Source: a virus
Length of the DNA stretch: 55,706 nucleotides
Virus record (IMG/VR): IMGVR_UViG_3300007345_000047
Direction: 5' to 3' (one strand)
Part shown: positions 1 through 55,706 of the stretch, piece after piece
Numbering within the stretch: the first letter of the stretch is position 1
How the letters are laid out: every line of letters starts with the position of its first letter
Program-made: the position numbers and the translations under genes
The notes under the pieces: model-generated
What the model was told of the DNA's origin: nothing
What the model saw: the letters and a program-made list of their open reading frames with translations, nothing else
The model's database searches: none

Positions 1-123
1 AGATCAGGGGGGTGCCCCCAGCAGCCAGCAGCAGCCAGCAGCCTGAGAGCCCCGCCAGGCGTGGCCTGTAGCCCTCCCAGCCAGCCACCAGCAGCCACCA
101 GCCAGCCCCGATCCGCTCCCAGC
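1..123. repeat. Terminal direct repeat / circularisation overlap, left copy
   Basis: Bases 1-123 recur exactly at 55584-55706, so the unit genome is 55583 bp. Confidence 0.95.
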
Positions 124-154
124 AGCCACCAGCCAGCCCCGATCCGCTCCCAGC
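93..154. repeat. Perfect tandem duplication of a 31-bp unit (agccaccagccagccccgatccgctcccagc)
   Basis: 93-123 equals 124-154, read directly. Confidence 0.95.
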
Positions 155-178
155 TGCTCCCAGCCACTGCGGCCACAG

Positions 179-227
<49 letters not shown>

Positions 228-426
228 TCGCGTTTTAAGGGAGCTGGGAGAGCTGCCAGCTGCCACCAGCAGCCCGCAGCGACCGACCAGTGTCTGACTG
301 ATGCCACAATCCCTGTAACAGACAACCATCAGACAACCCCAAGAGACACGCCACAAGCCCCATACCCTCTACCTCTATACCCCTTTATGTCTTAATGGGG
401 TATATAAGACATAGGCTACAGGCACA

Positions 427-447
427 GCTGCTGCTGCTGCTGCTGCT
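427..447. repeat. (GCT)7 trinucleotide microsatellite
   Basis: 7 uninterrupted gct units. Confidence 0.95.
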
Positions 448-597
448 ACAGCCCCAGCCACCAGCCCGCCCAGCTGGCGGTATACCCCCCTTCCGTCAGT
501 CATTCCAGACATCAGAATATTCCCAGTGTTTATGCGGGCTGTAGCCGGTCTGGCTCGGCACCCGTGTCTGGATGTGCCCGACACAGCAAATAATCGC

Positions 598-627
598 TTG
601 ACAGCGTAACGGATACGGGACTATGCT
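598..627 (+). promoter_or_regulatory. Sigma70-like early promoter candidate
   Basis: TTGACA (598-603), 18-bp spacer, TATGCT (622-627), just upstream of the first + strand start region. Confidence 0.4.
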
Positions 628-681
628 GCGAACGCAGCAACGGATTAACCAGCCCACAGGGCAAAACACAAGGAAAACGTA

Positions 682-768
682 ATGAATCAACAACTTAGAG
701 ACCACGGCATCAGCCTCCTGCTTATCGCAGCCCTTCTACTGGTACGCTTCGGAGGGGTCGCAGCATGA
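682..768 (+). CDS. Possible 28-aa hydrophobic leader peptide
   Basis: ATG 682 is preceded by ACAAGGA (668-674). The core is ISLLLIAALLLV. The TGA stop overlaps the ATG of the 765 gene (ATGA). Confidence 0.3.
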   Translation: MNQQLRDHGISLLLIAALLLVRFGGVAA

Positions 769-1532
769 ACGTACAATCACTGATAGCACGGGGCGCGATC
801 TTCTACTGCAGCACCAGCGGTGGCAAAGACAGTCAGGCGATGACAGCTCTTCTGGCACGCTTGATCCCTGCAGAGCAGCTGGTCTATGTGCACGCCAATC
901 TGGGTGAGGTCGAGTGGCACGGGGTGCAGGATCACATCAACGACACACTACCAGCCGGTGGTGAGCTAAACGTGGTCACGGCTAACTGGGCTGATGGCAC
1001 CGAGAAGACGCTGCTCGGCATGGTCGAGAATCGCGGTATGTGGCCGTCATCAGCCTACCGTCAGTGCACCAGCGACCTGAAGCGCAACCCGATCCAGAAG
1101 TTTATCCGCAGAGACCTGAAGGCACGCGGATCGAAGCTGGCCGTCAACTGCATGGGCATCCGATCCGAAGAATCCAAATCGAGAGCCAAGAACATCTCAG
1201 AGAAGTTCGTCGATGGCTGGAGGCTGGCCACTAAGGAGATGTGCGCGGCTGGCCGTGAAGTCTACGATTGGTATCCGCTCCACGACTGGTCAACTGAGAT
1301 GGTATTCGCCCAGATCAAGCGAGCTGGCCAGCAGCCACACTACGCATACGCCGAGGGCAACGAACGCCTAAGCTGCTGCTTCTGCATCATGGGCAGCAAA
1401 AACGACCTACGCAACGCCGCCCGTCTTCGCCCAGAGCTGGCAGCGAAGTACATCGCGCTGGAAGAGAAGATCGGCCACAGATTCACTGATAAGGCCACAC
1501 TGGCCGAACTGATAGCAACCGACGCGCAATAG
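765..1532 (+). CDS. PAPS reductase-like PP-loop ATP pyrophosphatase family protein
   Basis: N-terminal PP-loop FYCSTSGGKDSQAM and C-terminal Cys cluster ERLSCCFCIMG, typical of the PAPS reductase/DndC-like fold. Confidence 0.8.
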   Translation: MNVQSLIARGAIFYCSTSGGKDSQAMTALLARLIPAEQLVYVHANLGEVEWHGVQDHINDTLPAGGELNVVTANWADGTEKTLLGMVENRGMWPSSAYRQCTSDLKRNPIQKFIRRDLKARGSKLAVNCMGIRSEESKSRAKNISEKFVDGWRLATKEMCAAGREVYDWYPLHDWSTEMVFAQIKRAGQQPHYAYAEGNERLSCCFCIMGSKNDLRNAARLRPELAAKYIALEEKIGHRFTDKATLAELIATDAQ

Positions 1533-1592
1533 TCGAAACGGGGCGAGTCCCCGTCTGCAGGTCACGGCCTCCCTGCACTGATGAGACAGGCC
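1530..1592 (+). ncRNA. Type II hammerhead self-cleaving ribozyme, copy 1
   Basis: Order is UAGUC-GAAA, then stem III (ACGGGG/CCCCGU, loop CGAGU), then C1555 as cleavage site. Stem I follows (UGCAG 1556-1560 / CUGCA 1573-1577), then CUGAUGA (1578-1584), then GAC. The complete core is in the stem-II-open order. Confidence 0.85.
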
Positions 1593-1614
1593 AACAACTA
1601 CAAGGAATAAACGT

Positions 1615-2169
1615 ATGAACAAGTATCACTTCAATATTAAAGGATCAATGATCGACTCAGCCCGCGAGATACTAGGCGACCGAATGACAATGATCGGTAC
1701 GGGTGGAGGCTTCGATTATATTATGGTGCGATCCACCGAGAACCGTGACTTTGTGCTCTCCGGAGAGTGGTGCGATAGCTCGCCTGATTCGATGGATGAG
1801 TCCAGCAGCGTCTCGATCCAGAGGTGCAGCGCAGCAGAGTATGGCGAGTGGGATTGCGAGGGCTATGAGATCGCATTCGAGGGCACAGCCCAGCAGTGCC
1901 TGACATTTATGTCTATGCTCCCAGCTGTCTCTCTGGATGAGCGCAACGACGGCCTAGTGCGAGAGTTCGCCCAGATGTGCTCCGACCACTATCTGGAGAC
2001 GGGTGAAGACTTGCCCTATTCGACAGAGATGTTCGATGCCGACGGCACGAAGATCGTTAACCCGTGGATGGATGAGACCGGCAGATACCCCGTCGATCCC
2101 ACAGAGTACTACGGCATGGCATTCACAAAATGGTACGCGCCGACGCGAACCATTATGGGGAGTTTCTAA
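1615..2169 (+). CDS. Hypothetical protein (acidic)
   Basis: 184-aa ORF. The start is preceded by UACAAGGA (1599-1606). Confidence 0.6.
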   Translation: MNKYHFNIKGSMIDSAREILGDRMTMIGTGGGFDYIMVRSTENRDFVLSGEWCDSSPDSMDESSSVSIQRCSAAEYGEWDCEGYEIAFEGTAQQCLTFMSMLPAVSLDERNDGLVREFAQMCSDHYLETGEDLPYSTEMFDADGTKIVNPWMDETGRYPVDPTEYYGMAFTKWYAPTRTIMGSF

Positions 2170-2170
2170 T

Positions 2171-2356
2171 ATGAACCAGACTATATGGGTAACAATTGGG
2201 CATCAGTATGGGCGCGTCATCTACAAGCCAGCCAATGAGATCGCGAAGCTATTCGCAGATGTCGCTGGCACGCAGACTCTAACGCCCAATACCATCGCCC
2301 TGCTGAAGGCTGCAGGGTACACAATCAAAGTAGATCAACCGGAGGTGACAATATGA
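2171..2356 (+). CDS. Hypothetical protein (61 aa)
   Basis: ATG 2171 has GGGGAG 8 nt upstream. It is the in-frame tail of the listed ORF 2003..2356. Confidence 0.5.
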   Translation: MNQTIWVTIGHQYGRVIYKPANEIAKLFADVAGTQTLTPNTIALLKAAGYTIKVDQPEVTI

Positions 2357-2565
2357 TTATCGGAACTCTTATTGAAATGGCGCACACGTATGGCTTCCTC
2401 AATGCGGTAATGCTGCTGGCCGTGCTGGTCTGTCTCATTATCACGCTGATCGGGATGGTCACGGATCGCAGGGCTATGGAGCGGTTTCAGGCTGCGATGG
2501 CAACTAAGCGCGAGCAGCAGATGGTATGGGATCGCAACGAGTTCACAGATGAAATGATGAGTTGA
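2353..2565 (+). CDS. Small membrane protein
   Basis: GGAGG RBS and ATGA overlap with the upstream gene. One hydrophobic helix (FLNAVMLLAVLVCLIITLIGMV). Confidence 0.55.
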   Translation: MIIGTLIEMAHTYGFLNAVMLLAVLVCLIITLIGMVTDRRAMERFQAAMATKREQQMVWDRNEFTDEMMS

Positions 2566-2572
2566 GACTGTC

Positions 2573-2617
2573 GGTGACCTTCTAGCGAGGGTCACCCGCA
2601 GTAGCAATTCCGCTACT
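2573..2617 (+). promoter_or_regulatory. Conserved two-hairpin RNA motif, copy A
   Basis: Hairpin 1: GGTGACC-TTCTAGCGAG-GGTCACC (2573-2596). Hairpin 2: AGTAGC-AATTCC-GCTACT (2600-2617). The same architecture with different stem sequences occurs at 5344-5388. Confidence 0.5.
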
Positions 2618-2633
2618 TACAGGGAAACAAGTT

Positions 2634-3029
2634 ATGTCTAAGACAATTGAGCAGCAAATAGCAATAATCGAGAACGCATTAATGAGCCACTGCGAGGACT
2701 GTGTGAGCCGCCATGCAGAGCAGAGGCGAGTGGATAAAGCATTCGATGCACTCTGCAAACGGGCACTGCCATCAGGCCTGGCGAAAGCCTGGGACACAAA
2801 AAGCGAGCTCGAATTGACCGATCTATTAGAGTGGTACACCAGCGCAAATAGATTGCCGATGATGTCGGCAGATGAACTGCTTGCAGAGCTGCCAGACCTC
2901 GGGCTTACCGAGCGAGTGCAGGAATGCCACCGAGTGTGGCTGAACGCATTCTGTGAGGCGTGGGAGTTATTGGACGCGCCCAGCCAATCCGAAGAACTGA
3001 AGGCGGCCATACGCTGGATGAAGGTGTAG
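2634..3029 (+). CDS. Hypothetical protein
   Basis: 131-aa ORF. The start is preceded by UACAGGGA (2618-2625). Confidence 0.6.
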   Translation: MSKTIEQQIAIIENALMSHCEDCVSRHAEQRRVDKAFDALCKRALPSGLAKAWDTKSELELTDLLEWYTSANRLPMMSADELLAELPDLGLTERVQECHRVWLNAFCEAWELLDAPSQSEELKAAIRWMKV

Positions 3030-3094
3030 CCCAGACCGTCAATTAATGCTATAAAGCAATCCACACTCATTCATTTATTACAGGGAAAACAGTT

Positions 3095-3526
3095 ATGACA
3101 GCATTTACAGGTAAAATTGAAAACATCGAACGCATGGCCAGCAGCAGGAACGGCAACCCCCGCTACAAGTTCACCGTGGGCGGCCAGAGTGTCAAGCTGG
3201 CACCGGACAGCAGCTGGGGCTACTGCATCACCAACCTACGCAATCGCCACGTGACCGTAGAGGTCACGCCCCTACAGCATCTGGTTAAAAGCATCTGTGC
3301 TGCAGACCACTGGGAGGTCGAAGAGCTAGACGCATCTGGGGGATGGGAGAACAACTGGCACGATGAGACCGGCCAGCCCCAGACCTTCTCCACCAGAGGC
3401 GAAGCGCACGCAGAACTGGACGACCTGCTGGAGTCCGTGCAGCTGGCAGTGGCCGATGGTCACATGGCCGCAGAGTACAGCCGCGAAGATTACCGCGTAG
3501 TAATGGTCGGGGGGCGTGCAATATAG
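3095..3526 (+). CDS. Hypothetical protein
   Basis: 143-aa ORF. The start is preceded by UACAGGGA (3079-3086). Confidence 0.6.
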   Translation: MTAFTGKIENIERMASSRNGNPRYKFTVGGQSVKLAPDSSWGYCITNLRNRHVTVEVTPLQHLVKSICAADHWEVEELDASGGWENNWHDETGQPQTFSTRGEAHAELDDLLESVQLAVADGHMAAEYSREDYRVVMVGGRAI

Positions 3527-3586
3527 TCGAAACGGGGCGAGTCCCCGTCTGCAGATATCGGCCACCCTGCACTGATGAGACAGGCC
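3524..3586 (+). ncRNA. Type II hammerhead self-cleaving ribozyme, copy 2
   Basis: Same core and stems as copy 1: GAAAC 3529-3533, cleavage after C3549, CUGAUGA 3572-3578. It differs from copy 1 only at 4 loop-I positions. Confidence 0.85.
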
Positions 3587-3603
3587 ATTACACGGAGAAT
3601 GTT

Positions 3604-4332
3604 ATGAAGACAATCGAACTAATAGAACGCGCACCAATCTCGGAGGAGCTGAGAGCAGCCCTCCTTCCCGCAATAGCTAAGGCTGGCAAGTGGAGGGGGT
3701 CCCTGCTGGCCAACGCACCAGCCACCAATATCGCATGGCAGGTGCTGGTCGGTTTCGCTGCTCCAGCCCGCGTTAAGGTCTGGGGGATGATGGGCGAGAA
3801 CGCCGCACGATTCAATCACCTCGACGACCTAGCAGTGGCCAGCGGCATCAACTGGGCTAGAGCACTGAGCGCGACAGAGCCCTACGCACGCTGGAATGCC
3901 GATGGCCTAGATTTGGATCGCGATGCAATTCTGCGCGAGATCGAGCCGCACTTGCTACCAGCTAAGGCGACGGTAACTAAGAAGCGGGCGCATCCCTGCG
4001 TCGAGTTCCTAGATGTAGTGGCCGACGCACTGGCCGCTGGGTTCGGCGATATGCTGCACTTGGGGGAATTCAAAGACGATAGAGGCCATGACAAATTTAA
4101 GATAAAGCTGCTATGGGAGAACACTACTCTCAATGTGGTCATGGATAACAATGTGGCCGCGATCCGCGACCGTGCAGATCGCCTCGACCAGCAGATACGA
4201 GGTCATAAGGCCAAGGGAGAGGGCTCCACGCTAAAAGAGTACCGCAGGATGCGTAACTGGAAGCCCAGCTACAAAGTCGTGCCACTGAGCCCAGAGAGAG
4301 CCGCTGAGTGCGGCATGGAGATGGGGCTGTGA
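3604..4332 (+). CDS. Hypothetical protein
   Basis: 242-aa ORF. The start is preceded by UACACGGA (3589-3596). Confidence 0.6.
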   Translation: MKTIELIERAPISEELRAALLPAIAKAGKWRGSLLANAPATNIAWQVLVGFAAPARVKVWGMMGENAARFNHLDDLAVASGINWARALSATEPYARWNADGLDLDRDAILREIEPHLLPAKATVTKKRAHPCVEFLDVVADALAAGFGDMLHLGEFKDDRGHDKFKIKLLWENTTLNVVMDNNVAAIRDRADRLDQQIRGHKAKGEGSTLKEYRRMRNWKPSYKVVPLSPERAAECGMEMGL

Positions 4333-5333
4333 ACTACTATAACGAGTTCGACCCTTTCGCAGCCGCTTGGCTTGAAGAATTAATCAAAGACGGACTGATC
4401 CCAGCAGGGACAGTCGATCAGAGGAGCATTACCGATGTCAGACCCGAAGACCTTAAAGACTTTACCCAATGCCACTTTTTCGCAGGAATCGGCGGTTGGA
4501 GCTACGCACTCCAGCTTGCAGGATGGAGCCCCGATAGACCCGTCTGGACAGGATCACCCCCCTGCCAGCCTTTCTCAGTCGCAGGAAACCAAAAAGGTAA
4601 GGACGATCTTCGACACCTCTGGCCTGTCTTCTTCAATCTTATCCGCGAGTGTCAACCTGCAGTCGTTTTTGGTGAGCAGGTTGCCAGTGCGATTAGACAG
4701 TCTTGGTTCGACGATCTACAAACGGACATGGCGGCAGAAGGCTACGCCAGCGGATTGGCCGTACTGCCAGCTTGCAGCGTCGGTGCCCCGCACAAAAGGG
4801 AAAGACTCTTCTATGTCTCGGAGCGGATGGGCAACACCGAATACAATGGACGTACTGCCACTGAGGTCGGAAGAGGCTCTACGCAAGCAAGCGACAGGGG
4901 CGAGGAAGGGCAGGACGTTTCCAGCGAATCTACGGGAGCAGGTAGACCCTCGATCTCAGGAGATATACGCCGATGCGAGTTCTGTCCCCACGCCTACGAC
5001 GAAGAGCTTGGACGATACGGGTGCCCCAACTGTCTCGGTACAGGGTTGGACAACACCGAATACGCGGGACTGGAAGGACACAGCGGGGCAGTCAACGGAG
5101 GGGGAGGGCAACAGGCAGCGGATAGATCAAACGCCCAGGCAAGCGTTCCAGTTGATTGGAGCGATGTCTACTACCCCCGATTTAGGGACGGAAAATGCCG
5201 CCCAGTACCAACTGAATCCACGCTTTTCCCTTTGGCTCATGGGGTTCCCAACAGGGTGGGCATCCTGCGCGGAGCGGGTAACGCTATTGTCCCGCAAGTC
5301 GCAGCCGAAGTCATAAGGGCGTACATGGGCTGA
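4308..5333 (+). CDS. DNA (cytosine-5)-methyltransferase with internal zinc ribbon
   Basis: Motifs FAGIGG (I), PPCQPFS (IV), GEQV (VI), PHKRERLF (VIII), GAGNAIVPQV (X), plus CEFC-x12-CPNC. The start could instead be GTG 4329, which overlaps the upstream stop. Confidence 0.85.
   Translation: MRHGDGAVNYYNEFDPFAAAWLEELIKDGLIPAGTVDQRSITDVRPEDLKDFTQCHFFAGIGGWSYALQLAGWSPDRPVWTGSPPCQPFSVAGNQKGKDDLRHLWPVFFNLIRECQPAVVFGEQVASAIRQSWFDDLQTDMAAEGYASGLAVLPACSVGAPHKRERLFYVSERMGNTEYNGRTATEVGRGSTQASDRGEEGQDVSSESTGAGRPSISGDIRRCEFCPHAYDEELGRYGCPNCLGTGLDNTEYAGLEGHSGAVNGGGGQQAADRSNAQASVPVDWSDVYYPRFRDGKCRPVPTESTLFPLAHGVPNRVGILRGAGNAIVPQVAAEVIRAYMG
4435..5316 (+). other. 293-codon +1-frame ORF nested in the methyltransferase gene, with MTase-like motifs in its 3' half
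   Basis: Reads GWATPNTMD (4825-4851), GWTTPNTRDWKD (5044-5079) and LNPRFSLWLMGFPTGW (5212-5259). There is an in-frame ATG at 4813. The 5' part is low-complexity. Confidence 0.3.
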
Positions 5334-5343
5334 GAGCCTAACT

Positions 5344-5388
5344 GGGTAGTCTTCTCGCGAGGGCTACCCCTGATAGACTTTCCTATCA
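5344..5388 (+). promoter_or_regulatory. Conserved two-hairpin RNA motif, copy B
   Basis: Hairpin 1: GGGTAGTC-TTCTCGCGAG-GGCTACCC (5344-5369). Hairpin 2: TGATAG-ACTTTC-CTATCA (5371-5388). Confidence 0.5.
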
Positions 5389-5412
5389 ACTAGCATTTAC
5401 AAGGATAAAACT

Positions 5413-5802
5413 ATGAGCAATTACTTCTATAAATATAATGTGGCTCCGAAGGGTAAGAGAAGAGGCACCGTGAGATTCTTCAAAGCACTGTCGGACTGCA
5501 TCCAATTCGCAGAACTGCACGAGGGATCGCGACTAATGCACCGCAACCAAGTCGAGGGCGGCAGCGAGAGCCTGACCTGCACGCTCGACAGCCTGGATTC
5601 GGCCACACTAGGCACGTTCACCGACCGCGTGCAGCACGGATCGCGACCATCAGAACGGACAATCGATGTCTACGCGGAGGCGTACTCCTACGGATCGCAG
5701 GACAATGGCAAGCTGGTGGGTGTCATTTCCTGCTTTAAATTTGCCGACATCGATCAAATTCTAGCCACAAGGGGACTGTCCGATGTTATTTCTAACTCGT
5801 AA
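5413..5802 (+). CDS. Hypothetical protein
   Basis: 129-aa ORF. The start is preceded by UACAAGGAU (5398-5406). Confidence 0.6.
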   Translation: MSNYFYKYNVAPKGKRRGTVRFFKALSDCIQFAELHEGSRLMHRNQVEGGSESLTCTLDSLDSATLGTFTDRVQHGSRPSERTIDVYAEAYSYGSQDNGKLVGVISCFKFADIDQILATRGLSDVISNS

Positions 5803-5953
5803 GCCCCAACCAGGGCAGGATACAATACTCATAGGCGACAATATCCGCGTGGTTATACGCCGGATCGACGAGCACAATCAGGTACGGGTGGGCATCACAG
5901 CCCCGATAGAGATCAATATTGTCAGAGAGGAGATCGACAATCGTGGGAAATAA
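5783..5953 (+). CDS. csrA: CsrA/RsmA-family RNA-binding translational regulator homologue (56 aa)
   Basis: Not in the ORF track (too short). Own translation: MLFLTRKPQPGQDTILIGDNIRVVIRRIDEHNQVRVGITAPIEINIVREEIDNRGK. This aligns with CsrA MLILTRR..GE.L.IGD...V.V......QVR.G..AP....V.REEI. Confidence 0.8.
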   Translation: MLFLTRKPQPGQDTILIGDNIRVVIRRIDEHNQVRVGITAPIEINIVREEIDNRGK

Positions 5954-6140
5954 TCCGGATTACTACAGACTAGGCAACACCGTGTACGGTGCCAAGACGC
6001 GATGCAGTGACAGCCAGTGCGAGAGTAACTGCGTTTTTCCTGAGTGCTGCTGCGAGAAGAACGAGCATTCGACTGCAGCTGCAGCCGATAAAGCCGTGAA
6101 CTCTCTCAAGCTGCTGAAGAAGAAGGTCGAGATACTTTGA
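5943..6140 (+). CDS. Hypothetical Cys-rich small protein
   Basis: GTG 5943 has GAGGAG upstream; the track start is TTG 5919. The start is uncertain. Confidence 0.4.
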   Translation: MGNNPDYYRLGNTVYGAKTRCSDSQCESNCVFPECCCEKNEHSTAAAADKAVNSLKLLKKKVEIL

Positions 6141-6340
6141 TCTTCAAGCTGGCACGGGTGATCTTCGATGTCGTAGTGTTAACTACATCGAGCCCGTGCT
6201 CGCCGGAAATGGTACACTATCTACCATACGAGCCCGCCAATCCAGGGATAGTTAAGCTGGACGCACTACCAGATGGCGGGTGCATTATCCGATATAAGAC
6301 AGTGGACTTTAAGTTACCCGAAGACTGGGTGGGAGTATAA
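6137..6340 (+). CDS. Hypothetical protein
   Basis: ORF with a TTG start overlapping the upstream stop. Weak support. Confidence 0.3.
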   Translation: MIFKLARVIFDVVVLTTSSPCSPEMVHYLPYEPANPGIVKLDALPDGGCIIRYKTVDFKLPEDWVGV

Positions 6341-6341
6341 G

Positions 6342-6515
6342 ATGGCTAAGTCAGCAAGAGATAGAATGGCAGAGATGAGGGTGCGGCAGAAGGAGCTGGG
6401 GCGTAACAGTCGCCAGCTGTGGTTGACACCCTTCGAGGAGAACGAACTAAAAGTGCTGCTTGAGATATTACGAAGTGGCTCCGAGGTACGCGATCCCCAA
6501 GCCGACGATAGTTAG
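6342..6515 (+). CDS. Hypothetical small basic protein (57 aa)
   Basis: ATG 6342 lies directly after the previous stop. Sequence begins MAKSARDRMAEMRVRQKELGRNSRQLWLTPFEENELKVLLEILR. Confidence 0.45.
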   Translation: MAKSARDRMAEMRVRQKELGRNSRQLWLTPFEENELKVLLEILRSGSEVRDPQADDS

Positions 6516-6791
6516 AATCACTCCGATCCCCCACTTACCTACCCGAGTAGCACCGAGTAACTGGCCTTGCTGCTCGTGGTAGACCTTCACGAACTCCCGC
6601 ATATCCTCCGAATGCTTGCCTAAAGTGTGATTGATCTCGGTATGACGCGCAACAGCGTCCTTATTCATGGCTCGGAACTCCTGAGTGTGCTGGTTGAGAC
6701 GCTGCTCGTGTACCTCCGCAACCGTCTCAAGATGGCTGAGTCTTTTAGCGTGATCATCTTGTTTTTTCCATAATGCGGCAGCTTCTGGCAT
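6468..6791 (-). CDS. Tail-anchored coiled-coil membrane protein (XhlA-like from memory; possibly lysis-associated)
   Basis: Helical N-terminal part (RLSHLETVAEVHEQRLNQH) and a single C-terminal TM helix (WGIGVILTIVGLGIAYLG). Confidence 0.5.
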   Translation of the reverse strand: MPEAAALWKKQDDHAKRLSHLETVAEVHEQRLNQHTQEFRAMNKDAVARHTEINHTLGKHSEDMREFVKVYHEQQGQLLGATRVGKWGIGVILTIVGLGIAYLGATS

Positions 6792-6983
6792 AGCACGGGT
6801 CTCGGTTACATGAACAGTTTAACTAATTATCGCATTCGGAGGCTTGCTTTGTCACGCGGGGGATGCGTAGGATAGAGGGTACTCTCAAGCGATACGTGGG
6901 GTATCGCTGAGAATAGTCAAGGCATTCAACGGTTCGCCTCTTCACCAGGCTACTCAGCTGGGGACGAAATTACTGAGTTCTAG

Positions 6984-7008
6984 GGGATCCTTCGGGATCC
7001 CTTTTTTT
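6984..7008 (+). terminator. Rho-independent terminator, + strand orientation
   Basis: GGGATCC-TTCG-GGATCCC followed by seven T. In the - direction no U-tract follows the hairpin. Confidence 0.75.
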
Positions 7009-7216
7009 ATTTCCCGTACCGCTCGGTAACTACCTGCCGCAGCCACTCTATCAAGATCAGTGGCCACAGTGTGGTCCAAGCGAAGCAAACTAGGACGATT
7101 CCCAGCTCACCGTGCGCGTCATCTTCGGGCGCGAACGTGTTCAGTACGAATACGCACATCGCAAACAGCAGCCCGAAGCCAAGGTACAGCCCCAGCATAT
7201 CAATTACGACCATCAA
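7007..7216 (-). CDS. Small two-TM membrane protein (holin-like by topology only)
   Basis: 69 aa with two hydrophobic helices and a charged C-terminus. Confidence 0.5.
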   Translation of the reverse strand: MMVVIDMLGLYLGFGLLFAMCVFVLNTFAPEDDAHGELGIVLVCFAWTTLWPLILIEWLRQVVTERYGK

Positions 7217-7490
7217 GTTGTGGACCCTCCGCTTTACTTAGTCTTTCAGATATTAGGTTAGCATACCCAGCGATGTCCTCCCAGCTATCTAGGCAGTTGA
7301 TATCTCCGCAGCAGAGCCGTGCGATCTTAGTGGCGATCAGGTCCAGGCTATGCTTCTGCATCGACAGCCCCAGCTTATCGGGGAAGTTCATTGCTATCAC
7401 GGCCTTGAGGTCTTCTGCCATCTCGGCAGTGTCCTTATAGTCACCGTGCGTGCTTTCTCGTTGGTTCAGCACCTCGTGTTGGTAATCCAT
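7200..7490 (-). CDS. Conserved phage small protein (DUF6378-like from memory)
   Basis: 96-aa ORF containing STHGDY...IATKIARL...DSWEDIAGYA. Confidence 0.55.
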   Translation of the reverse strand: MDYQHEVLNQRESTHGDYKDTAEMAEDLKAVIAMNFPDKLGLSMQKHSLDLIATKIARLCCGDINCLDSWEDIAGYANLISERLSKAEGPQLDGRN

Positions 7491-7499
7491 GTCACTCTC

Positions 7500-8714
7500 C
7501 TACGCTATTTTATAGTCAACTTCGTGTTTTGGACGGGGTAATTCGTAAATCAGAGTAGAGTGCCGCCCGCCTTCTCTCTTGAATACTACCATCTGCATCG
7601 CCTGGATCGAGCTGTAGCCATTACTGGCATGCCAGCTGTCCGGTGGGGGTAACGCTGCAAACTTCTGAACGTAACAGCCGTCCAATTCTTTAACATCCTG
7701 ATGGTGGAAGTGACCCAGAGCCCACATACGGCTAGTAGTTCTGCCCCAGGCTTCGGCCATATCTCTGGCCATGACAGTGACCAGCTTCTCCGGCTTCATC
7801 TTGTCGCCGTGATTAATTCCGATCAGCCACTCGCCCCACTCTAGGTAGTGGAAGTAACCGTGTGTATCTAGGATAGTTACGCGGGGCTCATTGTGATAGA
7901 AGGCAGCGAGGATACGTTGGATCGCCAGTGCCACGTCAGGGTTGTGATTACCACGAGCAATTACTACCACTACTTTCTTAAATTTTCCGAGCATGGCCTC
8001 AATGCCGTGCCGCATACCCATCGCGGCCACATCCATAGTCCTGCCGTGCCGTGTGTCTACATCAACGGGGGTGCCCGCGAAGGTAGCATTCAGGCTGGAG
8101 TTACTGTGAGTGTAGTCACCGACATCGACCAGTAGTCCGGTCTCACACTGGGGAGCACGCTCGACCAGGTCGTCGATCGCAGCTGTCATATTGTCGTATG
8201 CAGTCTGGCTGTCGAAGTTGGAGTGCTTAGTCTCCTGCCCGTGAGCATACATCCCGTAGTGCGAGTCTCCTATAAAGATGCCAGCCATAAGATTCTTGTC
8301 GAACTTATCAGTCTTCTTCAGCTTGGGCTTTTTCTTGGCCGGATTGATGTCGAGGATAAGATTATCGACAAAGCCTTCGAGCTGCTTCTCCAGTGCTAGT
8401 TTATCGGGTGAGGCTTTGAGCCAGATCGGCTCGCCGTCAGGGGTCTTGGTTAGCATGGAGTACCCGCGATTCAGCTGGAAGCCTGGAGCTACCTTGCTGG
8501 ACATATCGTAGTCTGGGAAGACTCCACCCAGTGCGGCACGCTTTGCGACCTTAGACTTCATGGATACTATGGTTTCAGGGAACTCTAGCCCCAGCTTCTT
8601 AGCTGCAGCTGCAGCGGTTCCGGTCTCAATCCAAGCCTCAAGGCACTTGCGTTGATGGTCGGTATTACAGAACTCTAGTATCGCGGGATCAGGGGGTGCG
8701 GCTCTCATATACAT
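7500..8714 (-). CDS. Calcineurin-like metallophosphoesterase with N-terminal HTH-like region
   Basis: Motifs IGDSHYG, DVGDYTH, RGNHNPD and GHFHH, in the canonical order. Confidence 0.75.
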   Translation of the reverse strand: MYMRAAPPDPAILEFCNTDHQRKCLEAWIETGTAAAAAKKLGLEFPETIVSMKSKVAKRAALGGVFPDYDMSSKVAPGFQLNRGYSMLTKTPDGEPIWLKASPDKLALEKQLEGFVDNLILDINPAKKKPKLKKTDKFDKNLMAGIFIGDSHYGMYAHGQETKHSNFDSQTAYDNMTAAIDDLVERAPQCETGLLVDVGDYTHSNSSLNATFAGTPVDVDTRHGRTMDVAAMGMRHGIEAMLGKFKKVVVVIARGNHNPDVALAIQRILAAFYHNEPRVTILDTHGYFHYLEWGEWLIGINHGDKMKPEKLVTVMARDMAEAWGRTTSRMWALGHFHHQDVKELDGCYVQKFAALPPPDSWHASNGYSSIQAMQMVVFKREGGRHSTLIYELPRPKHEVDYKIA

Positions 8715-8744
8715 ATCCTTCTGGTTGTGGAACGACTTATTCTA

Positions 8745-9083
8745 TCACGTAATTAGTTGAATTCTCGGCGAATCTGGGCTCTCGTCCACAGAAGGTGCCA
8801 TGTCTAGGGGCTCTGGGAGGTCTAGCTCCTTACATACGCGACTGAATACTTGGTCTATACTGAGGCCACGGTACGTGTCAGTCAGCCCCAGAGCCATGAT
8901 TCCAGACGCATCCTTGTACATCCAGCCGATCACTCGGTAGATCATACGGATGTACTCGTCGGATAACTCCGCGTGGTTTAGTACCTTCTCGATGTTTTCA
9001 AAAGGTATCGGATCCGAAGGAACGCCGTCCTCTCGCAAGACCTCTTTGTTTATCCAGTCCTGCACTATCTCTAGGTGGCTCAT
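8745..9083 (-). CDS. Hypothetical protein
   Basis: 112-aa ORF, co-directional and tightly packed with its neighbours. Confidence 0.6.
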   Translation of the reverse strand: MSHLEIVQDWINKEVLREDGVPSDPIPFENIEKVLNHAELSDEYIRMIYRVIGWMYKDASGIMALGLTDTYRGLSIDQVFSRVCKELDLPEPLDMAPSVDESPDSPRIQLIT

Positions 9084-9610
9084 ATAGTTAACTCCTCGTA
9101 TCGGTATAAGAATAAGTCCTTCGAATCGTGGCCGACTGGCAACGGGTGATCGTGTGGCTGTGCGAACGGGAACCTCTCCTCGTACAGCGCATCTATCTCT
9201 GGGCTACGCGCACACAGTCTCAGTCTCTCGGTGACCAGGGCACGCACGTCTGCTTTCTTGACGTTCTCATTGAGCACGGGTGCTAGGTCAAACTTCTGAC
9301 AGATGGCAAGCCAGATGCCCTGCTCGAAGTGCCGGATCTGCGGGATCATTTCCTTCATGGGAGTGACAGTGTCACCCACATACGCTTCGGCTGCGTCGTG
9401 CATCAGAGCAGATAACTTAGTGTTCCTGTTCCCCTGCACTATCCAAGAGCAGTACACGCTGTGCGCTGCTACTGAGTAAGGCTGGCTGGTAGCACCGTTG
9501 AACCTATTAATGTGGGATAGATGGTGCGCGATGTCCTCGATGCAGATCGCATCCTGCAAGGGCATGGCCAGGTCTAGTATCTTCCCGCTGTGCGTGGCTA
9601 TTTTACTCAT
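9080..9610 (-). CDS. HD-domain phosphohydrolase (YfbR-type 5'-nucleotidase-like)
   Basis: Motifs IAHHLSHINRFNG and LMHDAAEAYVGD. The start is taken at ATG 9610 (MSKIATH, GGAG RBS) rather than track start 9700. Confidence 0.75.
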   Translation of the reverse strand: MSKIATHSGKILDLAMPLQDAICIEDIAHHLSHINRFNGATSQPYSVAAHSVYCSWIVQGNRNTKLSALMHDAAEAYVGDTVTPMKEMIPQIRHFEQGIWLAICQKFDLAPVLNENVKKADVRALVTERLRLCARSPEIDALYEERFPFAQPHDHPLPVGHDSKDLFLYRYEELTI

Positions 9611-9755
9611 TGTCTTTCTCCAGTGCTTTCTCGTACTTCTTTTTCGCAGCCACATAAGCATAAGCAGCATCAGCAGCAGCAGCATAAGAATCAGCACCAA
9701 TCCAGACCTTGTACTTCTCTTCCATGTCTTTCTTTAGTTCTTCTAAGTTACTCAT
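9603..9755 (-). CDS. Small paralogous-array protein (50 aa)
   Basis: Own translation: MSNLEELKKDMEEKYKVWIGADSYAAAADAAYAYVAAKKKYEKALEKDNE. It is paralogous to the N-terminus of the 10857..11222 product. ATGAGTAA junctions occur at both ends. Confidence 0.5.
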   Translation of the reverse strand: MSNLEELKKDMEEKYKVWIGADSYAAAADAAYAYVAAKKKYEKALEKDNE

Positions 9756-10011
9756 CGTTCTTCTCCAGTGCTGCTTTGATTCGCTCCAACAAAGGGTCAG
9801 AACTCATACCTACTTGACCCAATGCGTCCACCCTATTTCTGTGCAGTGCCGCCAAATCCTCCCTGCTTATGCTCACTCTCTCACTACTGGTAGCGGGTGC
9901 AGCATCCTTCTCCAGCTCGGCTATGCGGTCTGCTGCTCTCTGACATAGCTTTATCAGATACCTTTCCGAGCATCCGTGGCATTCCCTAAGCTGTCCCTCT
10001 AACTCACTCAT
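9748..10011 (-). CDS. Small paralogous-array protein (87 aa)
   Basis: Contains the APATSSERVSISRED module and the IKAALEKNDE terminus. Confidence 0.55.
   Translation of the reverse strand: MSELEGQLRECHGCSERYLIKLCQRAADRIAELEKDAAPATSSERVSISREDLAALHRNRVDALGQVGMSSDPLLERIKAALEKNDE
9856..9900. repeat. 45-bp dispersed repeat, copy 1 (partner at 10989-11033; 1 mismatch)
   Basis: atcctccctgcttatgctcactctctcactactggt[a/g]gcgggtgc, read directly. Confidence 0.9.
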
Positions 10012-10462
10012 GAGATTGCTCCAGTGCTGCTTTGAGTTCGTTGAAGAATGGCGTCCTCATGTCGCTGTCCTCTAAGTATTTCCCGTTCAGCGCAGGATTG
10101 TTGAGAATACTAAACATCTTCTCAGCACACTCCCTGCTTATCATTACATCACTACTGGTGGCGGTGTTGAGTGCGTGATCTATAGCCATGATCGCGAAGG
10201 CTTGGTTACTGTCTGGGTTTTCAATAGCGTACTTAGCGCACTCTAATGCTTCGATAAGTCGTCCATCACTACTGGTGGCGGTAGGCTCTAGTTCCATTAA
10301 TTCCATAGGACTTTTCGGCTCTGGTGGCGCTACATAGCCATGTTTTGCGGCATAGGCTAATGCGTTATCCCTAGCAGACTGTCGAATTGTCTTTACTGTC
10401 TCTAGCAACTTCGGGTCATCAATTTCATGCCATCTAAATAACATATCTAATTCATCTTCCAT
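10004..10462 (-). CDS. Small paralogous-array protein (about 152 aa)
   Basis: Start chosen at ATG 10462 (GGAGAG RBS). It has two ATSSD modules and the LKAALEQSHE terminus. Confidence 0.5.
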   Translation of the reverse strand: MEDELDMLFRWHEIDDPKLLETVKTIRQSARDNALAYAAKHGYVAPPEPKSPMELMELEPTATSSDGRLIEALECAKYAIENPDSNQAFAIMAIDHALNTATSSDVMISRECAEKMFSILNNPALNGKYLEDSDMRTPFFNELKAALEQSHE

Positions 10463-10488
10463 TCTCACTCTCCATATTATCAGTTGGG

Positions 10489-10617
10489 TTAGGGTTTTAA
10501 CTTCGCCTCTTTCCATGTAGAGGGCGGCAAGGTTGTTTGTCCCCACTCTGGATGATTCCAAACAGCGGTTGCAGCATCCTTCTCCATCTCGGCTATGTGG
10601 TCTAACAATTCACTCAC
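10489..10617 (-). CDS. Possible small paralogous-array protein (42 aa, GTG start)
   Basis: A GTGAGTGA junction with the upstream stop. It encodes SELLDHIAEMEKDAA, paralogous to AADRIAELEKDAA of the 9748 gene. Confidence 0.3.
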   Translation of the reverse strand: MSELLDHIAEMEKDAATAVWNHPEWGQTTLPPSTWKEAKLKP

Positions 10618-10864
10618 TGTTACTCTCCGAATAAATCCTGAATGTTTTGGCGGTACAGGTCGATCTGAGAACCTGCTGCTCGTTTGAGGCATCACCGCCT
10701 GATTGCCTAAGTAATTCTGTCTCTAGCAGTTTTTCAAAGGCTTCCCAGTTCGTGCTCTCGCCCTTTCGTTTGGCTATTTGGTAGGCGCTTCGCAAAACCC
10801 CGTTAATATCGGCTGGCTCTTGATATTCCTGCTTATAGTAATTTGTAATGCTGTCTTCACTCAT
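10610..10864 (-). CDS. Small array protein (84 aa)
   Basis: ATG 10864 lies in an ATGAGTGA junction with the upstream stop. Confidence 0.5.
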   Translation of the reverse strand: MSEDSITNYYKQEYQEPADINGVLRSAYQIAKRKGESTNWEAFEKLLETELLRQSGGDASNEQQVLRSTCTAKTFRIYSESNSE

Positions 10865-11222
10865 TTGCTGCCTCCAGTGCGGTCTTGATGCGATCAGCCG
10901 ACCTCTCAAAATCCGTAGATGTAGCCATGTTGTCATAGTTTGCAGCCATAACCGCCGAGGCTCTGAATAAAACTTCCGCGTCCTTCGCATCCTCCCTGCT
11001 TATGCTCACTCTCTCACTACTGGTGGCGGGTGCTTGCTTCAGTGCGGCTTTGTACTTTCTTTTCGCAGCAGCAGCATAAGCAGCATCAGCATCAAGCCAG
11101 ACTTTGCGCTTCTCATTCATGTCTTTCTTTAACTTTTCTAGGCTACTCATCTTTTCTCTCATTCTCATATCTTTATTTATGTTCTGACGTTGCCTATCTG
11201 CCACGTACTCGTGCCTATTCAT
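10857..11222 (-). CDS. Small paralogous-array protein (121 aa)
   Basis: AGGAAGGA RBS. It carries the MSSLEKLKKDM..KVW module, the APATSSERVSISRED module and the IKTALEAANE terminus. Confidence 0.55.
   Translation of the reverse strand: MNRHEYVADRQRQNINKDMRMREKMSSLEKLKKDMNEKRKVWLDADAAYAAAAKRKYKAALKQAPATSSERVSISREDAKDAEVLFRASAVMAANYDNMATSTDFERSADRIKTALEAANE
10989..11033. repeat. 45-bp dispersed repeat, copy 2
   Basis: Matches 9856-9900 with one mismatch. Confidence 0.9.
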
Positions 11223-11225
11223 AGA

Positions 11226-13520
11226 TTATTCCTTCCTGTATCGTTGTTCCCGCCAGCCACCAGCAGCCTTGATCGGCCAACCTTGTGCCCAGCTAGGGAG
11301 TTGCATCATTAGTGACTCGAACTCTTCGATTGACCCAAAGCCTTCATCGACTTCAGCTATTATCTCGTCGTGCACGTGGCCCACTACTGGGTAGCCAGCA
11401 CGCTCGACGTTCTTTATGCCGTGCGCCAGTAGATCCCTGGCCACACCCTGCACTGCATTCTCTGTGAGCATACCGCCATAGGTCTCGACGCGGATCCAGC
11501 CCATCTTACCCTTCTTGGGGTTAGAGTTATTCATCATGTGACTTAGAGACCAGCCGTCTCTCTTGGCTCTTCTGTCCAAGCGTGCCTCCAGTCGTGGCGC
11601 GTGGTAGCTAAGGCACCGGCCACTGGGAAGTAAGCAGTACAGCACATCTCCGAAGACCCCGTACCGGATGAATCTCCAAGTGTGCCACTCGCCTGGTTCC
11701 AAGCAAGCCTTGACGGCAGTGCCTTCGAGTCCAAACAGTTCCGGCTTAAACTCCCAAGACTGGGGAGCTGTCTCGCGGTACTGCCCGCCCCACATCTCTA
11801 CTATGGCTGGCGATTCTTCGCGCCACTTGAGTATGCTCTTCTTAATGGTGTCTTCATCCATGTACTCGTCGGCACCGAATTGTTTCCAGGCACCTATCCA
11901 GCCTTGGTAGCCTGATGCCAGCTCTGGCACTTTGCCGAATGGCTTCCGGTGCGGGTGGCTGTTCCCAGTCTCTTCCTTATACTGCATCATCTCTTCGAAC
12001 GGCACGCCTGTAATCTTAGCCGCACACATCTCGTATATCTTACCGTGCGTGTTGAACACATCGATGCGCCACTGCTCTCCGGCCAGTACGGCCAGCACCA
12101 CCGCTTCAATAGCAGAGTAGTCAGAGCACAGTAGTTCCTTTCCAAACGCACACGTGACCATCCCGCGCATCGATGCAGCGATAGCATGGTAGAGGTCTTT
12201 GCCGTAGTAATAGTTTGCCATAGCGAAATCGCAGGTCACCAGCTGGGCGATGACCTTGTCCATCACATAGCCGTCCCACTCCACTGGCTCCGGCAGGGGA
12301 TCCGCGATAGTGCACCGGCAGCAGTTGTCGAAAGGTACGGCAGTGCCATACACGCTCCCGCAGCAGGTAGCTACTCTTAGCTTGGGACCACTCGCCACCA
12401 TATTCTGCAGCTGTAAGCCCATCGATGCCCACCGACCGGTGTGCGCCCTGTAGTATGCAAGGGTGTCACGCATCCGATTGTCGGCTGACGTACGCTTAGA
12501 TAGAGCCTGTAGTTTCTTAACCCCAGCTGATGATGTGGCCGCTCTAATCTCAAGAGCCTCTCGTGCTCGGGGGCACAGCTTGCCCTCCTCCCAGCCCAAG
12601 ATCTCGGTCAGGGTCTCTTCTTCTAGGTTCTCCAGCCACACGTTGCGGGTCTCTAGCCAGTCGATCAGATCCTTCACCTTCGTGGTGTTGGCTACCGCGC
12701 CTTCAGTCAGCTCGTGGATTCTTTGGTCGTAGTACTCTTTGCCCTCATTCACAATGGCAGAGAGTGCAGCGACTGCGGCTACATCTATCTGGATCCCGCG
12801 GGCATTGATCTGCTGATCGAGAATCCACATGTCTAATTCTTCAGGTGATAGGTCTGGGCACGCGAGAGAGACAGATGCCTCGGCCACAATATCCTGAATG
12901 TTATATTGGTACAGCTCGATGCCCTGCGGCTCCTCGTCTGGAAGGATTCGTTTGCGGGGGTCTAACTTAGTCGGCTTGCGGGGACAACAGTATCGTTTAA
13001 TAACGCGCTTGCCTGTAGCACTATCTTTATCTTCCATTCCGATGACTTTGGACACAGCTCCGAGAGCTGCCGGAAGGCTATACGCCTTTGCCTTTGCAGC
13101 GGAACACCGTAGCTGGGCAATCGGTAGTTGTGGCCACCCAAGTTTCTTGGATGCCACGTGATGCCATATATAGAATTCGAATGCTGAGTTATGCGCTTCA
13201 AGTAAACCTCCAGATGCTACGTGATCGAGTAAGTCTTGGGGTGCGGGCAGCGCGGGAGTCCACAGTCTGCAACCCAGGCCGTCTTTAAGATCATACGCTA
13301 TAGATATTATCTCAGTGCTCGGGTGCTCCGCGTATACGGGTGCCCCTACCTGAGAGATGCCAGCAGTCTTGCCAGCTCCTGATATTGAAATCCACTTTTG
13401 ATCCCCTTCGCGCCAGACAAAACCTGCCTCGCTATAGGTCTCAAAATCAAAGTCCGGCAGGACTGTCGAGAACGACAGCCCCGCTGGAACAGTTTGCCCT
13501 GCTAGTAGTTCCTGCTTCAT
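11226..13520 (-). CDS. Family A DNA polymerase with 3'-5' exonuclease domain
   Basis: Exonuclease motifs DFDFETYS, HNSAFEF and YNIQDI. Polymerase motifs SDYSAIEA, RKPFGKVPELASGYQG and VHDEII. Confidence 0.9.
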   Translation of the reverse strand: MKQELLAGQTVPAGLSFSTVLPDFDFETYSEAGFVWREGDQKWISISGAGKTAGISQVGAPVYAEHPSTEIISIAYDLKDGLGCRLWTPALPAPQDLLDHVASGGLLEAHNSAFEFYIWHHVASKKLGWPQLPIAQLRCSAAKAKAYSLPAALGAVSKVIGMEDKDSATGKRVIKRYCCPRKPTKLDPRKRILPDEEPQGIELYQYNIQDIVAEASVSLACPDLSPEELDMWILDQQINARGIQIDVAAVAALSAIVNEGKEYYDQRIHELTEGAVANTTKVKDLIDWLETRNVWLENLEEETLTEILGWEEGKLCPRAREALEIRAATSSAGVKKLQALSKRTSADNRMRDTLAYYRAHTGRWASMGLQLQNMVASGPKLRVATCCGSVYGTAVPFDNCCRCTIADPLPEPVEWDGYVMDKVIAQLVTCDFAMANYYYGKDLYHAIAASMRGMVTCAFGKELLCSDYSAIEAVVLAVLAGEQWRIDVFNTHGKIYEMCAAKITGVPFEEMMQYKEETGNSHPHRKPFGKVPELASGYQGWIGAWKQFGADEYMDEDTIKKSILKWREESPAIVEMWGGQYRETAPQSWEFKPELFGLEGTAVKACLEPGEWHTWRFIRYGVFGDVLYCLLPSGRCLSYHAPRLEARLDRRAKRDGWSLSHMMNNSNPKKGKMGWIRVETYGGMLTENAVQGVARDLLAHGIKNVERAGYPVVGHVHDEIIAEVDEGFGSIEEFESLMMQLPSWAQGWPIKAAGGWREQRYRKE

Positions 13521-14284
13521 GCGGCAGGTGGTACTTGTGTGAACCCTTGATTGGGTGCAGCAGGTGCGGGAGCCGGTGCGGGGGCGATCGGCTGTGGTGC
13601 AGCAGCGGGTGCTGCTTCTGGTGCGGCGGCGGGTGCGCCTGGTACTCCGTTCGCTATGGCGGCGAACTGGTTTGCTGGTGCTGCGGGAGCAGCGGTTGCG
13701 CCAGCAGGTAGCGCGGCAGCGACTTGGCCACCGAAGACTTGGTTAGCGTCTGGTCCAGAGTTTATCTCGGCACCGAAGGCCACAAGATTTACCATGTTCA
13801 GGTTCATGTAGAGACCTGGCTTACCCTGGTCGCCGTTGTCTTCGATAGACCCTGCGATCTGCACGAAGAATCCAGTCTTAACTTCTTCGGCTGGGATCTC
13901 TAGCATCTGGCCGGATCCATTGTCCTTATAGCACTTGGGCGCATAAGAAGTAGTGAACCGAAAGATGAAGTGGCCAGCGAAGCCTTCACGGTTAGAGTAT
14001 GGCTGGCCGTTGCTGTCCACGCCGTCGCCGTCGAGAAACTTATAGGCGTAGTTCTGTGGCACGCCCTGCGGTCGAGCATCAGCAGCTACCGCTGTGATAG
14101 AAGCCCACAGTTCATCGATTCCAGGCGCATCCTTCGCGATGGCTAGGCCGATGTACCACTCTACGCGTGGCTGTCCTTTGTTTGCGCCAGACTTCCATAG
14201 AAGTGGCTGATCATAGAAGTCAGTAGTCGATCCGCGAAATGCAGACCCTTGTACTATACGACCGACGGGGGTAACGATATTCAT
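13517..14284 (-). CDS. Putative ssDNA-binding protein (DUF2815 / gp2.5-like) with Ala/Pro-rich tail
   Basis: Lies between the DUF2800-like nuclease and the polymerase. Beta-rich core plus a low-complexity C-terminus. The call rests on context and resemblance. Confidence 0.5.
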   Translation of the reverse strand: MNIVTPVGRIVQGSAFRGSTTDFYDQPLLWKSGANKGQPRVEWYIGLAIAKDAPGIDELWASITAVAADARPQGVPQNYAYKFLDGDGVDSNGQPYSNREGFAGHFIFRFTTSYAPKCYKDNGSGQMLEIPAEEVKTGFFVQIAGSIEDNGDQGKPGLYMNLNMVNLVAFGAEINSGPDANQVFGGQVAAALPAGATAAPAAPANQFAAIANGVPGAPAAAPEAAPAAAPQPIAPAPAPAPAAPNQGFTQVPPAA

Positions 14285-15474
14285 ACGCTTGCTCCAGTAG
14301 TTTTAGAAAATATTTGAGTGGCTTCCGTGCCCTTTGTTCGAACGACCTTCATTCCAGTGGAGGGTCGAGTGGTTAGGCCAGCAAGAGTGCTATCAGCTTC
14401 TTTGCCCTTCATGCCGGAACTCATTAGTCTACGCTTTGCTTCCGCTGGCGTGACTCCTTCGGGGTCTTTAATCAGACTGACAGAAGAACCTTCTCCTATC
14501 ATCTGCAGGGTGCTCACATCTACTGCCCACTTACTGTGACCTTGTCCCTGCGTAGCGGTGAAGTACTGGATGCTGCGACCAGCTGCTATGCGAGAAGCTA
14601 TCTCGTCGTGCATCGCTTCCTTCCTGTACTTCAATGATGCCATTGCATTCTCAAGAGCGAGAGTCTCGTAAGCTATAGCATCATCAGATAGTGGCTCGGG
14701 TTGAACCGTGTTCTGGTAAGCTACCGCGTCGAGGGCGGCAAGCCTTGCAGACTTACACTCGTGCCGCGCCGGACAGTGGCGGCAATGGTTACCGGATACT
14801 GTCTCTGCCTCGTCGGACACAGCTCTAGCTGCCGCGCCTCGTAGTATGTTCAGCTCGCCTCTCAGGTCGGTGGCTTCGACGATCCACTCTTTAACTGGAC
14901 CATTCGATGTGAAGCAGCGGGGCTGGATAACATGGAAGTGCACAGTAACATGCTCCATGTTATCGAGACCGAAAGTGTTAACCACGCCATCGTAGTAGCA
15001 GATAAGCTGCTTGTTCTCATACGCCGGAACATCTCCGTGCCCGTACTTGTAATCCCAGATGTGAATCGTTAGCTCTTCCGAGTCGATTATCGCAGCGTCA
15101 GGAGTACCAGAGCACTCCGCGTGGATAGCAGTTTGAACGTGCTGCTCAACCATCAGCTGGTCGTAGCCCACTCTGCCCGCCACCAGGTCGATCTCTTCTA
15201 TATATAATCTCGCACCGCGGATCATATCTTCTGTGACCACAACACCGTTGGGCGCGGTGACTCCTAACAGGCCATCATCCAGTCTGCTTGTATCCAGAGT
15301 ACCGGCCTCGGCGCAATCGAGCAGTACCGTCTCGCACACCCAGTGCGCTGCAGTACCTTCGTCCGACTGTGTCTTCCACTTGTCAGTCTCTGGTACAAGA
15401 GAAGATAGAACAACAGAGCCTGGACAGTTCGCCCAGACCTCTGCTGATGATGGAGCTAGTAGAGCGTGACTCAT
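14281..15474 (-). CDS. PD-(D/E)XK / Cas4-like nuclease (DUF2800-like)
   Basis: N-terminus HALLAPSSAEVWANCPGS plus Cys cluster CRHCPARHEC. Confidence 0.7.
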   Translation of the reverse strand: MSHALLAPSSAEVWANCPGSVVLSSLVPETDKWKTQSDEGTAAHWVCETVLLDCAEAGTLDTSRLDDGLLGVTAPNGVVVTEDMIRGARLYIEEIDLVAGRVGYDQLMVEQHVQTAIHAECSGTPDAAIIDSEELTIHIWDYKYGHGDVPAYENKQLICYYDGVVNTFGLDNMEHVTVHFHVIQPRCFTSNGPVKEWIVEATDLRGELNILRGAAARAVSDEAETVSGNHCRHCPARHECKSARLAALDAVAYQNTVQPEPLSDDAIAYETLALENAMASLKYRKEAMHDEIASRIAAGRSIQYFTATQGQGHSKWAVDVSTLQMIGEGSSVSLIKDPEGVTPAEAKRRLMSSGMKGKEADSTLAGLTTRPSTGMKVVRTKGTEATQIFSKTTGASV

Positions 15475-16328
15475 TACGCCACCAACCCTAGCGCAGCTGC
15501 TATGCTGTTGCGGGCTTCGTCGTTAGAGGCCAGCTGTGCAATAGTTTCTACACCGACAGATGCTAGATGAGGGGTCACGTCTCCCGCAGTCTTACCTGAT
15601 TGCTTCAGGGACTGTAGGAAAGCTGGCCATGTTGTTGGCAGATCCCCGCTCACTGGTACGGCAGTCGCAACACTAGGAGGGACAGGACTAGAAACAGTGG
15701 GGGGAACAGGACTGTCCACAGGTACTGGGTTCTCTGCAACAGGGACAGGGGGCGGGACGGGGGCAGATACGTGTTGATCATCCGCTCTGCTGTGAACCGC
15801 GGCAGCGAACTCTGCTGCTCTGGCTGCTCGGAATTCGGAGTCAGAGCCTTTCTTCCATATCCAGCGACCTGGCTCTTTAGAGGACGCACCGTACTTCTTT
15901 TGGTTGCTGCTGTGGATCTCGGCACTCCAAGGCACACCCGCGCTGTCCAGTTCTACGCCGTGTTCATTATTAATGGACGGAGCAGGATCCTGAACAGGGA
16001 CATACGGTGCTTCGGCGTAGTCCTCTGCAACTTCTACTTCTGCTATCACACCTGCGGGCTCTACCTCGTCGTAATCGACGGCAGCATCTTGAACCAATGT
16101 GGGTGGGGCAGGGGGTGCAGGTGCGGCTACTTTTACCTGCTCGTCGAGTTCTTTCTGCGCTGCAGCTTCTGCCGCCGCTTCTATGGCCGTAAAGTCTTGA
16201 ACTAAAGATGTGTCTACATACGGTGCTTCGGTCGCACCATTAGGAAACGCTTTCTGCACAGCTGCATCTGCGGTTAGTCCCGCATCGATGTCATCTTGCG
16301 TCAGCGTGATGTTGATATTTACTTGCAT
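15474..16328 (-). CDS. Hypothetical Ala/Pro-rich protein
   Basis: Start taken at ATG 16328 (GGAGAAAGG RBS) rather than track start 16403. Confidence 0.55.
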   Translation of the reverse strand: MQVNINITLTQDDIDAGLTADAAVQKAFPNGATEAPYVDTSLVQDFTAIEAAAEAAAQKELDEQVKVAAPAPPAPPTLVQDAAVDYDEVEPAGVIAEVEVAEDYAEAPYVPVQDPAPSINNEHGVELDSAGVPWSAEIHSSNQKKYGASSKEPGRWIWKKGSDSEFRAARAAEFAAAVHSRADDQHVSAPVPPPVPVAENPVPVDSPVPPTVSSPVPPSVATAVPVSGDLPTTWPAFLQSLKQSGKTAGDVTPHLASVGVETIAQLASNDEARNSIAAALGLVA

Positions 16329-16354
16329 ATCCTTTCTCCGGTTAAATGTTTCTG

Positions 16355-16383
16355 TTGACGAGGGAGAATAATACTCCCATAAT
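16355..16383 (+). promoter_or_regulatory. Sigma70-like promoter for the + middle block
   Basis: TTGACG (16355-16360), 17-bp spacer, CATAAT (16378-16383). Confidence 0.5.
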
Positions 16384-16397
16384 ATCCTCTTCGTCAA
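16368..16397 (-). promoter_or_regulatory. Sigma70-like promoter for the - replication block, overlapping the + promoter
   Basis: On the - strand: TTGACG (16397-16392), 18-bp spacer, TATTAT (16373-16368). Confidence 0.45.
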
Positions 16398-16446
16398 CAC
16401 CAAAACAAAATGAATTCCAAAATTTTCAAATAGGCACCGGAACTGT

Positions 16447-18099
16447 ATGCAATATAGACCTTACCAACAGGATCTCCACGATGGCGTGTACCAGTCGTGG
16501 GCAGATGGCAATAAGAATGTAAGCTGCGTGCTACCCACGGGTGGTGGCAAGACAGTAGTAATGGCTGGCGTTATTAACCAGTGGGATAGAGGACATGTGA
16601 TCGCTATCGCTCACCGGAAAGAACTGGTGGGACAGATCGCAATGGCTCTGGCTATGAACGGAGTGCACCATCAGATAGTGGGGCCATCAGCTATGGTTAG
16701 ATACATAGCGAACCGGCAGCGGCTGAAGGTGGGCGCGTCATTCCATGACACAGCTGCTAAGACAATAGTTGCCAGCGTAGACACCTTGATTGCACCTGGC
16801 CGGCAAGAGGCAGTGAAAGTCTGGAAGGATCAGGTAGGTCTCTGGGTTATCGACGAGTGTCACCACGTAGTAGAGGGGAACAAGTGGGGCAAGGCTACTG
16901 GTCTCTTCCAGAATGCTGCTGGCCTGGGGTTCACCGCTACACTATGTAGAGCAGATGGTAAAGGGCTGGGATCACACAGTGGTGGAGTATTCGATTCTAT
17001 TGTAGAGGGACCAGCCATGCGTACCCTCATCGACCAGGGGCATTTGTGTGACTATAAGATCTTCGCCCCTCTCACCTACATGCCGCTGGCCGAGACAGAT
17101 GTCACAGCCGGTGGAGACTACAGCTCTGCTAAATTAAAAGCAGCCTCTAAGAAGTCCCAGATCGTTGGTGATGTTGTCGGTAGCTATGAGAAGTTCTGTC
17201 TCGGTAAGTCTACTGTGGTATTCGCCACCGACCTAGAGACCGCGGCTGATATGAATGCGAACTATCGTGCGGCTGGTCACAAGTCTGAGATGGTTAGTGC
17301 TAACACCAAGACAGAGATTCGATCAGAGATCCTCGACAGGTTCGAGCGTAAGGAATTCCAGATACTAATCAACGTAGACCTGCTCGGCGAAGGCTTCGAC
17401 TGTCCAGGCATAGAGGCAGTGCTATTCGCCAGACCAACGGAGTCCTACGGCTTGTACTGCCAGCAGTTTGGCAGAGCCCTTCGACCACTGGCCGGCAAAG
17501 AGTACGCACTTATCATAGACCACGTAGGAAATGTGGTGCGGCACGGACTACCCGACGCACCGAGAGTGTGGTCACTGGATGCACGGGAGAGAAACCCCAA
17601 GACAGTAAACCCAGATGACCAGATCCCCCTGCGCTACTGCGAAGAATGCACCCAGCCCTACAGCCGAGTGATGGTGGCGTGCCCGTACTGTGGCAACGAA
17701 CCGAAGCCAGACCCGAGAGGCAGACCCGAGTTCGTGGATGGAGACATCTTCGAGATCAGTGCTGAAGTTCTCGCCGAGCTACGGGGAGAGATCGCACGGA
17801 TCGACACACCGGCTGAAGAGGTGGCACGCAGAATGAAAGCTATGGGTGCGAACCCACGAGCAATCGGTGGTGCATTCAAGAACATCAAAGCGAGAAGCGA
17901 GATGCAAGCTGCACTCAGAACCACCATGCAGTGGTGGGGTGCTGCAGAGAACGAGCGGGGGTTCTCAGACCGAGAAGCCCAGCGTAGGTTCTTTCACAAA
18001 TTTGGGGTGGATGTACTTACAGCCCAGACACTAGGAAAATCTGATGCACTCGCATTGGCTAACAAAATTAACACTGACCTTGGAGGGCCAGAGATATGA
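16447..18099 (+). CDS. SF2 DEAD/DEAH-box DNA helicase with C-terminal zinc ribbon
   Basis: Walker A LPTGGGKT, DExH box VIDECHH, and CEEC...CPYC. Confidence 0.85.
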   Translation: MQYRPYQQDLHDGVYQSWADGNKNVSCVLPTGGGKTVVMAGVINQWDRGHVIAIAHRKELVGQIAMALAMNGVHHQIVGPSAMVRYIANRQRLKVGASFHDTAAKTIVASVDTLIAPGRQEAVKVWKDQVGLWVIDECHHVVEGNKWGKATGLFQNAAGLGFTATLCRADGKGLGSHSGGVFDSIVEGPAMRTLIDQGHLCDYKIFAPLTYMPLAETDVTAGGDYSSAKLKAASKKSQIVGDVVGSYEKFCLGKSTVVFATDLETAADMNANYRAAGHKSEMVSANTKTEIRSEILDRFERKEFQILINVDLLGEGFDCPGIEAVLFARPTESYGLYCQQFGRALRPLAGKEYALIIDHVGNVVRHGLPDAPRVWSLDARERNPKTVNPDDQIPLRYCEECTQPYSRVMVACPYCGNEPKPDPRGRPEFVDGDIFEISAEVLAELRGEIARIDTPAEEVARRMKAMGANPRAIGGAFKNIKARSEMQAALRTTMQWWGAAENERGFSDREAQRRFFHKFGVDVLTAQTLGKSDALALANKINTDLGGPEI

Positions 18100-18290
18100 G
18101 TAAAACATTTACAGTCATACGAAAAGAAGAGACCGAGTGCACTTTCCGATGGGGCGAGGAGTTCATCGCGGGGTGCCCAATAGTGGATGCAGACTCCGCT
18201 CAAGAGACGTTCAATTACTTTGAGAGCATCGATTCCTCCCTACTCCAGACCTCGCAGTCCCTCTCCATCACTTCCGGAAAGAAGGAATAG
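18096..18290 (+). CDS. Hypothetical protein
   Basis: 64-aa ORF with an ATGA overlap with the helicase stop. Confidence 0.45.
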   Translation: MSKTFTVIRKEETECTFRWGEEFIAGCPIVDADSAQETFNYFESIDSSLLQTSQSLSITSGKKE

Positions 18291-18292
18291 AC

Positions 18293-19054
18293 ATGAAAAA
18301 TATATACACGTACACACTTCTGTTCGCGCTGTGTTTCGGCACGGTCGAGACAGCCGAGGCTGCTAACTATGACGGGGAGAAGTGGACAACGACATTCAAC
18401 TGGATGATCTCTGACACCTGCCCAGCCTACGTTAAGACCTCAGTTGAGGAGATGCTGAACAAGCATGGGCCTGTCGATAACGTGTACCAGAGGAAGACAT
18501 ATGTAGCTCCGACACACGGAGACAGGTCTAACGTGATCTACTGCGGCTTCGAAGATGTGATGGAGTCGATGCTACAGAAGCCGCTGCCCCGCTACATGGG
18601 CTACAACATGGAGGAGGCTACAGGTGGCAGGGCACGATGGAGTTGGTATGAGTCTAGCCTACAGATAGTGGAGTGCGATGTGTGGTTGTCTACGCTGTAC
18701 ATGAACCAGTGGAATGTGGATAAGTACACGCTGCACGAAGTAGTAGGGCATTGTATGGGACTGCGACACTCTGACATCCCTGACGCTGTGATGTACTTTG
18801 CGCCTTACGCTCAAGCTCTACACGTTGACGACTACTCGGGATTGTATGAGCTGTATGAGAAGTGCGATGGAGTACCCTATGTGGACGTTAGAGGTAACAT
18901 CTACCTACCTGAGCTGGGCATTGACGATCTGCTAGAAGACCTAGACCGTAGGGAGTACGATAAGTGGGTTGGTATTAAGCTGTCTGCTATGCTGGACGCT
19001 AACGAGGAATGGCCTAGCGGTGTGTATAACATTAAGGAGAGCACCTGTGACTAG
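18293..19054 (+). CDS. Secreted zinc metalloprotease (metzincin/matrixin-like)
   Basis: Signal peptide MKNIYTYTLLFALCFGTVETAEA and HEVVGHCMGLRH (HExxHxxGxxH). Confidence 0.7.
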   Translation: MKNIYTYTLLFALCFGTVETAEAANYDGEKWTTTFNWMISDTCPAYVKTSVEEMLNKHGPVDNVYQRKTYVAPTHGDRSNVIYCGFEDVMESMLQKPLPRYMGYNMEEATGGRARWSWYESSLQIVECDVWLSTLYMNQWNVDKYTLHEVVGHCMGLRHSDIPDAVMYFAPYAQALHVDDYSGLYELYEKCDGVPYVDVRGNIYLPELGIDDLLEDLDRREYDKWVGIKLSAMLDANEEWPSGVYNIKESTCD

Positions 19055-19523
19055 CGTTAAAGACTGGCAACTCAAGTGGAATGTCAGCGACCTGGCACTC
19101 GCCGACCTCCACCAGGCTATGGTGCTGGAAGCATCCCCAGACACGATCAACCCCAAGACACCGGAGCAGATAACCCAGGCCGAGGTAAGGGTCGAGGCTG
19201 CAAACAAGGGACTGGTGCTGTGGCGTAACAACGTGGGGCTGGCATTCGATGACCGCGGCAACCCCATCAGATTCGGACTGGCGAATGACTCTGCCAAGAT
19301 GAATAGGAATATCAAGTCGTCGGATCTCATTGGGATCCGGCCAGTTACAATCACACTTCCAATGGTTGGAACTACATTGGGACAATTTGTTGCAAGAGAA
19401 ATCAAAAGAGAAAGCTGGAAGTACAAGGGTACTCAACGAGAAGCAGCGCAAGCTAAATTCCTAGAGCTGATACTCCTATATGGAGGGGATGCGGGCTTCG
19501 CGAACGGAACCGGCACTCTCTAA
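19047..19523 (+). CDS. VRR-NUC / PD-(D/E)XK-like nuclease
   Basis: GTG 19047 has an AAGGAGA RBS. The motifs SSDLIGI ... FVAREIK fit D...ExK. Confidence 0.5.
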   Translation: MTSVKDWQLKWNVSDLALADLHQAMVLEASPDTINPKTPEQITQAEVRVEAANKGLVLWRNNVGLAFDDRGNPIRFGLANDSAKMNRNIKSSDLIGIRPVTITLPMVGTTLGQFVAREIKRESWKYKGTQREAAQAKFLELILLYGGDAGFANGTGTL

Positions 19524-19526
19524 TTA

Positions 19527-19556
19527 TTGACGCAGCGATCATCACACCTGTATTAT
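19527..19556 (+). promoter_or_regulatory. Sigma70-like internal promoter
   Basis: TTGACG (19527-19532), 18-bp spacer, TATTAT (19551-19556) preceded by TG. Confidence 0.5.
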
Positions 19557-19583
19557 TAACCGATCAATCACGAGGAAAGAACC

Positions 19584-19889
19584 ATGACCCGCCTAAGACT
19601 AGACCCTGAAGTCAGGAAAGAAAACATTATACAGTCGGCACTCGCCGTCTCAAGAAAGGATGGCCTAACCAGAGTCACCCGCAAAACTGTGGCCGAGCAC
19701 GCCGGCATAGCAGAGGGGCTGGTGTCCCACTACTACAACACAATGAACCAGCTGCGGAGAGATGTTGCGAGACGCGCAATGGCAGATGAAGATCCCGTCC
19801 TCCTCTCTATGATGCTGTCGGATCCCAAGCTGAAGAAGAGGCTAGACCCTCGCCACAAAGAGATCGCCATTAACCACCTACAGGGATAA
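19584..19889 (+). CDS. TetR-type HTH DNA-binding protein (HTH domain only, 101 aa)
   Basis: RKENIIQSALAVSRKDGLTRVTRKTVAEHAGIAEGLVSHYY matches the TetR N-terminal HTH pattern. Confidence 0.65.
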   Translation: MTRLRLDPEVRKENIIQSALAVSRKDGLTRVTRKTVAEHAGIAEGLVSHYYNTMNQLRRDVARRAMADEDPVLLSMMLSDPKLKKRLDPRHKEIAINHLQG

Positions 19890-19892
19890 ACC

Positions 19893-22319
19893 ATGCAGTA
19901 CTTACCGAGATCATTTGCAGGACTCGGTAGCTACCCGCAGTTTATACTGTGTCAGATTGCCCAGAAGAAGGGCAAGTCTATAAAGCTACCGCTAGATCAT
20001 CGAACAATGAACGCTGGCAATCCTCACGACCGCGCCATCTGGATGAGTTTCGATGAAGTTAAAAACAAGATGGCCAAGCTGGGATCAGAGTATGCCGTCG
20101 GATTCGTATTCACCGAGGAAGATCCGTTCTTCTTTCTCGACATCGACAAGTGTATAGATGCGGAGACGGGTGAGCTCAATGAGATCGCCACGTATCTGGT
20201 GTCTGCATTTCCAGGTGCTGCAGTAGAACGCTCGCAGTCTGGCATAGGCTTGCACATTTTCGGGACAGGCCACTGCCCAGACCACAGCTGTAAGAATATA
20301 CCGCTGGGCATAGAGCTGTACACGCAAGAGAGATTTGTGATGTTGACCGGCGACGACGCGACCGGAGACATACGACTGGATTGCACCCTGCCTCTTGAGG
20401 TTATTGTCGATGCGTATTTCACACCCAGTGAGAGCGGCGACGACGGAGAGTGGAATGACTTCCCTCACCCAGACTGGAGTGGACCAGAAGATGACGACGT
20501 TCTAATCTCCAAAGCTATGGGTGCGAGGAGTGCCAGCTCCGTGTTCAATGGCCGCGCCACTTTCCGAGATCTATTTGAAGCGAATGAGGTGGTGCTCGCA
20601 GCAGCTTACCCCGACCAGGGGGGCAGAGAGTACGACGCTAGTTCTGCAGACGCAGCACTGGCACAGCACTTAGCCTTCTGGACAGGCAACAATCACGAGC
20701 GGATCCAGCGCATCATGGAGAAGTCCATGCTGGTGAGAGAGAAGTGGGAAGACCGAGGCAACTACTACCTGCCCATGACTATCCGCAAAGCTACCTCTCG
20801 TCAGACAGAGTTCTACAGTTCCGGCCACAAGCCCAAGCCCACCACCACTGCATCACCTAGTCACACTTCGACAGCCCCCTCCTTCCCTGGCGCACCCAGC
20901 ACTATGAAAGGTAAGGCCGTCGAGGGCGTAGCCTTCATGGGGGTGGAGGAGCAGGTACGACACTTCGATGGGTGTGTGTACATCCGAGACCTGCACAGAA
21001 TTTTTGTACCCAGCGGAGCATTCTTAAACACCGAGAGGTTCAGGGCGACCTACGGTGGATACGCATTCGCTATGGATGCCACAGCTTCCTCGACATCTAA
21101 GAATGCGTGGGAGGTGTTCACTGAGTCTCAGGCGTATCGATTCCCTAAAGTAGACGGACACTTCTTCCGTCCACTCGACGCGCCTGGTCAGATAACAGAA
21201 GATGAAGGACGGACTTATGTCAACACCTACATCCCAATCACCACGCCCCGTGTTGCGGGGGACGCAACACCCTTCACAGATCTTGTTGCAAAGATACTTC
21301 CAGACGAAAGAGACCGAGCCATTCTTATGGCCTACCTCGCAGGAGTTGTCCAGTATCCAGGCACAAAATTCCAGTACTGCTGCGTTCTGCAAGGCACAGA
21401 GGGAAACGGTAAAAGCACACTTCTCCGAGCTGTTGAGTATGCTGTCGGCAAGAGGTACACCCACCAGCCCAATAGTGGTGAGCTTGCCAGAGGTGGAGGT
21501 AAGTTCACGGGTTGGCTTGATGGCAAGCTATTCATTGGAGTGGAAGAGATCCATGTCCCGAATAAACCAGGGGGGCTGCTCGACTCGTTGAAGCCACTGC
21601 TCACCAACACTCGGATCGAGCTGCAAGCTAAGGGTCAAGACCAAGCGATGGGCGACAACGTGGCGAACTGGTTGCTGCTATGTAATAGAAAAGATGACGT
21701 GCCCCTGACCTTAGACGGCAGAAGATACTGCGTGCTATTCAGCCAGCAGCAATCACACGCCGACTGTCTGGCCAGTGGGATGACCGACGCATACTGGTCT
21801 GGGTTCTGGAACTGGATCAAGAAAGAGAACGGCTTTGCAATTATCAACAACTACTTGCAAGAGTTTAAGATCCAAGACGAGTTCAATCCTTCTATGATCT
21901 CTCGTGCACCATCTACCACTGTGACAGAAGAGGCCATCGACTTAACCAAGACTGACCTAGAGCAGCTGCTACAGCTTGCGATCAGTGAGGAGAGGTGTGG
22001 GTTTGCTGGGGGCTGGGTGTCATCGACACTACTGCACGAGCTATTCCAAGACCACAACCTATACCTGCCCTACAATAAGACTCGGATATTCATGCAGTCC
22101 CAGGGCTACGACTGGCACCCTGCGATGGCGAGTACAGGAGGCAAGGCATCTCGGAAAGTATCAGCTGAAGGAGCCAGACCGACGCTGTACGTGCAGCGGG
22201 AGCACATGGCCGCTAGTCACACAAATGCCCCCGCTGCCACGTCAGCCTACGAGAAGGCGCAGGGATATCAACTATCACCAGAGTCAGCATTTGCTCTAGG
22301 AGCTAATTATGCGTTATGA
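19893..22319 (+). CDS. Primase-polymerase / D5-P4-type helicase fusion
   Basis: N-terminal prim-pol-like FFFLDIDKC and GIGLHIFG. Walker A VLQGTEGNGKSTLL in the C-terminal half. Confidence 0.8.
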   Translation: MQYLPRSFAGLGSYPQFILCQIAQKKGKSIKLPLDHRTMNAGNPHDRAIWMSFDEVKNKMAKLGSEYAVGFVFTEEDPFFFLDIDKCIDAETGELNEIATYLVSAFPGAAVERSQSGIGLHIFGTGHCPDHSCKNIPLGIELYTQERFVMLTGDDATGDIRLDCTLPLEVIVDAYFTPSESGDDGEWNDFPHPDWSGPEDDDVLISKAMGARSASSVFNGRATFRDLFEANEVVLAAAYPDQGGREYDASSADAALAQHLAFWTGNNHERIQRIMEKSMLVREKWEDRGNYYLPMTIRKATSRQTEFYSSGHKPKPTTTASPSHTSTAPSFPGAPSTMKGKAVEGVAFMGVEEQVRHFDGCVYIRDLHRIFVPSGAFLNTERFRATYGGYAFAMDATASSTSKNAWEVFTESQAYRFPKVDGHFFRPLDAPGQITEDEGRTYVNTYIPITTPRVAGDATPFTDLVAKILPDERDRAILMAYLAGVVQYPGTKFQYCCVLQGTEGNGKSTLLRAVEYAVGKRYTHQPNSGELARGGGKFTGWLDGKLFIGVEEIHVPNKPGGLLDSLKPLLTNTRIELQAKGQDQAMGDNVANWLLLCNRKDDVPLTLDGRRYCVLFSQQQSHADCLASGMTDAYWSGFWNWIKKENGFAIINNYLQEFKIQDEFNPSMISRAPSTTVTEEAIDLTKTDLEQLLQLAISEERCGFAGGWVSSTLLHELFQDHNLYLPYNKTRIFMQSQGYDWHPAMASTGGKASRKVSAEGARPTLYVQREHMAASHTNAPAATSAYEKAQGYQLSPESAFALGANYAL

Positions 22320-22734
22320 AGTTGTAGACAAACTAGCCAAAGTGTTATTCAAGAAACATGCGGATCAGCAAGATTGGGAGGTGCTCGACTGGGAGCTGAT
22401 GTCCACATCGCAACGTCTGCACTGGAGAGACGAGGCGCAGCGGAAGCTGGACTCGGGCTTTGCGGGTTTCAACAGCGATTGGGCAAGGGAGATGGTGTGT
22501 GATTCGTTTACCAAGAACAAGCACAACCACTACTACAAAGACGTGAGCAAGCTCCAGAGCATCGATGTCTACAGGGTGCTGAGTCTGTTCAATGTGAGTG
22601 ACCCGTGTATACAGCACGCCACTAAGAAGCTGCTCGTGGCCGGTGGCCGCGGTGCTGGCAAAGATATAACCCAAGACATACAAGAAGCCATCGACTCACT
22701 AGAGCGGTGGAAGGAGATGCAGATTGAAAGCTAA
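22309..22734 (+). CDS. Hypothetical protein (DUF3310-like from memory)
   Basis: 141-aa ORF with HYYKDV...IDVYRVL...HATKKLL. Confidence 0.5.
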   Translation: MRYEVVDKLAKVLFKKHADQQDWEVLDWELMSTSQRLHWRDEAQRKLDSGFAGFNSDWAREMVCDSFTKNKHNHYYKDVSKLQSIDVYRVLSLFNVSDPCIQHATKKLLVAGGRGAGKDITQDIQEAIDSLERWKEMQIES

Positions 22735-22739
22735 AGACA
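22711..22739. repeat. 29-bp direct repeat, copy 1 (partner at 22877-22905)
   Basis: aaggagatgcagattgaaagctaaagaca is identical at both sites. Confidence 0.95.
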
Positions 22740-22900
22740 ACTTAGAATGGGGTCTCCACATGAACTGTGCGCTACCCAACTGTGATAGGAAAGTTACTTC
22801 GGTCGCCACTGTGTGCGCCGAGTGTACGCACGCTATTCGAGACCGGATCGCGGAAGAGATGCGAGCCGAACGACTAAAGGAGATGCAGATTGAAAGCTAA
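22724..22900 (+). CDS. Small CxxC...CxxC zinc-finger protein
   Basis: TTG 22724 lies behind the duplicated AAGGAG RBS (or ATG 22760). Reads NCALPNCDRK...CAECTH and ends KEMQIES like the upstream gene. Confidence 0.4.
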   Translation: MKAKDNLEWGLHMNCALPNCDRKVTSVATVCAECTHAIRDRIAEEMRAERLKEMQIES

Positions 22901-22905
22901 AGACA
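22877..22905. repeat. 29-bp direct repeat, copy 2
   Basis: Identical to 22711-22739. Confidence 0.95.
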
Positions 22906-23420
22906 TAGAGCAGTACGTCGTGAGACCAGCCCTGAGAGCACTGGGCGTGTACGACGATCGAATGTATACCGAAGCATCGGTTCAGCTAATGATGGGTACG
23001 ATCGCTCAGGAGAGCGACCTGGGTGCCTTCAGTAGCCAGATCGGAGGCGGTCCAGCCCTTGGCCTGGGTCAGGTGGAGCGCAATACCCACACAGATAATA
23101 TGATTAACTTCGCCTGGAGCAGGAAGGATCTACTCAGCTGCCTACAGTCTGTGTCGCTGCTGCCCATCACCAACCACTTCACTGACGAGCCAGAGTTCTT
23201 CTACTCGGAAGAGTTCCACCTGCAGCTGGAGTACAACTGGATCTACAACGTGGCACATGCCCGCCTGAAGTTCTGGCGTGCACCTAAAGATCTGCCGAAG
23301 ATGGATGACCTGCTAGGGATGGGGATGTATTGGGACACACACTATAACGCGAACCCGCGGCACGGAACGCCGAAGGACTGGGTGGATAGCTACAAGTACT
23401 TTGTACTGGGGGAGCGTTAG
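22890..23420 (+). CDS. Lysozyme-like / lytic transglycosylase-like protein (candidate endolysin)
   Basis: SLT-like GTIAQESDLG and GLGQVE. TTG start lies 7 nt after AAGGAG. Confidence 0.55.
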   Translation: MKAKDIEQYVVRPALRALGVYDDRMYTEASVQLMMGTIAQESDLGAFSSQIGGGPALGLGQVERNTHTDNMINFAWSRKDLLSCLQSVSLLPITNHFTDEPEFFYSEEFHLQLEYNWIYNVAHARLKFWRAPKDLPKMDDLLGMGMYWDTHYNANPRHGTPKDWVDSYKYFVLGER

Positions 23421-23659
23421 TCGCAGTCGAGGATACTTTCTAAGTCTGCCGGTGTGATCCCAGTCACATCTAAGCCCGATGGGATCTCCACATAGTTAAC
23501 TCTAGCTCTGGCCGTAGCGAAGGGGTTGTTACCAGTAACGATCTCTCCGCATACGCGCACAATAGCATTCTCGCCATCCTCTACCAGTAAGGCTTCGATG
23601 GGGTTTGATTGGCAACCAGCTAGTACTAGGGCTGCTACTGCTACTAATAAATATCTCAT
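23417..23659 (-). CDS. Lipoprotein (o-spanin-like by size and position)
   Basis: MRYLLVAVAALVLAGC lipobox. Start ATG 23659 overlaps the upstream stop (ATGA). Confidence 0.6.
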   Translation of the reverse strand: MRYLLVAVAALVLAGCQSNPIEALLVEDGENAIVRVCGEIVTGNNPFATARARVNYVEIPSGLDVTGITPADLESILDCD

Positions 23660-24060
23660 GGTCTTTCCTTCCCTTTCCAGAATGCGCTGTCCCCCAGGTC
23701 GGTGACTACGCCGTAGTATGTAAGAGCCCGTCTGCGCCGTAGCGGTTTCAGGATCCAGGTGGAGCACGCCTCTATGGCACGCATGTTATTAGCCAGCATC
23801 TCAATGTCGGCCATCTCTTTGTCCTGCTTGGTCTTCCCTACGTGGTATCTAAAGTCGTGCAGGTTACAGACTGGACCAATCCACAATCCCCAGATCGTAT
23901 CTGGTATGGGTAGCTTGGAGTCCTTAGCACCACAGCCATTGCAAATCTCTAACAGATCCCCAAGGTCAGTGCCAAGAAAGTCTGGGTGAGCCTTCAGTGC
24001 CTTCAGCTCCACCAGTGCCCTGGTTCTCAGGATAGATTCTAGTAGGGTTCTCTTAGCCAC
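23656..24060 (-). CDS. HDxxY-motif protein (DUF1353-like / phospholipase A2-like)
   Basis: GTG 24060 overlaps the tail-fibre stop. Reads CNGCGAKDSKLPIPD...CNLHDFRY...EMADIEM. Confidence 0.4.
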   Translation of the reverse strand: MAKRTLLESILRTRALVELKALKAHPDFLGTDLGDLLEICNGCGAKDSKLPIPDTIWGLWIGPVCNLHDFRYHVGKTKQDKEMADIEMLANNMRAIEACSTWILKPLRRRRALTYYGVVTDLGDSAFWKGKERP

Positions 24061-27000
24061 TATGCGGGTAGCCCCGCGTACCGATCCGCTATTGTCTTCT
24101 GCAGGACAGCAATCTCGGCTTCCGTGAGTGCTCTGTCGAATACTACTAGCTGGGCTATGTAGCCTTGCACTGTCTGTGTTCCAGCATAATCGGAGAGGAT
24201 AGTACCGTAGTCCCAATTTGCACTTCCCGCGTCACCAACTATGGAGCCTACGCTAGACCCAGTGAGTTTCGTTGTCGCATCGCCGTTAAACTGACCAGTA
24301 AGAACATGGGCATCTGTATCATACGCGGCAGCTAGGTTTACAAAAGCTGCGCCGCCTTGATATATCCCAAAACTGTCACCCGCAGAAGTATCCGTACTTA
24401 GAATAAACCTAGCACTCGCGTTGCTCCTAGAGTCTATGAAGTATTGGTCGAGCGATGGGTTGGCAGGGCTAGACCTGACCACAGCAAACACAGTAGCCCC
24501 ACTCGCTATAGTCTGCCCCGCAGTAGTCTCCAATCCAGCCGAGCCGATTGAGTGTACGACATCCTTGCCAGTATTCTGGATGAAGGTGTTGCCGTTGAGT
24601 GTCCAGCCCTCGAAAGTGTCTGAGGATATGAACTCTGCGGTTGATGCTGCGCTGTCTACTCGTTGGTAGGTTGTGGCTAAAAGGCCAGATTCGACTTGCG
24701 CCCCCCATACATAAATTGTTCCCGTTGCTGGAAGAATGTAGAAGTTAGCACTTGTTGCGGCTATATCACCGGCAACGGAACACCTATACCATCCATCCCC
24801 CGCATCTTCAATTGTCGCCACGCCATCTACCGTTGCGGTAATAGTTCCGCTTGATAAATCAAAATCAGCTCGTCCCGCGTACCCGCTTGCTCCAGTTCCG
24901 TCATAAACTTGGAGCCTAACTGTTCCGGTAGTCCCCGCCTTTAAGTAAACCGATCCGGTGTAATCCCCTATTGCTGGAGCGGGGTCTTGCCGTAGCTGTG
25001 AGGCTCCAGTGCTTGTTAGCGTGTCGGCGGTATTTGTTCCGTCTGGAGCAGAAACCGTATTTGGGGTTATCGTTGCCCCTGAAAACTTAGTCCAAGCCGC
25101 ATTATCAAACTCCTGCGAGTAAGTCAGCAGATTGCGCCTTGCGTTAGAGGCGTAGTCAGCGGCATTAAAGTCAACCGCCAGATCGCCGTCAATGCCGTTG
25201 TAGACTTGGGCGCGGTAGACTGAGCCATCCCACCGTCCATTGCCTACAGCAGAAGCCGCAACAAGCACTGTTGCCGTCGAATCAAATATAGACGTAGTGG
25301 AGCCACCTATGACAGCATCTCCTAATTGAGTCCACGCTTCTCCATCATCAGACGTATAAAAAGTTACAGTATACCCACCCGCTCCATTGTCTACATCAAG
25401 GGTAACTCTAACGTGATGGTCAGAGCCATTTACAAAATTGTTTGCCACTGTTGAAGTTGCGCTGAGAGTGTTGGCTCCGGTGGTAGACCACAACAACTCC
25501 AAGTTGCCAGAAGTTGTAAGATACAAGTAGTATGATCGCTGGTTTCCTGTTGCAAGCCACTTGATAACCATTTCTTGAACACCACTAGGAGTCCAATCAA
25601 GCCTCTGTCCGTGGAATCTAACATCAATATCCCCTGTGATGCTGGCTGCTGCGCTGTCTGGGGACGATGCGTAATCAGTGGCCGCACCGTAACTTAACAT
25701 AGCATCACTGATAGACTTCCTCAGATTAGCCCCTGTGCCTACTACTACGTCAACGTCATAGCCGTTAATAGCCGCGTTGCCGTTGGCAGTCCACGTTTCG
25801 CCTGTGCGTCCGTAGAAGGTAGAACCGTTAGTGTGCATGATAGGGTCGAAGTCGATGACCTTGGTTCCGTCAATACCGTTGTAGATTTGGGCGCGGTAGA
25901 CTGTTCCTGCCAATAAGTGCGCGATACCAACATTGTAGGAGCCAATCTCTAGTGCCGCCGCAGTATCTCTTAACGCTCCAGAAGCACCCGCCACATCTGC
26001 GCCGAGCTGAGTCCAAACTGTAGAATCACTTAACGCATCACCGGATGTGTTCAAATAAAATTTAACAACTCCGTCTGCTGCTGTTCTTGTTACTCGAACA
26101 TTAGCTCGACTTCCGTCTGTAATTCCTGATGCTACCGAGCTAATATAGACAGTTGTGTTGTCATAAAATTCAAGCTGCCCCGTAGCGCCAGTGTAAAAAT
26201 GATATGCAGCCCCTAGTGCGTTGGTTCTTTTTGCAAGAAAGCAATCTTGCACCGCAGGAGTCCAATCATCTAGCGCGACATCGCAGCGAATATCTATATC
26301 ACCCGTCACAGAATTCGCCACACTATCAGGCGATGAGAAATAATCCCCCGCACTTCCCGGCAGATTCGCATAAGGCGCACCCGTACCCACCAAGGCTCTA
26401 GGCGTTACTACATAATTGTTGCCCTGAATAGTCCACACTTCACCCGTAGAGCTAGATGCCCAGTTAGCGTTGCCAGTGTTGGCGTAGTCGTTGGGGTTGA
26501 AGTCTACGACAGGGGGGCCATCTATTGTCGCAGCAACCGAGAGGCTGTAGACCGACCCATCAAGGGGCAGTCCCACACTGGCATTACCACCTATATGAAG
26601 CGCAACCGTAGACCCGCTGTAAATTGCATCAGCGCTACCCTTTTGGATGACAGTGCCAAGCTGAGTCCACGCAACCCCATCTGATGAATAGTAAAAATAT
26701 ACCTCGCTGTCAGATGAGCCGTTATCCCCTAAGAACGTAACTTTTAGATAGACAATATCGTTATTGGTGGTCGGCAGAGCTACGCTAGAATCGTATAGCT
26801 TCGATGTATTTGTCCCATCCGTGCTTGTAGTAAACCTAAGCGAACCGTCTGTTAAAAATTGCAACGTCCACGCTCTTTGCCCTGCGCCCCCAAATCTTGA
26901 AGCTACAAGGTATCCGGTAGCTGGCGAGTAGTCAGGCAGTCTAACGCGCCCAATAATTTCCATTTCACCAGAAATTGTATTCAGCGCGGTACTGCTAGGC

Positions 27001-27236
27001 GTACTAAAATAATCCCCATTAGCTGTAAAGCACTGAGCAAACTTATCCCCGCTCGGCTGTGTGTTAGTCATAGCGACTACGTTGCCGCCTGATTCGACTA
27101 TGCCCGCGTCCGAGAGATTAACCAGAGCGGTCGCAGTCAGGCTGTCGTACGTTAAGAGATCCGGCTTCTCCGGAATGCCCGAAAGCCCCGTAGTGTTACG
27201 GAATATCGGACCTACAATTTCACCTACAATAGCCAT
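24060..27236 (-). CDS. Tail fibre with tandem LamG/ConA-like lectin-fold repeats
   Basis: 1058 aa. Three about 190-aa repeats each end G(S/T)VY..(Q)(I/V)YNGIDG...VDF. The C-terminus is also LamG-like. Confidence 0.75.
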   Translation of the reverse strand: MAIVGEIVGPIFRNTTGLSGIPEKPDLLTYDSLTATALVNLSDAGIVESGGNVVAMTNTQPSGDKFAQCFTANGDYFSTPSSTALNTISGEMEIIGRVRLPDYSPATGYLVASRFGGAGQRAWTLQFLTDGSLRFTTSTDGTNTSKLYDSSVALPTTNNDIVYLKVTFLGDNGSSDSEVYFYYSSDGVAWTQLGTVIQKGSADAIYSGSTVALHIGGNASVGLPLDGSVYSLSVAATIDGPPVVDFNPNDYANTGNANWASSSTGEVWTIQGNNYVVTPRALVGTGAPYANLPGSAGDYFSSPDSVANSVTGDIDIRCDVALDDWTPAVQDCFLAKRTNALGAAYHFYTGATGQLEFYDNTTVYISSVASGITDGSRANVRVTRTAADGVVKFYLNTSGDALSDSTVWTQLGADVAGASGALRDTAAALEIGSYNVGIAHLLAGTVYRAQIYNGIDGTKVIDFDPIMHTNGSTFYGRTGETWTANGNAAINGYDVDVVVGTGANLRKSISDAMLSYGAATDYASSPDSAAASITGDIDVRFHGQRLDWTPSGVQEMVIKWLATGNQRSYYLYLTTSGNLELLWSTTGANTLSATSTVANNFVNGSDHHVRVTLDVDNGAGGYTVTFYTSDDGEAWTQLGDAVIGGSTTSIFDSTATVLVAASAVGNGRWDGSVYRAQVYNGIDGDLAVDFNAADYASNARRNLLTYSQEFDNAAWTKFSGATITPNTVSAPDGTNTADTLTSTGASQLRQDPAPAIGDYTGSVYLKAGTTGTVRLQVYDGTGASGYAGRADFDLSSGTITATVDGVATIEDAGDGWYRCSVAGDIAATSANFYILPATGTIYVWGAQVESGLLATTYQRVDSAASTAEFISSDTFEGWTLNGNTFIQNTGKDVVHSIGSAGLETTAGQTIASGATVFAVVRSSPANPSLDQYFIDSRSNASARFILSTDTSAGDSFGIYQGGAAFVNLAAAYDTDAHVLTGQFNGDATTKLTGSSVGSIVGDAGSANWDYGTILSDYAGTQTVQGYIAQLVVFDRALTEAEIAVLQKTIADRYAGLPA

Positions 27237-27245
27237 GCGCTGCTC

Positions 27246-27530
27246 CTAGTACTGTGAGACCAAGTAAACTACAGAAGAACTCGCACCACTTTGAGTAGTG
27301 AAGACCTCCATGCCCGCACCCACAGTGTAGGTAGCGGAGCTTCCAGCAACCAGGGTAGCGTCGAGAGCCTCAATGACCCCGTCGTCTCCTGATGGCCTGA
27401 AGCCTATCGTAATGGTGCCACTGTCCAGACTGGACGCTGCACGCACGTAGACGGACATGCCCTGCTTGAGTGAATCCACGATCCCCAGAGTTGTGGCCGT
27501 GGTTCCTGCTACTGTTATTTCTTGTGCCAT
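27246..27530 (-). CDS. Hypothetical virion protein
   Basis: 94-aa ORF in the tail module. Confidence 0.55.
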   Translation of the reverse strand: MAQEITVAGTTATTLGIVDSLKQGMSVYVRAASSLDSGTITIGFRPSGDDGVIEALDATLVAGSSATYTVGAGMEVFTTQSGASSSVVYLVSQY

Positions 27531-27541
27531 CTTTCTATCCT

Positions 27542-27907
27542 CTATACAATTTTAGTGAATGTGGGATCTGTAGTTCCCAATGTGAATGCACCCGTGAAGG
27601 TGACTTGGTAGATCCCAGCACCGGCTGCACCCTCTGCTGCTGCAGGGACAAGCATGCCGGCGACCACATCTGAACTAGCATTATAGTCTGCTACACGGCT
27701 CCAGTCACCTGCAGCTACCTCGTAGATGCCATTCTCTGTGCCGTCTGTCTGGTCTTTGACCAACACCCTGTCCCCCGCCACAGCTGCCACACTGTCTATA
27801 GTCTGGGCTGCGTTGAGGGTAATGTTGGCAGTTGTAGCCAGTCTGACAGGAGGCTTAACACCGCTGCCAGGGCTATTACTGAATCGATCTTGTTGGGCCG
27901 TAGCCAT
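27542..27907 (-). CDS. Tail-fibre N-terminal-domain-like protein
   Basis: VRLATTANITLNAAQTIDSV..GDRVLVKDQTDGTENGIY resembles the N-termini of phage fibre and tailspike proteins (from memory). Confidence 0.55.
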   Translation of the reverse strand: MATAQQDRFSNSPGSGVKPPVRLATTANITLNAAQTIDSVAAVAGDRVLVKDQTDGTENGIYEVAAGDWSRVADYNASSDVVAGMLVPAAAEGAAGAGIYQVTFTGAFTLGTTDPTFTKIV

Positions 27908-27916
27908 AGTGTTCTC

Positions 27917-30900
27917 CTAGTTTTTGTCTCTACCTTCCACGAATGGCTGCAGTGCTGCACCCACCACTTCCGGAATTGTTTCTGGTGCCTTCTCGTTACC
28001 TTCAAGAGCCGACTTTGTGTAGTCTAGCATTCTGACGACATTACCTGAACCTGGCAGTGCAATGAAAGTGCCAGCAACCTTGATAAAGTTCTCCAGTGTC
28101 TCAGCAGTATTAGCCCACGAAGGATTCGTTACCGCCTCCAACAGTTTCGGACCCTGAGACGGCAGCTGCTGCACGGTGCCAATGGCATCGTCCATCAGCG
28201 TGCTTGGCTTGAAGTTACTTTGACCAGGCAGCAGGTCTCCGAAGATTGGGATAGTGGCTCCCATAAAGCCGGTGTAACCCAGCCCCAGCCACTTAGCTAC
28301 CTTCAGAGGGAACTCGTCGTCGCGCTCGTCGTCGTCCAGCTTCGGTATGTTCATCGCAATTACTTCCGACAGAACCATTGTGAGCATTGGGGTTAGCACG
28401 AGTGCCTCGAACGCTGGAATGGACATCCACTCCTTACCGCCGCGAGTGTTTCTGTAAGCACGCTGGAAGATAGAAGAGTTGAACCAAGACCCAAAGACTG
28501 TAAGCATCTTCATGTAGGCAGCTTCATTAGACCGGAATATCTTACCTAAGTGAAGATCCATGCCGGAGCCGATAGTCTCAGCCACTGTTACATCTGCATT
28601 AAGGATGGCCAGCTCCTCGTCGCCGTGTTTCGTCATCTCGTTGCTGTATGTAGCCAGCCATGTGGGGTAAGAAACCACCATGTCCAGCATCACGTGCGGC
28701 GTGAAACCGTGCTGTGCGAATTTATTAAGAGCAGCTTCTGCCTTCGAGCCACTCTCCACACGCTTCATCAGATCCGCAGCTTCTCGGTTCAGGTGAGCTT
28801 TACGCGCTCGCATCTGGGCAGACTTCTCCTCCACGAACGCGCGGTTCTCTGCGAAGTTCCCATGAAAAGCCAAGGACGCACTGCTGTAGTTTATTGGACC
28901 CATCTCTGCCATCGAAGGGAGGACGGATGCCACCTGCTGCATAATGTTCTTCACGTTGTAGGCGAGATACATCATAGACTTAGAGTAGCGGATTTGTCTG
29001 ATTATAGCGGCCAGTGCAGGTATGGGATCCTGCTCTTTTAGATTTGTAGTTAAGCCCTGGATCGACTGCATCATCGCCTTATCAAAGCCCTCGCCAAACT
29101 TGTCTGCAAGTGAGGTACGGACCTCTTTGTCATTGAACAAAGACTGCAGCTCCGTAGCGGTTGTAGCGTACGCGATGTAGTGCGCGTTCTCTTCGATGAC
29201 CCTGTAGATGTTCTGCACTTCCAGCAGTGGCTTCCTGCCGCCTGAGCCCGAACGAGCCGTAGCTGCGGTGGCCTTACTGTTCGAGAGAGAGTTGACCGTG
29301 TTCAAAGGGTCTTCGTCTAGTCGTACCTTCGCATCTATGTCGCCGCCAGAACCACCGTAGATGAGAGTCATGTGCCCACCACGCATGGTCTTTCCATTCA
29401 CAGTGAAAGGCATGTGGGTCTCCAGAGGAGGAGCCACACCCTCGCGGTCGTGCGTTGCTTGGAACAGCGGGGTCTTCATGTGGTCACTCAGCTCCCACAG
29501 TGACTGGACCATGTCGAGCTCCTGCTCGGACATCTGCTCCATCATTCGCATAACGTCATTGTCGGTGACATCGAAGCCTTTACGAACAGCCTCTTGGCTA
29601 GTATCAGTCCCCCAGTACGCAGCAAGCATGAATCGCTGGCGAGCAGACAGATGCCATTTGCTCCCGTCCTCTTTGGTCACGCTTCGAACCGACGCGCTAC
29701 TATCAGCTATACCAGTGAGGTCTGCATCAGCGAACAGCTCGTCTAGTTTTCCATAGAAGTCTTCGAGAATGTTCAGCTTGGCGTTCTCGGCGTTGCTGAT
29801 CCTACGGTAGACACTGTCGAAGAATGCGCCGTCGCCAAGGTCTCGAATCATATTACGCAGCGAGGGCACCAGGTGGATAGCGTGCTGTATCCAACCGCGC
29901 ATCCTGTGGCGACTAGATGCCTCCCAATCTGCTTTACTCTTTGACTCTCCCATCTCTTCCAGCTGGGCGAGCATAGCGTTGCGTTCCATAGAGAGCGGCC
30001 CCTTGTCTTCGGCGGCGATCTGCCCGCCCACGAACCGTAGGTGCTTGAGCTGGTCGCTCACACTTTCCAGCTGCTCCAGTGTCATCTCATCAAACGTAGG
30101 AAGGTACTCTAGGCCAGCCCGCAGCTCTATTACATTTAGATCCTTCAAGTTCACATCGACACCGTCGCGCTGCTGACCGGCGATCCAGTTAGCAAAGTCT
30201 CGTGCAGCCTTGACTCTCTTTCCTTCTTTCGGTCTGCTGGAAGTGTCATACATTTTAGCCAGCCGCTTCATGGACTGTATGTATTCTGCATCCACCTGAG
30301 TGGTCTTGTAGTCTCTCTTCTGTACGCCCCTAATATAGTCGCGGTACGTGATCGCATCCTTTCTAGCTTTAAGAGCGGCCAGGAATAAATAGTGGTTAGC
30401 TATCTGCTGGAGTTTAGCATCGTACGCTGCTTCCGCTGTCTTGGCGCGAGCCGCATCCTGTGCAGCCCTTACCTCTGCCCTGTGGAATCGCTCTGGCTTC
30501 AACTCGCCGTAGGTCATAGTTCCCACACTCTGTGCAGCTTTAGCCTTCAGGAATTCTTTGTCCACATCTGGGGTGCTCTTCTTCCGTGAGCGGGACTTGA
30601 TAGCTCTCAGTTCCTTCAGCATCAGATCGGCTTGCGCCTCATTGTGCATAGCTTCTCTGGCTTCAGCTTCGATAGTTCCGTCGTTGAGCATGTCGCCGTA
30701 CTTGGCAACCATTATCTCTTCCGCAGCAGCATCTGCCGCAGCAGTAATCCCTTCAGCATTGTGGACAGCGGTGACCATCTCTTCTACAGATGCAAATCCT
30801 AATTGCTCTGCCAGAAGCTCTGGGTCATCCCCGCCTTTCTTAGTTAGGAACTGCAGCTTAGTTTTCTTAGGGAGAGACTCCACGCCCATAGCAGCCACTA

Positions 30901-33900
30901 CAGCATCGCGATCGAGGGGCAGGTCTTTCATTATGCCCATAGCCTGGTAGACAGGCTGTCCTGCCAGCTTCTCTTTTTGTTCTGCAATGAGAGGCTTCTT
31001 CTCTTCGTTCCACTCTTTACTGCGGCGAGCTCCCAGTTCTTTCAGTAGCTTCTCGAACAGAGTCATCTCTGCATTCTTCTTTCGAGTTTCAAGAGACTTC
31101 TGGTAGCTCTCCCACTGCTTGTCGGTCATACCGGCTCGCTCTTTGCCCTTAAAGAGCTGCTCGTACTCAGCACCAGCGGCCACATTGGCAATCTCTGCTT
31201 CAGTAGCCAGCATGCGATCAAAGATCTCAGTTATCTCTTTATTAAGAGGAAGGCCGAGCTGGCGCATGGACTTATAAATTTGTCCCAACCACTTGGAGAA
31301 TTGCAGGAAGGCAGCTCGTAGTCCACGAGTGGGAGCCTTACCCGTACGCAAGTAATCCTCAAAGGTTCTCGCCCACAGTTCATGCTCTTTGACACCAATG
31401 GCATCGAAGGAGTCTACACCTAGCATCTTCAGCATGGCTTTCTGGTTATCGCCCAGACCATACTTCGCTGCTAGTGACTTCTCAGTCTCTAGGAACAGGT
31501 GACCTGCTTCATGTAAGAATGTGGACTTATCAGATCCAGCAGCCAGCTCAATGAGCTTCTCGCCGGACTTCATAATCTCTATGCTGCCGCGTGGCGCATC
31601 TTTTCCAGGCTTCTTCTGAGCTAGGATTGTGGCCTCGTTTGCACGGTCTGGATCGAATACAGCGTTGATAGATCGAATGTGTGCAGGATCGAATATCGCA
31701 GTGTTCTTGATATTGTCGGGGTCATTGTTGCCGCGTTTGGGATCCCCTCCTTCAAGCACAGTGAATGCAGTGTATTGCATGTCTCTGATGGCCACTTGAA
31801 TAGCGGAGTCTTTCTCTACGATCTCCCAGTTGCCCGATTCGATCGCACGCATTCGCCAGTCAGCTCCGGCCTTCAACTGGTCACCAGGTGTGCCGGTTGC
31901 CTCTAGCTCTATCTGGATGTGTTGGTGGAGATCGTTGTACTCGTCCTCGGTCAAGTTCTGGTGGTCTAGTAGCTTGTCCTTCTTAATAAGCAAAGGATAC
32001 ACGGGACCGACAGAAATGCCTGAAGGTGGAACGAATCCCTCGTTGTAGCCCGCGAACGTAGATGCAAAGTCTGGATCCGGAGTTACGAATATAAAGTCTC
32101 TGCCGTTGTCGAAGCGGTCGAGTACGAACCCCATAATGTTAGAAGCTGTGGTGCCGTGGTAGTAGATGTTCTCAGTGTCGAATCCCATCTCCTTGGCACG
32201 CTGCATTCTGGCACTGAAGGTCATGCCCTCTTCGCCAAACTTCTCAACACCTTTGATCCAGTCCACAGCTTCGATAGCATCTCTGCCCTTATAGCTAGTC
32301 TGCTCATTCACAGCATCGAGCATGGCGGTCTCAGATATTTCCTGAAGATCGAACTCCACATCGTCAGTGATCCGCACACCAAGACTCTCAAGCTCTGCGA
32401 GTGCTTCGTTGAATTTGTCCTGTCTGGCTTTCTCTACGTCGGACTGATTGAGGACAAGTGAGCTTTCATCTTTTTGAAATTCAGGTGGGGCTGTTGGTTC
32501 TGTGCCCGTATCTGATCGTCGCTTACTCCCTCGTTTGGACTTTGCGCTGTCTGGTCGATTAGACTCAACTTCGCTTTCGCCGAGTCTAGCTGTAGCGAGT
32601 CTTCGGAATTCTTCTTCATAGTCGGTAGCCTCTGTTTTCTTGCTGCCCACACCATTGGTGACATACAAGTCTTTTTCTAAATACCACACCAATGCTTGAA
32701 ATGTGGCGGCGTTCAATTCTATACCCTCGGCCTTCAATTGAGCAAGACCCTCGTACGACACTTCTCGAATCCAGTTCCGGTTGCTTCCGTTGCCAGGCTC
32801 GATCACAGGGTCGTTCACTGCTTCGTATAAATTCTTAGCAGTCTTGTTAATGTCAGACTTGTCTTTGTATTTGCTGCGAGCATATCTGGCACGGTACTCT
32901 TTAGCGAGTTCCAGCAGCGCGTCGTCGTCCTTCATCAGCAGAGCTTTGTTGATGCCTGGAGTTCTAGGGGGCAGTGCCTTAATGGCTGCTCTAAACTTCG
33001 CAGCACGGGTGCTACTCTTGTCACCCTTCTTTGACTCGGCGTGCATGGCATCTTCACGGATAGGCATGTTAGTACCAGTCCATCTTCCCCATGTCTTCAT
33101 AAACCAGCGATCCATAGTTATGGGATCGTAGTTGCCACTGAGGTTCTGATAGAACGCTCCCAGCTTAGGTCCGAGAATCATAGAGCCGTTGACTACAGTG
33201 TCCTGCAGCTCTCCGGACACTGTGATGCCAGTGAATTCGGCAAGGTCTCGCACGGTGATTGGGTTCTCTAACATCCTAACAGTGTCCTTCATCCCCATAC
33301 CGGAGATAAGGCTGTTCATCAGCTTGAAGTGACCCTTGTTCGCTGCGATTGTGGTAGACCAGCCAATGATCGGGAACTTCTTCTTCTTTTTGTAGTAGCT
33401 GTAGACCTCCTCAGCATGCTTGGAGTTAGACTCCACATCTGCCATATTCGAGCTGATAGCCATAGCCAGCTTGAAGATAACTAATGCTTCCGGATCTGTC
33501 TGCAGCTCTGGGTGGATAAGAGCCGCGTAGTGCATTGCAGATTCGATGCTGGTGCTGTACCAGTCGGCTCCGTTGCCAGATTGGCTAAGTGCCCACTTCA
33601 CTTCTTCCTTCATCGTTTCGACGATAATGGCTTTGTTCTCTTCGGTTCGCTCGCGGAGTGGCCCGCCGTGCTCTTCGGCTATCAGCTCATCCAAGCGAGT
33701 AGCAAGCATGGACGCAGTGACCTTACCCTTCTCAGGGATTCCATCGATCTTCTCTCCGGAGGTAATAGACTTCAAAGTCACATTGTCGCCGGTCAAGTCT
33801 ACTTCAGCTTGATATAAGAAGTCAGACGAGTCGCCGTATGTTGGGTTCTTCGCCAGAGTTAAGGGTCCGACCTGGAGCACCTCGACTGCACCTACTATAG

Positions 33901-36442
33901 GTTCCATCGTGGCGCGGTCATAGAAATAACTGTGTCTCTCGGGGTCGTACCCCACTTGCACGTAGGCAGGATCTGATAGCGCATTGTTCGCCATCTCAAT
34001 AGATTCCTCTACGCTGATCTTCTTCCACTTACCTTTGACTACGGCGATCGTGCTCTTAGCACTGCCCGTTGCAATCTTCTGGGAGATGCCTTCGTGTGCA
34101 CCCAAGGTAGCGTCGGTGACTAATGCCACACTCTCGTAGCCGATAGACTTGCCAGCTTTAAAGCCAGAGCCCTTCTCGTGTACTGAGACCACCCAAGTGC
34201 CGTGCCGTGTGTACGCAGGAATATCCAGACGAACACCAACTTCGTGGCCTTCCTCCAGACTCTTCATTGGCGCACCTATTCGAGCTTGCTTTCCCTTATC
34301 CAGCGACGTGGATACTTCATCCACAGTGGCCGGTGTCGGAACACTCTCGTATGGTGTAACGGGCTTGTACTCGTTAACCAGGCGAGAATACTCTTCCGGA
34401 GTCATTGACCCGTCAGCTACCTGCTTGGCAGCTTCAGTTAACTCTGGGATTCTTTTGGTGACCTCTTTGAAGTACATGTCGATCCGCGGGTTCGCGTGCT
34501 GGATCTTGACATTCTTACCTTTCTTAGGTTCTGCAGGAGCTTCTTCTGTTTGCGTTTCTTCCACCGCTGTGTCGGTATCCGCGCCCGTTTCTACCGCTGT
34601 GTCGGTATCAGTAGTCTCGGCATCCCCATCGACCACAATCTCTGCAGTAGTGTCGGTGAGCGAGTTAATCTTAGGAGCAGCCTGTACCTCTGGCGAGGAC
34701 TCATACACTGGGGGCTTTGCCGGTGCATCCACAGCTCCTTCGGCGGGCTTGATCCTGAAGTTCATCTCTTCATAGATGTCCCGCGCTGTTACCTCAATGC
34801 CTCGCCCCTGCAGCTCTGTAACCTTAGTAGTTACATACGCAGGAATTATCTGGGCGGACATCTCAGCCGTGCCTTTAGCTAACCTGCCGGAAGCTACTAG
34901 CTGGCTTACCACCTCATCGTGGATATCATCAGCTTCAGTTCTGGTGGCCTTATCCTCTTTGGCTAGATTCATCAGCCGCTCTAGCTGGCTGCTGTCTCTG
35001 TTCTGAATCTCGAATTGTGTGTACGAGTCTGCAGACCGCTTCATGTGCGGGCGCAGTGCCTCAGTGAGCTGCTCGTCTCCGATTATGTCGAGAGCGAATG
35101 AGTCCACAGTTAAGGAGACATCCTGGCCGGAACCCATCTGGTCTTGAAGTGTGGTGGGAACAGTTAGTCCGGCATCCATTGCCGCCTGTATTCCTTCTGG
35201 AGAGATGTAAACCCTGTCATCGGGATCCATATCCTTAAAGAATTGTCTGGCAACATCAGGAGCCTCTTGGTTCAGCTTCATGCTCAGGATCGAGGATATC
35301 ATCCCGTCGAGAGACTGCTGCTCATTTACAGAGCCAAGGTCTTTCTCAAAGTTCTGTTGTACTCGGAGTTCGACAGCATCGAATGGAAGAGTGGCAGCTC
35401 TCATCGCTCCACCCATCGGACCGCCAGCTACCATGCCCGCAAAGCCTCTATCGAGACTCTCTGCGACAGACATCTCCGCTCCGGTTCCCATTGTCTCGCC
35501 GACGTATTCTACTTGTTCTTGTACGAATTCTGTTAAGCCCTCTACGGCTCCACGCTTCGCTATCTCACCGGCAGCAGCTCGTAGTGTTGGAGACGTGAGC
35601 TTATTCCCCAGCATGCCCAGAGCACCTTTGGCCGAGAGTCTGTCAATCAAAGTCACAGCGACCGCAGTCGGAACTGACTTAACTAATTCCATTGGGTCTA
35701 CTGCTCCCCCTCCGGCATTTTCAGTTCTGGACTCGGCTATCTCTTGTGTACGAGAGGCTAGGTATGCGGGAAGAGTTGCCATCATTCCTGCGATATCAAC
35801 AAAGGACTGTGCCCCAGTCTCCATCACATATCCGGCCAGGTTAGCTACAGAGGGCTCTCCTTTAAGGTCTTCCCAGCTGTACTGCTGCTCGTAGCCGAGA
35901 CCGCCTTCGGAAATTGCCTTTCCTAGATAGTCCATCTTCTCTGATAGATTGAGGGATCCTTCCTCGGCTAGACCCAATTGTTCTGCCATCATCTCGTAGC
36001 CGGACACAGCGGTGCCGGCAAACTGAATCAGGTTACCTGTGAGAGTGTTAGCGCGTTCGCCCATGCCCAGGCCGACATTCTTCCAGTAGCTGCCCTTCCT
36101 TCTCTGGGCGAGCTCAAAGCTCTTCATGCCCTCTAAGTCATCGACGGTCATGCGAGCTTGCTTGGGATCTGCCATCCACAGTGCTACACCAGGTGTCTCC
36201 TGCTGGAGACGCATGGCATCTATGTTCATCTGCCGTCTGGTTCTGTTGGTCTCTGCCGTCTCTATATCTGATTCAGCAGAAGTGAAGGGAACCCCAGTCT
36301 GCTGAGACACGGTCTCAGCCCTGCGAGCTGTCGAAGGGTCATCGACTTCTAGGGCTAGTCCGAGAGACTCATTAAGTTTCTGGGTTTCTCTTTCTTCTTT
36401 CCATTTGGTGGCTTTCGCAATAAGTTCTTCATCTACAGGCAT
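27917..36442 (-). CDS. Giant (2841 aa) virion-associated polyvalent / ejection protein
   Basis: Single uninterrupted ORF with a Gly/Ala-rich N-terminal region and zincin motif FLHEAGHLFLE. The YHGTTASNIMGF region is possibly ART-like. Confidence 0.75.
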   Translation of the reverse strand: MPVDEELIAKATKWKEERETQKLNESLGLALEVDDPSTARRAETVSQQTGVPFTSAESDIETAETNRTRRQMNIDAMRLQQETPGVALWMADPKQARMTVDDLEGMKSFELAQRRKGSYWKNVGLGMGERANTLTGNLIQFAGTAVSGYEMMAEQLGLAEEGSLNLSEKMDYLGKAISEGGLGYEQQYSWEDLKGEPSVANLAGYVMETGAQSFVDIAGMMATLPAYLASRTQEIAESRTENAGGGAVDPMELVKSVPTAVAVTLIDRLSAKGALGMLGNKLTSPTLRAAAGEIAKRGAVEGLTEFVQEQVEYVGETMGTGAEMSVAESLDRGFAGMVAGGPMGGAMRAATLPFDAVELRVQQNFEKDLGSVNEQQSLDGMISSILSMKLNQEAPDVARQFFKDMDPDDRVYISPEGIQAAMDAGLTVPTTLQDQMGSGQDVSLTVDSFALDIIGDEQLTEALRPHMKRSADSYTQFEIQNRDSSQLERLMNLAKEDKATRTEADDIHDEVVSQLVASGRLAKGTAEMSAQIIPAYVTTKVTELQGRGIEVTARDIYEEMNFRIKPAEGAVDAPAKPPVYESSPEVQAAPKINSLTDTTAEIVVDGDAETTDTDTAVETGADTDTAVEETQTEEAPAEPKKGKNVKIQHANPRIDMYFKEVTKRIPELTEAAKQVADGSMTPEEYSRLVNEYKPVTPYESVPTPATVDEVSTSLDKGKQARIGAPMKSLEEGHEVGVRLDIPAYTRHGTWVVSVHEKGSGFKAGKSIGYESVALVTDATLGAHEGISQKIATGSAKSTIAVVKGKWKKISVEESIEMANNALSDPAYVQVGYDPERHSYFYDRATMEPIVGAVEVLQVGPLTLAKNPTYGDSSDFLYQAEVDLTGDNVTLKSITSGEKIDGIPEKGKVTASMLATRLDELIAEEHGGPLRERTEENKAIIVETMKEEVKWALSQSGNGADWYSTSIESAMHYAALIHPELQTDPEALVIFKLAMAISSNMADVESNSKHAEEVYSYYKKKKKFPIIGWSTTIAANKGHFKLMNSLISGMGMKDTVRMLENPITVRDLAEFTGITVSGELQDTVVNGSMILGPKLGAFYQNLSGNYDPITMDRWFMKTWGRWTGTNMPIREDAMHAESKKGDKSSTRAAKFRAAIKALPPRTPGINKALLMKDDDALLELAKEYRARYARSKYKDKSDINKTAKNLYEAVNDPVIEPGNGSNRNWIREVSYEGLAQLKAEGIELNAATFQALVWYLEKDLYVTNGVGSKKTEATDYEEEFRRLATARLGESEVESNRPDSAKSKRGSKRRSDTGTEPTAPPEFQKDESSLVLNQSDVEKARQDKFNEALAELESLGVRITDDVEFDLQEISETAMLDAVNEQTSYKGRDAIEAVDWIKGVEKFGEEGMTFSARMQRAKEMGFDTENIYYHGTTASNIMGFVLDRFDNGRDFIFVTPDPDFASTFAGYNEGFVPPSGISVGPVYPLLIKKDKLLDHQNLTEDEYNDLHQHIQIELEATGTPGDQLKAGADWRMRAIESGNWEIVEKDSAIQVAIRDMQYTAFTVLEGGDPKRGNNDPDNIKNTAIFDPAHIRSINAVFDPDRANEATILAQKKPGKDAPRGSIEIMKSGEKLIELAAGSDKSTFLHEAGHLFLETEKSLAAKYGLGDNQKAMLKMLGVDSFDAIGVKEHELWARTFEDYLRTGKAPTRGLRAAFLQFSKWLGQIYKSMRQLGLPLNKEITEIFDRMLATEAEIANVAAGAEYEQLFKGKERAGMTDKQWESYQKSLETRKKNAEMTLFEKLLKELGARRSKEWNEEKKPLIAEQKEKLAGQPVYQAMGIMKDLPLDRDAVVAAMGVESLPKKTKLQFLTKKGGDDPELLAEQLGFASVEEMVTAVHNAEGITAAADAAAEEIMVAKYGDMLNDGTIEAEAREAMHNEAQADLMLKELRAIKSRSRKKSTPDVDKEFLKAKAAQSVGTMTYGELKPERFHRAEVRAAQDAARAKTAEAAYDAKLQQIANHYLFLAALKARKDAITYRDYIRGVQKRDYKTTQVDAEYIQSMKRLAKMYDTSSRPKEGKRVKAARDFANWIAGQQRDGVDVNLKDLNVIELRAGLEYLPTFDEMTLEQLESVSDQLKHLRFVGGQIAAEDKGPLSMERNAMLAQLEEMGESKSKADWEASSRHRMRGWIQHAIHLVPSLRNMIRDLGDGAFFDSVYRRISNAENAKLNILEDFYGKLDELFADADLTGIADSSASVRSVTKEDGSKWHLSARQRFMLAAYWGTDTSQEAVRKGFDVTDNDVMRMMEQMSEQELDMVQSLWELSDHMKTPLFQATHDREGVAPPLETHMPFTVNGKTMRGGHMTLIYGGSGGDIDAKVRLDEDPLNTVNSLSNSKATAATARSGSGGRKPLLEVQNIYRVIEENAHYIAYATTATELQSLFNDKEVRTSLADKFGEGFDKAMMQSIQGLTTNLKEQDPIPALAAIIRQIRYSKSMMYLAYNVKNIMQQVASVLPSMAEMGPINYSSASLAFHGNFAENRAFVEEKSAQMRARKAHLNREAADLMKRVESGSKAEAALNKFAQHGFTPHVMLDMVVSYPTWLATYSNEMTKHGDEELAILNADVTVAETIGSGMDLHLGKIFRSNEAAYMKMLTVFGSWFNSSIFQRAYRNTRGGKEWMSIPAFEALVLTPMLTMVLSEVIAMNIPKLDDDERDDEFPLKVAKWLGLGYTGFMGATIPIFGDLLPGQSNFKPSTLMDDAIGTVQQLPSQGPKLLEAVTNPSWANTAETLENFIKVAGTFIALPGSGNVVRMLDYTKSALEGNEKAPETIPEVVGAALQPFVEGRDKN

Positions 36443-38070
36443 TATGGTCTCTTATCTTCTGCATCGGTTAGAGTTGTGAACACGTAGGCAAGCTCCCTAT
36501 TGGTGTAGGTGTTTCCGGTGTCGCCGAGTAGGGTCTTGGCGTACTCGAATGCTTCAGGATCCAGGCTCTGAATGTAGCTAAGTGCCTGTCCCTGCTTCTC
36601 GGGAGTCATATCATCCCACAGTGTGTATCCGGTGGGGTCTGTGCCTATGAACCTCTCTGCGGTGGGAAGTTCTAGCATCATCTTGTCGATGGCTATACGC
36701 TGCTCATTGCCATCTGGGTCTCGACCCTCGTGATCGTTCCTGTATTCGAACACGTATCTCTCGAATTGTCTACGATATTTAGCCTCCATACCCCTGTTGG
36801 CCATGCCCCCCGTGACCTCCATAACCTTGGAGTTGATCATCTGAGTGCCGGTGAAAACTGGATTCGACTCTATCCCATCGAAGCTCTCGGTGCTCACTTC
36901 AGCCCACTGCTCGTAGTCTGACCGGCTTAACGTATGAGAGATCTCCATAAAGTACTCGCTCAGTTCCAGAGGACTACCTCTGCCTCCCTGATATATACTG
37001 TACAACTCATCAAGGGTCTCTCTGGGCGTAACGGGGTCTTGGTCTCTGATATAGTTTCTGTGGGCGACCATCATATTCTCGACGATGCTGGGCTCCATTC
37101 TGTTCAGCTCTTCCTCGGGGATAGTCTCTGGGTCTAGGCCGTTCAACCGTACCTCATTGAAGTACGCTTGGTGCAGCTCTTTCTGTTCAGTCACAGCATC
37201 TCTTTTCTGTCGTCCGATCTCTGCGTCTCGTCTGTTCCAGTGCGCGGATAGCCTCGACTCAGCCTTCTCTCGTACTTTAGGGTCCAGACCTTTTAGGGAT
37301 TCAAAACCTTCCTCGAACGAGAGGTCGCTGGCCGCATCAGCCGCCTCGATTGATTGCTCCAGTACTGACTCATCTTCTGCGACACGGGTTAGCTGCGCTC
37401 TTACCTCAGAAGGAATGTTCTGAGCCCACTCCTCCTGCAGAGCCTCTAGTCTTTGCTCTGGGGGCAGCTGCTCGATCTTAGCTCTGGCCGTATCGTTGCG
37501 CCAGTCCAGTTTCATTTGGGCAGCGCGAGCTGGCTCCAGGTAGTTCATGTCCACTGCGCTGTCTATAAGGTGGTCGTTCGTCTTCATCGCAGCGAGCGTG
37601 TCGCCATTGAGTGCGGCATCTCGGTTGCTGGCCATGCCCTCGACGATGTAAGCCCGCTGGTATTCTCCCTCTACGCCTTTGGCGTGATTCTTTATTTTCT
37701 CAAGACCTTGGGTGAACTGAAGATCCGCATCGAGATTGAATTGTGCTCGGGCTGCTGGGTCTGAGATAAGGCTTGCCGCAGACTCCATGTGCGTCTTCAT
37801 GTTGTTGGTGTACCGATCCGGTATTGTGGAGTAGTCTTCGTCGTCGTTGTAAGCGTTGTCCTCTATGGTCGCCGCCTTCAGGAGCTCCGTACGCGCCTGA
37901 GCCATCTCGTAGCTCGTCTTACGCTTGTACATGTCGTCGCCGACTCGACCCAGCTCATTAGACAGCTGCTGTGCACCAGTACCCACAGCACTGATGTCGG
38001 CTACCTGCACTCTCTGCTGGCCCGATACTTGGGTTCTGCTTATGTCACTGGCTCTGGGTATTTGAGGCAT
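36442..38070 (-). CDS. Internal virion protein (hypothetical)
   Basis: 542-aa ORF with an ATGA-type overlap with the giant gene. Confidence 0.6.
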   Translation of the reverse strand: MPQIPRASDISRTQVSGQQRVQVADISAVGTGAQQLSNELGRVGDDMYKRKTSYEMAQARTELLKAATIEDNAYNDDEDYSTIPDRYTNNMKTHMESAASLISDPAARAQFNLDADLQFTQGLEKIKNHAKGVEGEYQRAYIVEGMASNRDAALNGDTLAAMKTNDHLIDSAVDMNYLEPARAAQMKLDWRNDTARAKIEQLPPEQRLEALQEEWAQNIPSEVRAQLTRVAEDESVLEQSIEAADAASDLSFEEGFESLKGLDPKVREKAESRLSAHWNRRDAEIGRQKRDAVTEQKELHQAYFNEVRLNGLDPETIPEEELNRMEPSIVENMMVAHRNYIRDQDPVTPRETLDELYSIYQGGRGSPLELSEYFMEISHTLSRSDYEQWAEVSTESFDGIESNPVFTGTQMINSKVMEVTGGMANRGMEAKYRRQFERYVFEYRNDHEGRDPDGNEQRIAIDKMMLELPTAERFIGTDPTGYTLWDDMTPEKQGQALSYIQSLDPEAFEYAKTLLGDTGNTYTNRELAYVFTTLTDAEDKRP

Positions 38071-38073
38071 TCT

Positions 38074-38538
38074 TTATGTTCCTTCTTTCGCCGGTCTCTT
38101 AGAGGCGTAGTCGTACGCGCCACCCAGTGCAGTTGCTGCTGCTCCGAGGTACGCATTGTTGCGTGCGCTCTTGCCGCCCGCTCTGGTCGTTGCCGCGCCG
38201 GTAATGAGTTCTCGTGCTTGCATCTCACCTTCATACAGTGCTGCCAGCTCGTTGTACCTGCCCGCTCCTCCTATTCGTGCAATCTGCCGAGTGGAGGCCG
38301 CGTCACCTGCGAAGCCGGATCCGGCCTGGATAGAGGCTGCATCTGACATGGTGCGCGTGGTCTGTCTTACGATTTCCTGCGAACGGGTGTGTGCATCGCG
38401 TCGAGCGACACTGGCATTTGCCTCCATCTGAGACGCAGCAGAGTCGGCCTGTGCTTTAGCTGCACGGCCTTTCTGTATCTGCGATCCCACACTGAAGACC
38501 GTGGATGCCACCATTAGTGGTACGGATGCTTGTGCCAT
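38074..38538 (-). CDS. Internal virion protein (hypothetical, Ala/Gly-rich)
   Basis: 154-aa ORF in the structural block. Confidence 0.55.
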   Translation of the reverse strand: MAQASVPLMVASTVFSVGSQIQKGRAAKAQADSAASQMEANASVARRDAHTRSQEIVRQTTRTMSDAASIQAGSGFAGDAASTRQIARIGGAGRYNELAALYEGEMQARELITGAATTRAGGKSARNNAYLGAAATALGGAYDYASKRPAKEGT

Positions 38539-38879
38539 CGGTACACGTCCCCCTGTGCGTTAGTTTGGTGATACTCAAAGCCCACTTTCTCTAGGACTTT
38601 AGGTGCATTATTTTCCCCTACATCGGCCACTGCGTATACCACATCGTAGTTGCTCTGTAGGAATATGTCGAAATCTTTAATGACCCGCATTATCCTTTTC
38701 GGATACTTACGCATCGGCTCCTCAATGTGAGCGAACGCATAGGGCGGCTCTGTATGGATTACCCCAGCTGCTGCTATCGGTACTCCATCTTCTTCAGCCA
38801 CAATGGCTCTAACTGTAAATCCCAGCGTGTCGAGGCCGAAGCTACTCAAGTCTTGCGCTGCCATCGGTCGGATCATCAA
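38514..38879 (-). CDS. Possible GNAT-like acetyltransferase
   Basis: 121 aa. IRPM..QD N-terminus and a NAPKVLEKVGFEY-type C-terminal element. Weak. Confidence 0.35.
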   Translation of the reverse strand: MMIRPMAAQDLSSFGLDTLGFTVRAIVAEEDGVPIAAAGVIHTEPPYAFAHIEEPMRKYPKRIMRVIKDFDIFLQSNYDVVYAVADVGENNAPKVLEKVGFEYHQTNAQGDVYRWHKHPYH

Positions 38880-41800
38880 TGTCTTCTACCTCATAAGTTA
38901 TGGCGAGAACCTGCGCGGGGCCAGTGGCCTCTAGCGTTATTCTAGCATCTGTATCGTATGTACCGTTAAACTCGAATGACATCTCGTCGTAATCAACGTA
39001 TAACCACGACCTTTGGTCAGAGGCGAGCAGTCCACCGGACCCACCCGCGAAGAACACATTTGCCTTTCTGGAAGCCAGCGATGTTATCCCAGTGAAACCC
39101 GTGTACGTGGCGTACGTGGTCGGGGCAGTGGGGTCTCGGAAGTCTAGCACCACGCCGGTAGTGGCGGTATTCACGTACAGCCAGGGGCTGTATGCGACCG
39201 CATCCACCATGCCGACCGTGCTCGCGTTCGTTATCGACCCCACATACACTGCGGTGGGGAGCTGGTCGATAGAGTAAGCGTGTACCTTGCCCAGAGATGG
39301 CTCCATAACGTACAGCCACCCGTCATCTACTATGCAGCCGGTAGCCGCACTCGCTACTCCGGACATAGAAATAATACTATCTGTCATAGCCGTTGGGTCA
39401 GTAACATTAGTCACGTGGATGTCATCCTCCCACGCCGTTATAACGTACGTCCCTATTGTGCCCATCTTGATCGGGTTAGGGGGGTTAGAGCCGTACGTCA
39501 GCGCGACCTCGCCCACCACTGCTGGAGCTGTAGGGTCGCTGACATCAATCGCAGCAAGGCTACCATTGGTGTCTTGGCTGGGGACATAGACCACATCTCC
39601 CACTTTTACAATCGCCGAGCTCGGGGTCTGTACTATCCCCTCGTCGTAGCCGACTTGGCTCGGGCTCGTATTGGTACTGATGTCTACCACTGCGAGGCCG
39701 CGGTTAAGTGTCCCGTCATCGTCCTCTCGGGTCACCACGTATGCGTAGTCTCCGTCTACTAGCATCGCGTAGCCGAGCAGGTCATCGCTCGACACACTAG
39801 ATGTCAAGTTCAGGAATGAGACATCTGTAAGAATATCAAGGTCACTGGCATCCACTGCTCGGAATGCTCCTGCGCGGGGGGCCAGCTGATCGGACACCTT
39901 GGTCCAGGCCGTGTCGTCCGTGTTGAATGCCCACAGTTGCGCCATAAGGTCTGCGCCAGTACCCAGCTTGGTGCCGCCCCAGATGTAGAAATTGTTATTA
40001 GCCGTGTCCATCGCCATGCCGAAGTCTGTGCGGCCCCACGGTTCTGTAACGCCTTGACTCCCGTACGTGCCGGTGAAAACAGCACCCCACGTGTTCCCAG
40101 AGATGTCGTACCTGTTCACGTCGATATCGTAGTTGGTTGTCCCCACCCGCGGCTTGCCGGACCAGTCGTAGAGATACCCGTCGTTTCCGGCGACGATCTG
40201 GTGGTCCTCTTTGGCCACGGGGTGGCTGGCTATAGCCGCCATCGTGTTCGTGCCAACGGTGTAGCTGTAGCAGCGGTTCGAGTCAACAAGAGCCGTTGGT
40301 CCGTACCCACAGGTTATGTAGATTACTCCAGCACCCGTACCCGACTGCACGGCGACCATGTCGTGCTGCTCTTTAGCCTCTATCGTTCCGGAGAACGCAG
40401 TGTACGACCATGTGTCCGTGGCGATAGTGTAGATCTGCCATGTGGTTGTAGGCCCGCCCCCATCTCCTCCGTACTGGTAGATAACCCCATTGTACGCGGC
40501 CATCGCCGCGTCATCCCTGTGGGTGGTGGGTTGCGATACGGTTAACCACGCGGACGTAGCTACGTCATACGCCTGGAACCCGCTGGCGTTATTGTGGAAG
40601 AGGTAGATCACGCCGTTGTGTTCTGTCGAGCATCCGGTGCTGAACCCGTTGGGGATGTCGGTGAGGACCGCCAAGGCTGCGGTGCTAATGTCGTACTCAT
40701 ACCACTGGGTGAGGCCAGCTGCGCCGCCGCCGAGGTACAGCTTCCCGTTGTAGTACTCCATAGCTTGGTGATTATTCGAAGTGGGGGGCGCGGGAACGTC
40801 TGAGCACGCGGCGTACACGTAGTTGCCCTGCACATCTAAGTCGTTGATCGTCAGCCCCGTAAGGGTGTCGGTGATGGTTGGTTCTGGCTCAGTCGTAGGA
40901 GCCCTTGCCCTTCCCCTATCTATCTCTGGCATGTCGGATAGGGTGCTTGAGTCTGGACCGTACCTAAAGTTCCGGAGGGCAACTGACCGCATGACCAGAC
41001 CAATTTGGACTACTCGCTTGCGGTAGTTTAGAACAGTGTTAGTCACATACCTGGCCAGCTTATTACTTTTCCACGTAGCCGTGTGCCGTAAGCCCACAAC
41101 AACATCTGTCCAGTCACTCTCGTTCAGAGTTATGGATCCACTGGCGACTATGTCTCGGCCTTTCTCTACGCCGTCAGCCCACACATATACGGTAAGCCCC
41201 TCTAGGTGGTCGAGGCCGCTGAAGGTTGCACCTGGAGACGCTGCGTACACGTGAGAGTCGTAGTGGCGGGAGTCAGCCCCACCTATGCTCTCGGAGAACT
41301 TAGCAAGCCTCTCTATGTATCTGGTTCCGTCGCGCTCTACTACCATGTAGATCTCGTCCTCGTTACCAGTGGGCGCGGAGACCATGTCTTCCACAGTCCC
41401 GCCCCCGCCGAGAGTGATTCTCGACCAGGCTGTAACCTCTTCGACGTTGTCAAAAAGCAGCACACGGACACTGCCGTCAGTCAAAAGACAGTACATGCGT
41501 GGCTCTGGCTCACTGGAGTAGATGATTCTCTTCACGCCTGGGTCAAGTATCTCCGGATGCAAGAGCGTGGTGTCGTGCGCTTGGATCTGCTCGCCTTTAA
41601 GCCCGCTGAGTGCGTACAGCTTCTTCAGGCCGCGATTAACGAAGTATATGATCTGGTCTACTATCTGAGGTCTAATGCGAGCAGAGCCCTTGTTAGAGCC
41701 TCTGCGTACGTTAGCGTTGCTAGATGTAATTGCCTCAAAGTCTCCGCTAGAACTGATCTGCACTTCTTCTGAGCTCAAGCCCATCATAAGCACATCCCCG

Positions 41801-43161
41801 CCCACCAGCCACGATACATCCTGCACCGGACCGAATCCGATTGTTTTAGTTATCGCAGCTGAGTCTCCGGAGATCAACTCGTCGAACGAGGTGTAGAGGT
41901 CAGAGACGGACCCGTAAAGTCTGGATCCACCGGCAAGGTATAGCCGGCTCTCGAATACTTCGGTAGCTGTAGGAGAAGGTAGATAAGAACCAAAGAGTCC
42001 CTGCCACCAGTCTACGGTGGCTGTTGTGCCCCCGAATTCGGATGTCACCCGCACGTTGGCCACAGTGGCACTCTGCACAGATGTGACTTGGCAGATCCCG
42101 TACACGTCGCCGTGAAGGAGCTGGTAGTAATCGTACGTGCTTGTACCGGATCCGCTTGCATCGAAGAAGTCATTACTGGCTGTCAGAGTTGTGTCACCGG
42201 ATGTGGCACCTGGAGTCAGAGTTGTCGATGAAAGGTTTATCGGGCCAAAGGGACCGTCGATTGTGTTTGGTAGCTCAAATGACCAAGACTTATTGCCCCG
42301 TCGTTTGATTATCCAGAACGGCCAGCTGAAGCCCGAGAGCTCGTACGCCCCGTCCGTAATGAACATAACGTCATTGATCTGGGTGTAGCGTAGAGTCTGC
42401 AGAGTCGCCGCAGTGGTAGAAGTATCTGTGACCATGTTGCCTACGACTTTAAGGTCTCCGGCTGCTTCATACGCCACAGTGTTACAAAAGGAGGAGTACG
42501 GTTTGTCATTAGCCAGAGTGACTGTAGTGGCAGATCCATCGGATACCCACGTTAAGAGGTGCACTCCGAAGCCGAGGGTGTCTGTGAAGATGTCCGCAGA
42601 CTGTGCGCCGTTTGTTCCGATTTGAATAGTCATCGGGGTGTCGGCCACTTCCACGTAGAGTGTTCGCTCTCCGGATGTGCATGTCAGTGTTTGGTATACG
42701 CGACCCCAGTCCCCGTCAGCTGTGCCACCGGTTAGGTCGAGTCTGTCGTTTGTAGCGTCGTGCGCCGAGCTGCCAGCACCTGTGGAGGCATCTGTCCATC
42801 CGGTTATGCTGCCGGTGAACCCACCGTTGGTGATCGTGTCTACCGTAGCAGTGGCTTGCGCCAGCGTGCCGTCGAGCCAGAACCGCAATGATTCCACACT
42901 TGGGTTAGCCGTGGACTGGGAGAACTCTAGGATGGTAGGAGTGGTGCCGTCGTCTACAAACGCCATTAAGAAGTGCGAGCCGTTAGGGAGGGCATCTCCA
43001 AGGTACTCAGTGCCAGGGCGATAGACCATCGGGCCTATGCGCTGCGGCATGAAGTTATCCATCAGAGAGCCGGAGTTGTGGACGCGCTCGACATCATCGC
43101 GAGCCATTACGCCTTCGTCAACTTCACCTCTATTGAATTTATTCGAGTAACCCCTAGCCAT
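38842..43161 (-). CDS. Large tail (nozzle-like) protein with Kelch-like and LVIVD-like beta-propeller repeats
   Basis: 1439 aa. Kelch-like: YYNGKLYLGGG, HNGVIYLF, YNGVIYQYGG. LVIVD-like: LAVVDISTNTSP, LAAIDVSDPTAP, VVLDFRDPTAP. Confidence 0.7.
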   Translation of the reverse strand: MARGYSNKFNRGEVDEGVMARDDVERVHNSGSLMDNFMPQRIGPMVYRPGTEYLGDALPNGSHFLMAFVDDGTTPTILEFSQSTANPSVESLRFWLDGTLAQATATVDTITNGGFTGSITGWTDASTGAGSSAHDATNDRLDLTGGTADGDWGRVYQTLTCTSGERTLYVEVADTPMTIQIGTNGAQSADIFTDTLGFGVHLLTWVSDGSATTVTLANDKPYSSFCNTVAYEAAGDLKVVGNMVTDTSTTAATLQTLRYTQINDVMFITDGAYELSGFSWPFWIIKRRGNKSWSFELPNTIDGPFGPINLSSTTLTPGATSGDTTLTASNDFFDASGSGTSTYDYYQLLHGDVYGICQVTSVQSATVANVRVTSEFGGTTATVDWWQGLFGSYLPSPTATEVFESRLYLAGGSRLYGSVSDLYTSFDELISGDSAAITKTIGFGPVQDVSWLVGGDVLMMGLSSEEVQISSSGDFEAITSSNANVRRGSNKGSARIRPQIVDQIIYFVNRGLKKLYALSGLKGEQIQAHDTTLLHPEILDPGVKRIIYSSEPEPRMYCLLTDGSVRVLLFDNVEEVTAWSRITLGGGGTVEDMVSAPTGNEDEIYMVVERDGTRYIERLAKFSESIGGADSRHYDSHVYAASPGATFSGLDHLEGLTVYVWADGVEKGRDIVASGSITLNESDWTDVVVGLRHTATWKSNKLARYVTNTVLNYRKRVVQIGLVMRSVALRNFRYGPDSSTLSDMPEIDRGRARAPTTEPEPTITDTLTGLTINDLDVQGNYVYAACSDVPAPPTSNNHQAMEYYNGKLYLGGGAAGLTQWYEYDISTAALAVLTDIPNGFSTGCSTEHNGVIYLFHNNASGFQAYDVATSAWLTVSQPTTHRDDAAMAAYNGVIYQYGGDGGGPTTTWQIYTIATDTWSYTAFSGTIEAKEQHDMVAVQSGTGAGVIYITCGYGPTALVDSNRCYSYTVGTNTMAAIASHPVAKEDHQIVAGNDGYLYDWSGKPRVGTTNYDIDVNRYDISGNTWGAVFTGTYGSQGVTEPWGRTDFGMAMDTANNNFYIWGGTKLGTGADLMAQLWAFNTDDTAWTKVSDQLAPRAGAFRAVDASDLDILTDVSFLNLTSSVSSDDLLGYAMLVDGDYAYVVTREDDDGTLNRGLAVVDISTNTSPSQVGYDEGIVQTPSSAIVKVGDVVYVPSQDTNGSLAAIDVSDPTAPAVVGEVALTYGSNPPNPIKMGTIGTYVITAWEDDIHVTNVTDPTAMTDSIISMSGVASAATGCIVDDGWLYVMEPSLGKVHAYSIDQLPTAVYVGSITNASTVGMVDAVAYSPWLYVNTATTGVVLDFRDPTAPTTYATYTGFTGITSLASRKANVFFAGGSGGLLASDQRSWLYVDYDEMSFEFNGTYDTDARITLEATGPAQVLAITYEVEDIDDPTDGSARLE

Positions 43162-43164
43162 TAT

Positions 43165-44928
43165 CTACGGCCTCTGGGTTCGGCGCGTAGGCCACGTGTT
43201 CCTTGAGCGTGTCCAGCTGCCAGAGGATATAACCTCTGGTGGGTTGCGCTGTGCATCGGTGCTGTACGCCTCAGATTTGTACTCTTCGTATTTATACTCG
43301 GCATTTTGAAGGTCTGCCCCTGGGAGTGCGCCACAGCCTCGTGCTAATTCTGCAGCTACTAGATTGAACACATACGTCGGCCATGTGGTCGGCGTGGTGA
43401 CTTGCTCGTTCGACAGATACCGGACATAGATCTCGTCGGTGTCTGCGAAGAAATAGTCGCCTTCTCGAAGGTACTCTGCCGGAAACCGGAAGTACTCGTC
43501 ACCCGAGATCTTATCGATACGGATCATGTCGGAAGGAACAGCGAATGCGTAGTCGTATGCGAACTCTGGATCTACTGCATCGTCGTTAGATAGTTTGACT
43601 GTCTTGTATAAGAAGCCCCATGACACTAGCTCGAACACGGTTTCTACTGCTTTTTGGTTCATAGCGTAGTCGAGGGCAACTTTGCGATCTGACTCGTCGG
43701 TGTTAGAAGTAATAGGGGGCAGCTTCAATAGCTGGAGTGCTTTGTTGTACAGCTGGCGTGTGGTGTTATCGAGAGTGTATGTGGACAGCAGCGGTCGAAC
43801 GGAAGGCTCTTTGCCTCCCTCGATCACAATAGCTTGTCCAGTGCGCCTCTCGGCTATCTGACCTAGATCGCCAGATTTCTCTGGGGCGAATCTCGGTGCA
43901 AGTTCGTAGGCCAGATACGCGGCCATTGCCTTCTTAAAGGAAGTGGACCATGCGCTCTCGGCTGTGGTGCCAATGATGTAGCGGAGATAGGCAGTACTGA
44001 ATCCATCTACCACTATGTCGGTGTTTTCTATAAAGAACCTGGTTATCGGGACTTGCAAGTCCTCGTCTGCCCAAAGCTCCACAATGTTGTGGAAGTCGGC
44101 AGGTAGGCTGAACACATTGTCGTAGCCGTGCACAGCACTGGGAGCCCCGCCGGTAAGAGCGGCTACCCTGGTCGCGAACTTGGGTTTAATAGTTTCAAGT
44201 AGGTCTTCTTCAGCCAGCGCATAGACAGAGTCTATCGCCAGTCGCAGAGCACTGCCGTCGTCTACGTGCCTGAACTCTGCAGCACCCAGTAGGGCAGCAG
44301 TGGCGTTATAGATCTCAAGCTGGTCTGCGGAGAGGGATGCTGCCGCAGCTTGCGGGAGTATCGGATTCTCTTTCACGCCCTCTAGCGAGAGTGCGATGCC
44401 CAGTGCTTTCTCGTACGCAGCTTCTGCTACTTCGATCCGGCTGGGGTTGAGTCGGCTGGCAATCTCTTTCGCCAGATATGCAGACACTAGCCTTGAGAAA
44501 GTGGGTGTCCACAGTACAAGGGATCTGCCGCTGGTGATGTACCGCATCCACAGGTTCGTGGCTATGTCGGTTGCTACCGTACGTCCTTCGAGCACGTATC
44601 GGTCTACTGGATTCTGGAAGTCTTCGTCTGCGAAGAATGAGCCGTTGCTACCGTGTACACCTGGATCCGAAAGGGTCGAGATGAAGTCGGCAGGAAGGGT
44701 ATACACGCTGTCAAGACCGTGGACACTACTGGCCGCGGGTGATGCCAGTTTAACACTGGACACAGCAAATCGAGGTTTGGCTACCTCAAGGCAATGATTC
44801 ACCAGCTCTAAGTTGTAGGTCTCGTCTAGTACATAGCGAGGCTCACGGTCTTCATAGAGGTTGGATAGACGACGCTCTCCCAGTAAGGCAAGAGCGTTGT
44901 TGTATATCAGTAGCTTTGAAGTAGCCAT
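43165..44928 (-). CDS. Triplicated adaptor / tail-tubular-A-like protein
   Basis: 587 aa = three about 185-aa repeats. These begin LLIYNNALALLGERRLS, LEIYNATAALLGAAEF and RQLYNKALQLLKLPPI. Confidence 0.55.
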   Translation of the reverse strand: MATSKLLIYNNALALLGERRLSNLYEDREPRYVLDETYNLELVNHCLEVAKPRFAVSSVKLASPAASSVHGLDSVYTLPADFISTLSDPGVHGSNGSFFADEDFQNPVDRYVLEGRTVATDIATNLWMRYITSGRSLVLWTPTFSRLVSAYLAKEIASRLNPSRIEVAEAAYEKALGIALSLEGVKENPILPQAAAASLSADQLEIYNATAALLGAAEFRHVDDGSALRLAIDSVYALAEEDLLETIKPKFATRVAALTGGAPSAVHGYDNVFSLPADFHNIVELWADEDLQVPITRFFIENTDIVVDGFSTAYLRYIIGTTAESAWSTSFKKAMAAYLAYELAPRFAPEKSGDLGQIAERRTGQAIVIEGGKEPSVRPLLSTYTLDNTTRQLYNKALQLLKLPPITSNTDESDRKVALDYAMNQKAVETVFELVSWGFLYKTVKLSNDDAVDPEFAYDYAFAVPSDMIRIDKISGDEYFRFPAEYLREGDYFFADTDEIYVRYLSNEQVTTPTTWPTYVFNLVAAELARGCGALPGADLQNAEYKYEEYKSEAYSTDAQRNPPEVISSGSWTRSRNTWPTRRTQRP

Positions 44929-44935
44929 AGTTTAC

Positions 44936-45427
44936 CTATCGATTGAGGACAGCTAGGATTTCTTCCAGCTTCTTATACGCCTCGGCTTGTGTTGGAATAA
45001 GCTCGTGTACTACCGAGCCATCGTCGTTATCAATGATACACCACTTCTTAACGCCGCGCTGCTTGACAGTATACCTGTCCATGCCCGCTTGCTCTTCGTA
45101 GCTGACGTTCTCCAGCTGCGTGAAGTTTGTTACCGCCAGTAACGCTTTGTTGGCGTGCTTGAATGTCACGATCAGCTTGGCTACAAAGGATCCGTCTTCT
45201 GCTACCGCTCTCACCTCATCGAACATCTTGAGTTGAGCTGCTACGTGATCCCACAGTTCAGACCTGGTTAGATCATCTTTTCCCATCCCAGTAGGAACCA
45301 CAGCGTTGTGTGTCGTGTACTGGTGGTGCGCTCTACCGAATTCGCCTGGCTTGATCGGTATTGCTGGAGCTTGTTCTTTTTTAGGGGTGGGGGTTTTTGT
45401 TGGTTTCTTCTCTTCAGTTTCAGACAT
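44936..45427 (-). CDS. Hypothetical virion protein
   Basis: Start taken at ATG 45427 (GGAGGA RBS) rather than TTG 45439. Confidence 0.6.
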   Translation of the reverse strand: MSETEEKKPTKTPTPKKEQAPAIPIKPGEFGRAHHQYTTHNAVVPTGMGKDDLTRSELWDHVAAQLKMFDEVRAVAEDGSFVAKLIVTFKHANKALLAVTNFTQLENVSYEEQAGMDRYTVKQRGVKKWCIIDNDDGSVVHELIPTQAEAYKKLEEILAVLNR

Positions 45428-45453
45428 TACGTCCTCCAATTTAGTTTAGTTAT

Positions 45454-45489
45454 AAAAAAGCCCCTGCCGCTTCGTGGGCAGCAAGGGCT
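45454..45489 (-). terminator. Rho-independent terminator downstream of the capsid/decoration genes
   Basis: On the - strand: AGCCCUUGCUGC-CCACGAA-GCGGCAGGGGCU (12-bp stem including 2 GU pairs), followed by UUUUUU. Confidence 0.75.
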
Positions 45490-45512
45490 CTTTGTTTACA
45501 TCTCACTCAGTA

Positions 45513-46076
45513 TTAAACTGAGCTTAGGGCAACTGCGCCAGTGTTAACGATGATAGTGCCGTTGCCGCCATTATCAAACAACACAACCAGCTGCTCGTTC
45601 TGCGCGTTCAATGTCGCGGTGTTATTAGTACCGTCCCATGTTCCGCTAGTCAGAGTAACAGTGTGACCCGCAGTACCAGTACCTGCCTGTTTGACTGAGA
45701 AGATCCCAGCGTGCAGAGCAGCTTCCGCTATCGTTGCAGTGATCTGGGTCGCGTTGGTAAGAGTCACAACCTGGATACCAGGAGTGATTACCACTGCGCC
45801 CGCGTCAGGTGCGTCTTGCGTACCGCCACTTACAGATGCTGCGCCACCGGAGGTGACTGCAGAGACCGTAGTGACGACGGTGCCGCCAGTGTCGCTGTCG
45901 GTAACGATCACTTGATCGCCAACCTTCATGCCTAAGTCGTCGCCATTGCTGAAGTAATCAGCGACCCCGACTAGGGCGATAGAATCAGCAGAAACGTAAG
46001 ACCATACGGCCCGTCCATTTGTGCCATTTTTCTGGGCAATTAAGCCAGGTGCAGAAACATCAGTATCATATGCCAT
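45513..46076 (-). CDS. Possible head decoration / capsid-associated protein
   Basis: 187 aa, Gly/Thr/Val-rich and beta-like. It lies directly downstream of the capsid gene. Confidence 0.5.
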   Translation of the reverse strand: MAYDTDVSAPGLIAQKNGTNGRAVWSYVSADSIALVGVADYFSNGDDLGMKVGDQVIVTDSDTGGTVVTTVSAVTSGGAASVSGGTQDAPDAGAVVITPGIQVVTLTNATQITATIAEAALHAGIFSVKQAGTGTAGHTVTLTSGTWDGTNNTATLNAQNEQLVVLFDNGGNGTIIVNTGAVALSSV

Positions 46077-46094
46077 CTAAGTTTCGCGCCTCCC

Positions 46095-46925
46095 TTATGA
46101 GTATGCAGAATCGTTGTGTAACATCTTCACTACACCACTGTTCTGGAGCAGTTTACTGCCCATGAATGTTGAACAGCGAGCCCATGACTTGTCGTTCTTG
46201 TCATCGTAGCCTACTGCAGTTTGAAGGTTCTCGGTATCGCAAGCGTGACCAATTGCATGCTGAGAATACATGAAACAAGTCGAGGATGCAGTACCTACAC
46301 CTGGAAGGCCAGGATCTACGATCCAGTTCACGCCGTACCAGCTGAAAGCCTTGTCTTTAGGAATTCCGTCGAAACCAGGCTGGCTAACGTAATCAGCAGA
46401 AGTGAACTGATTGAAAGTCATTAGGTACGCATGGAATGCCGGAGTGATCAGAGCAAAGATAGGTGCATCCAGATCAGCAAAAGCGTTACCAAGTTTGGTC
46501 TTCGCTTTAGAGATAAGGATCATAGTAGCTGCTGCTGCTGAACCCCAAGTTACTGAAGCTGTTGCCAGCGCAGTATGGATGTCTTCGTCGATCTTACGGT
46601 TGATCACAGACATACAAGTCTGTTGCATCAAGCGACGACCGTCACCCTGGGACGCATAAAGATTGAAGCGTGTACGTTCAGGAACGTCATGCCACTCTTG
46701 AAGCGTAGCTGTGTTTTGATTCAAGTTATCCGGACGTGTTGGAATATCTCCATCCACACCACGAGTAACTGCAGTTGCACTGCCAGAGTCTCCTACGAGG
46801 AATACTGCCTGATTGCCGTTTACTTCGGCTTGAGTAACAGTAGTTCTACGAACAAGCGATTGACGCTTCTCGAATCCCGCAATCATCTCTTGACGGTACA
46901 TGGTTTGAAAGGCTGTATCGGCCAT
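46095..46925 (-). CDS. Major capsid protein
   Basis: 276 aa, located after the scaffold gene and before a strong terminator. The call rests mainly on position. Confidence 0.7.
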   Translation of the reverse strand: MADTAFQTMYRQEMIAGFEKRQSLVRRTTVTQAEVNGNQAVFLVGDSGSATAVTRGVDGDIPTRPDNLNQNTATLQEWHDVPERTRFNLYASQGDGRRLMQQTCMSVINRKIDEDIHTALATASVTWGSAAAATMILISKAKTKLGNAFADLDAPIFALITPAFHAYLMTFNQFTSADYVSQPGFDGIPKDKAFSWYGVNWIVDPGLPGVGTASSTCFMYSQHAIGHACDTENLQTAVGYDDKNDKSWARCSTFMGSKLLQNSGVVKMLHNDSAYS

Positions 46926-47098
46926 GACAAATCTCCGTTAAATGATTAGTTAATAAGTTAAGTTATCAACATCGGTTCGAGTTGGCCGTTCTATCGTCTC
47001 GTTCGGGTTGGCCGAGGGATCCGCTAAGATCCCGTTCGGGGCCGTGAGACTCAATGCAGGGGTCTACTTTGAGTTGTGACTGCTAGTATAGCTGGGCT

Positions 47099-48022
47099 TT
47101 AGCTGCCCTGTCTACTATTTAGGGTATCCAGAGCTGTCTGGTTAGCCAAGTACTCTTTGTCCAATCCGGACGAGTAATACTCATCAGTTCCCATCTTGCT
47201 CTCGATTTCCTTCTGTCGTCCCGCTAGTGTCTGCACGGCGTTAACGCCGGTAGGCACCAGAGTGGCGGCAGGGTTAATAACTCGTGCCATGCTTGCGAAG
47301 GCTTGCATCACGCCTGGGTCGTTGAAGACCGCCTTGCCGTTGGCCAGTCGAGCACTGAGGAAGTCATCCAGCACAGCTTCGGGCAGGTGCGCCTGTAGTG
47401 TGGCTTTGATCAGATTCTTGTTTACTTCGAAGTCTGGTCCCCAGTTCTTCTTCATCAGCTCTGTGCTTTGCTGCGCGTCGAGCACATCTTGCTGCTGTAC
47501 CTTCTCGACACGTGCGTTCTCGATAGCGAGCTGCTGCTCTACCAGAGCTGCTGCTGTACCGGAGTCCACATTGGCGTTGTGTAGGGTCTCGAATAGTGGC
47601 CCCAGCTCTGCCTTATCCTCGTCGTTGAGAACTAAGCCTTCGCTCAGACCATCGAGGTATCCCTCTGCTGTAGCGGGCACATTGTTCTTCTCGCGATACT
47701 CAGAGAGCTGCTCGTCTGTAGGGTTCTCGGGTAGGGCTGTGTTCAGATCCTGCTTGGCGCGTAGCGCAGCTTGAGCTTCGATATAATTCTTGCCCAGTGT
47801 TTTTATGTCTGGGACGCGCTGTAGCGTATTAAGCGCAGCCTCGTCGTCGCCGACCAGGTCTTTACGCCACTCGTCTGGCACGCTTGTGTACCACGGGTTG
47901 TCAGCTGGTGCTACCGGATCCAAGCTGGTGGGGGCTGCTGCTGCTGGGGCTACCTCTGCGGGTGCTACCTCTGCTGCTGGGGCTGGTGCTTCGTCTACTG
48001 CTGGGGCTACTTCTTCGGTCAT
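47099..48022 (-). CDS. Scaffolding protein
   Basis: 307 aa, Ala/Pro-rich N-terminus then helical and acidic. It lies between the portal and capsid genes. Confidence 0.6.
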   Translation of the reverse strand: MTEEVAPAVDEAPAPAAEVAPAEVAPAAAAPTSLDPVAPADNPWYTSVPDEWRKDLVGDDEAALNTLQRVPDIKTLGKNYIEAQAALRAKQDLNTALPENPTDEQLSEYREKNNVPATAEGYLDGLSEGLVLNDEDKAELGPLFETLHNANVDSGTAAALVEQQLAIENARVEKVQQQDVLDAQQSTELMKKNWGPDFEVNKNLIKATLQAHLPEAVLDDFLSARLANGKAVFNDPGVMQAFASMARVINPAATLVPTGVNAVQTLAGRQKEIESKMGTDEYYSSGLDKEYLANQTALDTLNSRQGS

Positions 48023-48300
48023 GGGTTTTCTCCATCTAGTTTATTTATTAATTGGGGATCAAGTCGCATGTACTTGAGTATCTGTTGGCCACAATAGCCA
48101 CGACCCTCCAAGAACGCCGTAGCGTCTGGGTGGCCTGGAAGGAAGTGCGTATCATACACTCGGCATATCTTTTTTAGTATAGCTTGGAGTGCAAGATTTT
48201 GGTTATACGAACTAGCAGTGCCCGCTTCGAGCTCCTGTATTGCGTATATTTCTTGCTTTGATAGTTGAGACGCTTTAAAACATTCTTCGCCTAGACTCAT
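48019..48300 (-). CDS. Hypothetical protein
   Basis: 93-aa ORF overlapping both neighbours by 4 nt. Confidence 0.5.
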   Translation of the reverse strand: MSLGEECFKASQLSKQEIYAIQELEAGTASSYNQNLALQAILKKICRVYDTHFLPGHPDATAFLEGRGYCGQQILKYMRLDPQLINKLDGENP

Positions 48301-49892
48301 GCAGGTGCTCCGGCTGCTTCCATTTCAGTTGCCTGTGCGGCAGCTTGCTGAAGTAACCGAGCTTCTCTTATTTGGGCAATCTCTTCCTGTGGCCTAATCC
48401 ATTGAACTGGTGCATCCATTCCTACGATGGCATCCCGTATGGCTAGATCAAAGTCTAAGTTGTCTAAGATACCAGCATCCATATCGGCAGCTTCTCTGAG
48501 CTCCCCACGGATCCTAGCGAACTGGTTCATCTTCTCTTCTTCTTCATCGCTACTGAGTGGAGACTCATACTTGAATTCCACATTGCCGCCTAATGACTCG
48601 GGTATATCTTGGGGTGAGCCTAGCTGGCCCATCATTAGCAGCAGGTCGAAAGTAGCTTCGCACAGTTGACCATTATAGTCTCGTTCCATTGGCGCAAACA
48701 GAGGCAGGTTACTGCGTCTGTACTGTTGCATGCGCTCTTTGACTTCGTATGCAGTCATCTCTCCCTCGAGAGGGAGTGACAGGGTACTTAGGTAGAAGGC
48801 TTTCTCTATGGTTTCATAGATGCGACTCCGCTCGTTGGCTCCGATCGGATAGCCACCCTTGTTCTGGTCGAGGGATCGTAGGGCTTGACCCAGTCTCTCG
48901 TCGTATTCGTTGTCCACCCAGGTTATACCGTTGGGACGTAAGTCCACAACACCAGTCACGGCCTTCATAGTCGCAACCATTGGTGGGCGTGCGTATCTTT
49001 CTGCTGCTTCGAGCAGTGTGTACGTCATAGACTGCAGTGTTCGTGCGTCTGGTAGAGCTGTGATTGTGGCTGGGCTGAACGCATAGGGACTGCCAGCAAT
49101 GGTCTGGAATCGAGGAACGATGTAGTAGGAGTAGTTAATCCCCTTCTCTTCAAGGATCTCTTTACCATCCATCATAATAAATTTGGACACGAACTTGTAT
49201 CGATCGATGTACTTCTCGTCGTTAGTCAGTTCTGAAGGCATGACCAGGTGATAGACCTTAGTGGTCTGGAACGGATCCTTCTGGTACTTGGTTCTTAGCT
49301 CTGGTGTCAGCTTATCCTCACCGAAGTATCGAACGAGAACGTGGAGCGTTGGCTCCCACTTACGCACGACAGTCTCCACGAGGCCAGCTTCGTCTTCTTC
49401 CCACGCGCAGTCGCGGAGGTGCCAAGCACGATAGACCACACCGTTGAATTGCTTATTGGGTTCCAGTGAAAGGACTGCGTTACCAAAGGTAGCAAAATCG
49501 TGGTCTCCTATTTTTACAGCCCGTTCGAAGTTAGATGTGCGCTCGTTCATCACGTTGCGCTGTACTCTGGTAGCCCACTCTAGCCACTGGCGACCGTCAC
49601 GGTCTGGCTCAGAGTTTGCACCGGCACGAATGTTAAACCAGTCTCCGTCACGGAGCATGGAATGGAATGAGTTGCCGAGGTCTCGGCGAGCCATGATTGG
49701 GTGACTGTCCACTGTGGCATCGGCGATCTCCGATCCCGCTAGATTCTTCCCGTATCGGAAGTCTGCCCTTTCTGGGTAGAAGTTGTCGGCCAGCGTCTGC
49801 CACAGTGACAGGATTCTATCTTGCCTCTGAAACATCTCTTCTGCAAGTTTGCAGGAATCTTCAGGACTTAGCGTCGGTCGCATCGATTGCAT
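48297..49892 (-). CDS. Portal protein
   Basis: 531 aa, downstream of the terminase and upstream of the scaffold. Size and position match podovirus head-tail connectors. Confidence 0.75.
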   Translation of the reverse strand: MQSMRPTLSPEDSCKLAEEMFQRQDRILSLWQTLADNFYPERADFRYGKNLAGSEIADATVDSHPIMARRDLGNSFHSMLRDGDWFNIRAGANSEPDRDGRQWLEWATRVQRNVMNERTSNFERAVKIGDHDFATFGNAVLSLEPNKQFNGVVYRAWHLRDCAWEEDEAGLVETVVRKWEPTLHVLVRYFGEDKLTPELRTKYQKDPFQTTKVYHLVMPSELTNDEKYIDRYKFVSKFIMMDGKEILEEKGINYSYYIVPRFQTIAGSPYAFSPATITALPDARTLQSMTYTLLEAAERYARPPMVATMKAVTGVVDLRPNGITWVDNEYDERLGQALRSLDQNKGGYPIGANERSRIYETIEKAFYLSTLSLPLEGEMTAYEVKERMQQYRRSNLPLFAPMERDYNGQLCEATFDLLLMMGQLGSPQDIPESLGGNVEFKYESPLSSDEEEEKMNQFARIRGELREAADMDAGILDNLDFDLAIRDAIVGMDAPVQWIRPQEEIAQIREARLLQQAAAQATEMEAAGAPA

Positions 49893-50254
49893 TAACCTAG
49901 TTCTCTTGGGCCTTGTAGCATGGTAGACACGGGACCAGTCTGTCGTCGTCCCAAAGACATGTTAACGGTAGTACCGTCTCCCTTCGTTCTCGTGCCGACG
50001 TACAGATCATCGACTCCGGACTCTAGCCCGTCGTCTGCGCCTGGGCCAGGTGATACTGCACCAGCCTCGAATTCTCCGGCGTAGCCGCCGAAGCCAGGCC
50101 GCTGCCAGTCAGGAGCTTTGCCCTCTTTGTCTAGCCCCATGACCTTCTTTGAGATGACTGTGTTCTGTGCTGGGGTCTGATATTTAGTACTGGGGATTGC
50201 TCCCGCGGGACCAAACGCAAAGCTCTCTGTATCTTGCTCTGTACCGTAGGCCAT
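49892..50254 (-). CDS. Hypothetical protein
   Basis: 120-aa ORF. Confidence 0.5.
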   Translation of the reverse strand: MAYGTEQDTESFAFGPAGAIPSTKYQTPAQNTVISKKVMGLDKEGKAPDWQRPGFGGYAGEFEAGAVSPGPGADDGLESGVDDLYVGTRTKGDGTTVNMSLGRRQTGPVSTMLQGPRELG

Positions 50255-50514
50255 TAAATTAGACTCCCTCTCTCTGAGAGCACCGTGTTTGCGGTACTCA
50301 TCTTTCGTTTGCCCAGCCGGTTCTTCCGGCGTTCTATATCCACAGTTTTTTCAATGACTTGCTTCTCTGTGGGTGGCTTGGTGTGATCTACGTGGTCGTC
50401 GCCCAGGGGCTTCTCGGAGAACTTCTTTCCGGATTGATCGTGATAGTGTCCCTTGTGCGGGACGAAACCATCTTCATCGAAGACAGTTGGAGCTCGTGGT
50501 TGTTTAGGTTTCAT
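50254..50514 (-). CDS. Hypothetical basic protein
   Basis: 86-aa ORF. Confidence 0.5.
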   Translation of the reverse strand: MKPKQPRAPTVFDEDGFVPHKGHYHDQSGKKFSEKPLGDDHVDHTKPPTEKQVIEKTVDIERRKNRLGKRKMSTANTVLSERGSLI

Positions 50515-50556
50515 AGGGCACCAATTCTACGGCAAAGGGACAGTGATTGCTATATT

Positions 50557-51978
50557 CTAGCTGGGTCTACCCCTATTAGGCAAGCCAGGTGTTCCGCTGC
50601 GATTACCGAAGTCGGTCGCTTTATTGGAGAGAGTCTGTACTTTAGGGGGTCTCCACTCTTGGTGTGCGTCGTCTCGAGTAAGACCTGGAAACAATTCAGT
50701 GAAGCCCCAGATTGCAGAGTCTGCTCTATCTGGAGACTTCATGCCCTTGTACCCGTCTGGGTAGAAGCTGCACATTTGCTCTTCGATCTCTGGGTAGTAC
50801 CCGTAGTGCCGGATCCTGCCTCGTTCGTACAGTGTAGCTATCGGCGCGGCTCGAACGACTTTTCCCCTGGTGGCGTGCACGAGTTTGACTGGAATGTTTT
50901 CACCTCCGATATTTCCTGCTTCAATCGTGTGCTTAACCATTGCGCCACCATAGTTCGACTCGCCGACCACACAGTCTGCTTTATGTCGTTGAAACGCATC
51001 ACCCACGATTTTCGACCAAGTGCTGGGTCCGTACTTGCCGGAGAGGTCTTCGAGGAGGTAGCCTTTCCCATCCGTGCCCAGGCCAGTAACAGTGATGCCA
51101 ATCTCGTCTGATCGGCTATCTTCATCATCGCTCTCACATCCAGAGGGATCGACGTTGACGGTAAGCCTAACCATGTCAGGACACTCATCGCCAGCCGAAC
51201 CCGTACAGCGTGTGGCATCAAGTATCTCGTCGTTCCAAAGCGAATCGTTGTCTTCATCAGAAAACTGGCCCAGAAAGAAACGCTTCCGTTCTTTTTCAGG
51301 CATCTCTGCAAGCCGTTGGAGGTACTTGGCATCGAGGTTCTCCTGATTATCGAGGGGATTCATAAACATGAACCCTACGCTCATCGGGGTTATTAGGGGT
51401 TTATTCGTGTCTGGGGACTTCTTCTCCACGAAGTATTTGTACGTCCAGTGGCGTTTCGAGGGTGGGTTAAAGTCATAATACGACTTCAGAGCCAGACCAG
51501 GGCACACTTGCGCTAGACGTGTCAGTGCTAGTTTAACTGACTGCCAAGGTATCTGGCTACACTCGTTGAAGTAGATGGTCGCGTACTCGTTACCGAGGAT
51601 GTTCTCCACACGGTCTTTGTCGTCCAGTCCACCGAACCATATCTCGGATCCGTTGGGCAGTTTGTAGAACCAGTCCGTCTTGTTGAGGTTCTTCTCGGAG
51701 TAGACCCCTGGATAGCACAGCCCCATCATCTTGGGGAAGGTGTCACGCACAATGGCTTTGATGATAGCGTTCTGCCGGAAACGCAAGATAGCGTGCCGAC
51801 TATTGGGAACTCTGAGTGCTCGGGTCGCTACAGCGTAGCAGAGCAGGAATGTCTTACCGGATCGTGAACCGCCACCCAAGCCAAAATCCGCGGCATCAGA
51901 ACCCAGTGCATCGACTGCAGAGCCCTGTTGCGCGGTTAGCTTGAATTTCTTAGGTTTCGCCGTGGGGGCTACGGTCAT
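50557..51978 (-). CDS. terL: Terminase large subunit
   Basis: Walker A GLGGGSRSGKTF. Acidic nuclease-half motifs lie in the C-terminal part. 473 aa. Confidence 0.85.
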   Translation of the reverse strand: MTVAPTAKPKKFKLTAQQGSAVDALGSDAADFGLGGGSRSGKTFLLCYAVATRALRVPNSRHAILRFRQNAIIKAIVRDTFPKMMGLCYPGVYSEKNLNKTDWFYKLPNGSEIWFGGLDDKDRVENILGNEYATIYFNECSQIPWQSVKLALTRLAQVCPGLALKSYYDFNPPSKRHWTYKYFVEKKSPDTNKPLITPMSVGFMFMNPLDNQENLDAKYLQRLAEMPEKERKRFFLGQFSDEDNDSLWNDEILDATRCTGSAGDECPDMVRLTVNVDPSGCESDDEDSRSDEIGITVTGLGTDGKGYLLEDLSGKYGPSTWSKIVGDAFQRHKADCVVGESNYGGAMVKHTIEAGNIGGENIPVKLVHATRGKVVRAAPIATLYERGRIRHYGYYPEIEEQMCSFYPDGYKGMKSPDRADSAIWGFTELFPGLTRDDAHQEWRPPKVQTLSNKATDFGNRSGTPGLPNRGRPS

Positions 51979-52331
51979 AGCAGGGACGCTGCTCCTTCAA
52001 TCTTGACTATCATGGTTTCTACTTCGCCTTCAGGCTTATCTCTCCAGCCCTGATTCTTCAATGAGAACACTGGGCCAGCGACGTTCACGCCTTTGTTGAA
52101 TAGCTGCTCTGCAGTAAACTGCTCGATCCTTAGACACGCACGGTTCGCGGCATCGTTGAATTCTTTGTGGCTATCGTCATGTCGGTAGCTGTGTAGCGTA
52201 CGGGTACTCGAAAACCCCAAAGCGTAGGCGAGACCTGGCATCGTAAGAGGCCGCTCGAACTCTTTGCAGTTGTCGAAGTATTCGTCTGCTAGGAGCTCTA
52301 GCTCCAAGGGGGACGTTAGTATTTTAGGCAC
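51975..52331 (-). CDS. terS: Terminase small subunit
   Basis: 118 aa directly upstream of terL. The N-terminus ...LELELLADEYF..C......PLTMPGLAYALGF is typical of TerS HTH regions. Confidence 0.65.
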   Translation of the reverse strand: MPKILTSPLELELLADEYFDNCKEFERPLTMPGLAYALGFSSTRTLHSYRHDDSHKEFNDAANRACLRIEQFTAEQLFNKGVNVAGPVFSLKNQGWRDKPEGEVETMIVKIEGAASLL

Positions 52332-52758
52332 GGGGCACCTCGTAAAGTTGTACTGGCAATCCGGAGTTTATATCCACATCGCACGCAATTTCTACAGCTC
52401 GTTTCGCTGTGGCTCCAGCTAGTATAGCACCCAGTGCTACCTCCTTCCCAGTGCCCATCGTATATGGGGGCAGCAGCTGTGTAGGGCTCAGATCCTGGCA
52501 GTACAGGTAGCACTTGCCGTCTGGCTTTAGGTGTATCACAGAGAACCCGTCATCTGCTAGGTCTGGTGGATCGTCCTTCTTCCCGCCCCGCTTGAGCCAT
52601 CTGATGACTTCCTTGCAGGTACTCACGGTTCCCGCAAATGCGTAAATGTTTCCCTTATATTTGATTAGTTTCTTACAGGGGTGTAGGTCTCGGATGTTAG
52701 CTTCGGTAGACTGCGAGTCGGATGCTATGTGTGTTCCGTCCCATGCAATCGTTGTCAT
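52324..52758 (-). CDS. HslV / proteasome beta-subunit-like Ntn hydrolase
   Basis: MTTIAWDGTHIASDSQST (Thr directly after Met), FAGTVSTC and TMGTGKEVALGAILAG parallel HslV TTIV..DGQ.., GFAGGTAD and GSGG. Confidence 0.65.
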   Translation of the reverse strand: MTTIAWDGTHIASDSQSTEANIRDLHPCKKLIKYKGNIYAFAGTVSTCKEVIRWLKRGGKKDDPPDLADDGFSVIHLKPDGKCYLYCQDLSPTQLLPPYTMGTGKEVALGAILAGATAKRAVEIACDVDINSGLPVQLYEVPRA

Positions 52759-53373
52759 TTACTCGAACCTGTCGAAGCCATACGCAATAGCGTTAAAGCT
52801 GTCTGCGTTAGTGCAATCATCCCTGATCGTCATAATTAGTCTCTGGGTTGTCCCAGCGTCTAGCTTGACTCCAAACACGGGCATCACACTCTCCAGGTCG
52901 ATAGTGATGAAGTAGCCGTAGTCGTTGTTAGCGTTAACGCCTCTCACTTCCCAATCAGAACGTACAGCTTCGTGTGACAACCGGAACATATCCTGATTGG
53001 TCTTAATGCCGTCATGTATATCTACCTCTCCCCTGAGAGACACGAAGTGCATACGACAGCCGTTAGCCAATGCTACTGCGTCAGCGAACAGGTACGGCTG
53101 GGATGTGCCTCCGTATCCCACTAGCATAGCTATGTTGGTTATGTACCTGTCATCCGTAGTTGCGGCTGGGACATAGAACTCTACGTTGGTCACAGATCCG
53201 TCCACGCCCATGTCATTAGAGCCACCGGCTGTACCGTCCAATGTCAAATACTGACGGAACGGCCTAGCCTGTTGAGCACCAAACGGTGGGTAAGGGGCGT
53301 TGGAGACACGCAGCTCACCGTCTTGCGTGATCCTAGCCTCTAGCCCGCCCTGAGTTATCTGAACCTTTGCCAC
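52759..53373 (-). CDS. Hypothetical beta-rich protein
   Basis: 204-aa ORF. Confidence 0.55.
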   Translation of the reverse strand: MAKVQITQGGLEARITQDGELRVSNAPYPPFGAQQARPFRQYLTLDGTAGGSNDMGVDGSVTNVEFYVPAATTDDRYITNIAMLVGYGGTSQPYLFADAVALANGCRMHFVSLRGEVDIHDGIKTNQDMFRLSHEAVRSDWEVRGVNANNDYGYFITIDLESVMPVFGVKLDAGTTQRLIMTIRDDCTNADSFNAIAYGFDRFE

Positions 53374-53930
53374 TAACTAGCTCCTACAGTCTCGAAGTGG
53401 AACAGGCAATCTAGCTCACATAGACCCGTTGTGCCTGTGTCGTACTCAACCGCAATAGCTGTATTGGGAGCTAGGATAAGGCCGCCACTCCAATCCATGT
53501 GAGCCTCGCCTGTGGCCTCTGTACGGTGTGTGCCAATCTGAGTCACGTTAGTTAGGCCGGTGATAGTCGCAGCACCGCCCATAACCGTGGCTTCGGCGGC
53601 TCTGCCAGAACCGAGGTTTATGTTGGCTGGGGTGATAAGTGTACCGCCCGCTGCTGTGCCGGTCACTTGGAATATCTTCCAGTGTACGGCCTCTATTGAA
53701 TGAAACTCCAGAGAGTCAACCATTATATTCTTGTCTGCTGATGCATTCTTGAGGTAGTACACAATCTGACCAGCAGCCGCAGAGAAGCTAGGCATCACCG
53801 CATTGAAGGCTAGACCGTCATCTCTACTGATGTAGAACAACCTGTTCTTACTCTTGGAGGACACGTTGCCCCTCTGAACAGAGGATACTGACATATCCCC
53901 ATTCTTACCTTTACCGTCTTCAATCTTCAT
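53373..53930 (-). CDS. Hypothetical beta-rich protein
   Basis: 185-aa ORF. Confidence 0.55.
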   Translation of the reverse strand: MKIEDGKGKNGDMSVSSVQRGNVSSKSKNRLFYISRDDGLAFNAVMPSFSAAAGQIVYYLKNASADKNIMVDSLEFHSIEAVHWKIFQVTGTAAGGTLITPANINLGSGRAAEATVMGGAATITGLTNVTQIGTHRTEATGEAHMDWSGGLILAPNTAIAVEYDTGTTGLCELDCLFHFETVGAS

Positions 53931-54123
53931 TCGTCACGTCTCCGTTAGATATACCGGTAGCGAAGGCTTCCTCGAACCGTGTATTAAGTAATTTGAGGTG
54001 CTCTCGCATCCCCGCTAATTGTTCCGTTTGTGTCGTCCCCTGCTCCAACTCGAACCTGGCCGCTTCTGTAGCTTCGCCCAGTTGCGTCGATCCCTTAGAG
54101 TTTACCAGATGTGAGATACTCAT
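53920..54123 (-). CDS. Hypothetical protein
   Basis: 67-aa ORF. Confidence 0.45.
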   Translation of the reverse strand: MSISHLVNSKGSTQLGEATEAARFELEQGTTQTEQLAGMREHLKLLNTRFEEAFATGISNGDVTNED

Positions 54124-54536
54124 GGCACCACCGTCTCGCCCTCAAGGGATCCGTAAATTTTGAAATTGGCAGCACCAGCTACCGACGACTTCACACCGAT
54201 GGTGCCGGCGTTCTGATAATCGGCGATGCTCTCCTCCCCATACAGCTGGAAGATGTCGCCTGGACCGAGGACGTACTCATCGACCAGGACGTTGTTATCG
54301 TCATACGTCGATCCGGTGGGGTCGTGCCACACCGAGACGGACGTATTCTGCGTCGAGGAGACGTTAACTATGTGAATCAAATCAATGTTGTACTGCCCAA
54401 AATAAGGCACAGTGAAAGCCGCAACCGCGGTCGTCGAGGACGGTAGTGCCTGTCCCAGTCGCCGTCTCGCGCCAGTAATGGCCGCGGCACTGGCTTTGGG
54501 TATGAATTTAGTAGGTATAGCCATGTGGGTGTCCAA
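54120..54536 (-). CDS. Hypothetical beta-rich protein
   Basis: ORF with a TTG track start. ATG 54524 (MAIPTKF) is an alternative start. Confidence 0.5.
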   Translation of the reverse strand: MDTHMAIPTKFIPKASAAAITGARRRLGQALPSSTTAVAAFTVPYFGQYNIDLIHIVNVSSTQNTSVSVWHDPTGSTYDDNNVLVDEYVLGPGDIFQLYGEESIADYQNAGTIGVKSSVAGAANFKIYGSLEGETVVP

Positions 54537-54704
54537 GAATTAGTTTGACTGGCCCCCGATCCCCTGCGAAAGGGATCAGTTGGGTTGCACCCAGACTCAG
54601 CTCAGGATTGAGTATATCAGGCGAAGAATGCTAGGTACACAGCGAAGGAGCCTACCCCTATGACGACCAGCCTTAACATCCAGGCAGGTGGCATCTCGTC
54701 ATCT

Positions 54705-55163
54705 TCAGGCACGGTAGCATCCATTAGCAAGGGTGCACGGTTTAGCGAGCGACTTAACAGGGACTGCCGTCCAATTAGTTTTCCCGTCCATATCCGTAAA
54801 TGTGACTATAATCTCGGTGACTCCAGAGACGATTAGGATCCCAAAGTCCTTAGTATAAATCCCGTCCCCTACTAGCCGCTGGTCGCCGTTCTCATCGATC
54901 CATACGAACAACATACGTCCATATCGGTCAGACTGGCAGCGGACATAAGTAAATTCGTGATCCTGCCCAGAACTGCAAGCCAGCAGCGGCTTGTCCTCGA
55001 CTTCAGGCTCCAGCAGTCGCTGGGTGTTTGTGGTCACATCCTCGATGGGTGCGGGTCGCAGCAGCACGACAGCCATCCACAGCATAGCAAGTGCAGGAAC
55101 AATGACAGCAGCCGCTATCAGAACATACGGCCACTTTGGTGGATTAGATTTTTTGACGGCCAT
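54705..55163 (-). CDS. N-terminally anchored membrane protein
   Basis: ATG 55163 overlaps the upstream stop (TGATG). TM helix WPYVLIAAAVIVPALAMLWMAVVLL. Confidence 0.55.
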   Translation of the reverse strand: MAVKKSNPPKWPYVLIAAAVIVPALAMLWMAVVLLRPAPIEDVTTNTQRLLEPEVEDKPLLACSSGQDHEFTYVRCQSDRYGRMLFVWIDENGDQRLVGDGIYTKDFGILIVSGVTEIIVTFTDMDGKTNWTAVPVKSLAKPCTLANGCYRA

Positions 55164-55399
55164 CAGAAGCACTCCAAGGTGTGTAGTTGTCGGGTCGCAC
55201 AGTAGCGGTAAGCCTCTCGCCAGTGCTTCTCGTCTTCGTCCCGCTGCTGCAGGGTGTTGAGTTCCCTATTAGCGTACTTGCGGTTCTCTATCGTCTCCTG
55301 GTCAAGCACTACCCCGAAAGCCCGCTCCTGATCCGTACGGTAATCCACATTGCAGTGAACCAGGACGAGTAGGAGCATTGGGTAGATTAAGCGTCTCAT
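55163..55399 (-). CDS. Small secreted protein (signal peptide)
   Basis: N-terminus MRRLIYPMLLLVLVHC. It is the first gene of the late - strand block. Confidence 0.55.
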   Translation of the reverse strand: MRRLIYPMLLLVLVHCNVDYRTDQERAFGVVLDQETIENRKYANRELNTLQQRDEDEKHWREAYRYCATRQLHTLECF

Positions 55400-55430
55400 T
55401 TACCCATGATATCTCCTTATGGGTACTTTT

Positions 55431-55493
55431 TGTATATAAAACGCCATTTGTTACACACTGCGGCCTCTTTGTGTATACAAAGCGCCATTTATG
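55431..55493. repeat. Two 21-bp direct repeats, 42 bp apart, in the late control region
   Basis: tgtatataaaacgccatttgt (55431-55451) and tgtatacaaagcgccatttat (55473-55493), with 3 mismatches. Confidence 0.85.
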
Positions 55494-55583
55494 ACTTTTT
55501 CATATTTTAGAACTGCAGGGGTTTTTGGTCGCTGAGAGCGTGTTCGCCTATTGGGCGCGTAGCGAAAGGTCGCAGCCCCCCTC

Positions 55584-55706
55584 AGATCAGGGGGGTGCCC
55601 CCAGCAGCCAGCAGCAGCCAGCAGCCTGAGAGCCCCGCCAGGCGTGGCCTGTAGCCCTCCCAGCCAGCCACCAGCAGCCACCAGCCAGCCCCGATCCGCT
55701 CCCAGC
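55584..55706. repeat. Terminal direct repeat / circularisation overlap, right copy
   Basis: Identical to 1-123. The copy starts inside the loop of a C6/G6 hairpin (55576-55595). Confidence 0.95.

What the first reader, a model, noticed from the sequence alone, without database searches (positions are those of the whole stretch)
4435..5316. Methyltransferase gene carries MTase-like motifs in two overlapping reading frames
Frame A (4308..5333) reads as a complete C5-MTase. It has FAGIGG, PPCQPFS, GEQV, PHKRERLF, a CxxC-x12-CxxC ribbon (4974-5033) and GAGNAIVPQV (5271-5300). The +1 frame stays open for 293 codons, all inside frame A. Its first third looks like off-frame junk. From about 4820 it reads GWATPNTMD (4825-4851), GWTTPNTRDWKD (5044-5079) and LNPRFSLWLMGFPTGW (5212-5259). 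From memory, W-x-T-P-x-x-x-D repeats and an L-N/T-P-x-F-x-x-W-L-M-G-F-P-x-G-W element (motif IX-like) are hallmarks of another group of phage C5-MTases. The same nucleotides give MGNTEYNGR, LDNTEYAGLEGH and FPLAHGVPNRVG in frame A, which also resemble known MTase C-terminal regions. One DNA segment therefore encodes recognisable MTase motifs in both frames. Possible explanations are true dual coding or an evolutionary frameshift relic. Dual coding could give an alternative target-recognition or C-terminal module by frameshifting, or by internal initiation at ATG 4813.
Basis: partly seen in the sequence, partly recalled or inferred. Interest (0 to 1): 0.8.

Follow-up and report, generated by a model that had tools for sequence, protein, structure and literature searches.

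The report
Methyltransferase gene with nested second gene
This phage cytosine-methyltransferase gene really does encode two proteins in two overlapping reading frames, probably the two halves of one enzyme; one E. coli enzyme (M.EcoHK31I) was shown to be built this way in 1995, and here the layout turns out to be conserved across thousands of phage and prophage genes.

Summary

Frame A (alpha, most likely 4329..5333) carries C5-methyltransferase motifs I, IV, VI, VIII and X. Its middle part (about 4812-5156) is an unconstrained, disordered linker.

Frame B (beta, 4435..5316, +1) has its own Shine-Dalgarno sequence (AGGAG, 4422-4426). It carries a conserved helix and hairpin, WxTPxxxD modules, and a motif IX-like element (LNPRFSLWLMGFPTGW).

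- In 111 related loci from phages, metagenomes and bacteria of many phyla, both frames stay open. Frame B has 0 stops where 69 are expected. Frame A's middle has 0 where 108 are expected. The third frame behaves as chance predicts.
- Purifying selection switches between the frames segment by segment, and in some segments it acts on both.
- This matches M.EcoHK31I, a two-polypeptide C5-methyltransferase whose beta chain (motif IX) lies inside the alpha gene in another frame. Sequence relatedness to M.EcoHK31I could not be tested.
- Frameshifting, and initiation at ATG 4813, are not supported.

Verdict: real dual coding, a new member of a known but rare kind.

The parts
4329..5333 (+). alpha gene (frame A), C5-cytosine methyltransferase large subunit, 334 aa. 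The stop-to-stop ORF begins at GTG 4308, but GTG 4329 (MNYYNEFD) is the likely start.
   Evidence: The ORF is listed. PF00145 gives 72.4 bits over residues 81-177 and phrog_363 gives E = 8e-79. hhalign matches M.HhaI residues 3-171 at 98.4% probability. P0254 (99% identical) and the other homologues start at MNYYNE. GTG 4329 overlaps the stop codon (4330-4332) of the upstream ORF.
4435..5316 (+). beta gene (frame B, +1), nested entirely inside alpha, 293 aa. Proposed small subunit that carries the target-recognition modules and motif IX.
   Evidence: The ORF is listed. It hits phrog_1008 at E = 2.9e-24, and finds 732 homologous clusters and 6448 representative clusters. Stop avoidance is shown, and frame-B-specific purifying selection.
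4421..4426 (+). Shine-Dalgarno sequence for beta: GAGGAG, with core AGGAG at 4422-4426, 8 nt upstream of ATG 4435. It is built from alpha's codons Gln-Arg(AGG)-Ser.
   Evidence: The sequence is shown. The same AGGAG plus ATG arrangement occurs in L004, L005, L007, L008, L026, L030, L039 and L046. The AGG codon is used in 20 of 33 loci that have the ATG, against 3 of 29 without it (Fisher p = 5e-5).
4479..4496 (+). alpha motif I (FAGIGG), AdoMet binding.
   Evidence: It is aligned to FAGLGG of M.HhaI.
4557..4577 (+). alpha motif IV (PPCQPFS), with the catalytic cysteine.
   Evidence: It is aligned to FPCQAFS of M.HhaI.
4671..4682 (+). alpha motif VI (GEQV, an ENV variant).
   Evidence: It is aligned to MENV of M.HhaI.
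4788..4811 (+). alpha motif VIII (PHKRERLF).
   Evidence: It is aligned to PQKRERIY of M.HhaI. Here frame A pNN/pSN is 0.37 and frame B pNN/pNS is 1.25-1.33.
4435..4632 (+). beta N-terminal leader (residues 1-66). It is kept open but has no amino-acid constraint and is predicted disordered. The same DNA encodes alpha motifs I-IV.
   Evidence: Frame B pNN/pNS is 1.11-1.15 against frame A 0.33. Frame A's wobble position is the most variable. AF2 pLDDT is below 50 for residues 8-63. Stops: 0 observed against 69 expected across 28 loci.
4633..4782 (+). beta helix (residues 67-87) plus beta-hairpin (residues 96-116; GSTIYKRTWRQKATPADWPYCQLAAS). It is dual-coded with alpha motifs VI-VIII. Proposed alpha-binding region.
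   Evidence: AF2 pLDDT is 71-90. Purifying selection acts on both frames over 4633-4704: frame B 0.44-0.50, frame A 0.33-0.34. The conserved pattern is LQxSLxSRLxxxLxxxGSxxYxLTWKxxxTPxGR.
4812..5156 (+). alpha central linker, low-complexity and rich in G, R, S and E. It is the off-frame reading of beta's modules and includes the non-conserved CxxC-x12-CxxC at 4974-5033.
   Evidence: Frame A pNN/pSN is 1.0-1.2 in the modules. AF2 pLDDT is below 50 for residues 156-324. It is nevertheless kept open: 0 stops against 108 expected over 28 loci, and in the window 0 against 4.2. The CxxC motif is absent from P0255.
4825..4971 (+). beta module 1: GWATPNTMD plus its conserved tail ...LRSEEALRKQATGARKGRTFPANLREQVDPRSQEIYA.
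   Evidence: The module is conserved in frame B in P0001, P0005, P0011, P0015, P0017 and P0027, and in L004, L005 and L008. Frame B's wobble position is the most variable. pNN/pNS is 0.58-0.85.
5044..5079 (+). beta module 2: GWTTPNTRDWKD.
   Evidence: Frame B pNN/pNS is 0.63 [0.48-0.81] against frame A 1.01. Module number varies from 0 to 6 among 95 homologues, and reaches about 10 in P0027.
5212..5259 (+). beta motif IX-like element: LNPRFSLWLMGFPTGW.
   Evidence: This is the strongest frame-B constraint: pNN/pNS 0.27-0.29. Columns L, N, P, W, L, G and P are invariant in 95 sequences. AF2 predicts a helix at residues 262-268 with pLDDT about 76. It is the only hhalign match of the beta profile to M.HhaI, at KLHPRECARVMGYPDSYK (residues 273-290, motif IX), E = 0.064.
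5157..5330 (+). alpha C-terminal conserved block: WSD..CRDGKxRPxPTE..FPLAHGVPNRVGILRGAGNAIVPQVAAEVIRAYMG. Motif X (GNAIVPQ) lies within 5271-5300.
   Evidence: The block is conserved in frame A in all homologues. Frame A pNN/pSN is 0.54-0.57 over 5170-5211 and 0.26-0.38 over 5260-5313, while frame B is 0.88-1.05 in both. AF2 predicts a C-terminal helix at residues 329-340 with pLDDT 86-88.

Best explanation
One stretch of DNA encodes two proteins on the same strand, and together they probably form a single C5-cytosine DNA methyltransferase.

**alpha (frame A, about 4329..5333)** is the large catalytic domain. It has motifs I, IV, VI and VIII at the N-terminus and the motif X helix at the C-terminus. 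The two ends are tied together by a roughly 115-residue linker that is unconstrained and disordered.

**beta (frame B, 4435..5316)** is translated independently, from its own Shine-Dalgarno sequence and ATG inside alpha. After a disordered leader it has four conserved parts:
- a helix and hairpin, proposed to dock onto alpha;
- a variable number of WxTPxxxD modules, proposed to be the DNA target-recognition part;
- a motif IX-like helix.

So beta supplies what the 'small domain' (TRD plus motif IX) supplies in single-chain enzymes such as M.HhaI. This is the architecture shown experimentally for M.EcoHK31I.

**Shown here:** both frames are held open by selection; purifying selection on the two proteins is mosaic; the internal ribosome-binding site is conserved; the layout is conserved across a very large family.

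**Inferred:** beta is translated; alpha and beta associate; both are needed for methylation; beta determines specificity.

The enzyme is most likely an orphan phage methyltransferase that protects phage DNA from host restriction. No restriction gene was seen next to it, but this was not examined in depth.
For: 1. **Reciprocal stop avoidance.**
   - In 34 unique homologues, frame +1 has stops only in the first 30-50 and last 5-15 codons of frame A, except in L036 and L037. Frame +2 has 6-34 stops.
   - Synonymous shuffling of frame A in 28 loci: 0 frame-B stops observed against 69 expected between motif I and motif VIII (lowest of 300 shuffles: 50), and 6 against 61 downstream. Frame +2 matches expectation.
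   - Synonymous shuffling of frame B: 0 frame-A stops in the central region against 108 expected (lowest: 88). The third frame gives 160 against 152.
2. **Mosaic selection**, with both a frame-B-guided and a frame-A-guided alignment and with bootstrap intervals.
   - Frame A only: 4417-4632, motif VIII, 5260-5313.
   - Frame B only: the WxTP modules.
   - Both frames: 4633-4704 and 5212-5259.
3. **Internal start for beta.** AGGAG plus 8 nt plus ATG 4435. The AGG codon co-occurs with the ATG across loci (p = 5e-5). A second clade uses GGAG..TAG-ATG 18 nt further upstream.
4. **Universality.**
   - L005 has 538-aa and 513-aa nested ORFs.
   - All 80 bacterial-genome loci found through beta's motif IX carry an overlapping ORF in the -1 frame, and in nearly all of them it carries methyltransferase motifs IV, VI, VIII and X. 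The phyla include Proteobacteria, Planctomycetota, Verrucomicrobiota, Bacteroidota and Chloroflexota.
   - Kagunavirus K1ind1 annotates both ORFs.
5. **Division of labour.**
   - alpha matches M.HhaI, Pfam and TIGR00675 only through motif VIII.
   - AF2 on alpha: residues 10-155 ordered, 156-324 disordered, C-terminal helix ordered.
   - AF2 on beta: ordered exactly where frame B is under selection.
   - beta's only match to M.HhaI is at motif IX.
6. **Precedent.**
Against: - There is no direct evidence here that beta is translated, and none that alpha and beta interact.
- The match of beta's element to M.HhaI motif IX is weak (hhalign E = 0.064, probability below 1%). Pfam and PDB sequence searches with the short segment found nothing relevant.
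- The beta AF2 model is low-confidence overall (mean pLDDT 56) and has no significant structural neighbour.
- alpha itself has a faint motif IX-like stretch (RPVPTE..LFPLA) on the same nucleotides. That region carries some frame-A constraint (0.57-0.63), so alpha may not be wholly dependent on beta.
- 16 of 63 loci have no ATG at either of the two canonical beta start positions, so beta's start must differ there.
- Loci share ancestry, so the summed shuffle statistics overstate the number of independent observations.
Confidence: 0.72

Rival explanations
1. beta is a real, translated, nested protein, but it works independently of methylation. It might be a regulator, an anti-defence factor or a DNA-binding accessory protein, and alpha would be a self-sufficient methyltransferase.
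For: - Dual coding itself is well supported, but the alpha-beta partnership is only inferred.
- beta has no Pfam or NCBIfam family and no structural neighbour.
- The motif IX match is statistically weak.
- alpha has a faint motif IX-like stretch of its own on the same nucleotides.
Against: - alpha has nothing recognisable or constrained between motif VIII and its last 60 or so residues. It therefore lacks the small domain that every structurally known C5-methyltransferase needs for DNA recognition (PMC3404938).
- The element that is missing from alpha (L.P.....[LV]MG[FY]P..[WY]) is the best-conserved part of beta, and it sits where motif IX would sit, just before motif X.
- beta is never found apart from alpha in the 111 loci examined.
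- The experimentally tested analogue, M.EcoHK31I, needs both chains.
Confidence: 0.15
2. Programmed ribosomal frameshifting makes one canonical chain. The ribosome reads frame A for motifs I-VIII, shifts +1 into frame B for the modules and motif IX, then shifts -1 back into frame A for motif X.
For: - The motif order across the frames (I-VIII in A, IX in B, X in A) is exactly the canonical order.
- A shift right after ...GFPTGW (5259) would read on as GILRGAGNAIVPQ (sequence).
Against: - Frame B is kept stop-free for about 125 codons upstream of any useful shift point: 0 stops against 69 expected.
- Frame A is kept stop-free through the whole middle: 0 against 108 expected. A frameshifting mechanism would need neither.
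- beta's conserved helix and hairpin (4633-4782) are encoded by the same nucleotides as alpha's motifs VI-VIII, and both are under selection. One chain cannot contain both.
- beta has its own conserved Shine-Dalgarno sequence and ATG.
- The hybrid would leave only about 6 residues between motif IX and motif X, against about 13 in M.HhaI.
- No canonical slippery heptamer is visible at 5250-5262 on direct reading. This was not scanned systematically.
Confidence: 0.04
3. Frame B is not translated. It would be a frameshift relic, or an open frame produced by composition and codon bias, and its 'motifs' would be echoes of frame A's conservation.
For: - In the window alone, the absence of frame-B stops within each half is only marginal (P = 0.07 and 0.26).
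- The first third of frame B shows no amino-acid constraint.
- Long alternative-frame ORFs do occur in GC-rich genes.
Against: - Openness is conserved in homologues down to about 40% alpha identity and across widely different GC content, whereas the +2 frame is at chance.
- Frame-B-synonymous changes are favoured exactly in the modules and motif IX, where frame A is neutral or less constrained.
- Insertions add whole WxTPxxxD modules that read well in frame B and as low-complexity sequence in frame A.
- The Shine-Dalgarno sequence co-varies with the ATG.
- AF2 finds confident secondary structure where frame B is constrained.
Confidence: 0.03

Closest known systems
M.EcoHK31I (E. coli HK31, recognises YGGCCR): a two-polypeptide C5-methyltransferase whose beta gene is nested in the alpha gene (Lee, Kam & Shaw 1995, as described in PMC2836561 and PMC3404938)
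   Same: - beta is encoded entirely inside alpha, on the same strand, in another reading frame.
[quoted passage not shown]
- beta's N-terminal part is dispensable or disordered (42 residues there, about 63 here), and is followed by a region needed for association with alpha.
- Several in-frame Met codons can start beta.
   Different: - Sequence relatedness was not tested, because the EcoHK31I sequence was not on hand.
- Here beta overlaps almost the whole of alpha (293 of 334 codons) and starts upstream of motif I.
- The literature places the predicted TRD of EcoHK31I in alpha. Here alpha's 'variable region' is unconstrained and disordered, and the conserved modular elements are in beta.
- EcoHK31I belongs to a restriction-modification system. 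This gene sits in a phage, with no restriction gene noticed nearby.
M.AquI: a two-subunit C5-methyltransferase
   Same: It is a natural C5-methyltransferase built from two polypeptides split within or around the variable region (PMC3404938).
   Different: [quoted passage not shown] Here motif X stays in alpha and only the motif IX side is in beta, and the beta gene is nested inside alpha in another reading frame.
Monomeric C5-methyltransferases (M.HhaI, M.HaeIII; PF00145, TIGR00675 dcm)
   Same: alpha aligns to M.HhaI residues 3-171 (motifs I-VIII) at 98.4% hhalign probability and passes the Pfam gathering score. The division into large and small domains corresponds to alpha and beta.
   Different: No single chain contains all ten motifs. 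alpha is below the TIGR00675 cut-off (48.5 against 100.65 bits). The TRD and motif IX are read from another frame.
Kagunavirus (K1ind1, K1H, NTEC3 and others) 'C-specific methylase' plus 'Mte8-like protein'; PHROG families phrog_363 and phrog_1008
   Same: This is the same gene family, at about 69% nucleotide identity. GenBank GU196279 already annotates both nested ORFs: ORF29 at 1471-2295 and ORF28 at 1559-2251 of L001. NTEC3 annotates only the frame-B ORF, as 'methyltransferase'. phrog_1008 collects frame-B products.
   Different: The annotations are inconsistent: one frame, the other, or both. I found no statement in the searchable literature that the two are subunits of one enzyme or that the overlap is under selection.

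Membership tests
C5-cytosine DNA methyltransferase (PF00145 / dcm) | Motifs I (FxGxG), IV (PCQ), VI (ENV) and VIII (QxRxR) in one chain, aligned to a solved enzyme | tested here: met
   alpha: FAGIGG, PPCQPFS, GEQV and PHKRERLF align to M.HhaI residues 3-171 (hhalign 98.4%; phmmer E = 1.5e-9). PF00145 scores 72.4 bits against a cut-off of 22.
C5-cytosine DNA methyltransferase (PF00145 / dcm) | TRD plus motif IX, and motif X, in the same polypeptide as motifs I-VIII (full-length family membership) | tested here: not met
   alpha's profile matches stop at motif VIII (Pfam profile positions 66-166 of 324; TIGR00675 positions 26-162 of 329, 48.5 bits against a cut-off of 100.65). Motif X (GNAIVPQ) is present by pattern only. 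The motif IX-like element is in frame B.
M.EcoHK31I-type nested two-polypeptide C5-methyltransferase | beta ORF entirely inside the alpha ORF, on the same strand, in a different frame | tested here: met
   4435..5316 lies within 4329..5333, in the +1 frame. The arrangement is conserved in 111 loci.
M.EcoHK31I-type nested two-polypeptide C5-methyltransferase | alpha carries motifs I-VIII and X | tested here: met
   Motif X is invariant as GNAIV in 86 alpha homologues, and AF2 predicts a confident C-terminal helix.
M.EcoHK31I-type nested two-polypeptide C5-methyltransferase | beta carries motif IX | tested here: inconclusive
   The best, and only, hhalign match of the beta profile to M.HhaI is at motif IX: QLNPRFSLWLMGFPTGWA against KLHPRECARVMGYPDSYK. 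However, E = 0.064. Pfam and PDB searches with the short segment found nothing.
M.EcoHK31I-type nested two-polypeptide C5-methyltransferase | Both polypeptides are made, and both are required for methylation | not testable with these tools
   The only support is indirect: stop avoidance in both frames, a conserved Shine-Dalgarno sequence and ATG, and selection on both proteins.
M.EcoHK31I-type nested two-polypeptide C5-methyltransferase | [quoted passage not shown] | not tested
   The sequence is not in the material I could reach. The 1995 paper is not held, and no supplement text is held for PMC2836561.
M.AquI-type split C5-methyltransferase | The small subunit carries motifs IX and X | tested here: not met
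   Motif X is in alpha, and beta ends 17 nt before alpha's stop without a GN(A/S)V motif.
Programmed-frameshift gene | The alternative frame is needed only downstream of a shift site; the zero frame is not needed beyond it; there is no independent start | tested here: not met
   Both frames are kept open throughout. An independent Shine-Dalgarno sequence and ATG are present. The conserved elements of alpha and beta overlap each other.

The most novel reading that the evidence does not exclude
In this very large family (possibly including M.EcoHK31I), DNA target recognition may reside in the nested beta subunit rather than in alpha's 'variable region'. beta would act as a modular array of WxTPxxxD units, with 0 to about 10 copies that are swapped between close relatives. 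alpha's middle would be only an off-frame tether whose sole requirement is to contain no stop codon. If so, this would be one of the longest and most widespread same-strand overlapping gene pairs known in dsDNA phages and bacteria. It would also mean that thousands of database 'DNA cytosine methyltransferases' are incomplete enzymes whose partners are unannotated or labelled hypothetical.
Probability: 0.5. Interest if true: 0.7.

Novelty: new member of a known kind. Interest (0 to 1): 0.6.

Why it matters
1. **A rare, clean case.** Long same-strand overlapping genes are rare in dsDNA phages and bacteria, and are usually contested. This one is about 880 nt long. Selection keeps both frames open, and the amino-acid constraint visibly passes from one frame to the other. 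That makes it useful as a benchmark for methods that detect overlapping genes.
2. **An annotation problem.** Gene callers pick one frame or the other. At least 8000 alpha-type proteins are labelled 'DNA cytosine methyltransferase'. Thousands of beta-type proteins are labelled 'hypothetical', 'Mte8-like' or 'methyltransferase'. The beta family has no Pfam or NCBIfam model.
3. **A consequence for experiments.** Anyone who expresses only the alpha ORF of such a phage methyltransferase, for methylome work or for evading restriction in phage engineering, may get an inactive or unspecific enzyme.
4. **A possible handle on specificity.** If beta's modules set the target sequence, they offer a natural, swappable way to change it. 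They would also revise the published domain assignment for M.EcoHK31I.

Tried and rejected
The alpha-beta interface therefore remains unmodelled.
- **Foldseek of the beta and alpha models against the PDB.** Nothing significant was found. For beta the best hit had E = 0.2 (a cyanase). For alpha, M.HhaI ranked second at E = 0.026. The large disordered parts spoil the comparison.
- **Pfam scan of short C-terminal pieces (frame A, frame B and hybrid), and phmmer of beta's motif IX segment against the PDB.** There were no relevant hits. A profile of beta against PDB sequences also found nothing at E <= 1.
- **Search for single-chain relatives that carry the beta motifs in frame with PF00145.** Among the ten longest of the top 150 representatives, only P0133 qualified. 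It jumps from alpha's motif VI straight into beta and lacks motif VIII, so it is probably an indel artefact. More distant hits could not be inspected.
- **Literature.**
  - 'Mte8' gave only a passing mention.
  - Searches on overlapping or nested methyltransferase genes found nothing on this phage family.
  - The motif-string search returned only noise.
  - The original M.EcoHK31I paper and the supplement of PMC2836561 are not held.
- **Megablast of window 1-20000 against the phage records.** No match, so the phage is not a close relative of a deposited genome.
- **ATG 4813 as beta's start.** Rejected. That Met is not conserved, and the start would cut off the conserved helix and hairpin.
- **The frame-A CxxC-x12-CxxC motif as a zinc ribbon.** Rejected as a conserved feature, because it is absent from P0255.
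Full report
**1. The observation**

- Frame A: 4308..5333, 341 aa.
- Frame B (+1): 4435..5316, 293 aa, nested inside frame A.

Every quoted peptide translates at the quoted coordinates.

The window alone already departs from chance.
- The +1 frame is stop-free for 305 codons. P = 0.0032 under synonymous-codon shuffling of frame A, and P = 0.0004 under codon permutation.
- The +2 frame reaches only 59 codons.

**2. Independent hits for each frame**

| Test | Frame A | Frame B |
|---|---|---|
| Pfam | PF00145, E = 5.9e-20, residues 81-177 only | none |
| PHROGs | phrog_363, E = 8e-79, full length | phrog_1008 'DNA methyltransferase', E = 2.9e-24, residues 8-279 |
| NCBIfam | TIGR00675, 48.5 bits, below the 100.65 cut-off | none |
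| PDB | M.HhaI residues 70-172 only | none |

- Frame B finds 732 protein clusters. Many cover it end to end at 35-57% identity, and none of the best 120 has a Pfam domain.
- Its C-terminal 206 residues find 6448 clusters at 50% identity in an exhaustive search.
- These homologues differ mainly in how many W(P/A)TPxxxD units they carry: 0 to 6 among 95 sequences, and about ten in P0027.

**3. The frame-B proteins come from the same genes**

- I fetched the DNA for two frame-B homologues. Both frames are open there too. In L005 frame A is 538 aa and frame B is 513 aa, and the gene caller had simply chosen frame B.
- In Kagunavirus K1ind1, which is about 69% identical in nucleotide sequence, the 2010 GenBank record annotates both: ORF29 'C-specific methylase' with ORF28 'Mte8-like protein' nested in it. 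Phage NTEC3 annotates only the frame-B ORF.
- In 34 unique homologues from viral contigs, phages and metagenomes, frame +1 has stops only in the first 30-50 and last 5-15 codons of frame A. The exceptions are L036 and L037, which carry an insertion. Frame +2 has 6-34 stops.
- A scan of one genome per bacterial species, using frame B's most conserved peptide, found 372 loci. In all 80 that were fetched, the -1 frame holds an overlapping ORF, and in nearly all of them it carries methyltransferase motifs IV, VI, VIII and X. The hosts include Proteobacteria, Planctomycetota, Verrucomicrobiota, Bacteroidota and Chloroflexota.

**4. Both frames are kept open by selection**

| Shuffle test | Region | Stops observed | Stops expected |
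|---|---|---|---|
| Frame A synonymous codons shuffled, 28 loci | Frame B, 10 codons before motif I to motif VIII | 0 | 69 (lowest of 300 shuffles: 50) |
| Same | Frame B, downstream of motif VIII | 6 | 61 |
| Same | Frame +2 | as expected | as expected |
| Frame B synonymous codons shuffled | Frame A, central region | 0 | 108 (lowest: 88) |
| Same, window alone | Frame A, central region | 0 | 4.2 (0 of 300 shuffles reached zero) |
| Same | Third frame | 160 | 152 |

The loci share ancestry, so these sums overstate the number of independent observations. Even so, the loci span about 40-60% alpha identity and very different GC content.

**5. Amino-acid selection alternates between the frames**

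Per-position diversity:
- From 4417 to 4632, frame A's wobble position is by far the most variable (0.54-0.59, against 0.12-0.34 at the other two positions).
- In the WxTP modules and at 5212-5247, frame B's wobble position is the most variable.

I also ran an OLGenie-style count, which classes each change as synonymous or non-synonymous in each frame. Values below are from the frame-A-guided alignment with bootstrap intervals. The frame-B-guided alignment gives the same picture.

| Segment | Frame B pNN/pNS | Frame A pNN/pSN | Constrained frame |
|---|---|---|---|
| 4417-4632 | 1.11 [0.82-1.52] | 0.33 | A |
| 4633-4704 | 0.44 [0.27-0.69] | 0.34 | both |
| 4705-4776 | 0.70 | 0.61 | both, weaker |
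| Motif VIII (4777-4812) | 1.25 | 0.37 | A |
| Module 1 (4822-4857) | 0.85 [0.73-0.98] | 1.23 | B |
| Module 2 (5041-5079) | 0.63 [0.48-0.81] | 1.01 | B |
| 5170-5211 | 0.92 | 0.54 | A |
| 5212-5259 | 0.27 [0.10-0.59] | 0.57 | B strongly, A partly |
| 5260-5313 | 1.05 | 0.26 | A |

This has two consequences.
- Frame A's MGNTEYNGR and LDNTEYAGLEGH are unconstrained shadows of frame B's modules.
- Frame B's first 66 residues are an unconstrained shadow of frame A's motifs I-IV.

**6. Frame B has its own start**

- AGGAG (4422-4426) lies 8 nt upstream of ATG 4435.
- It is made from alpha's Arg codon AGG in the conserved D-E/Q-R-S-I sequence.
- The same AGGAG plus ATG arrangement recurs in L004, L005, L007, L008, L026, L030, L039 and L046.
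- Across 63 unique loci, AGG is used in 20 of 33 that have the ATG and in 3 of 29 that lack it (Fisher p = 5e-5).
- A second clade has GGAG..TAG-ATG 18 nt further upstream.
- Sixteen loci have neither ATG and must start elsewhere.
- The Met at 4813 is not conserved, and it lies downstream of conserved frame-B elements.

**7. Structure predictions**

*beta, with a 95-sequence alignment*
- Residues 1-63 are disordered.
- A helix at 67-87 and a hairpin at 96-116 have pLDDT 71-90.
- The motif IX-like helix at 262-268 has pLDDT of about 76.
- The rest is of moderate or low confidence, as would be expected for a subunit modelled without its partner or DNA.

*alpha, with an 86-sequence alignment*
- Residues 10-155 are ordered (pLDDT up to 94).
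- Residues 156-324 are below 50.
- The C-terminal helix at 329-340 (motif X) has pLDDT 86-88.

Structural searches were uninformative.

**8. Comparison with M.HhaI**

I first confirmed that the M.HhaI sequence I used is identical to PDB entry 10mh_A.
- The alpha part of the hybrid alignment aligns to M.HhaI residues 3-171 (motifs I-VIII) at 98.4% probability.
- The beta profile has a single local match to M.HhaI: QLNPRFSLWLMGFPTGWA against KLHPRECARVMGYPDSYK (residues 273-290). This is M.HhaI's motif IX, but the match is weak (E = 0.064).

The match is in the right place, since motif X follows at once in frame A. On its own it is not significant.

**9. What it is**

- Here alpha corresponds to the large domain, with a disordered tether where the small domain would be inserted.
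- beta corresponds to the small domain, plus a docking element and a dispensable leader.

This layout has an experimental precedent in M.EcoHK31I (PMC2836561; PMC3404938):
[quoted passage not shown] - both chains are required;
- the first 42 residues of beta are dispensable, and further truncation weakens association with alpha;
- several in-frame Met codons can start beta.

I therefore read the window's gene as a phage member of this kind. I could not test sequence homology to M.EcoHK31I.

One difference deserves attention. The literature assigns the predicted TRD of M.EcoHK31I to alpha. In this family alpha's middle is neutral, and the conserved, modular, copy-number-variable elements are in beta. 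The nearest diverged relative, P0255, has nearly identical alpha ends but a swapped middle. This is what a specificity module would be expected to show.

**10. Rival explanations**

- *Double programmed frameshifting.* It would give the canonical motif order, but it explains neither the openness of frame B upstream nor the openness of frame A in the middle. It is also incompatible with beta's helix and hairpin sharing nucleotides with alpha's motifs VI-VIII while both are under selection.
- *An untranslated relic.* The comparative data exclude it.
- *A translated beta with an unrelated function.* This remains possible, at about 15%, because the partnership between alpha and beta is inferred rather than shown.

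**11. Verdict**

The finding is real dual coding. It is more interesting than a relic, but it is not a new principle. It is a new member of a rare kind known since 1995, now seen to be very widespread and inconsistently annotated.

Noticed in passing
window 5783-5953 (+): A small ORF (56 aa) just downstream of the methyltransferase matches phage CsrA-like regulator families (phrog_9500, E = 4e-11). A phage-encoded CsrA-type post-transcriptional regulator would be worth a look.
   Followed up: partly
window 4308-4332: alpha most likely starts at GTG 4329 (MNYYNEFD, as in P0254 and the other homologues) rather than at GTG 4308. GTG 4329 overlaps the TGA stop (4330-4332) of the upstream 242-aa ORF 3604..4332, giving a GTGA arrangement that suggests translational coupling. 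The upstream ORF has no PHROG hit.
   Followed up: partly
window 4974-5033 (frame A): The CxxC-x12-CxxC 'ribbon' in frame A lies in alpha's unconstrained linker. It is absent from the closest diverged relative, P0255, whose central part is swapped, so it is probably fortuitous.
   Followed up: yes
proteins P0214 and P0245 (beta homologues): Some beta homologues carry insertions in frame. P0214 has an HNH_3/NUMOD4 homing-endonuclease domain. P0245 has a Cys-rich, HNH-like segment of about 190 aa. It is unclear how alpha's frame copes with such insertions.
   Followed up: no
protein P0126: Here the beta reading frame is continuous with an upstream ORF that has an NPPY motif and looks like an N6-adenine methyltransferase, giving a 524-aa called protein. 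This could be a read-through artefact of gene calling or a real fusion.
   Followed up: no
protein P0133: This called protein runs in alpha's frame up to motif VI (IFGEQV) and then continues in beta's frame to beta's stop, skipping motif VIII. It is probably an indel or assembly error. It is the only 'single-chain' candidate I found.
   Followed up: partly
L036 and L037 (viral contigs), alpha residues about 300-450: These two loci have an insertion of about 150 aa in alpha between ...DGVP and motif X. They are also the viral-contig loci where frame B has internal stops, so beta ends early there and alpha has an extra C-terminal segment.
   Followed up: no
window 27917-36442 (-) and 38842-43161 (-): There are very large ORFs of 2841 aa and 1439 aa on the minus strand. 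The first 20 kb of the window has no megablast match in about 50,000 deposited phage genomes, so this is a phage without close sequenced relatives. The giant ORF recalls the virion RNA polymerase of N4-like phages, but that is from memory and was not tested.
   Followed up: no
I did not examine it, so it cannot serve as a control for this finding in either direction.
   Followed up: no

What the first reader, a model, noticed from the sequence alone, without database searches (positions are those of the whole stretch)
5783..5953. Phage-encoded CsrA/RsmA homologue missed by the ORF track
A 56-codon ORF overlaps the end of gene 5413..5802. It translates to MLFLTRKPQPGQDTILIGDNIRVVIRRIDEHNQVRVGITAPIEINIVREEIDNRGK. 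This aligns along its whole length with bacterial CsrA ([48 protein letters not shown]). The alignment includes the N-terminal LxLTR strand, the QVR(I/V)G(V/I)xAP strand and the REEI segment holding the RNA-binding arginine. A global post-transcriptional regulator carried in a phage early operon would let the phage reprogram host CsrA-controlled translation or control its own mRNAs.
Basis: partly seen in the sequence, partly recalled or inferred. Interest (0 to 1): 0.75.

Follow-up and report, generated by a model that had tools for sequence, protein, structure and literature searches.

The report
Phage-encoded CsrA-family RNA-binding regulator gene
A small gene in this uncultured phage genome really does encode a relative of the bacterial translation regulator CsrA, but phages carrying such genes are already catalogued and this gene is already annotated as CsrA in public databases, so it is a solid but unsurprising find.

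Summary
Window 5783..5953 (+) is a 56-codon ORF whose product matches Pfam CsrA (PF02599) at 55.1 bits (cut-off 27; E 7e-15). It also matches PHROG 9500 'CsrA-like regulator' and solved CsrA/RsmA/RsmE structures by sequence. By predicted fold it matches them too (pLDDT 89.7, TM 0.75-0.79). The core RNA-binding residues are kept: L2, L4, R6, and R48, E50 and I51 (E. coli R44, E46, I47). A diverged syntenic relative shows strong purifying selection (synonymous sites saturated, pN 0.24).

The window is a complete ~55.7-kb podovirus-like genome from metagenomes. No integrase or repressor was found among the proteins scanned. The gene lies in a + strand operon with a PAPS-reductase-like gene and a C5 DNA methyltransferase, and it overlaps both of its neighbours.

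It is not new as a kind. Phage csrA genes were catalogued in 2020 and 2021, more than 200 IMG/VR contigs carry relatives, and JGI/IMG already names this exact protein 'carbon storage regulator CsrA'.

It does differ from the best-studied CsrA proteins. It has a 3-residue insertion in the β1-β2 loop, V in place of H43, and a very short C-terminus. It also has a conserved, overlapping Cys-rich downstream partner gene. Its RNA targets and its host are unknown.

Verdict: a new member of a known kind, of low to moderate interest.

The parts
5783..5953 (+). csrA-like gene: 56 aa, ATG start, TAA stop
   Evidence: The ORF and its translation are confirmed. It scores 55.1 bits on PF02599 against a cut-off of 27 and hits PHROG 9500. 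It matches PDB CsrA chains by sequence and by predicted fold. Against the L014 orthologue pN is 0.24 and pS is 0.84. Public pipelines call it and name it CsrA.
5770..5775 (+). Shine-Dalgarno-like AGGGGA, within CCACAAGGGGACUGUCCG-AUG, serving csrA
   Evidence: Read directly from the sequence. The predicted fold of the leader pairs ACAUCG (5747-5752) with CGAUGU (5781-5786) and so sequesters the start codon. That fits translational coupling to the upstream gene. This is an inference.
5413..5802 (+). Upstream 129-aa gene of unknown function; its last 20 nt overlap the start of csrA
   Evidence: ORF listed. No Pfam or PHROG hit. Homologues sit directly upstream of csrA in L014 and L160. It is poorly conserved (28% aa identity to L014).
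5943..6140 (+). Downstream 65-aa Cys-rich gene (GTG start) overlapping the csrA 3' end by 11 nt. The GAGGAG of the csrA R-E-E codons lies about 9 nt upstream and serves as its SD.
   Evidence: Gene calls; sequence. A homologous gene overlapping csrA is conserved in L014, L160, L161 and L162/L163, with four invariant Cys (C-x4-C-x3-C-x4-C) and a C-terminal helix-like segment. No Pfam or PHROG hit.
598..627 (+). Sigma-70-like promoter match (TTGACA-18-TATGCT) upstream of the + strand operon that contains csrA
   Evidence: Consensus scan, 10 of 12 matches, but the number of sites in the region is not above chance. It lies in the 435-nt divergent intergenic region 330..764. Weak evidence.
6982..7003 (+). 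Intrinsic-terminator-like hairpin (9-bp stem, T-run) beyond the end of the + strand operon
   Evidence: Consensus scan. It sits between the convergent + and - strand gene blocks. Weak evidence.

Best explanation
The ORF is a real, expressed and selected phage gene. It encodes a CsrA/RsmA-family protein that most likely forms the usual interdigitated homodimer and binds GGA-containing RNA segments through its β1 (L2, L4, R6) and β5/α (I46, R48, E50, I51) surfaces.

It is made from a host-RNA-polymerase-type + strand operon together with DNA-modification genes (a PAPS-reductase-like protein and a C5 methyltransferase). It is translationally coupled to the gene upstream and to a conserved Cys-rich gene downstream.

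In the infected cell it would add CsrA-type activity. It would occupy GGA motifs at ribosome-binding sites of host mRNAs, and possibly phage mRNAs, or of host decoy sRNAs, and so shift translation in the phage's favour.

What is shown: family membership, fold, conserved binding residues, purifying selection, and gene context. What is inferred: dimerisation, GGA binding, timing of expression, and which RNAs are targeted.
For: - Family membership: Pfam CsrA 55.1 bits against 27, E 7e-15; PHROG 9500 'CsrA-like regulator' E 4e-11; E 1e-6 to 5e-5 to six solved CsrA/RsmA/RsmE sequences over residues 1-54.
- Fold: the AF2 protomer has pLDDT 89.7. The ten best PDB matches are all CsrA/RsmA/RsmE chains, with TM 0.75-0.79 for nine of them (0.60 for a truncated chain, 0.53 for the 1y00 NMR model) and rmsd 1.6-2.2 Å apart from 1y00 (5.0 Å). 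The next match has TM 0.41.
- Binding residues: L2, R6 and R48 (E. coli R44) are invariant, and L4, G37, A40, P41 and E50 nearly so, among the 94 nearest representatives.
- Selection: against the syntenic relative L014 the gene has pS 0.84 (saturated) and pN 0.24. Its 67% aa identity exceeds that of both flanking small genes (28% and 47%).
- Persistence: the identical protein is found on 11 contigs from separate samples, including four independent ~55.7-kb assemblies.
- Context: the overlap with the downstream start is conserved.
- Precedent: a tested homologue on another mobile element, plasmid RsmQ, binds GGA/AnGGA hairpins and host RsmY/Z, heterodimerises with host Rsm proteins and rewires the host proteome (PMC9928087).
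Against: - No binding or expression data exist for this protein, and the host is unknown.
- It fails the NCBIfam CsrA equivalog cut-offs (46.9 against 73; 44.8 against 70.1), so it is not an orthologue of chromosomal CsrA.
- H43 is replaced by V47. H43A reduced binding in RsmQ. However, V is the commonest residue at this position among the nearest relatives (42 of 94).
- K38 is replaced by I42.
- The C-terminal helix is cut to about 8 residues after the key arginine, against a median of 21.
- The β1-β2 loop carries 3 extra residues close to the RNA-binding face, with unknown effect.
- The dimer could not be modelled with the tools available.
Confidence: 0.8

Rival explanations
1. The protein mainly regulates the phage's own mRNAs, as T4 RegA does by analogy. 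It would bind the UACA(N)GGA ribosome-binding cassettes of a subset of + strand (early/middle) genes and shut them off as it accumulates.
For: Six gene starts carry UACA(N)GGA(A/U) with GGA at -11 to -9: 1615, 2634, 3095, 3604, 5413 (the gene just upstream of csrA) and 19893 (primase). All six lie in + strand blocks. None of the roughly 45 - strand genes has it; most of those use GGAG-type SDs.

TACARGGA occurs 7 times against 3.0 expected, and only 2 of 100 shuffles reach that number. My rough estimate is 0.1-0.8 such RBS coincidences by chance against 6 seen.

The motif resembles the core of the CsrA SELEX consensus RUACARGGAUGU (my own knowledge). The diverged relative L014 keeps TACAAGGAA at two gene starts. 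The csrA RBS itself is ACAAGGGGA.
Against: - GGA in these leaders is predicted to be single-stranded after an upstream hairpin, not displayed in a hairpin loop. There is only one GGA per leader, whereas high-affinity CsrA binding normally uses loop-presented, paired sites (RsmQ dissociates quickly from linear sites).
- The full SELEX 12-mer with up to 2 mismatches is not enriched (9 against 12 expected).
- ACANGGA is not enriched genome-wide (27 against 28.4).
- The cassette is not seen at gene starts in the shorter, more distant csrA-carrying contigs apart from two weak cases.
- Any SD-like sequence resembles a CsrA site, so this could simply be an RBS cassette of early genes.
Confidence: 0.12
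2. The protein acts indirectly on the host Csr/Rsm system. It either soaks up host decoy sRNAs (the CsrB/RsmY/RsmZ type) and so frees host CsrA, or it forms heterodimers with host CsrA that change or poison host CsrA activity.
For: Both behaviours were shown for the plasmid homologue RsmQ, which binds RsmY/Z stem-loops and heterodimerises with RsmA and RsmE (PMC9928087). The dimer-core hydrophobic residues are conserved here. The phage carries no CsrB/Rsm-type sRNA and no GGA-dense region of its own, so any decoy would be a host RNA.
Against: The host is unknown, so it is also unknown whether the host has CsrA or decoy sRNAs. The closest bacterial CsrA proteins found are only 53-57% identical and lack the loop insertion, which makes heterodimer compatibility uncertain. 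There is no direct evidence.
Confidence: 0.2
3. The protein is an anti-defence factor. By mimicking RsmA/CsrA it represses translation of host immune genes such as CRISPR-Cas during early infection.
For: RsmA represses type I and type III CRISPR-Cas in Serratia, and phage RsmA homologues were proposed to exploit this (PMC8450108). The gene shares its operon with DNA-modification genes (a C5 methyltransferase and a PAPS-reductase-like protein) that are typical of anti-restriction modules.
Against: This is a purely contextual analogy. It has not been shown for any phage CsrA in the literature searched. The host and its defence systems are unknown.
Confidence: 0.1
4. The ORF is a chance open frame or a decaying remnant, and the CsrA resemblance has no functional meaning.
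For: It is short (56 codons), it overlaps both neighbouring genes, and it falls below common ORF length cut-offs.
Against: - The HMM E-value is 7e-15, with full-length coverage.
- The fold prediction is confident and specific to CsrA.
- Synonymous sites are saturated while 67% of residues are identical to a relative, which is better than either flanking small gene.
- The gene sits in the same position in at least five diverged contigs.
- Its own SD is at proper spacing.
Confidence: 0.02

Closest known systems
Chromosomal CsrA/RsmA/RsmE of Gammaproteobacteria (E. coli CsrA, PDB 1y00; P. aeruginosa RsmA, 1vpz; P. protegens RsmE-RNA complexes, 2jpp/2mf0)
   Same: Same Pfam family. There is 41-46% identity over about 54 aligned residues. 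The predicted protomer fold is the same (TM 0.75-0.79). It shares the M-L-x-L-T-R β1 strand, the Q-V-R-x-G-x-x-A-P strand and the R-E-E-I segment with the critical arginine.
   Different: It falls below the NCBIfam equivalog cut-offs. It has a 3-residue insertion in the β1-β2 loop and a 1-residue insertion in the β3-β4 turn. Substitutions are R7→K, K38→I and H43→V. β3 is arginine-rich (V-I-R-R-I against V-L-G-V). The C-terminus ends 8 residues after the key arginine, so most of the C-terminal helix and tail is missing. It is encoded by a virus and has no cognate decoy sRNA in the same genome.
Catalogued phage-encoded CsrA/RsmA homologues: PHROG 9500; the RsmM type in P. aeruginosa temperate phages phi297, F116 and H66; homologues in Bcep22, DC1, GP4, PEp14, Parlo and others (PMC7366521, PMC8450108)
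   Same: A CsrA-family gene carried by a tailed phage. It hits the phage family profile PHROG 9500 and is 43-53% identical to annotated phage genes. More than 200 IMG/VR contigs carry relatives. The proposed role is the same, host manipulation or anti-CRISPR activity, and it is untested.
   Different: Most viral homologues retrieved look like canonical V-H-R-E-E-I-Y proteins with long tails and no loop insertion. This one and its few relatives (L014, P0003, P0004, P0006) form a short, loop-extended I-V-R-E-E subclade. The carrier phage has no close cultured relative: portal identity is at most 28% and there is no megablast hit. No integrase or repressor was found among the proteins scanned, and its replication genes are T7-like. 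Many catalogued cases are temperate phages.
Plasmid-encoded RsmQ of pQBR103 (PMC9928087)
   Same: A CsrA-family regulator carried by a mobile element, and the only class of such homologue with direct biochemical tests. It provides the working model for how this protein may act: GGA/AnGGA binding, decoy sRNA binding and heterodimerisation.
   Different: RsmQ has the V-H-R-D/E motif, and H43A impairs its binding. This protein has V at that position. RsmQ sits on a plasmid in a known Pseudomonas host with a known Gac-Rsm system. Here the carrier is a phage whose host is unknown.
ICE-encoded CsrA paralogues of Legionella (CsrT; Lpp0168 of pP36; bioRxiv 10.64898/2026.02.27.708469)
   Same: A mobile-element CsrA-like cargo gene thought to hijack host post-transcriptional control.
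   Different: A different element type (integrative conjugative element) and a distant sequence. The phenotypes concern conjugation, growth arrest and persistence, not lytic infection.
Phage T4 RegA translational repressor (my own knowledge; an analogy of mechanism only)
   Same: If the 'own-mRNA' reading is right, a small phage protein would bind ribosome-binding regions of a set of early phage mRNAs and turn them off.
   Different: There is no sequence or fold relationship, and there is no evidence here that the phage leaders are bound.

Membership tests
CsrA/RsmA family (Pfam PF02599) | Significant full-length match to the family profile, above the curated gathering score | tested here: met
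   55.1 bits against a cut-off of 27, E 7.1e-15, residues 1-54 on profile positions 1-50 of 53. The precomputed PF02599 hit is also attached to the public gene calls.
CsrA/RsmA family (Pfam PF02599) | Conserved RNA-binding residues in β1 (L2, L4, R6, R7) and β5/α (V40, V42, R44, E46, I47). E. coli numbering; the importance of these residues is from my own knowledge of the alanine-scanning and structural literature, and from PMC9928087 for H43 and R44. | tested here: met
   L2, L4, R6, R48 (=R44), E50 (=E46) and I51 (=I47) are identical. R7→K, V40→I and V42→I are conservative changes. H43→V and K38→I differ. L2, R6 and R48 are invariant among the 94 nearest representatives.
CsrA/RsmA family (Pfam PF02599) | CsrA protomer fold: β-strands followed by a short C-terminal helix, open for strand exchange | tested here: met
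   AF2 gives pLDDT 89.7. The ten best Foldseek PDB matches are all CsrA/RsmA/RsmE, with TM up to 0.79 and rmsd 1.6 Å over 54 columns. In the monomer model DSSP assigns only strands β2-β4. That is expected, because β1 and β5 pair with the partner subunit.
CsrA/RsmA family (Pfam PF02599) | Interdigitated homodimer | not testable with these tools
   Only monomer prediction was available. Core hydrophobic positions are conserved.
CsrA/RsmA family (Pfam PF02599) | Specific binding of GGA motifs in RNA, and translational control | not testable with these tools
   This needs a gel shift or SPR assay and reporter assays. No data exist for this protein.
Bacterial CsrA orthologue (NCBIfam equivalogs NF002469 / TIGR00202) | Score above the curated equivalog cut-off | tested here: not met
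   46.9 against 73 and 44.8 against 70.1. It is a family member but not an equivalog of chromosomal CsrA.
Complete Csr/Rsm system (protein plus decoy sRNA) | A CsrB/CsrC/RsmX/Y/Z-type sRNA with many GGA hairpins encoded alongside | tested here: not met
   There is no Rfam hit of that type at E ≤ 1 anywhere in the window. No 150-nt window has more GGA than shuffles give (maximum 10 against a mean shuffle maximum of 9.9). A host-encoded decoy cannot be excluded.
Phage CsrA-like regulators (PHROG 9500) | Significant match to the phage family profile, and location in a phage genome | tested here: met
   PHROG 9500 E 4.1e-11 and PHROG 5527 E 4.3e-10. The window encodes portal, terminase, tail and replication proteins.
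RsmN/RsmF (permuted CsrA variant) | Rearranged topology with an inserted helix, and sequence similarity to RsmN/RsmF | tested here: not met
   Only marginal partial matches (E 0.11-0.13, residues 19-53). The order of strands is the canonical one.

The most novel reading that the evidence does not exclude
The phage carries a self-contained post-transcriptional circuit. A loop-extended, tail-less CsrA variant is co-translated with a conserved four-cysteine partner protein. The variant recognises the UACA(N)GGA ribosome-binding cassettes that follow hammerhead ribozymes or hairpins in the phage's own early/middle operons. This would give RegA-like temporal shut-off of early genes, with the Cys-rich protein acting as a modulator, as FliW or CesT do for bacterial CsrA.
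Probability: 0.1. Interest if true: 0.6.

Novelty: new member of a known kind. Interest (0 to 1): 0.3.

Why it matters
Phage-borne CsrA homologues are thought to let viruses take over a global translational switch of their hosts, with possible effects on metabolism, motility, biofilm and CRISPR-Cas immunity. In the literature searched here, no phage example has been tested experimentally. Only plasmid and ICE homologues have been.

This gene adds a well-supported example from an apparently non-temperate, uncultured podovirus that recurs in many metagenomes. It belongs to a compact 55-58-aa subclade with an altered loop next to the RNA-binding face and a conserved co-translated partner gene. 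It would be a convenient small protein for testing whether phage CsrAs bind the same GGA motifs as host CsrA.

It does not open a new category, and the annotation is already public.

Tried and rejected
- Identifying the phage by DNA similarity: there is no megablast match in 50,697 phage records. The portal is at most 28% identical to cultured phages. The phage is uncultured and cannot be named.
- Host prediction from the nearest bacterial CsrA proteins: the genome-contig scan gave only 37-57% identical hits from many phyla. Planctomycetota were frequent, but the search pattern biases this. None had the loop insertion. I make no host call. The first attempt with alignment A2 failed for lack of a conserved stretch.
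- dN/dS among the 11 exact-protein contigs: uninformative, because the set was selected for protein identity. Only two synonymous changes were seen. I used the diverged relative L014 instead.
- Phage-encoded decoy sRNA: no CsrB/Rsm family hit and no GGA-dense region. Rejected.
- Enrichment of the full SELEX consensus: none. Genome-wide ACANGGA enrichment: none.
- Hairpin-loop presentation of GGA in the six UACARGGA leaders: not found. The cassette is not conserved in short distant relatives. I kept the own-target idea only as a low-probability rival.
- Fusion of gp129 and CsrA by frameshifting: rejected. The overlap varies among relatives (20 nt, 1 nt, none), while an independent start with its own SD is always present.
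- Cys-rich downstream gene as an obligate partner: conserved only within this phage lineage, and absent next to csrA in L164, L166 and L013.
- Homodimer structure: could not be run, because the tool predicts single chains.
- The Bcep22 paper (PMC3187461) is not held.

Full report
**1. Observation**

Window 5783..5953 (+) is an ATG-to-TAA ORF of 56 codons. It begins 20 nt before the stop of the 129-codon ORF 5413..5802, in another frame. An SD-like AAGGGGA ends 7 nt before the ATG.

It has not been missed by the community. The identical protein is called by the JGI, ENA and Logan pipelines on 11 contigs, with PF02599 attached. JGI/IMG names it 'carbon storage regulator CsrA'.

**2. Is it CsrA?**

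- Pfam CsrA (PF02599) scores 55.1 bits against a gathering score of 27 (E 7e-15) over essentially the whole protein.
- PHROG 9500 'CsrA-like regulator' gives E 4e-11.
- phmmer against the PDB finds E. coli, Yersinia and Pseudomonas CsrA/RsmA/RsmE at E 1e-6 to 5e-5 over residues 1-54.
- The NCBIfam equivalog models for bacterial CsrA match but fall below their cut-offs (46.9 against 73). The protein is therefore a family member, not an orthologue of chromosomal CsrA.
- An AlphaFold2 model built on 94 relatives has pLDDT 89.7. Its ten best PDB matches are all CsrA/RsmA/RsmE chains (TM up to 0.79, rmsd 1.6 Å), and the next match is at TM 0.41.
- L2, R6 and R48 (E. coli R44) are invariant in the 94 nearest cluster representatives. 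L4, G37, A40, P41 and E50 are nearly so.

Departures from the gammaproteobacterial prototype:
- a 3-residue insertion in the β1-β2 loop (K-P-Q-P-G-Q-D-T against R-V-G-E-T);
- one extra residue in the β3-β4 turn;
- R7→K, K38→I and H43→V;
- an arginine-rich β3;
- a C-terminus that stops 8 residues after the key arginine, against a median of 21.

H43A lowers binding in plasmid RsmQ (PMC9928087). However, V is the commonest residue at that position among the nearest relatives (42 of 94), so this is a branch feature rather than a defect.

**3. Is it a real gene?**

L014 (IMG/VR, 7.1 kb) is a diverged syntenic relative. It carries the same neighbours and a 55-aa CsrA-like gene in the same slot. Between the window and L014, synonymous sites of csrA are saturated (pS 0.84) while pN is 0.24. 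The 67% amino-acid identity compares with 28% for the upstream gene and 47% for the downstream gene.

Further relatives at 51-70% identity show the same local arrangement: P0003 on L160, P0004 on L161, and P0006 on L162 and L163. Chance or decay is excluded.

**4. Where it sits**

The window equals JGI contig Ga0070754_10000237. Three other assemblies of 55,685-55,724 bp from other samples start at different points, so this is a complete, permuted genome.

It encodes portal, terminase, tail tubular proteins, a 2,841-aa virion-type protein, family-A DNA polymerase, primase, helicase, a Gp2.5-like SSB and exonucleases. No integrase or repressor was found among the proteins scanned, and no tRNA gene was found. 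No cultured phage is close: there is no megablast hit, and portal identity is at most 28%.

csrA lies in a + strand block (~330..6515) that also holds a PAPS-reductase-like gene and a C5 DNA methyltransferase. A sigma-70-like promoter match lies at 598..627, and a strong terminator-like hairpin at 6982..7003. Neither kind of site is more frequent than chance in the region. 'Early operon' is therefore a reasonable inference, not a result.

The csrA start codon is predicted to be buried in a stem with upstream sequence. The downstream 65-aa gene starts at a GTG 11 nt before the csrA stop, and the GAGGAG of the R-E-E codons serves as its SD. This is conserved in L014. Together these features indicate translational coupling of the three genes.

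**5. What it probably does**

The best-supported reading is an ordinary CsrA-type mechanism. A small homodimer binds GGA motifs in 5' leaders or decoy RNAs and changes translation, expressed by the phage to shift the infected cell's CsrA-controlled programme.

The only mobile-element homologues with direct tests behave this way. Plasmid RsmQ binds GGA/AnGGA hairpins and RsmY/Z, heterodimerises with host Rsm proteins and rewires the proteome (PMC9928087). An ICE-borne Legionella homologue affects growth arrest.

For phages, the published work is bioinformatic, and it proposes host manipulation or anti-CRISPR activity. One survey listed 30 phages in 2020 (PMC7366521). Another ran an HMM survey of GenBank and IMG/VR in 2021 (PMC8450108). 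My literature searches found no functional test of a phage CsrA.

**6. Targets: what I could and could not find**

The phage has no CsrB/Rsm-type sRNA and no GGA-dense region. The SELEX-type 12-mer is not enriched.

One lead emerged. Six gene starts share UACA(N)GGA(A/U) with GGA at -11 to -9. All six are in + strand blocks, and they include the gene just upstream of csrA and the primase gene. Most other genes use GGAG-type SDs. TACARGGA is modestly enriched (7 against 3.0 expected; 2 of 100 shuffles reach 7). L014 keeps TACAAGGAA at two starts.

Several points weaken the lead. The GGA is predicted to be single-stranded, not loop-presented. There is only one GGA per leader. The cassette is not evident in the short, more distant csrA-carrying contigs. 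I therefore treat 'regulates its own early mRNAs' as a low-probability rival.

**7. Comparison and novelty**

More than 200 IMG/VR contigs matched a single peptide pattern and encode CsrA relatives. Most of these look canonical: V-H-R-E-E-I-Y, long tails, no loop insertion. The present protein belongs to a compact, loop-extended I-V-R-E-E subclade. Of the 94 nearest representatives, 21 have the insertion.

None of the relatives retrieved in the scan of 185,579 bacterial species genomes has the insertion, and the best hit is 57% identical. That scan was pattern-limited. The host cannot be named.

Within this phage lineage csrA is always followed by an overlapping gene for a ~65-aa protein with four invariant cysteines. 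That protein has no database match. More distant csrA-carrying contigs lack it.

**8. Verdict**

The biological idea is plausible but already published as a hypothesis, and the gene is already annotated. It is a new member of a known kind, with some variant features worth a biochemical look. Interest is about 0.3.

Noticed in passing
window 1531..1595 (+) and 3525..3589 (+): There are two near-identical type II hammerhead ribozyme matches (RF02276). The first scores 38.1 bits (gathering score 37, E 3e-4). The second scores 32.2 bits (E 0.011). Each starts at the stop codon of a gene in the same + strand operon as csrA and ends 5-20 nt before a UACA(A/C)GGA ribosome-binding site. They would cut the polycistronic mRNA into segments, and the second cut would create the 5' end of the segment that carries csrA.
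   Followed up: partly
window gene starts 1615, 2634, 3095, 3604, 5413, 19893 (motif at about -16 to -7): These starts share a ribosome-binding cassette, UACA(N)GGA(A/U) followed by an A-rich spacer and AUG. It usually comes just after a hairpin or a hammerhead ribozyme. It is restricted to + strand blocks, and it resembles the core of the CsrA SELEX motif. It is statistically unusual at RBS positions, but the GGA is not presented in a loop.
   Followed up: yes
window 5943..6140 (+); L014 3535..3735; L160 517..714; L161 781..981; L162 836..1039: A conserved ~65-aa protein with four invariant cysteines (C-x4-C-x3-C-x4-C) and a helix-like C-terminal segment. It always overlaps the 3' end of csrA in this phage lineage. 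It has no Pfam or PHROG match. It could be a zinc-binding partner or modulator.
   Followed up: partly
window 765..1532 (+) and 4308/4329..5333 (+): A PAPS-reductase-domain protein (PF01507, PHROG 424) and a C5 DNA methyltransferase (PHROG 363, PF00145) lie in the same operon as csrA. This suggests a DNA-modification or anti-restriction module.
   Followed up: no
window 27917..36442 (-): A 2,841-aa ORF in the structural block, with an N-terminal LPD22 'large polyvalent protein' domain and a long match to PHROG 9880 of unknown function. It is probably a giant ejected or internal virion protein.
   Followed up: no
P0005, P0008, P0010 and others; L153 6001.. (Planctomycetia MAG): Many metagenomic proteins contain 2-4 tandem CsrA domains, for example 275-303 aa with 3-4 matched stretches. 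One planctomycete reading frame stays open for 811 codons without a stop and shows repeated CsrA-like segments at its start. These would be single-chain 'pre-dimerised' or multivalent CsrA proteins.
   Followed up: no
L002 (IMGVR_UViG_3300007747_000083) 2656..2795: A temperate-phage fragment with an integrase and cI-like and Cro-like regulators. A 56%-identical CsrA-like segment lies next to the immunity region. No ORF of 40 aa or more is listed at that spot, so it may be shorter or degraded.
   Followed up: no
window 55575..55706 joined to 1..329 (-): A 153-aa gene called in other assemblies runs across the ends of the window. This confirms that the contig is a circular permutation of a complete genome.
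   Followed up: partly
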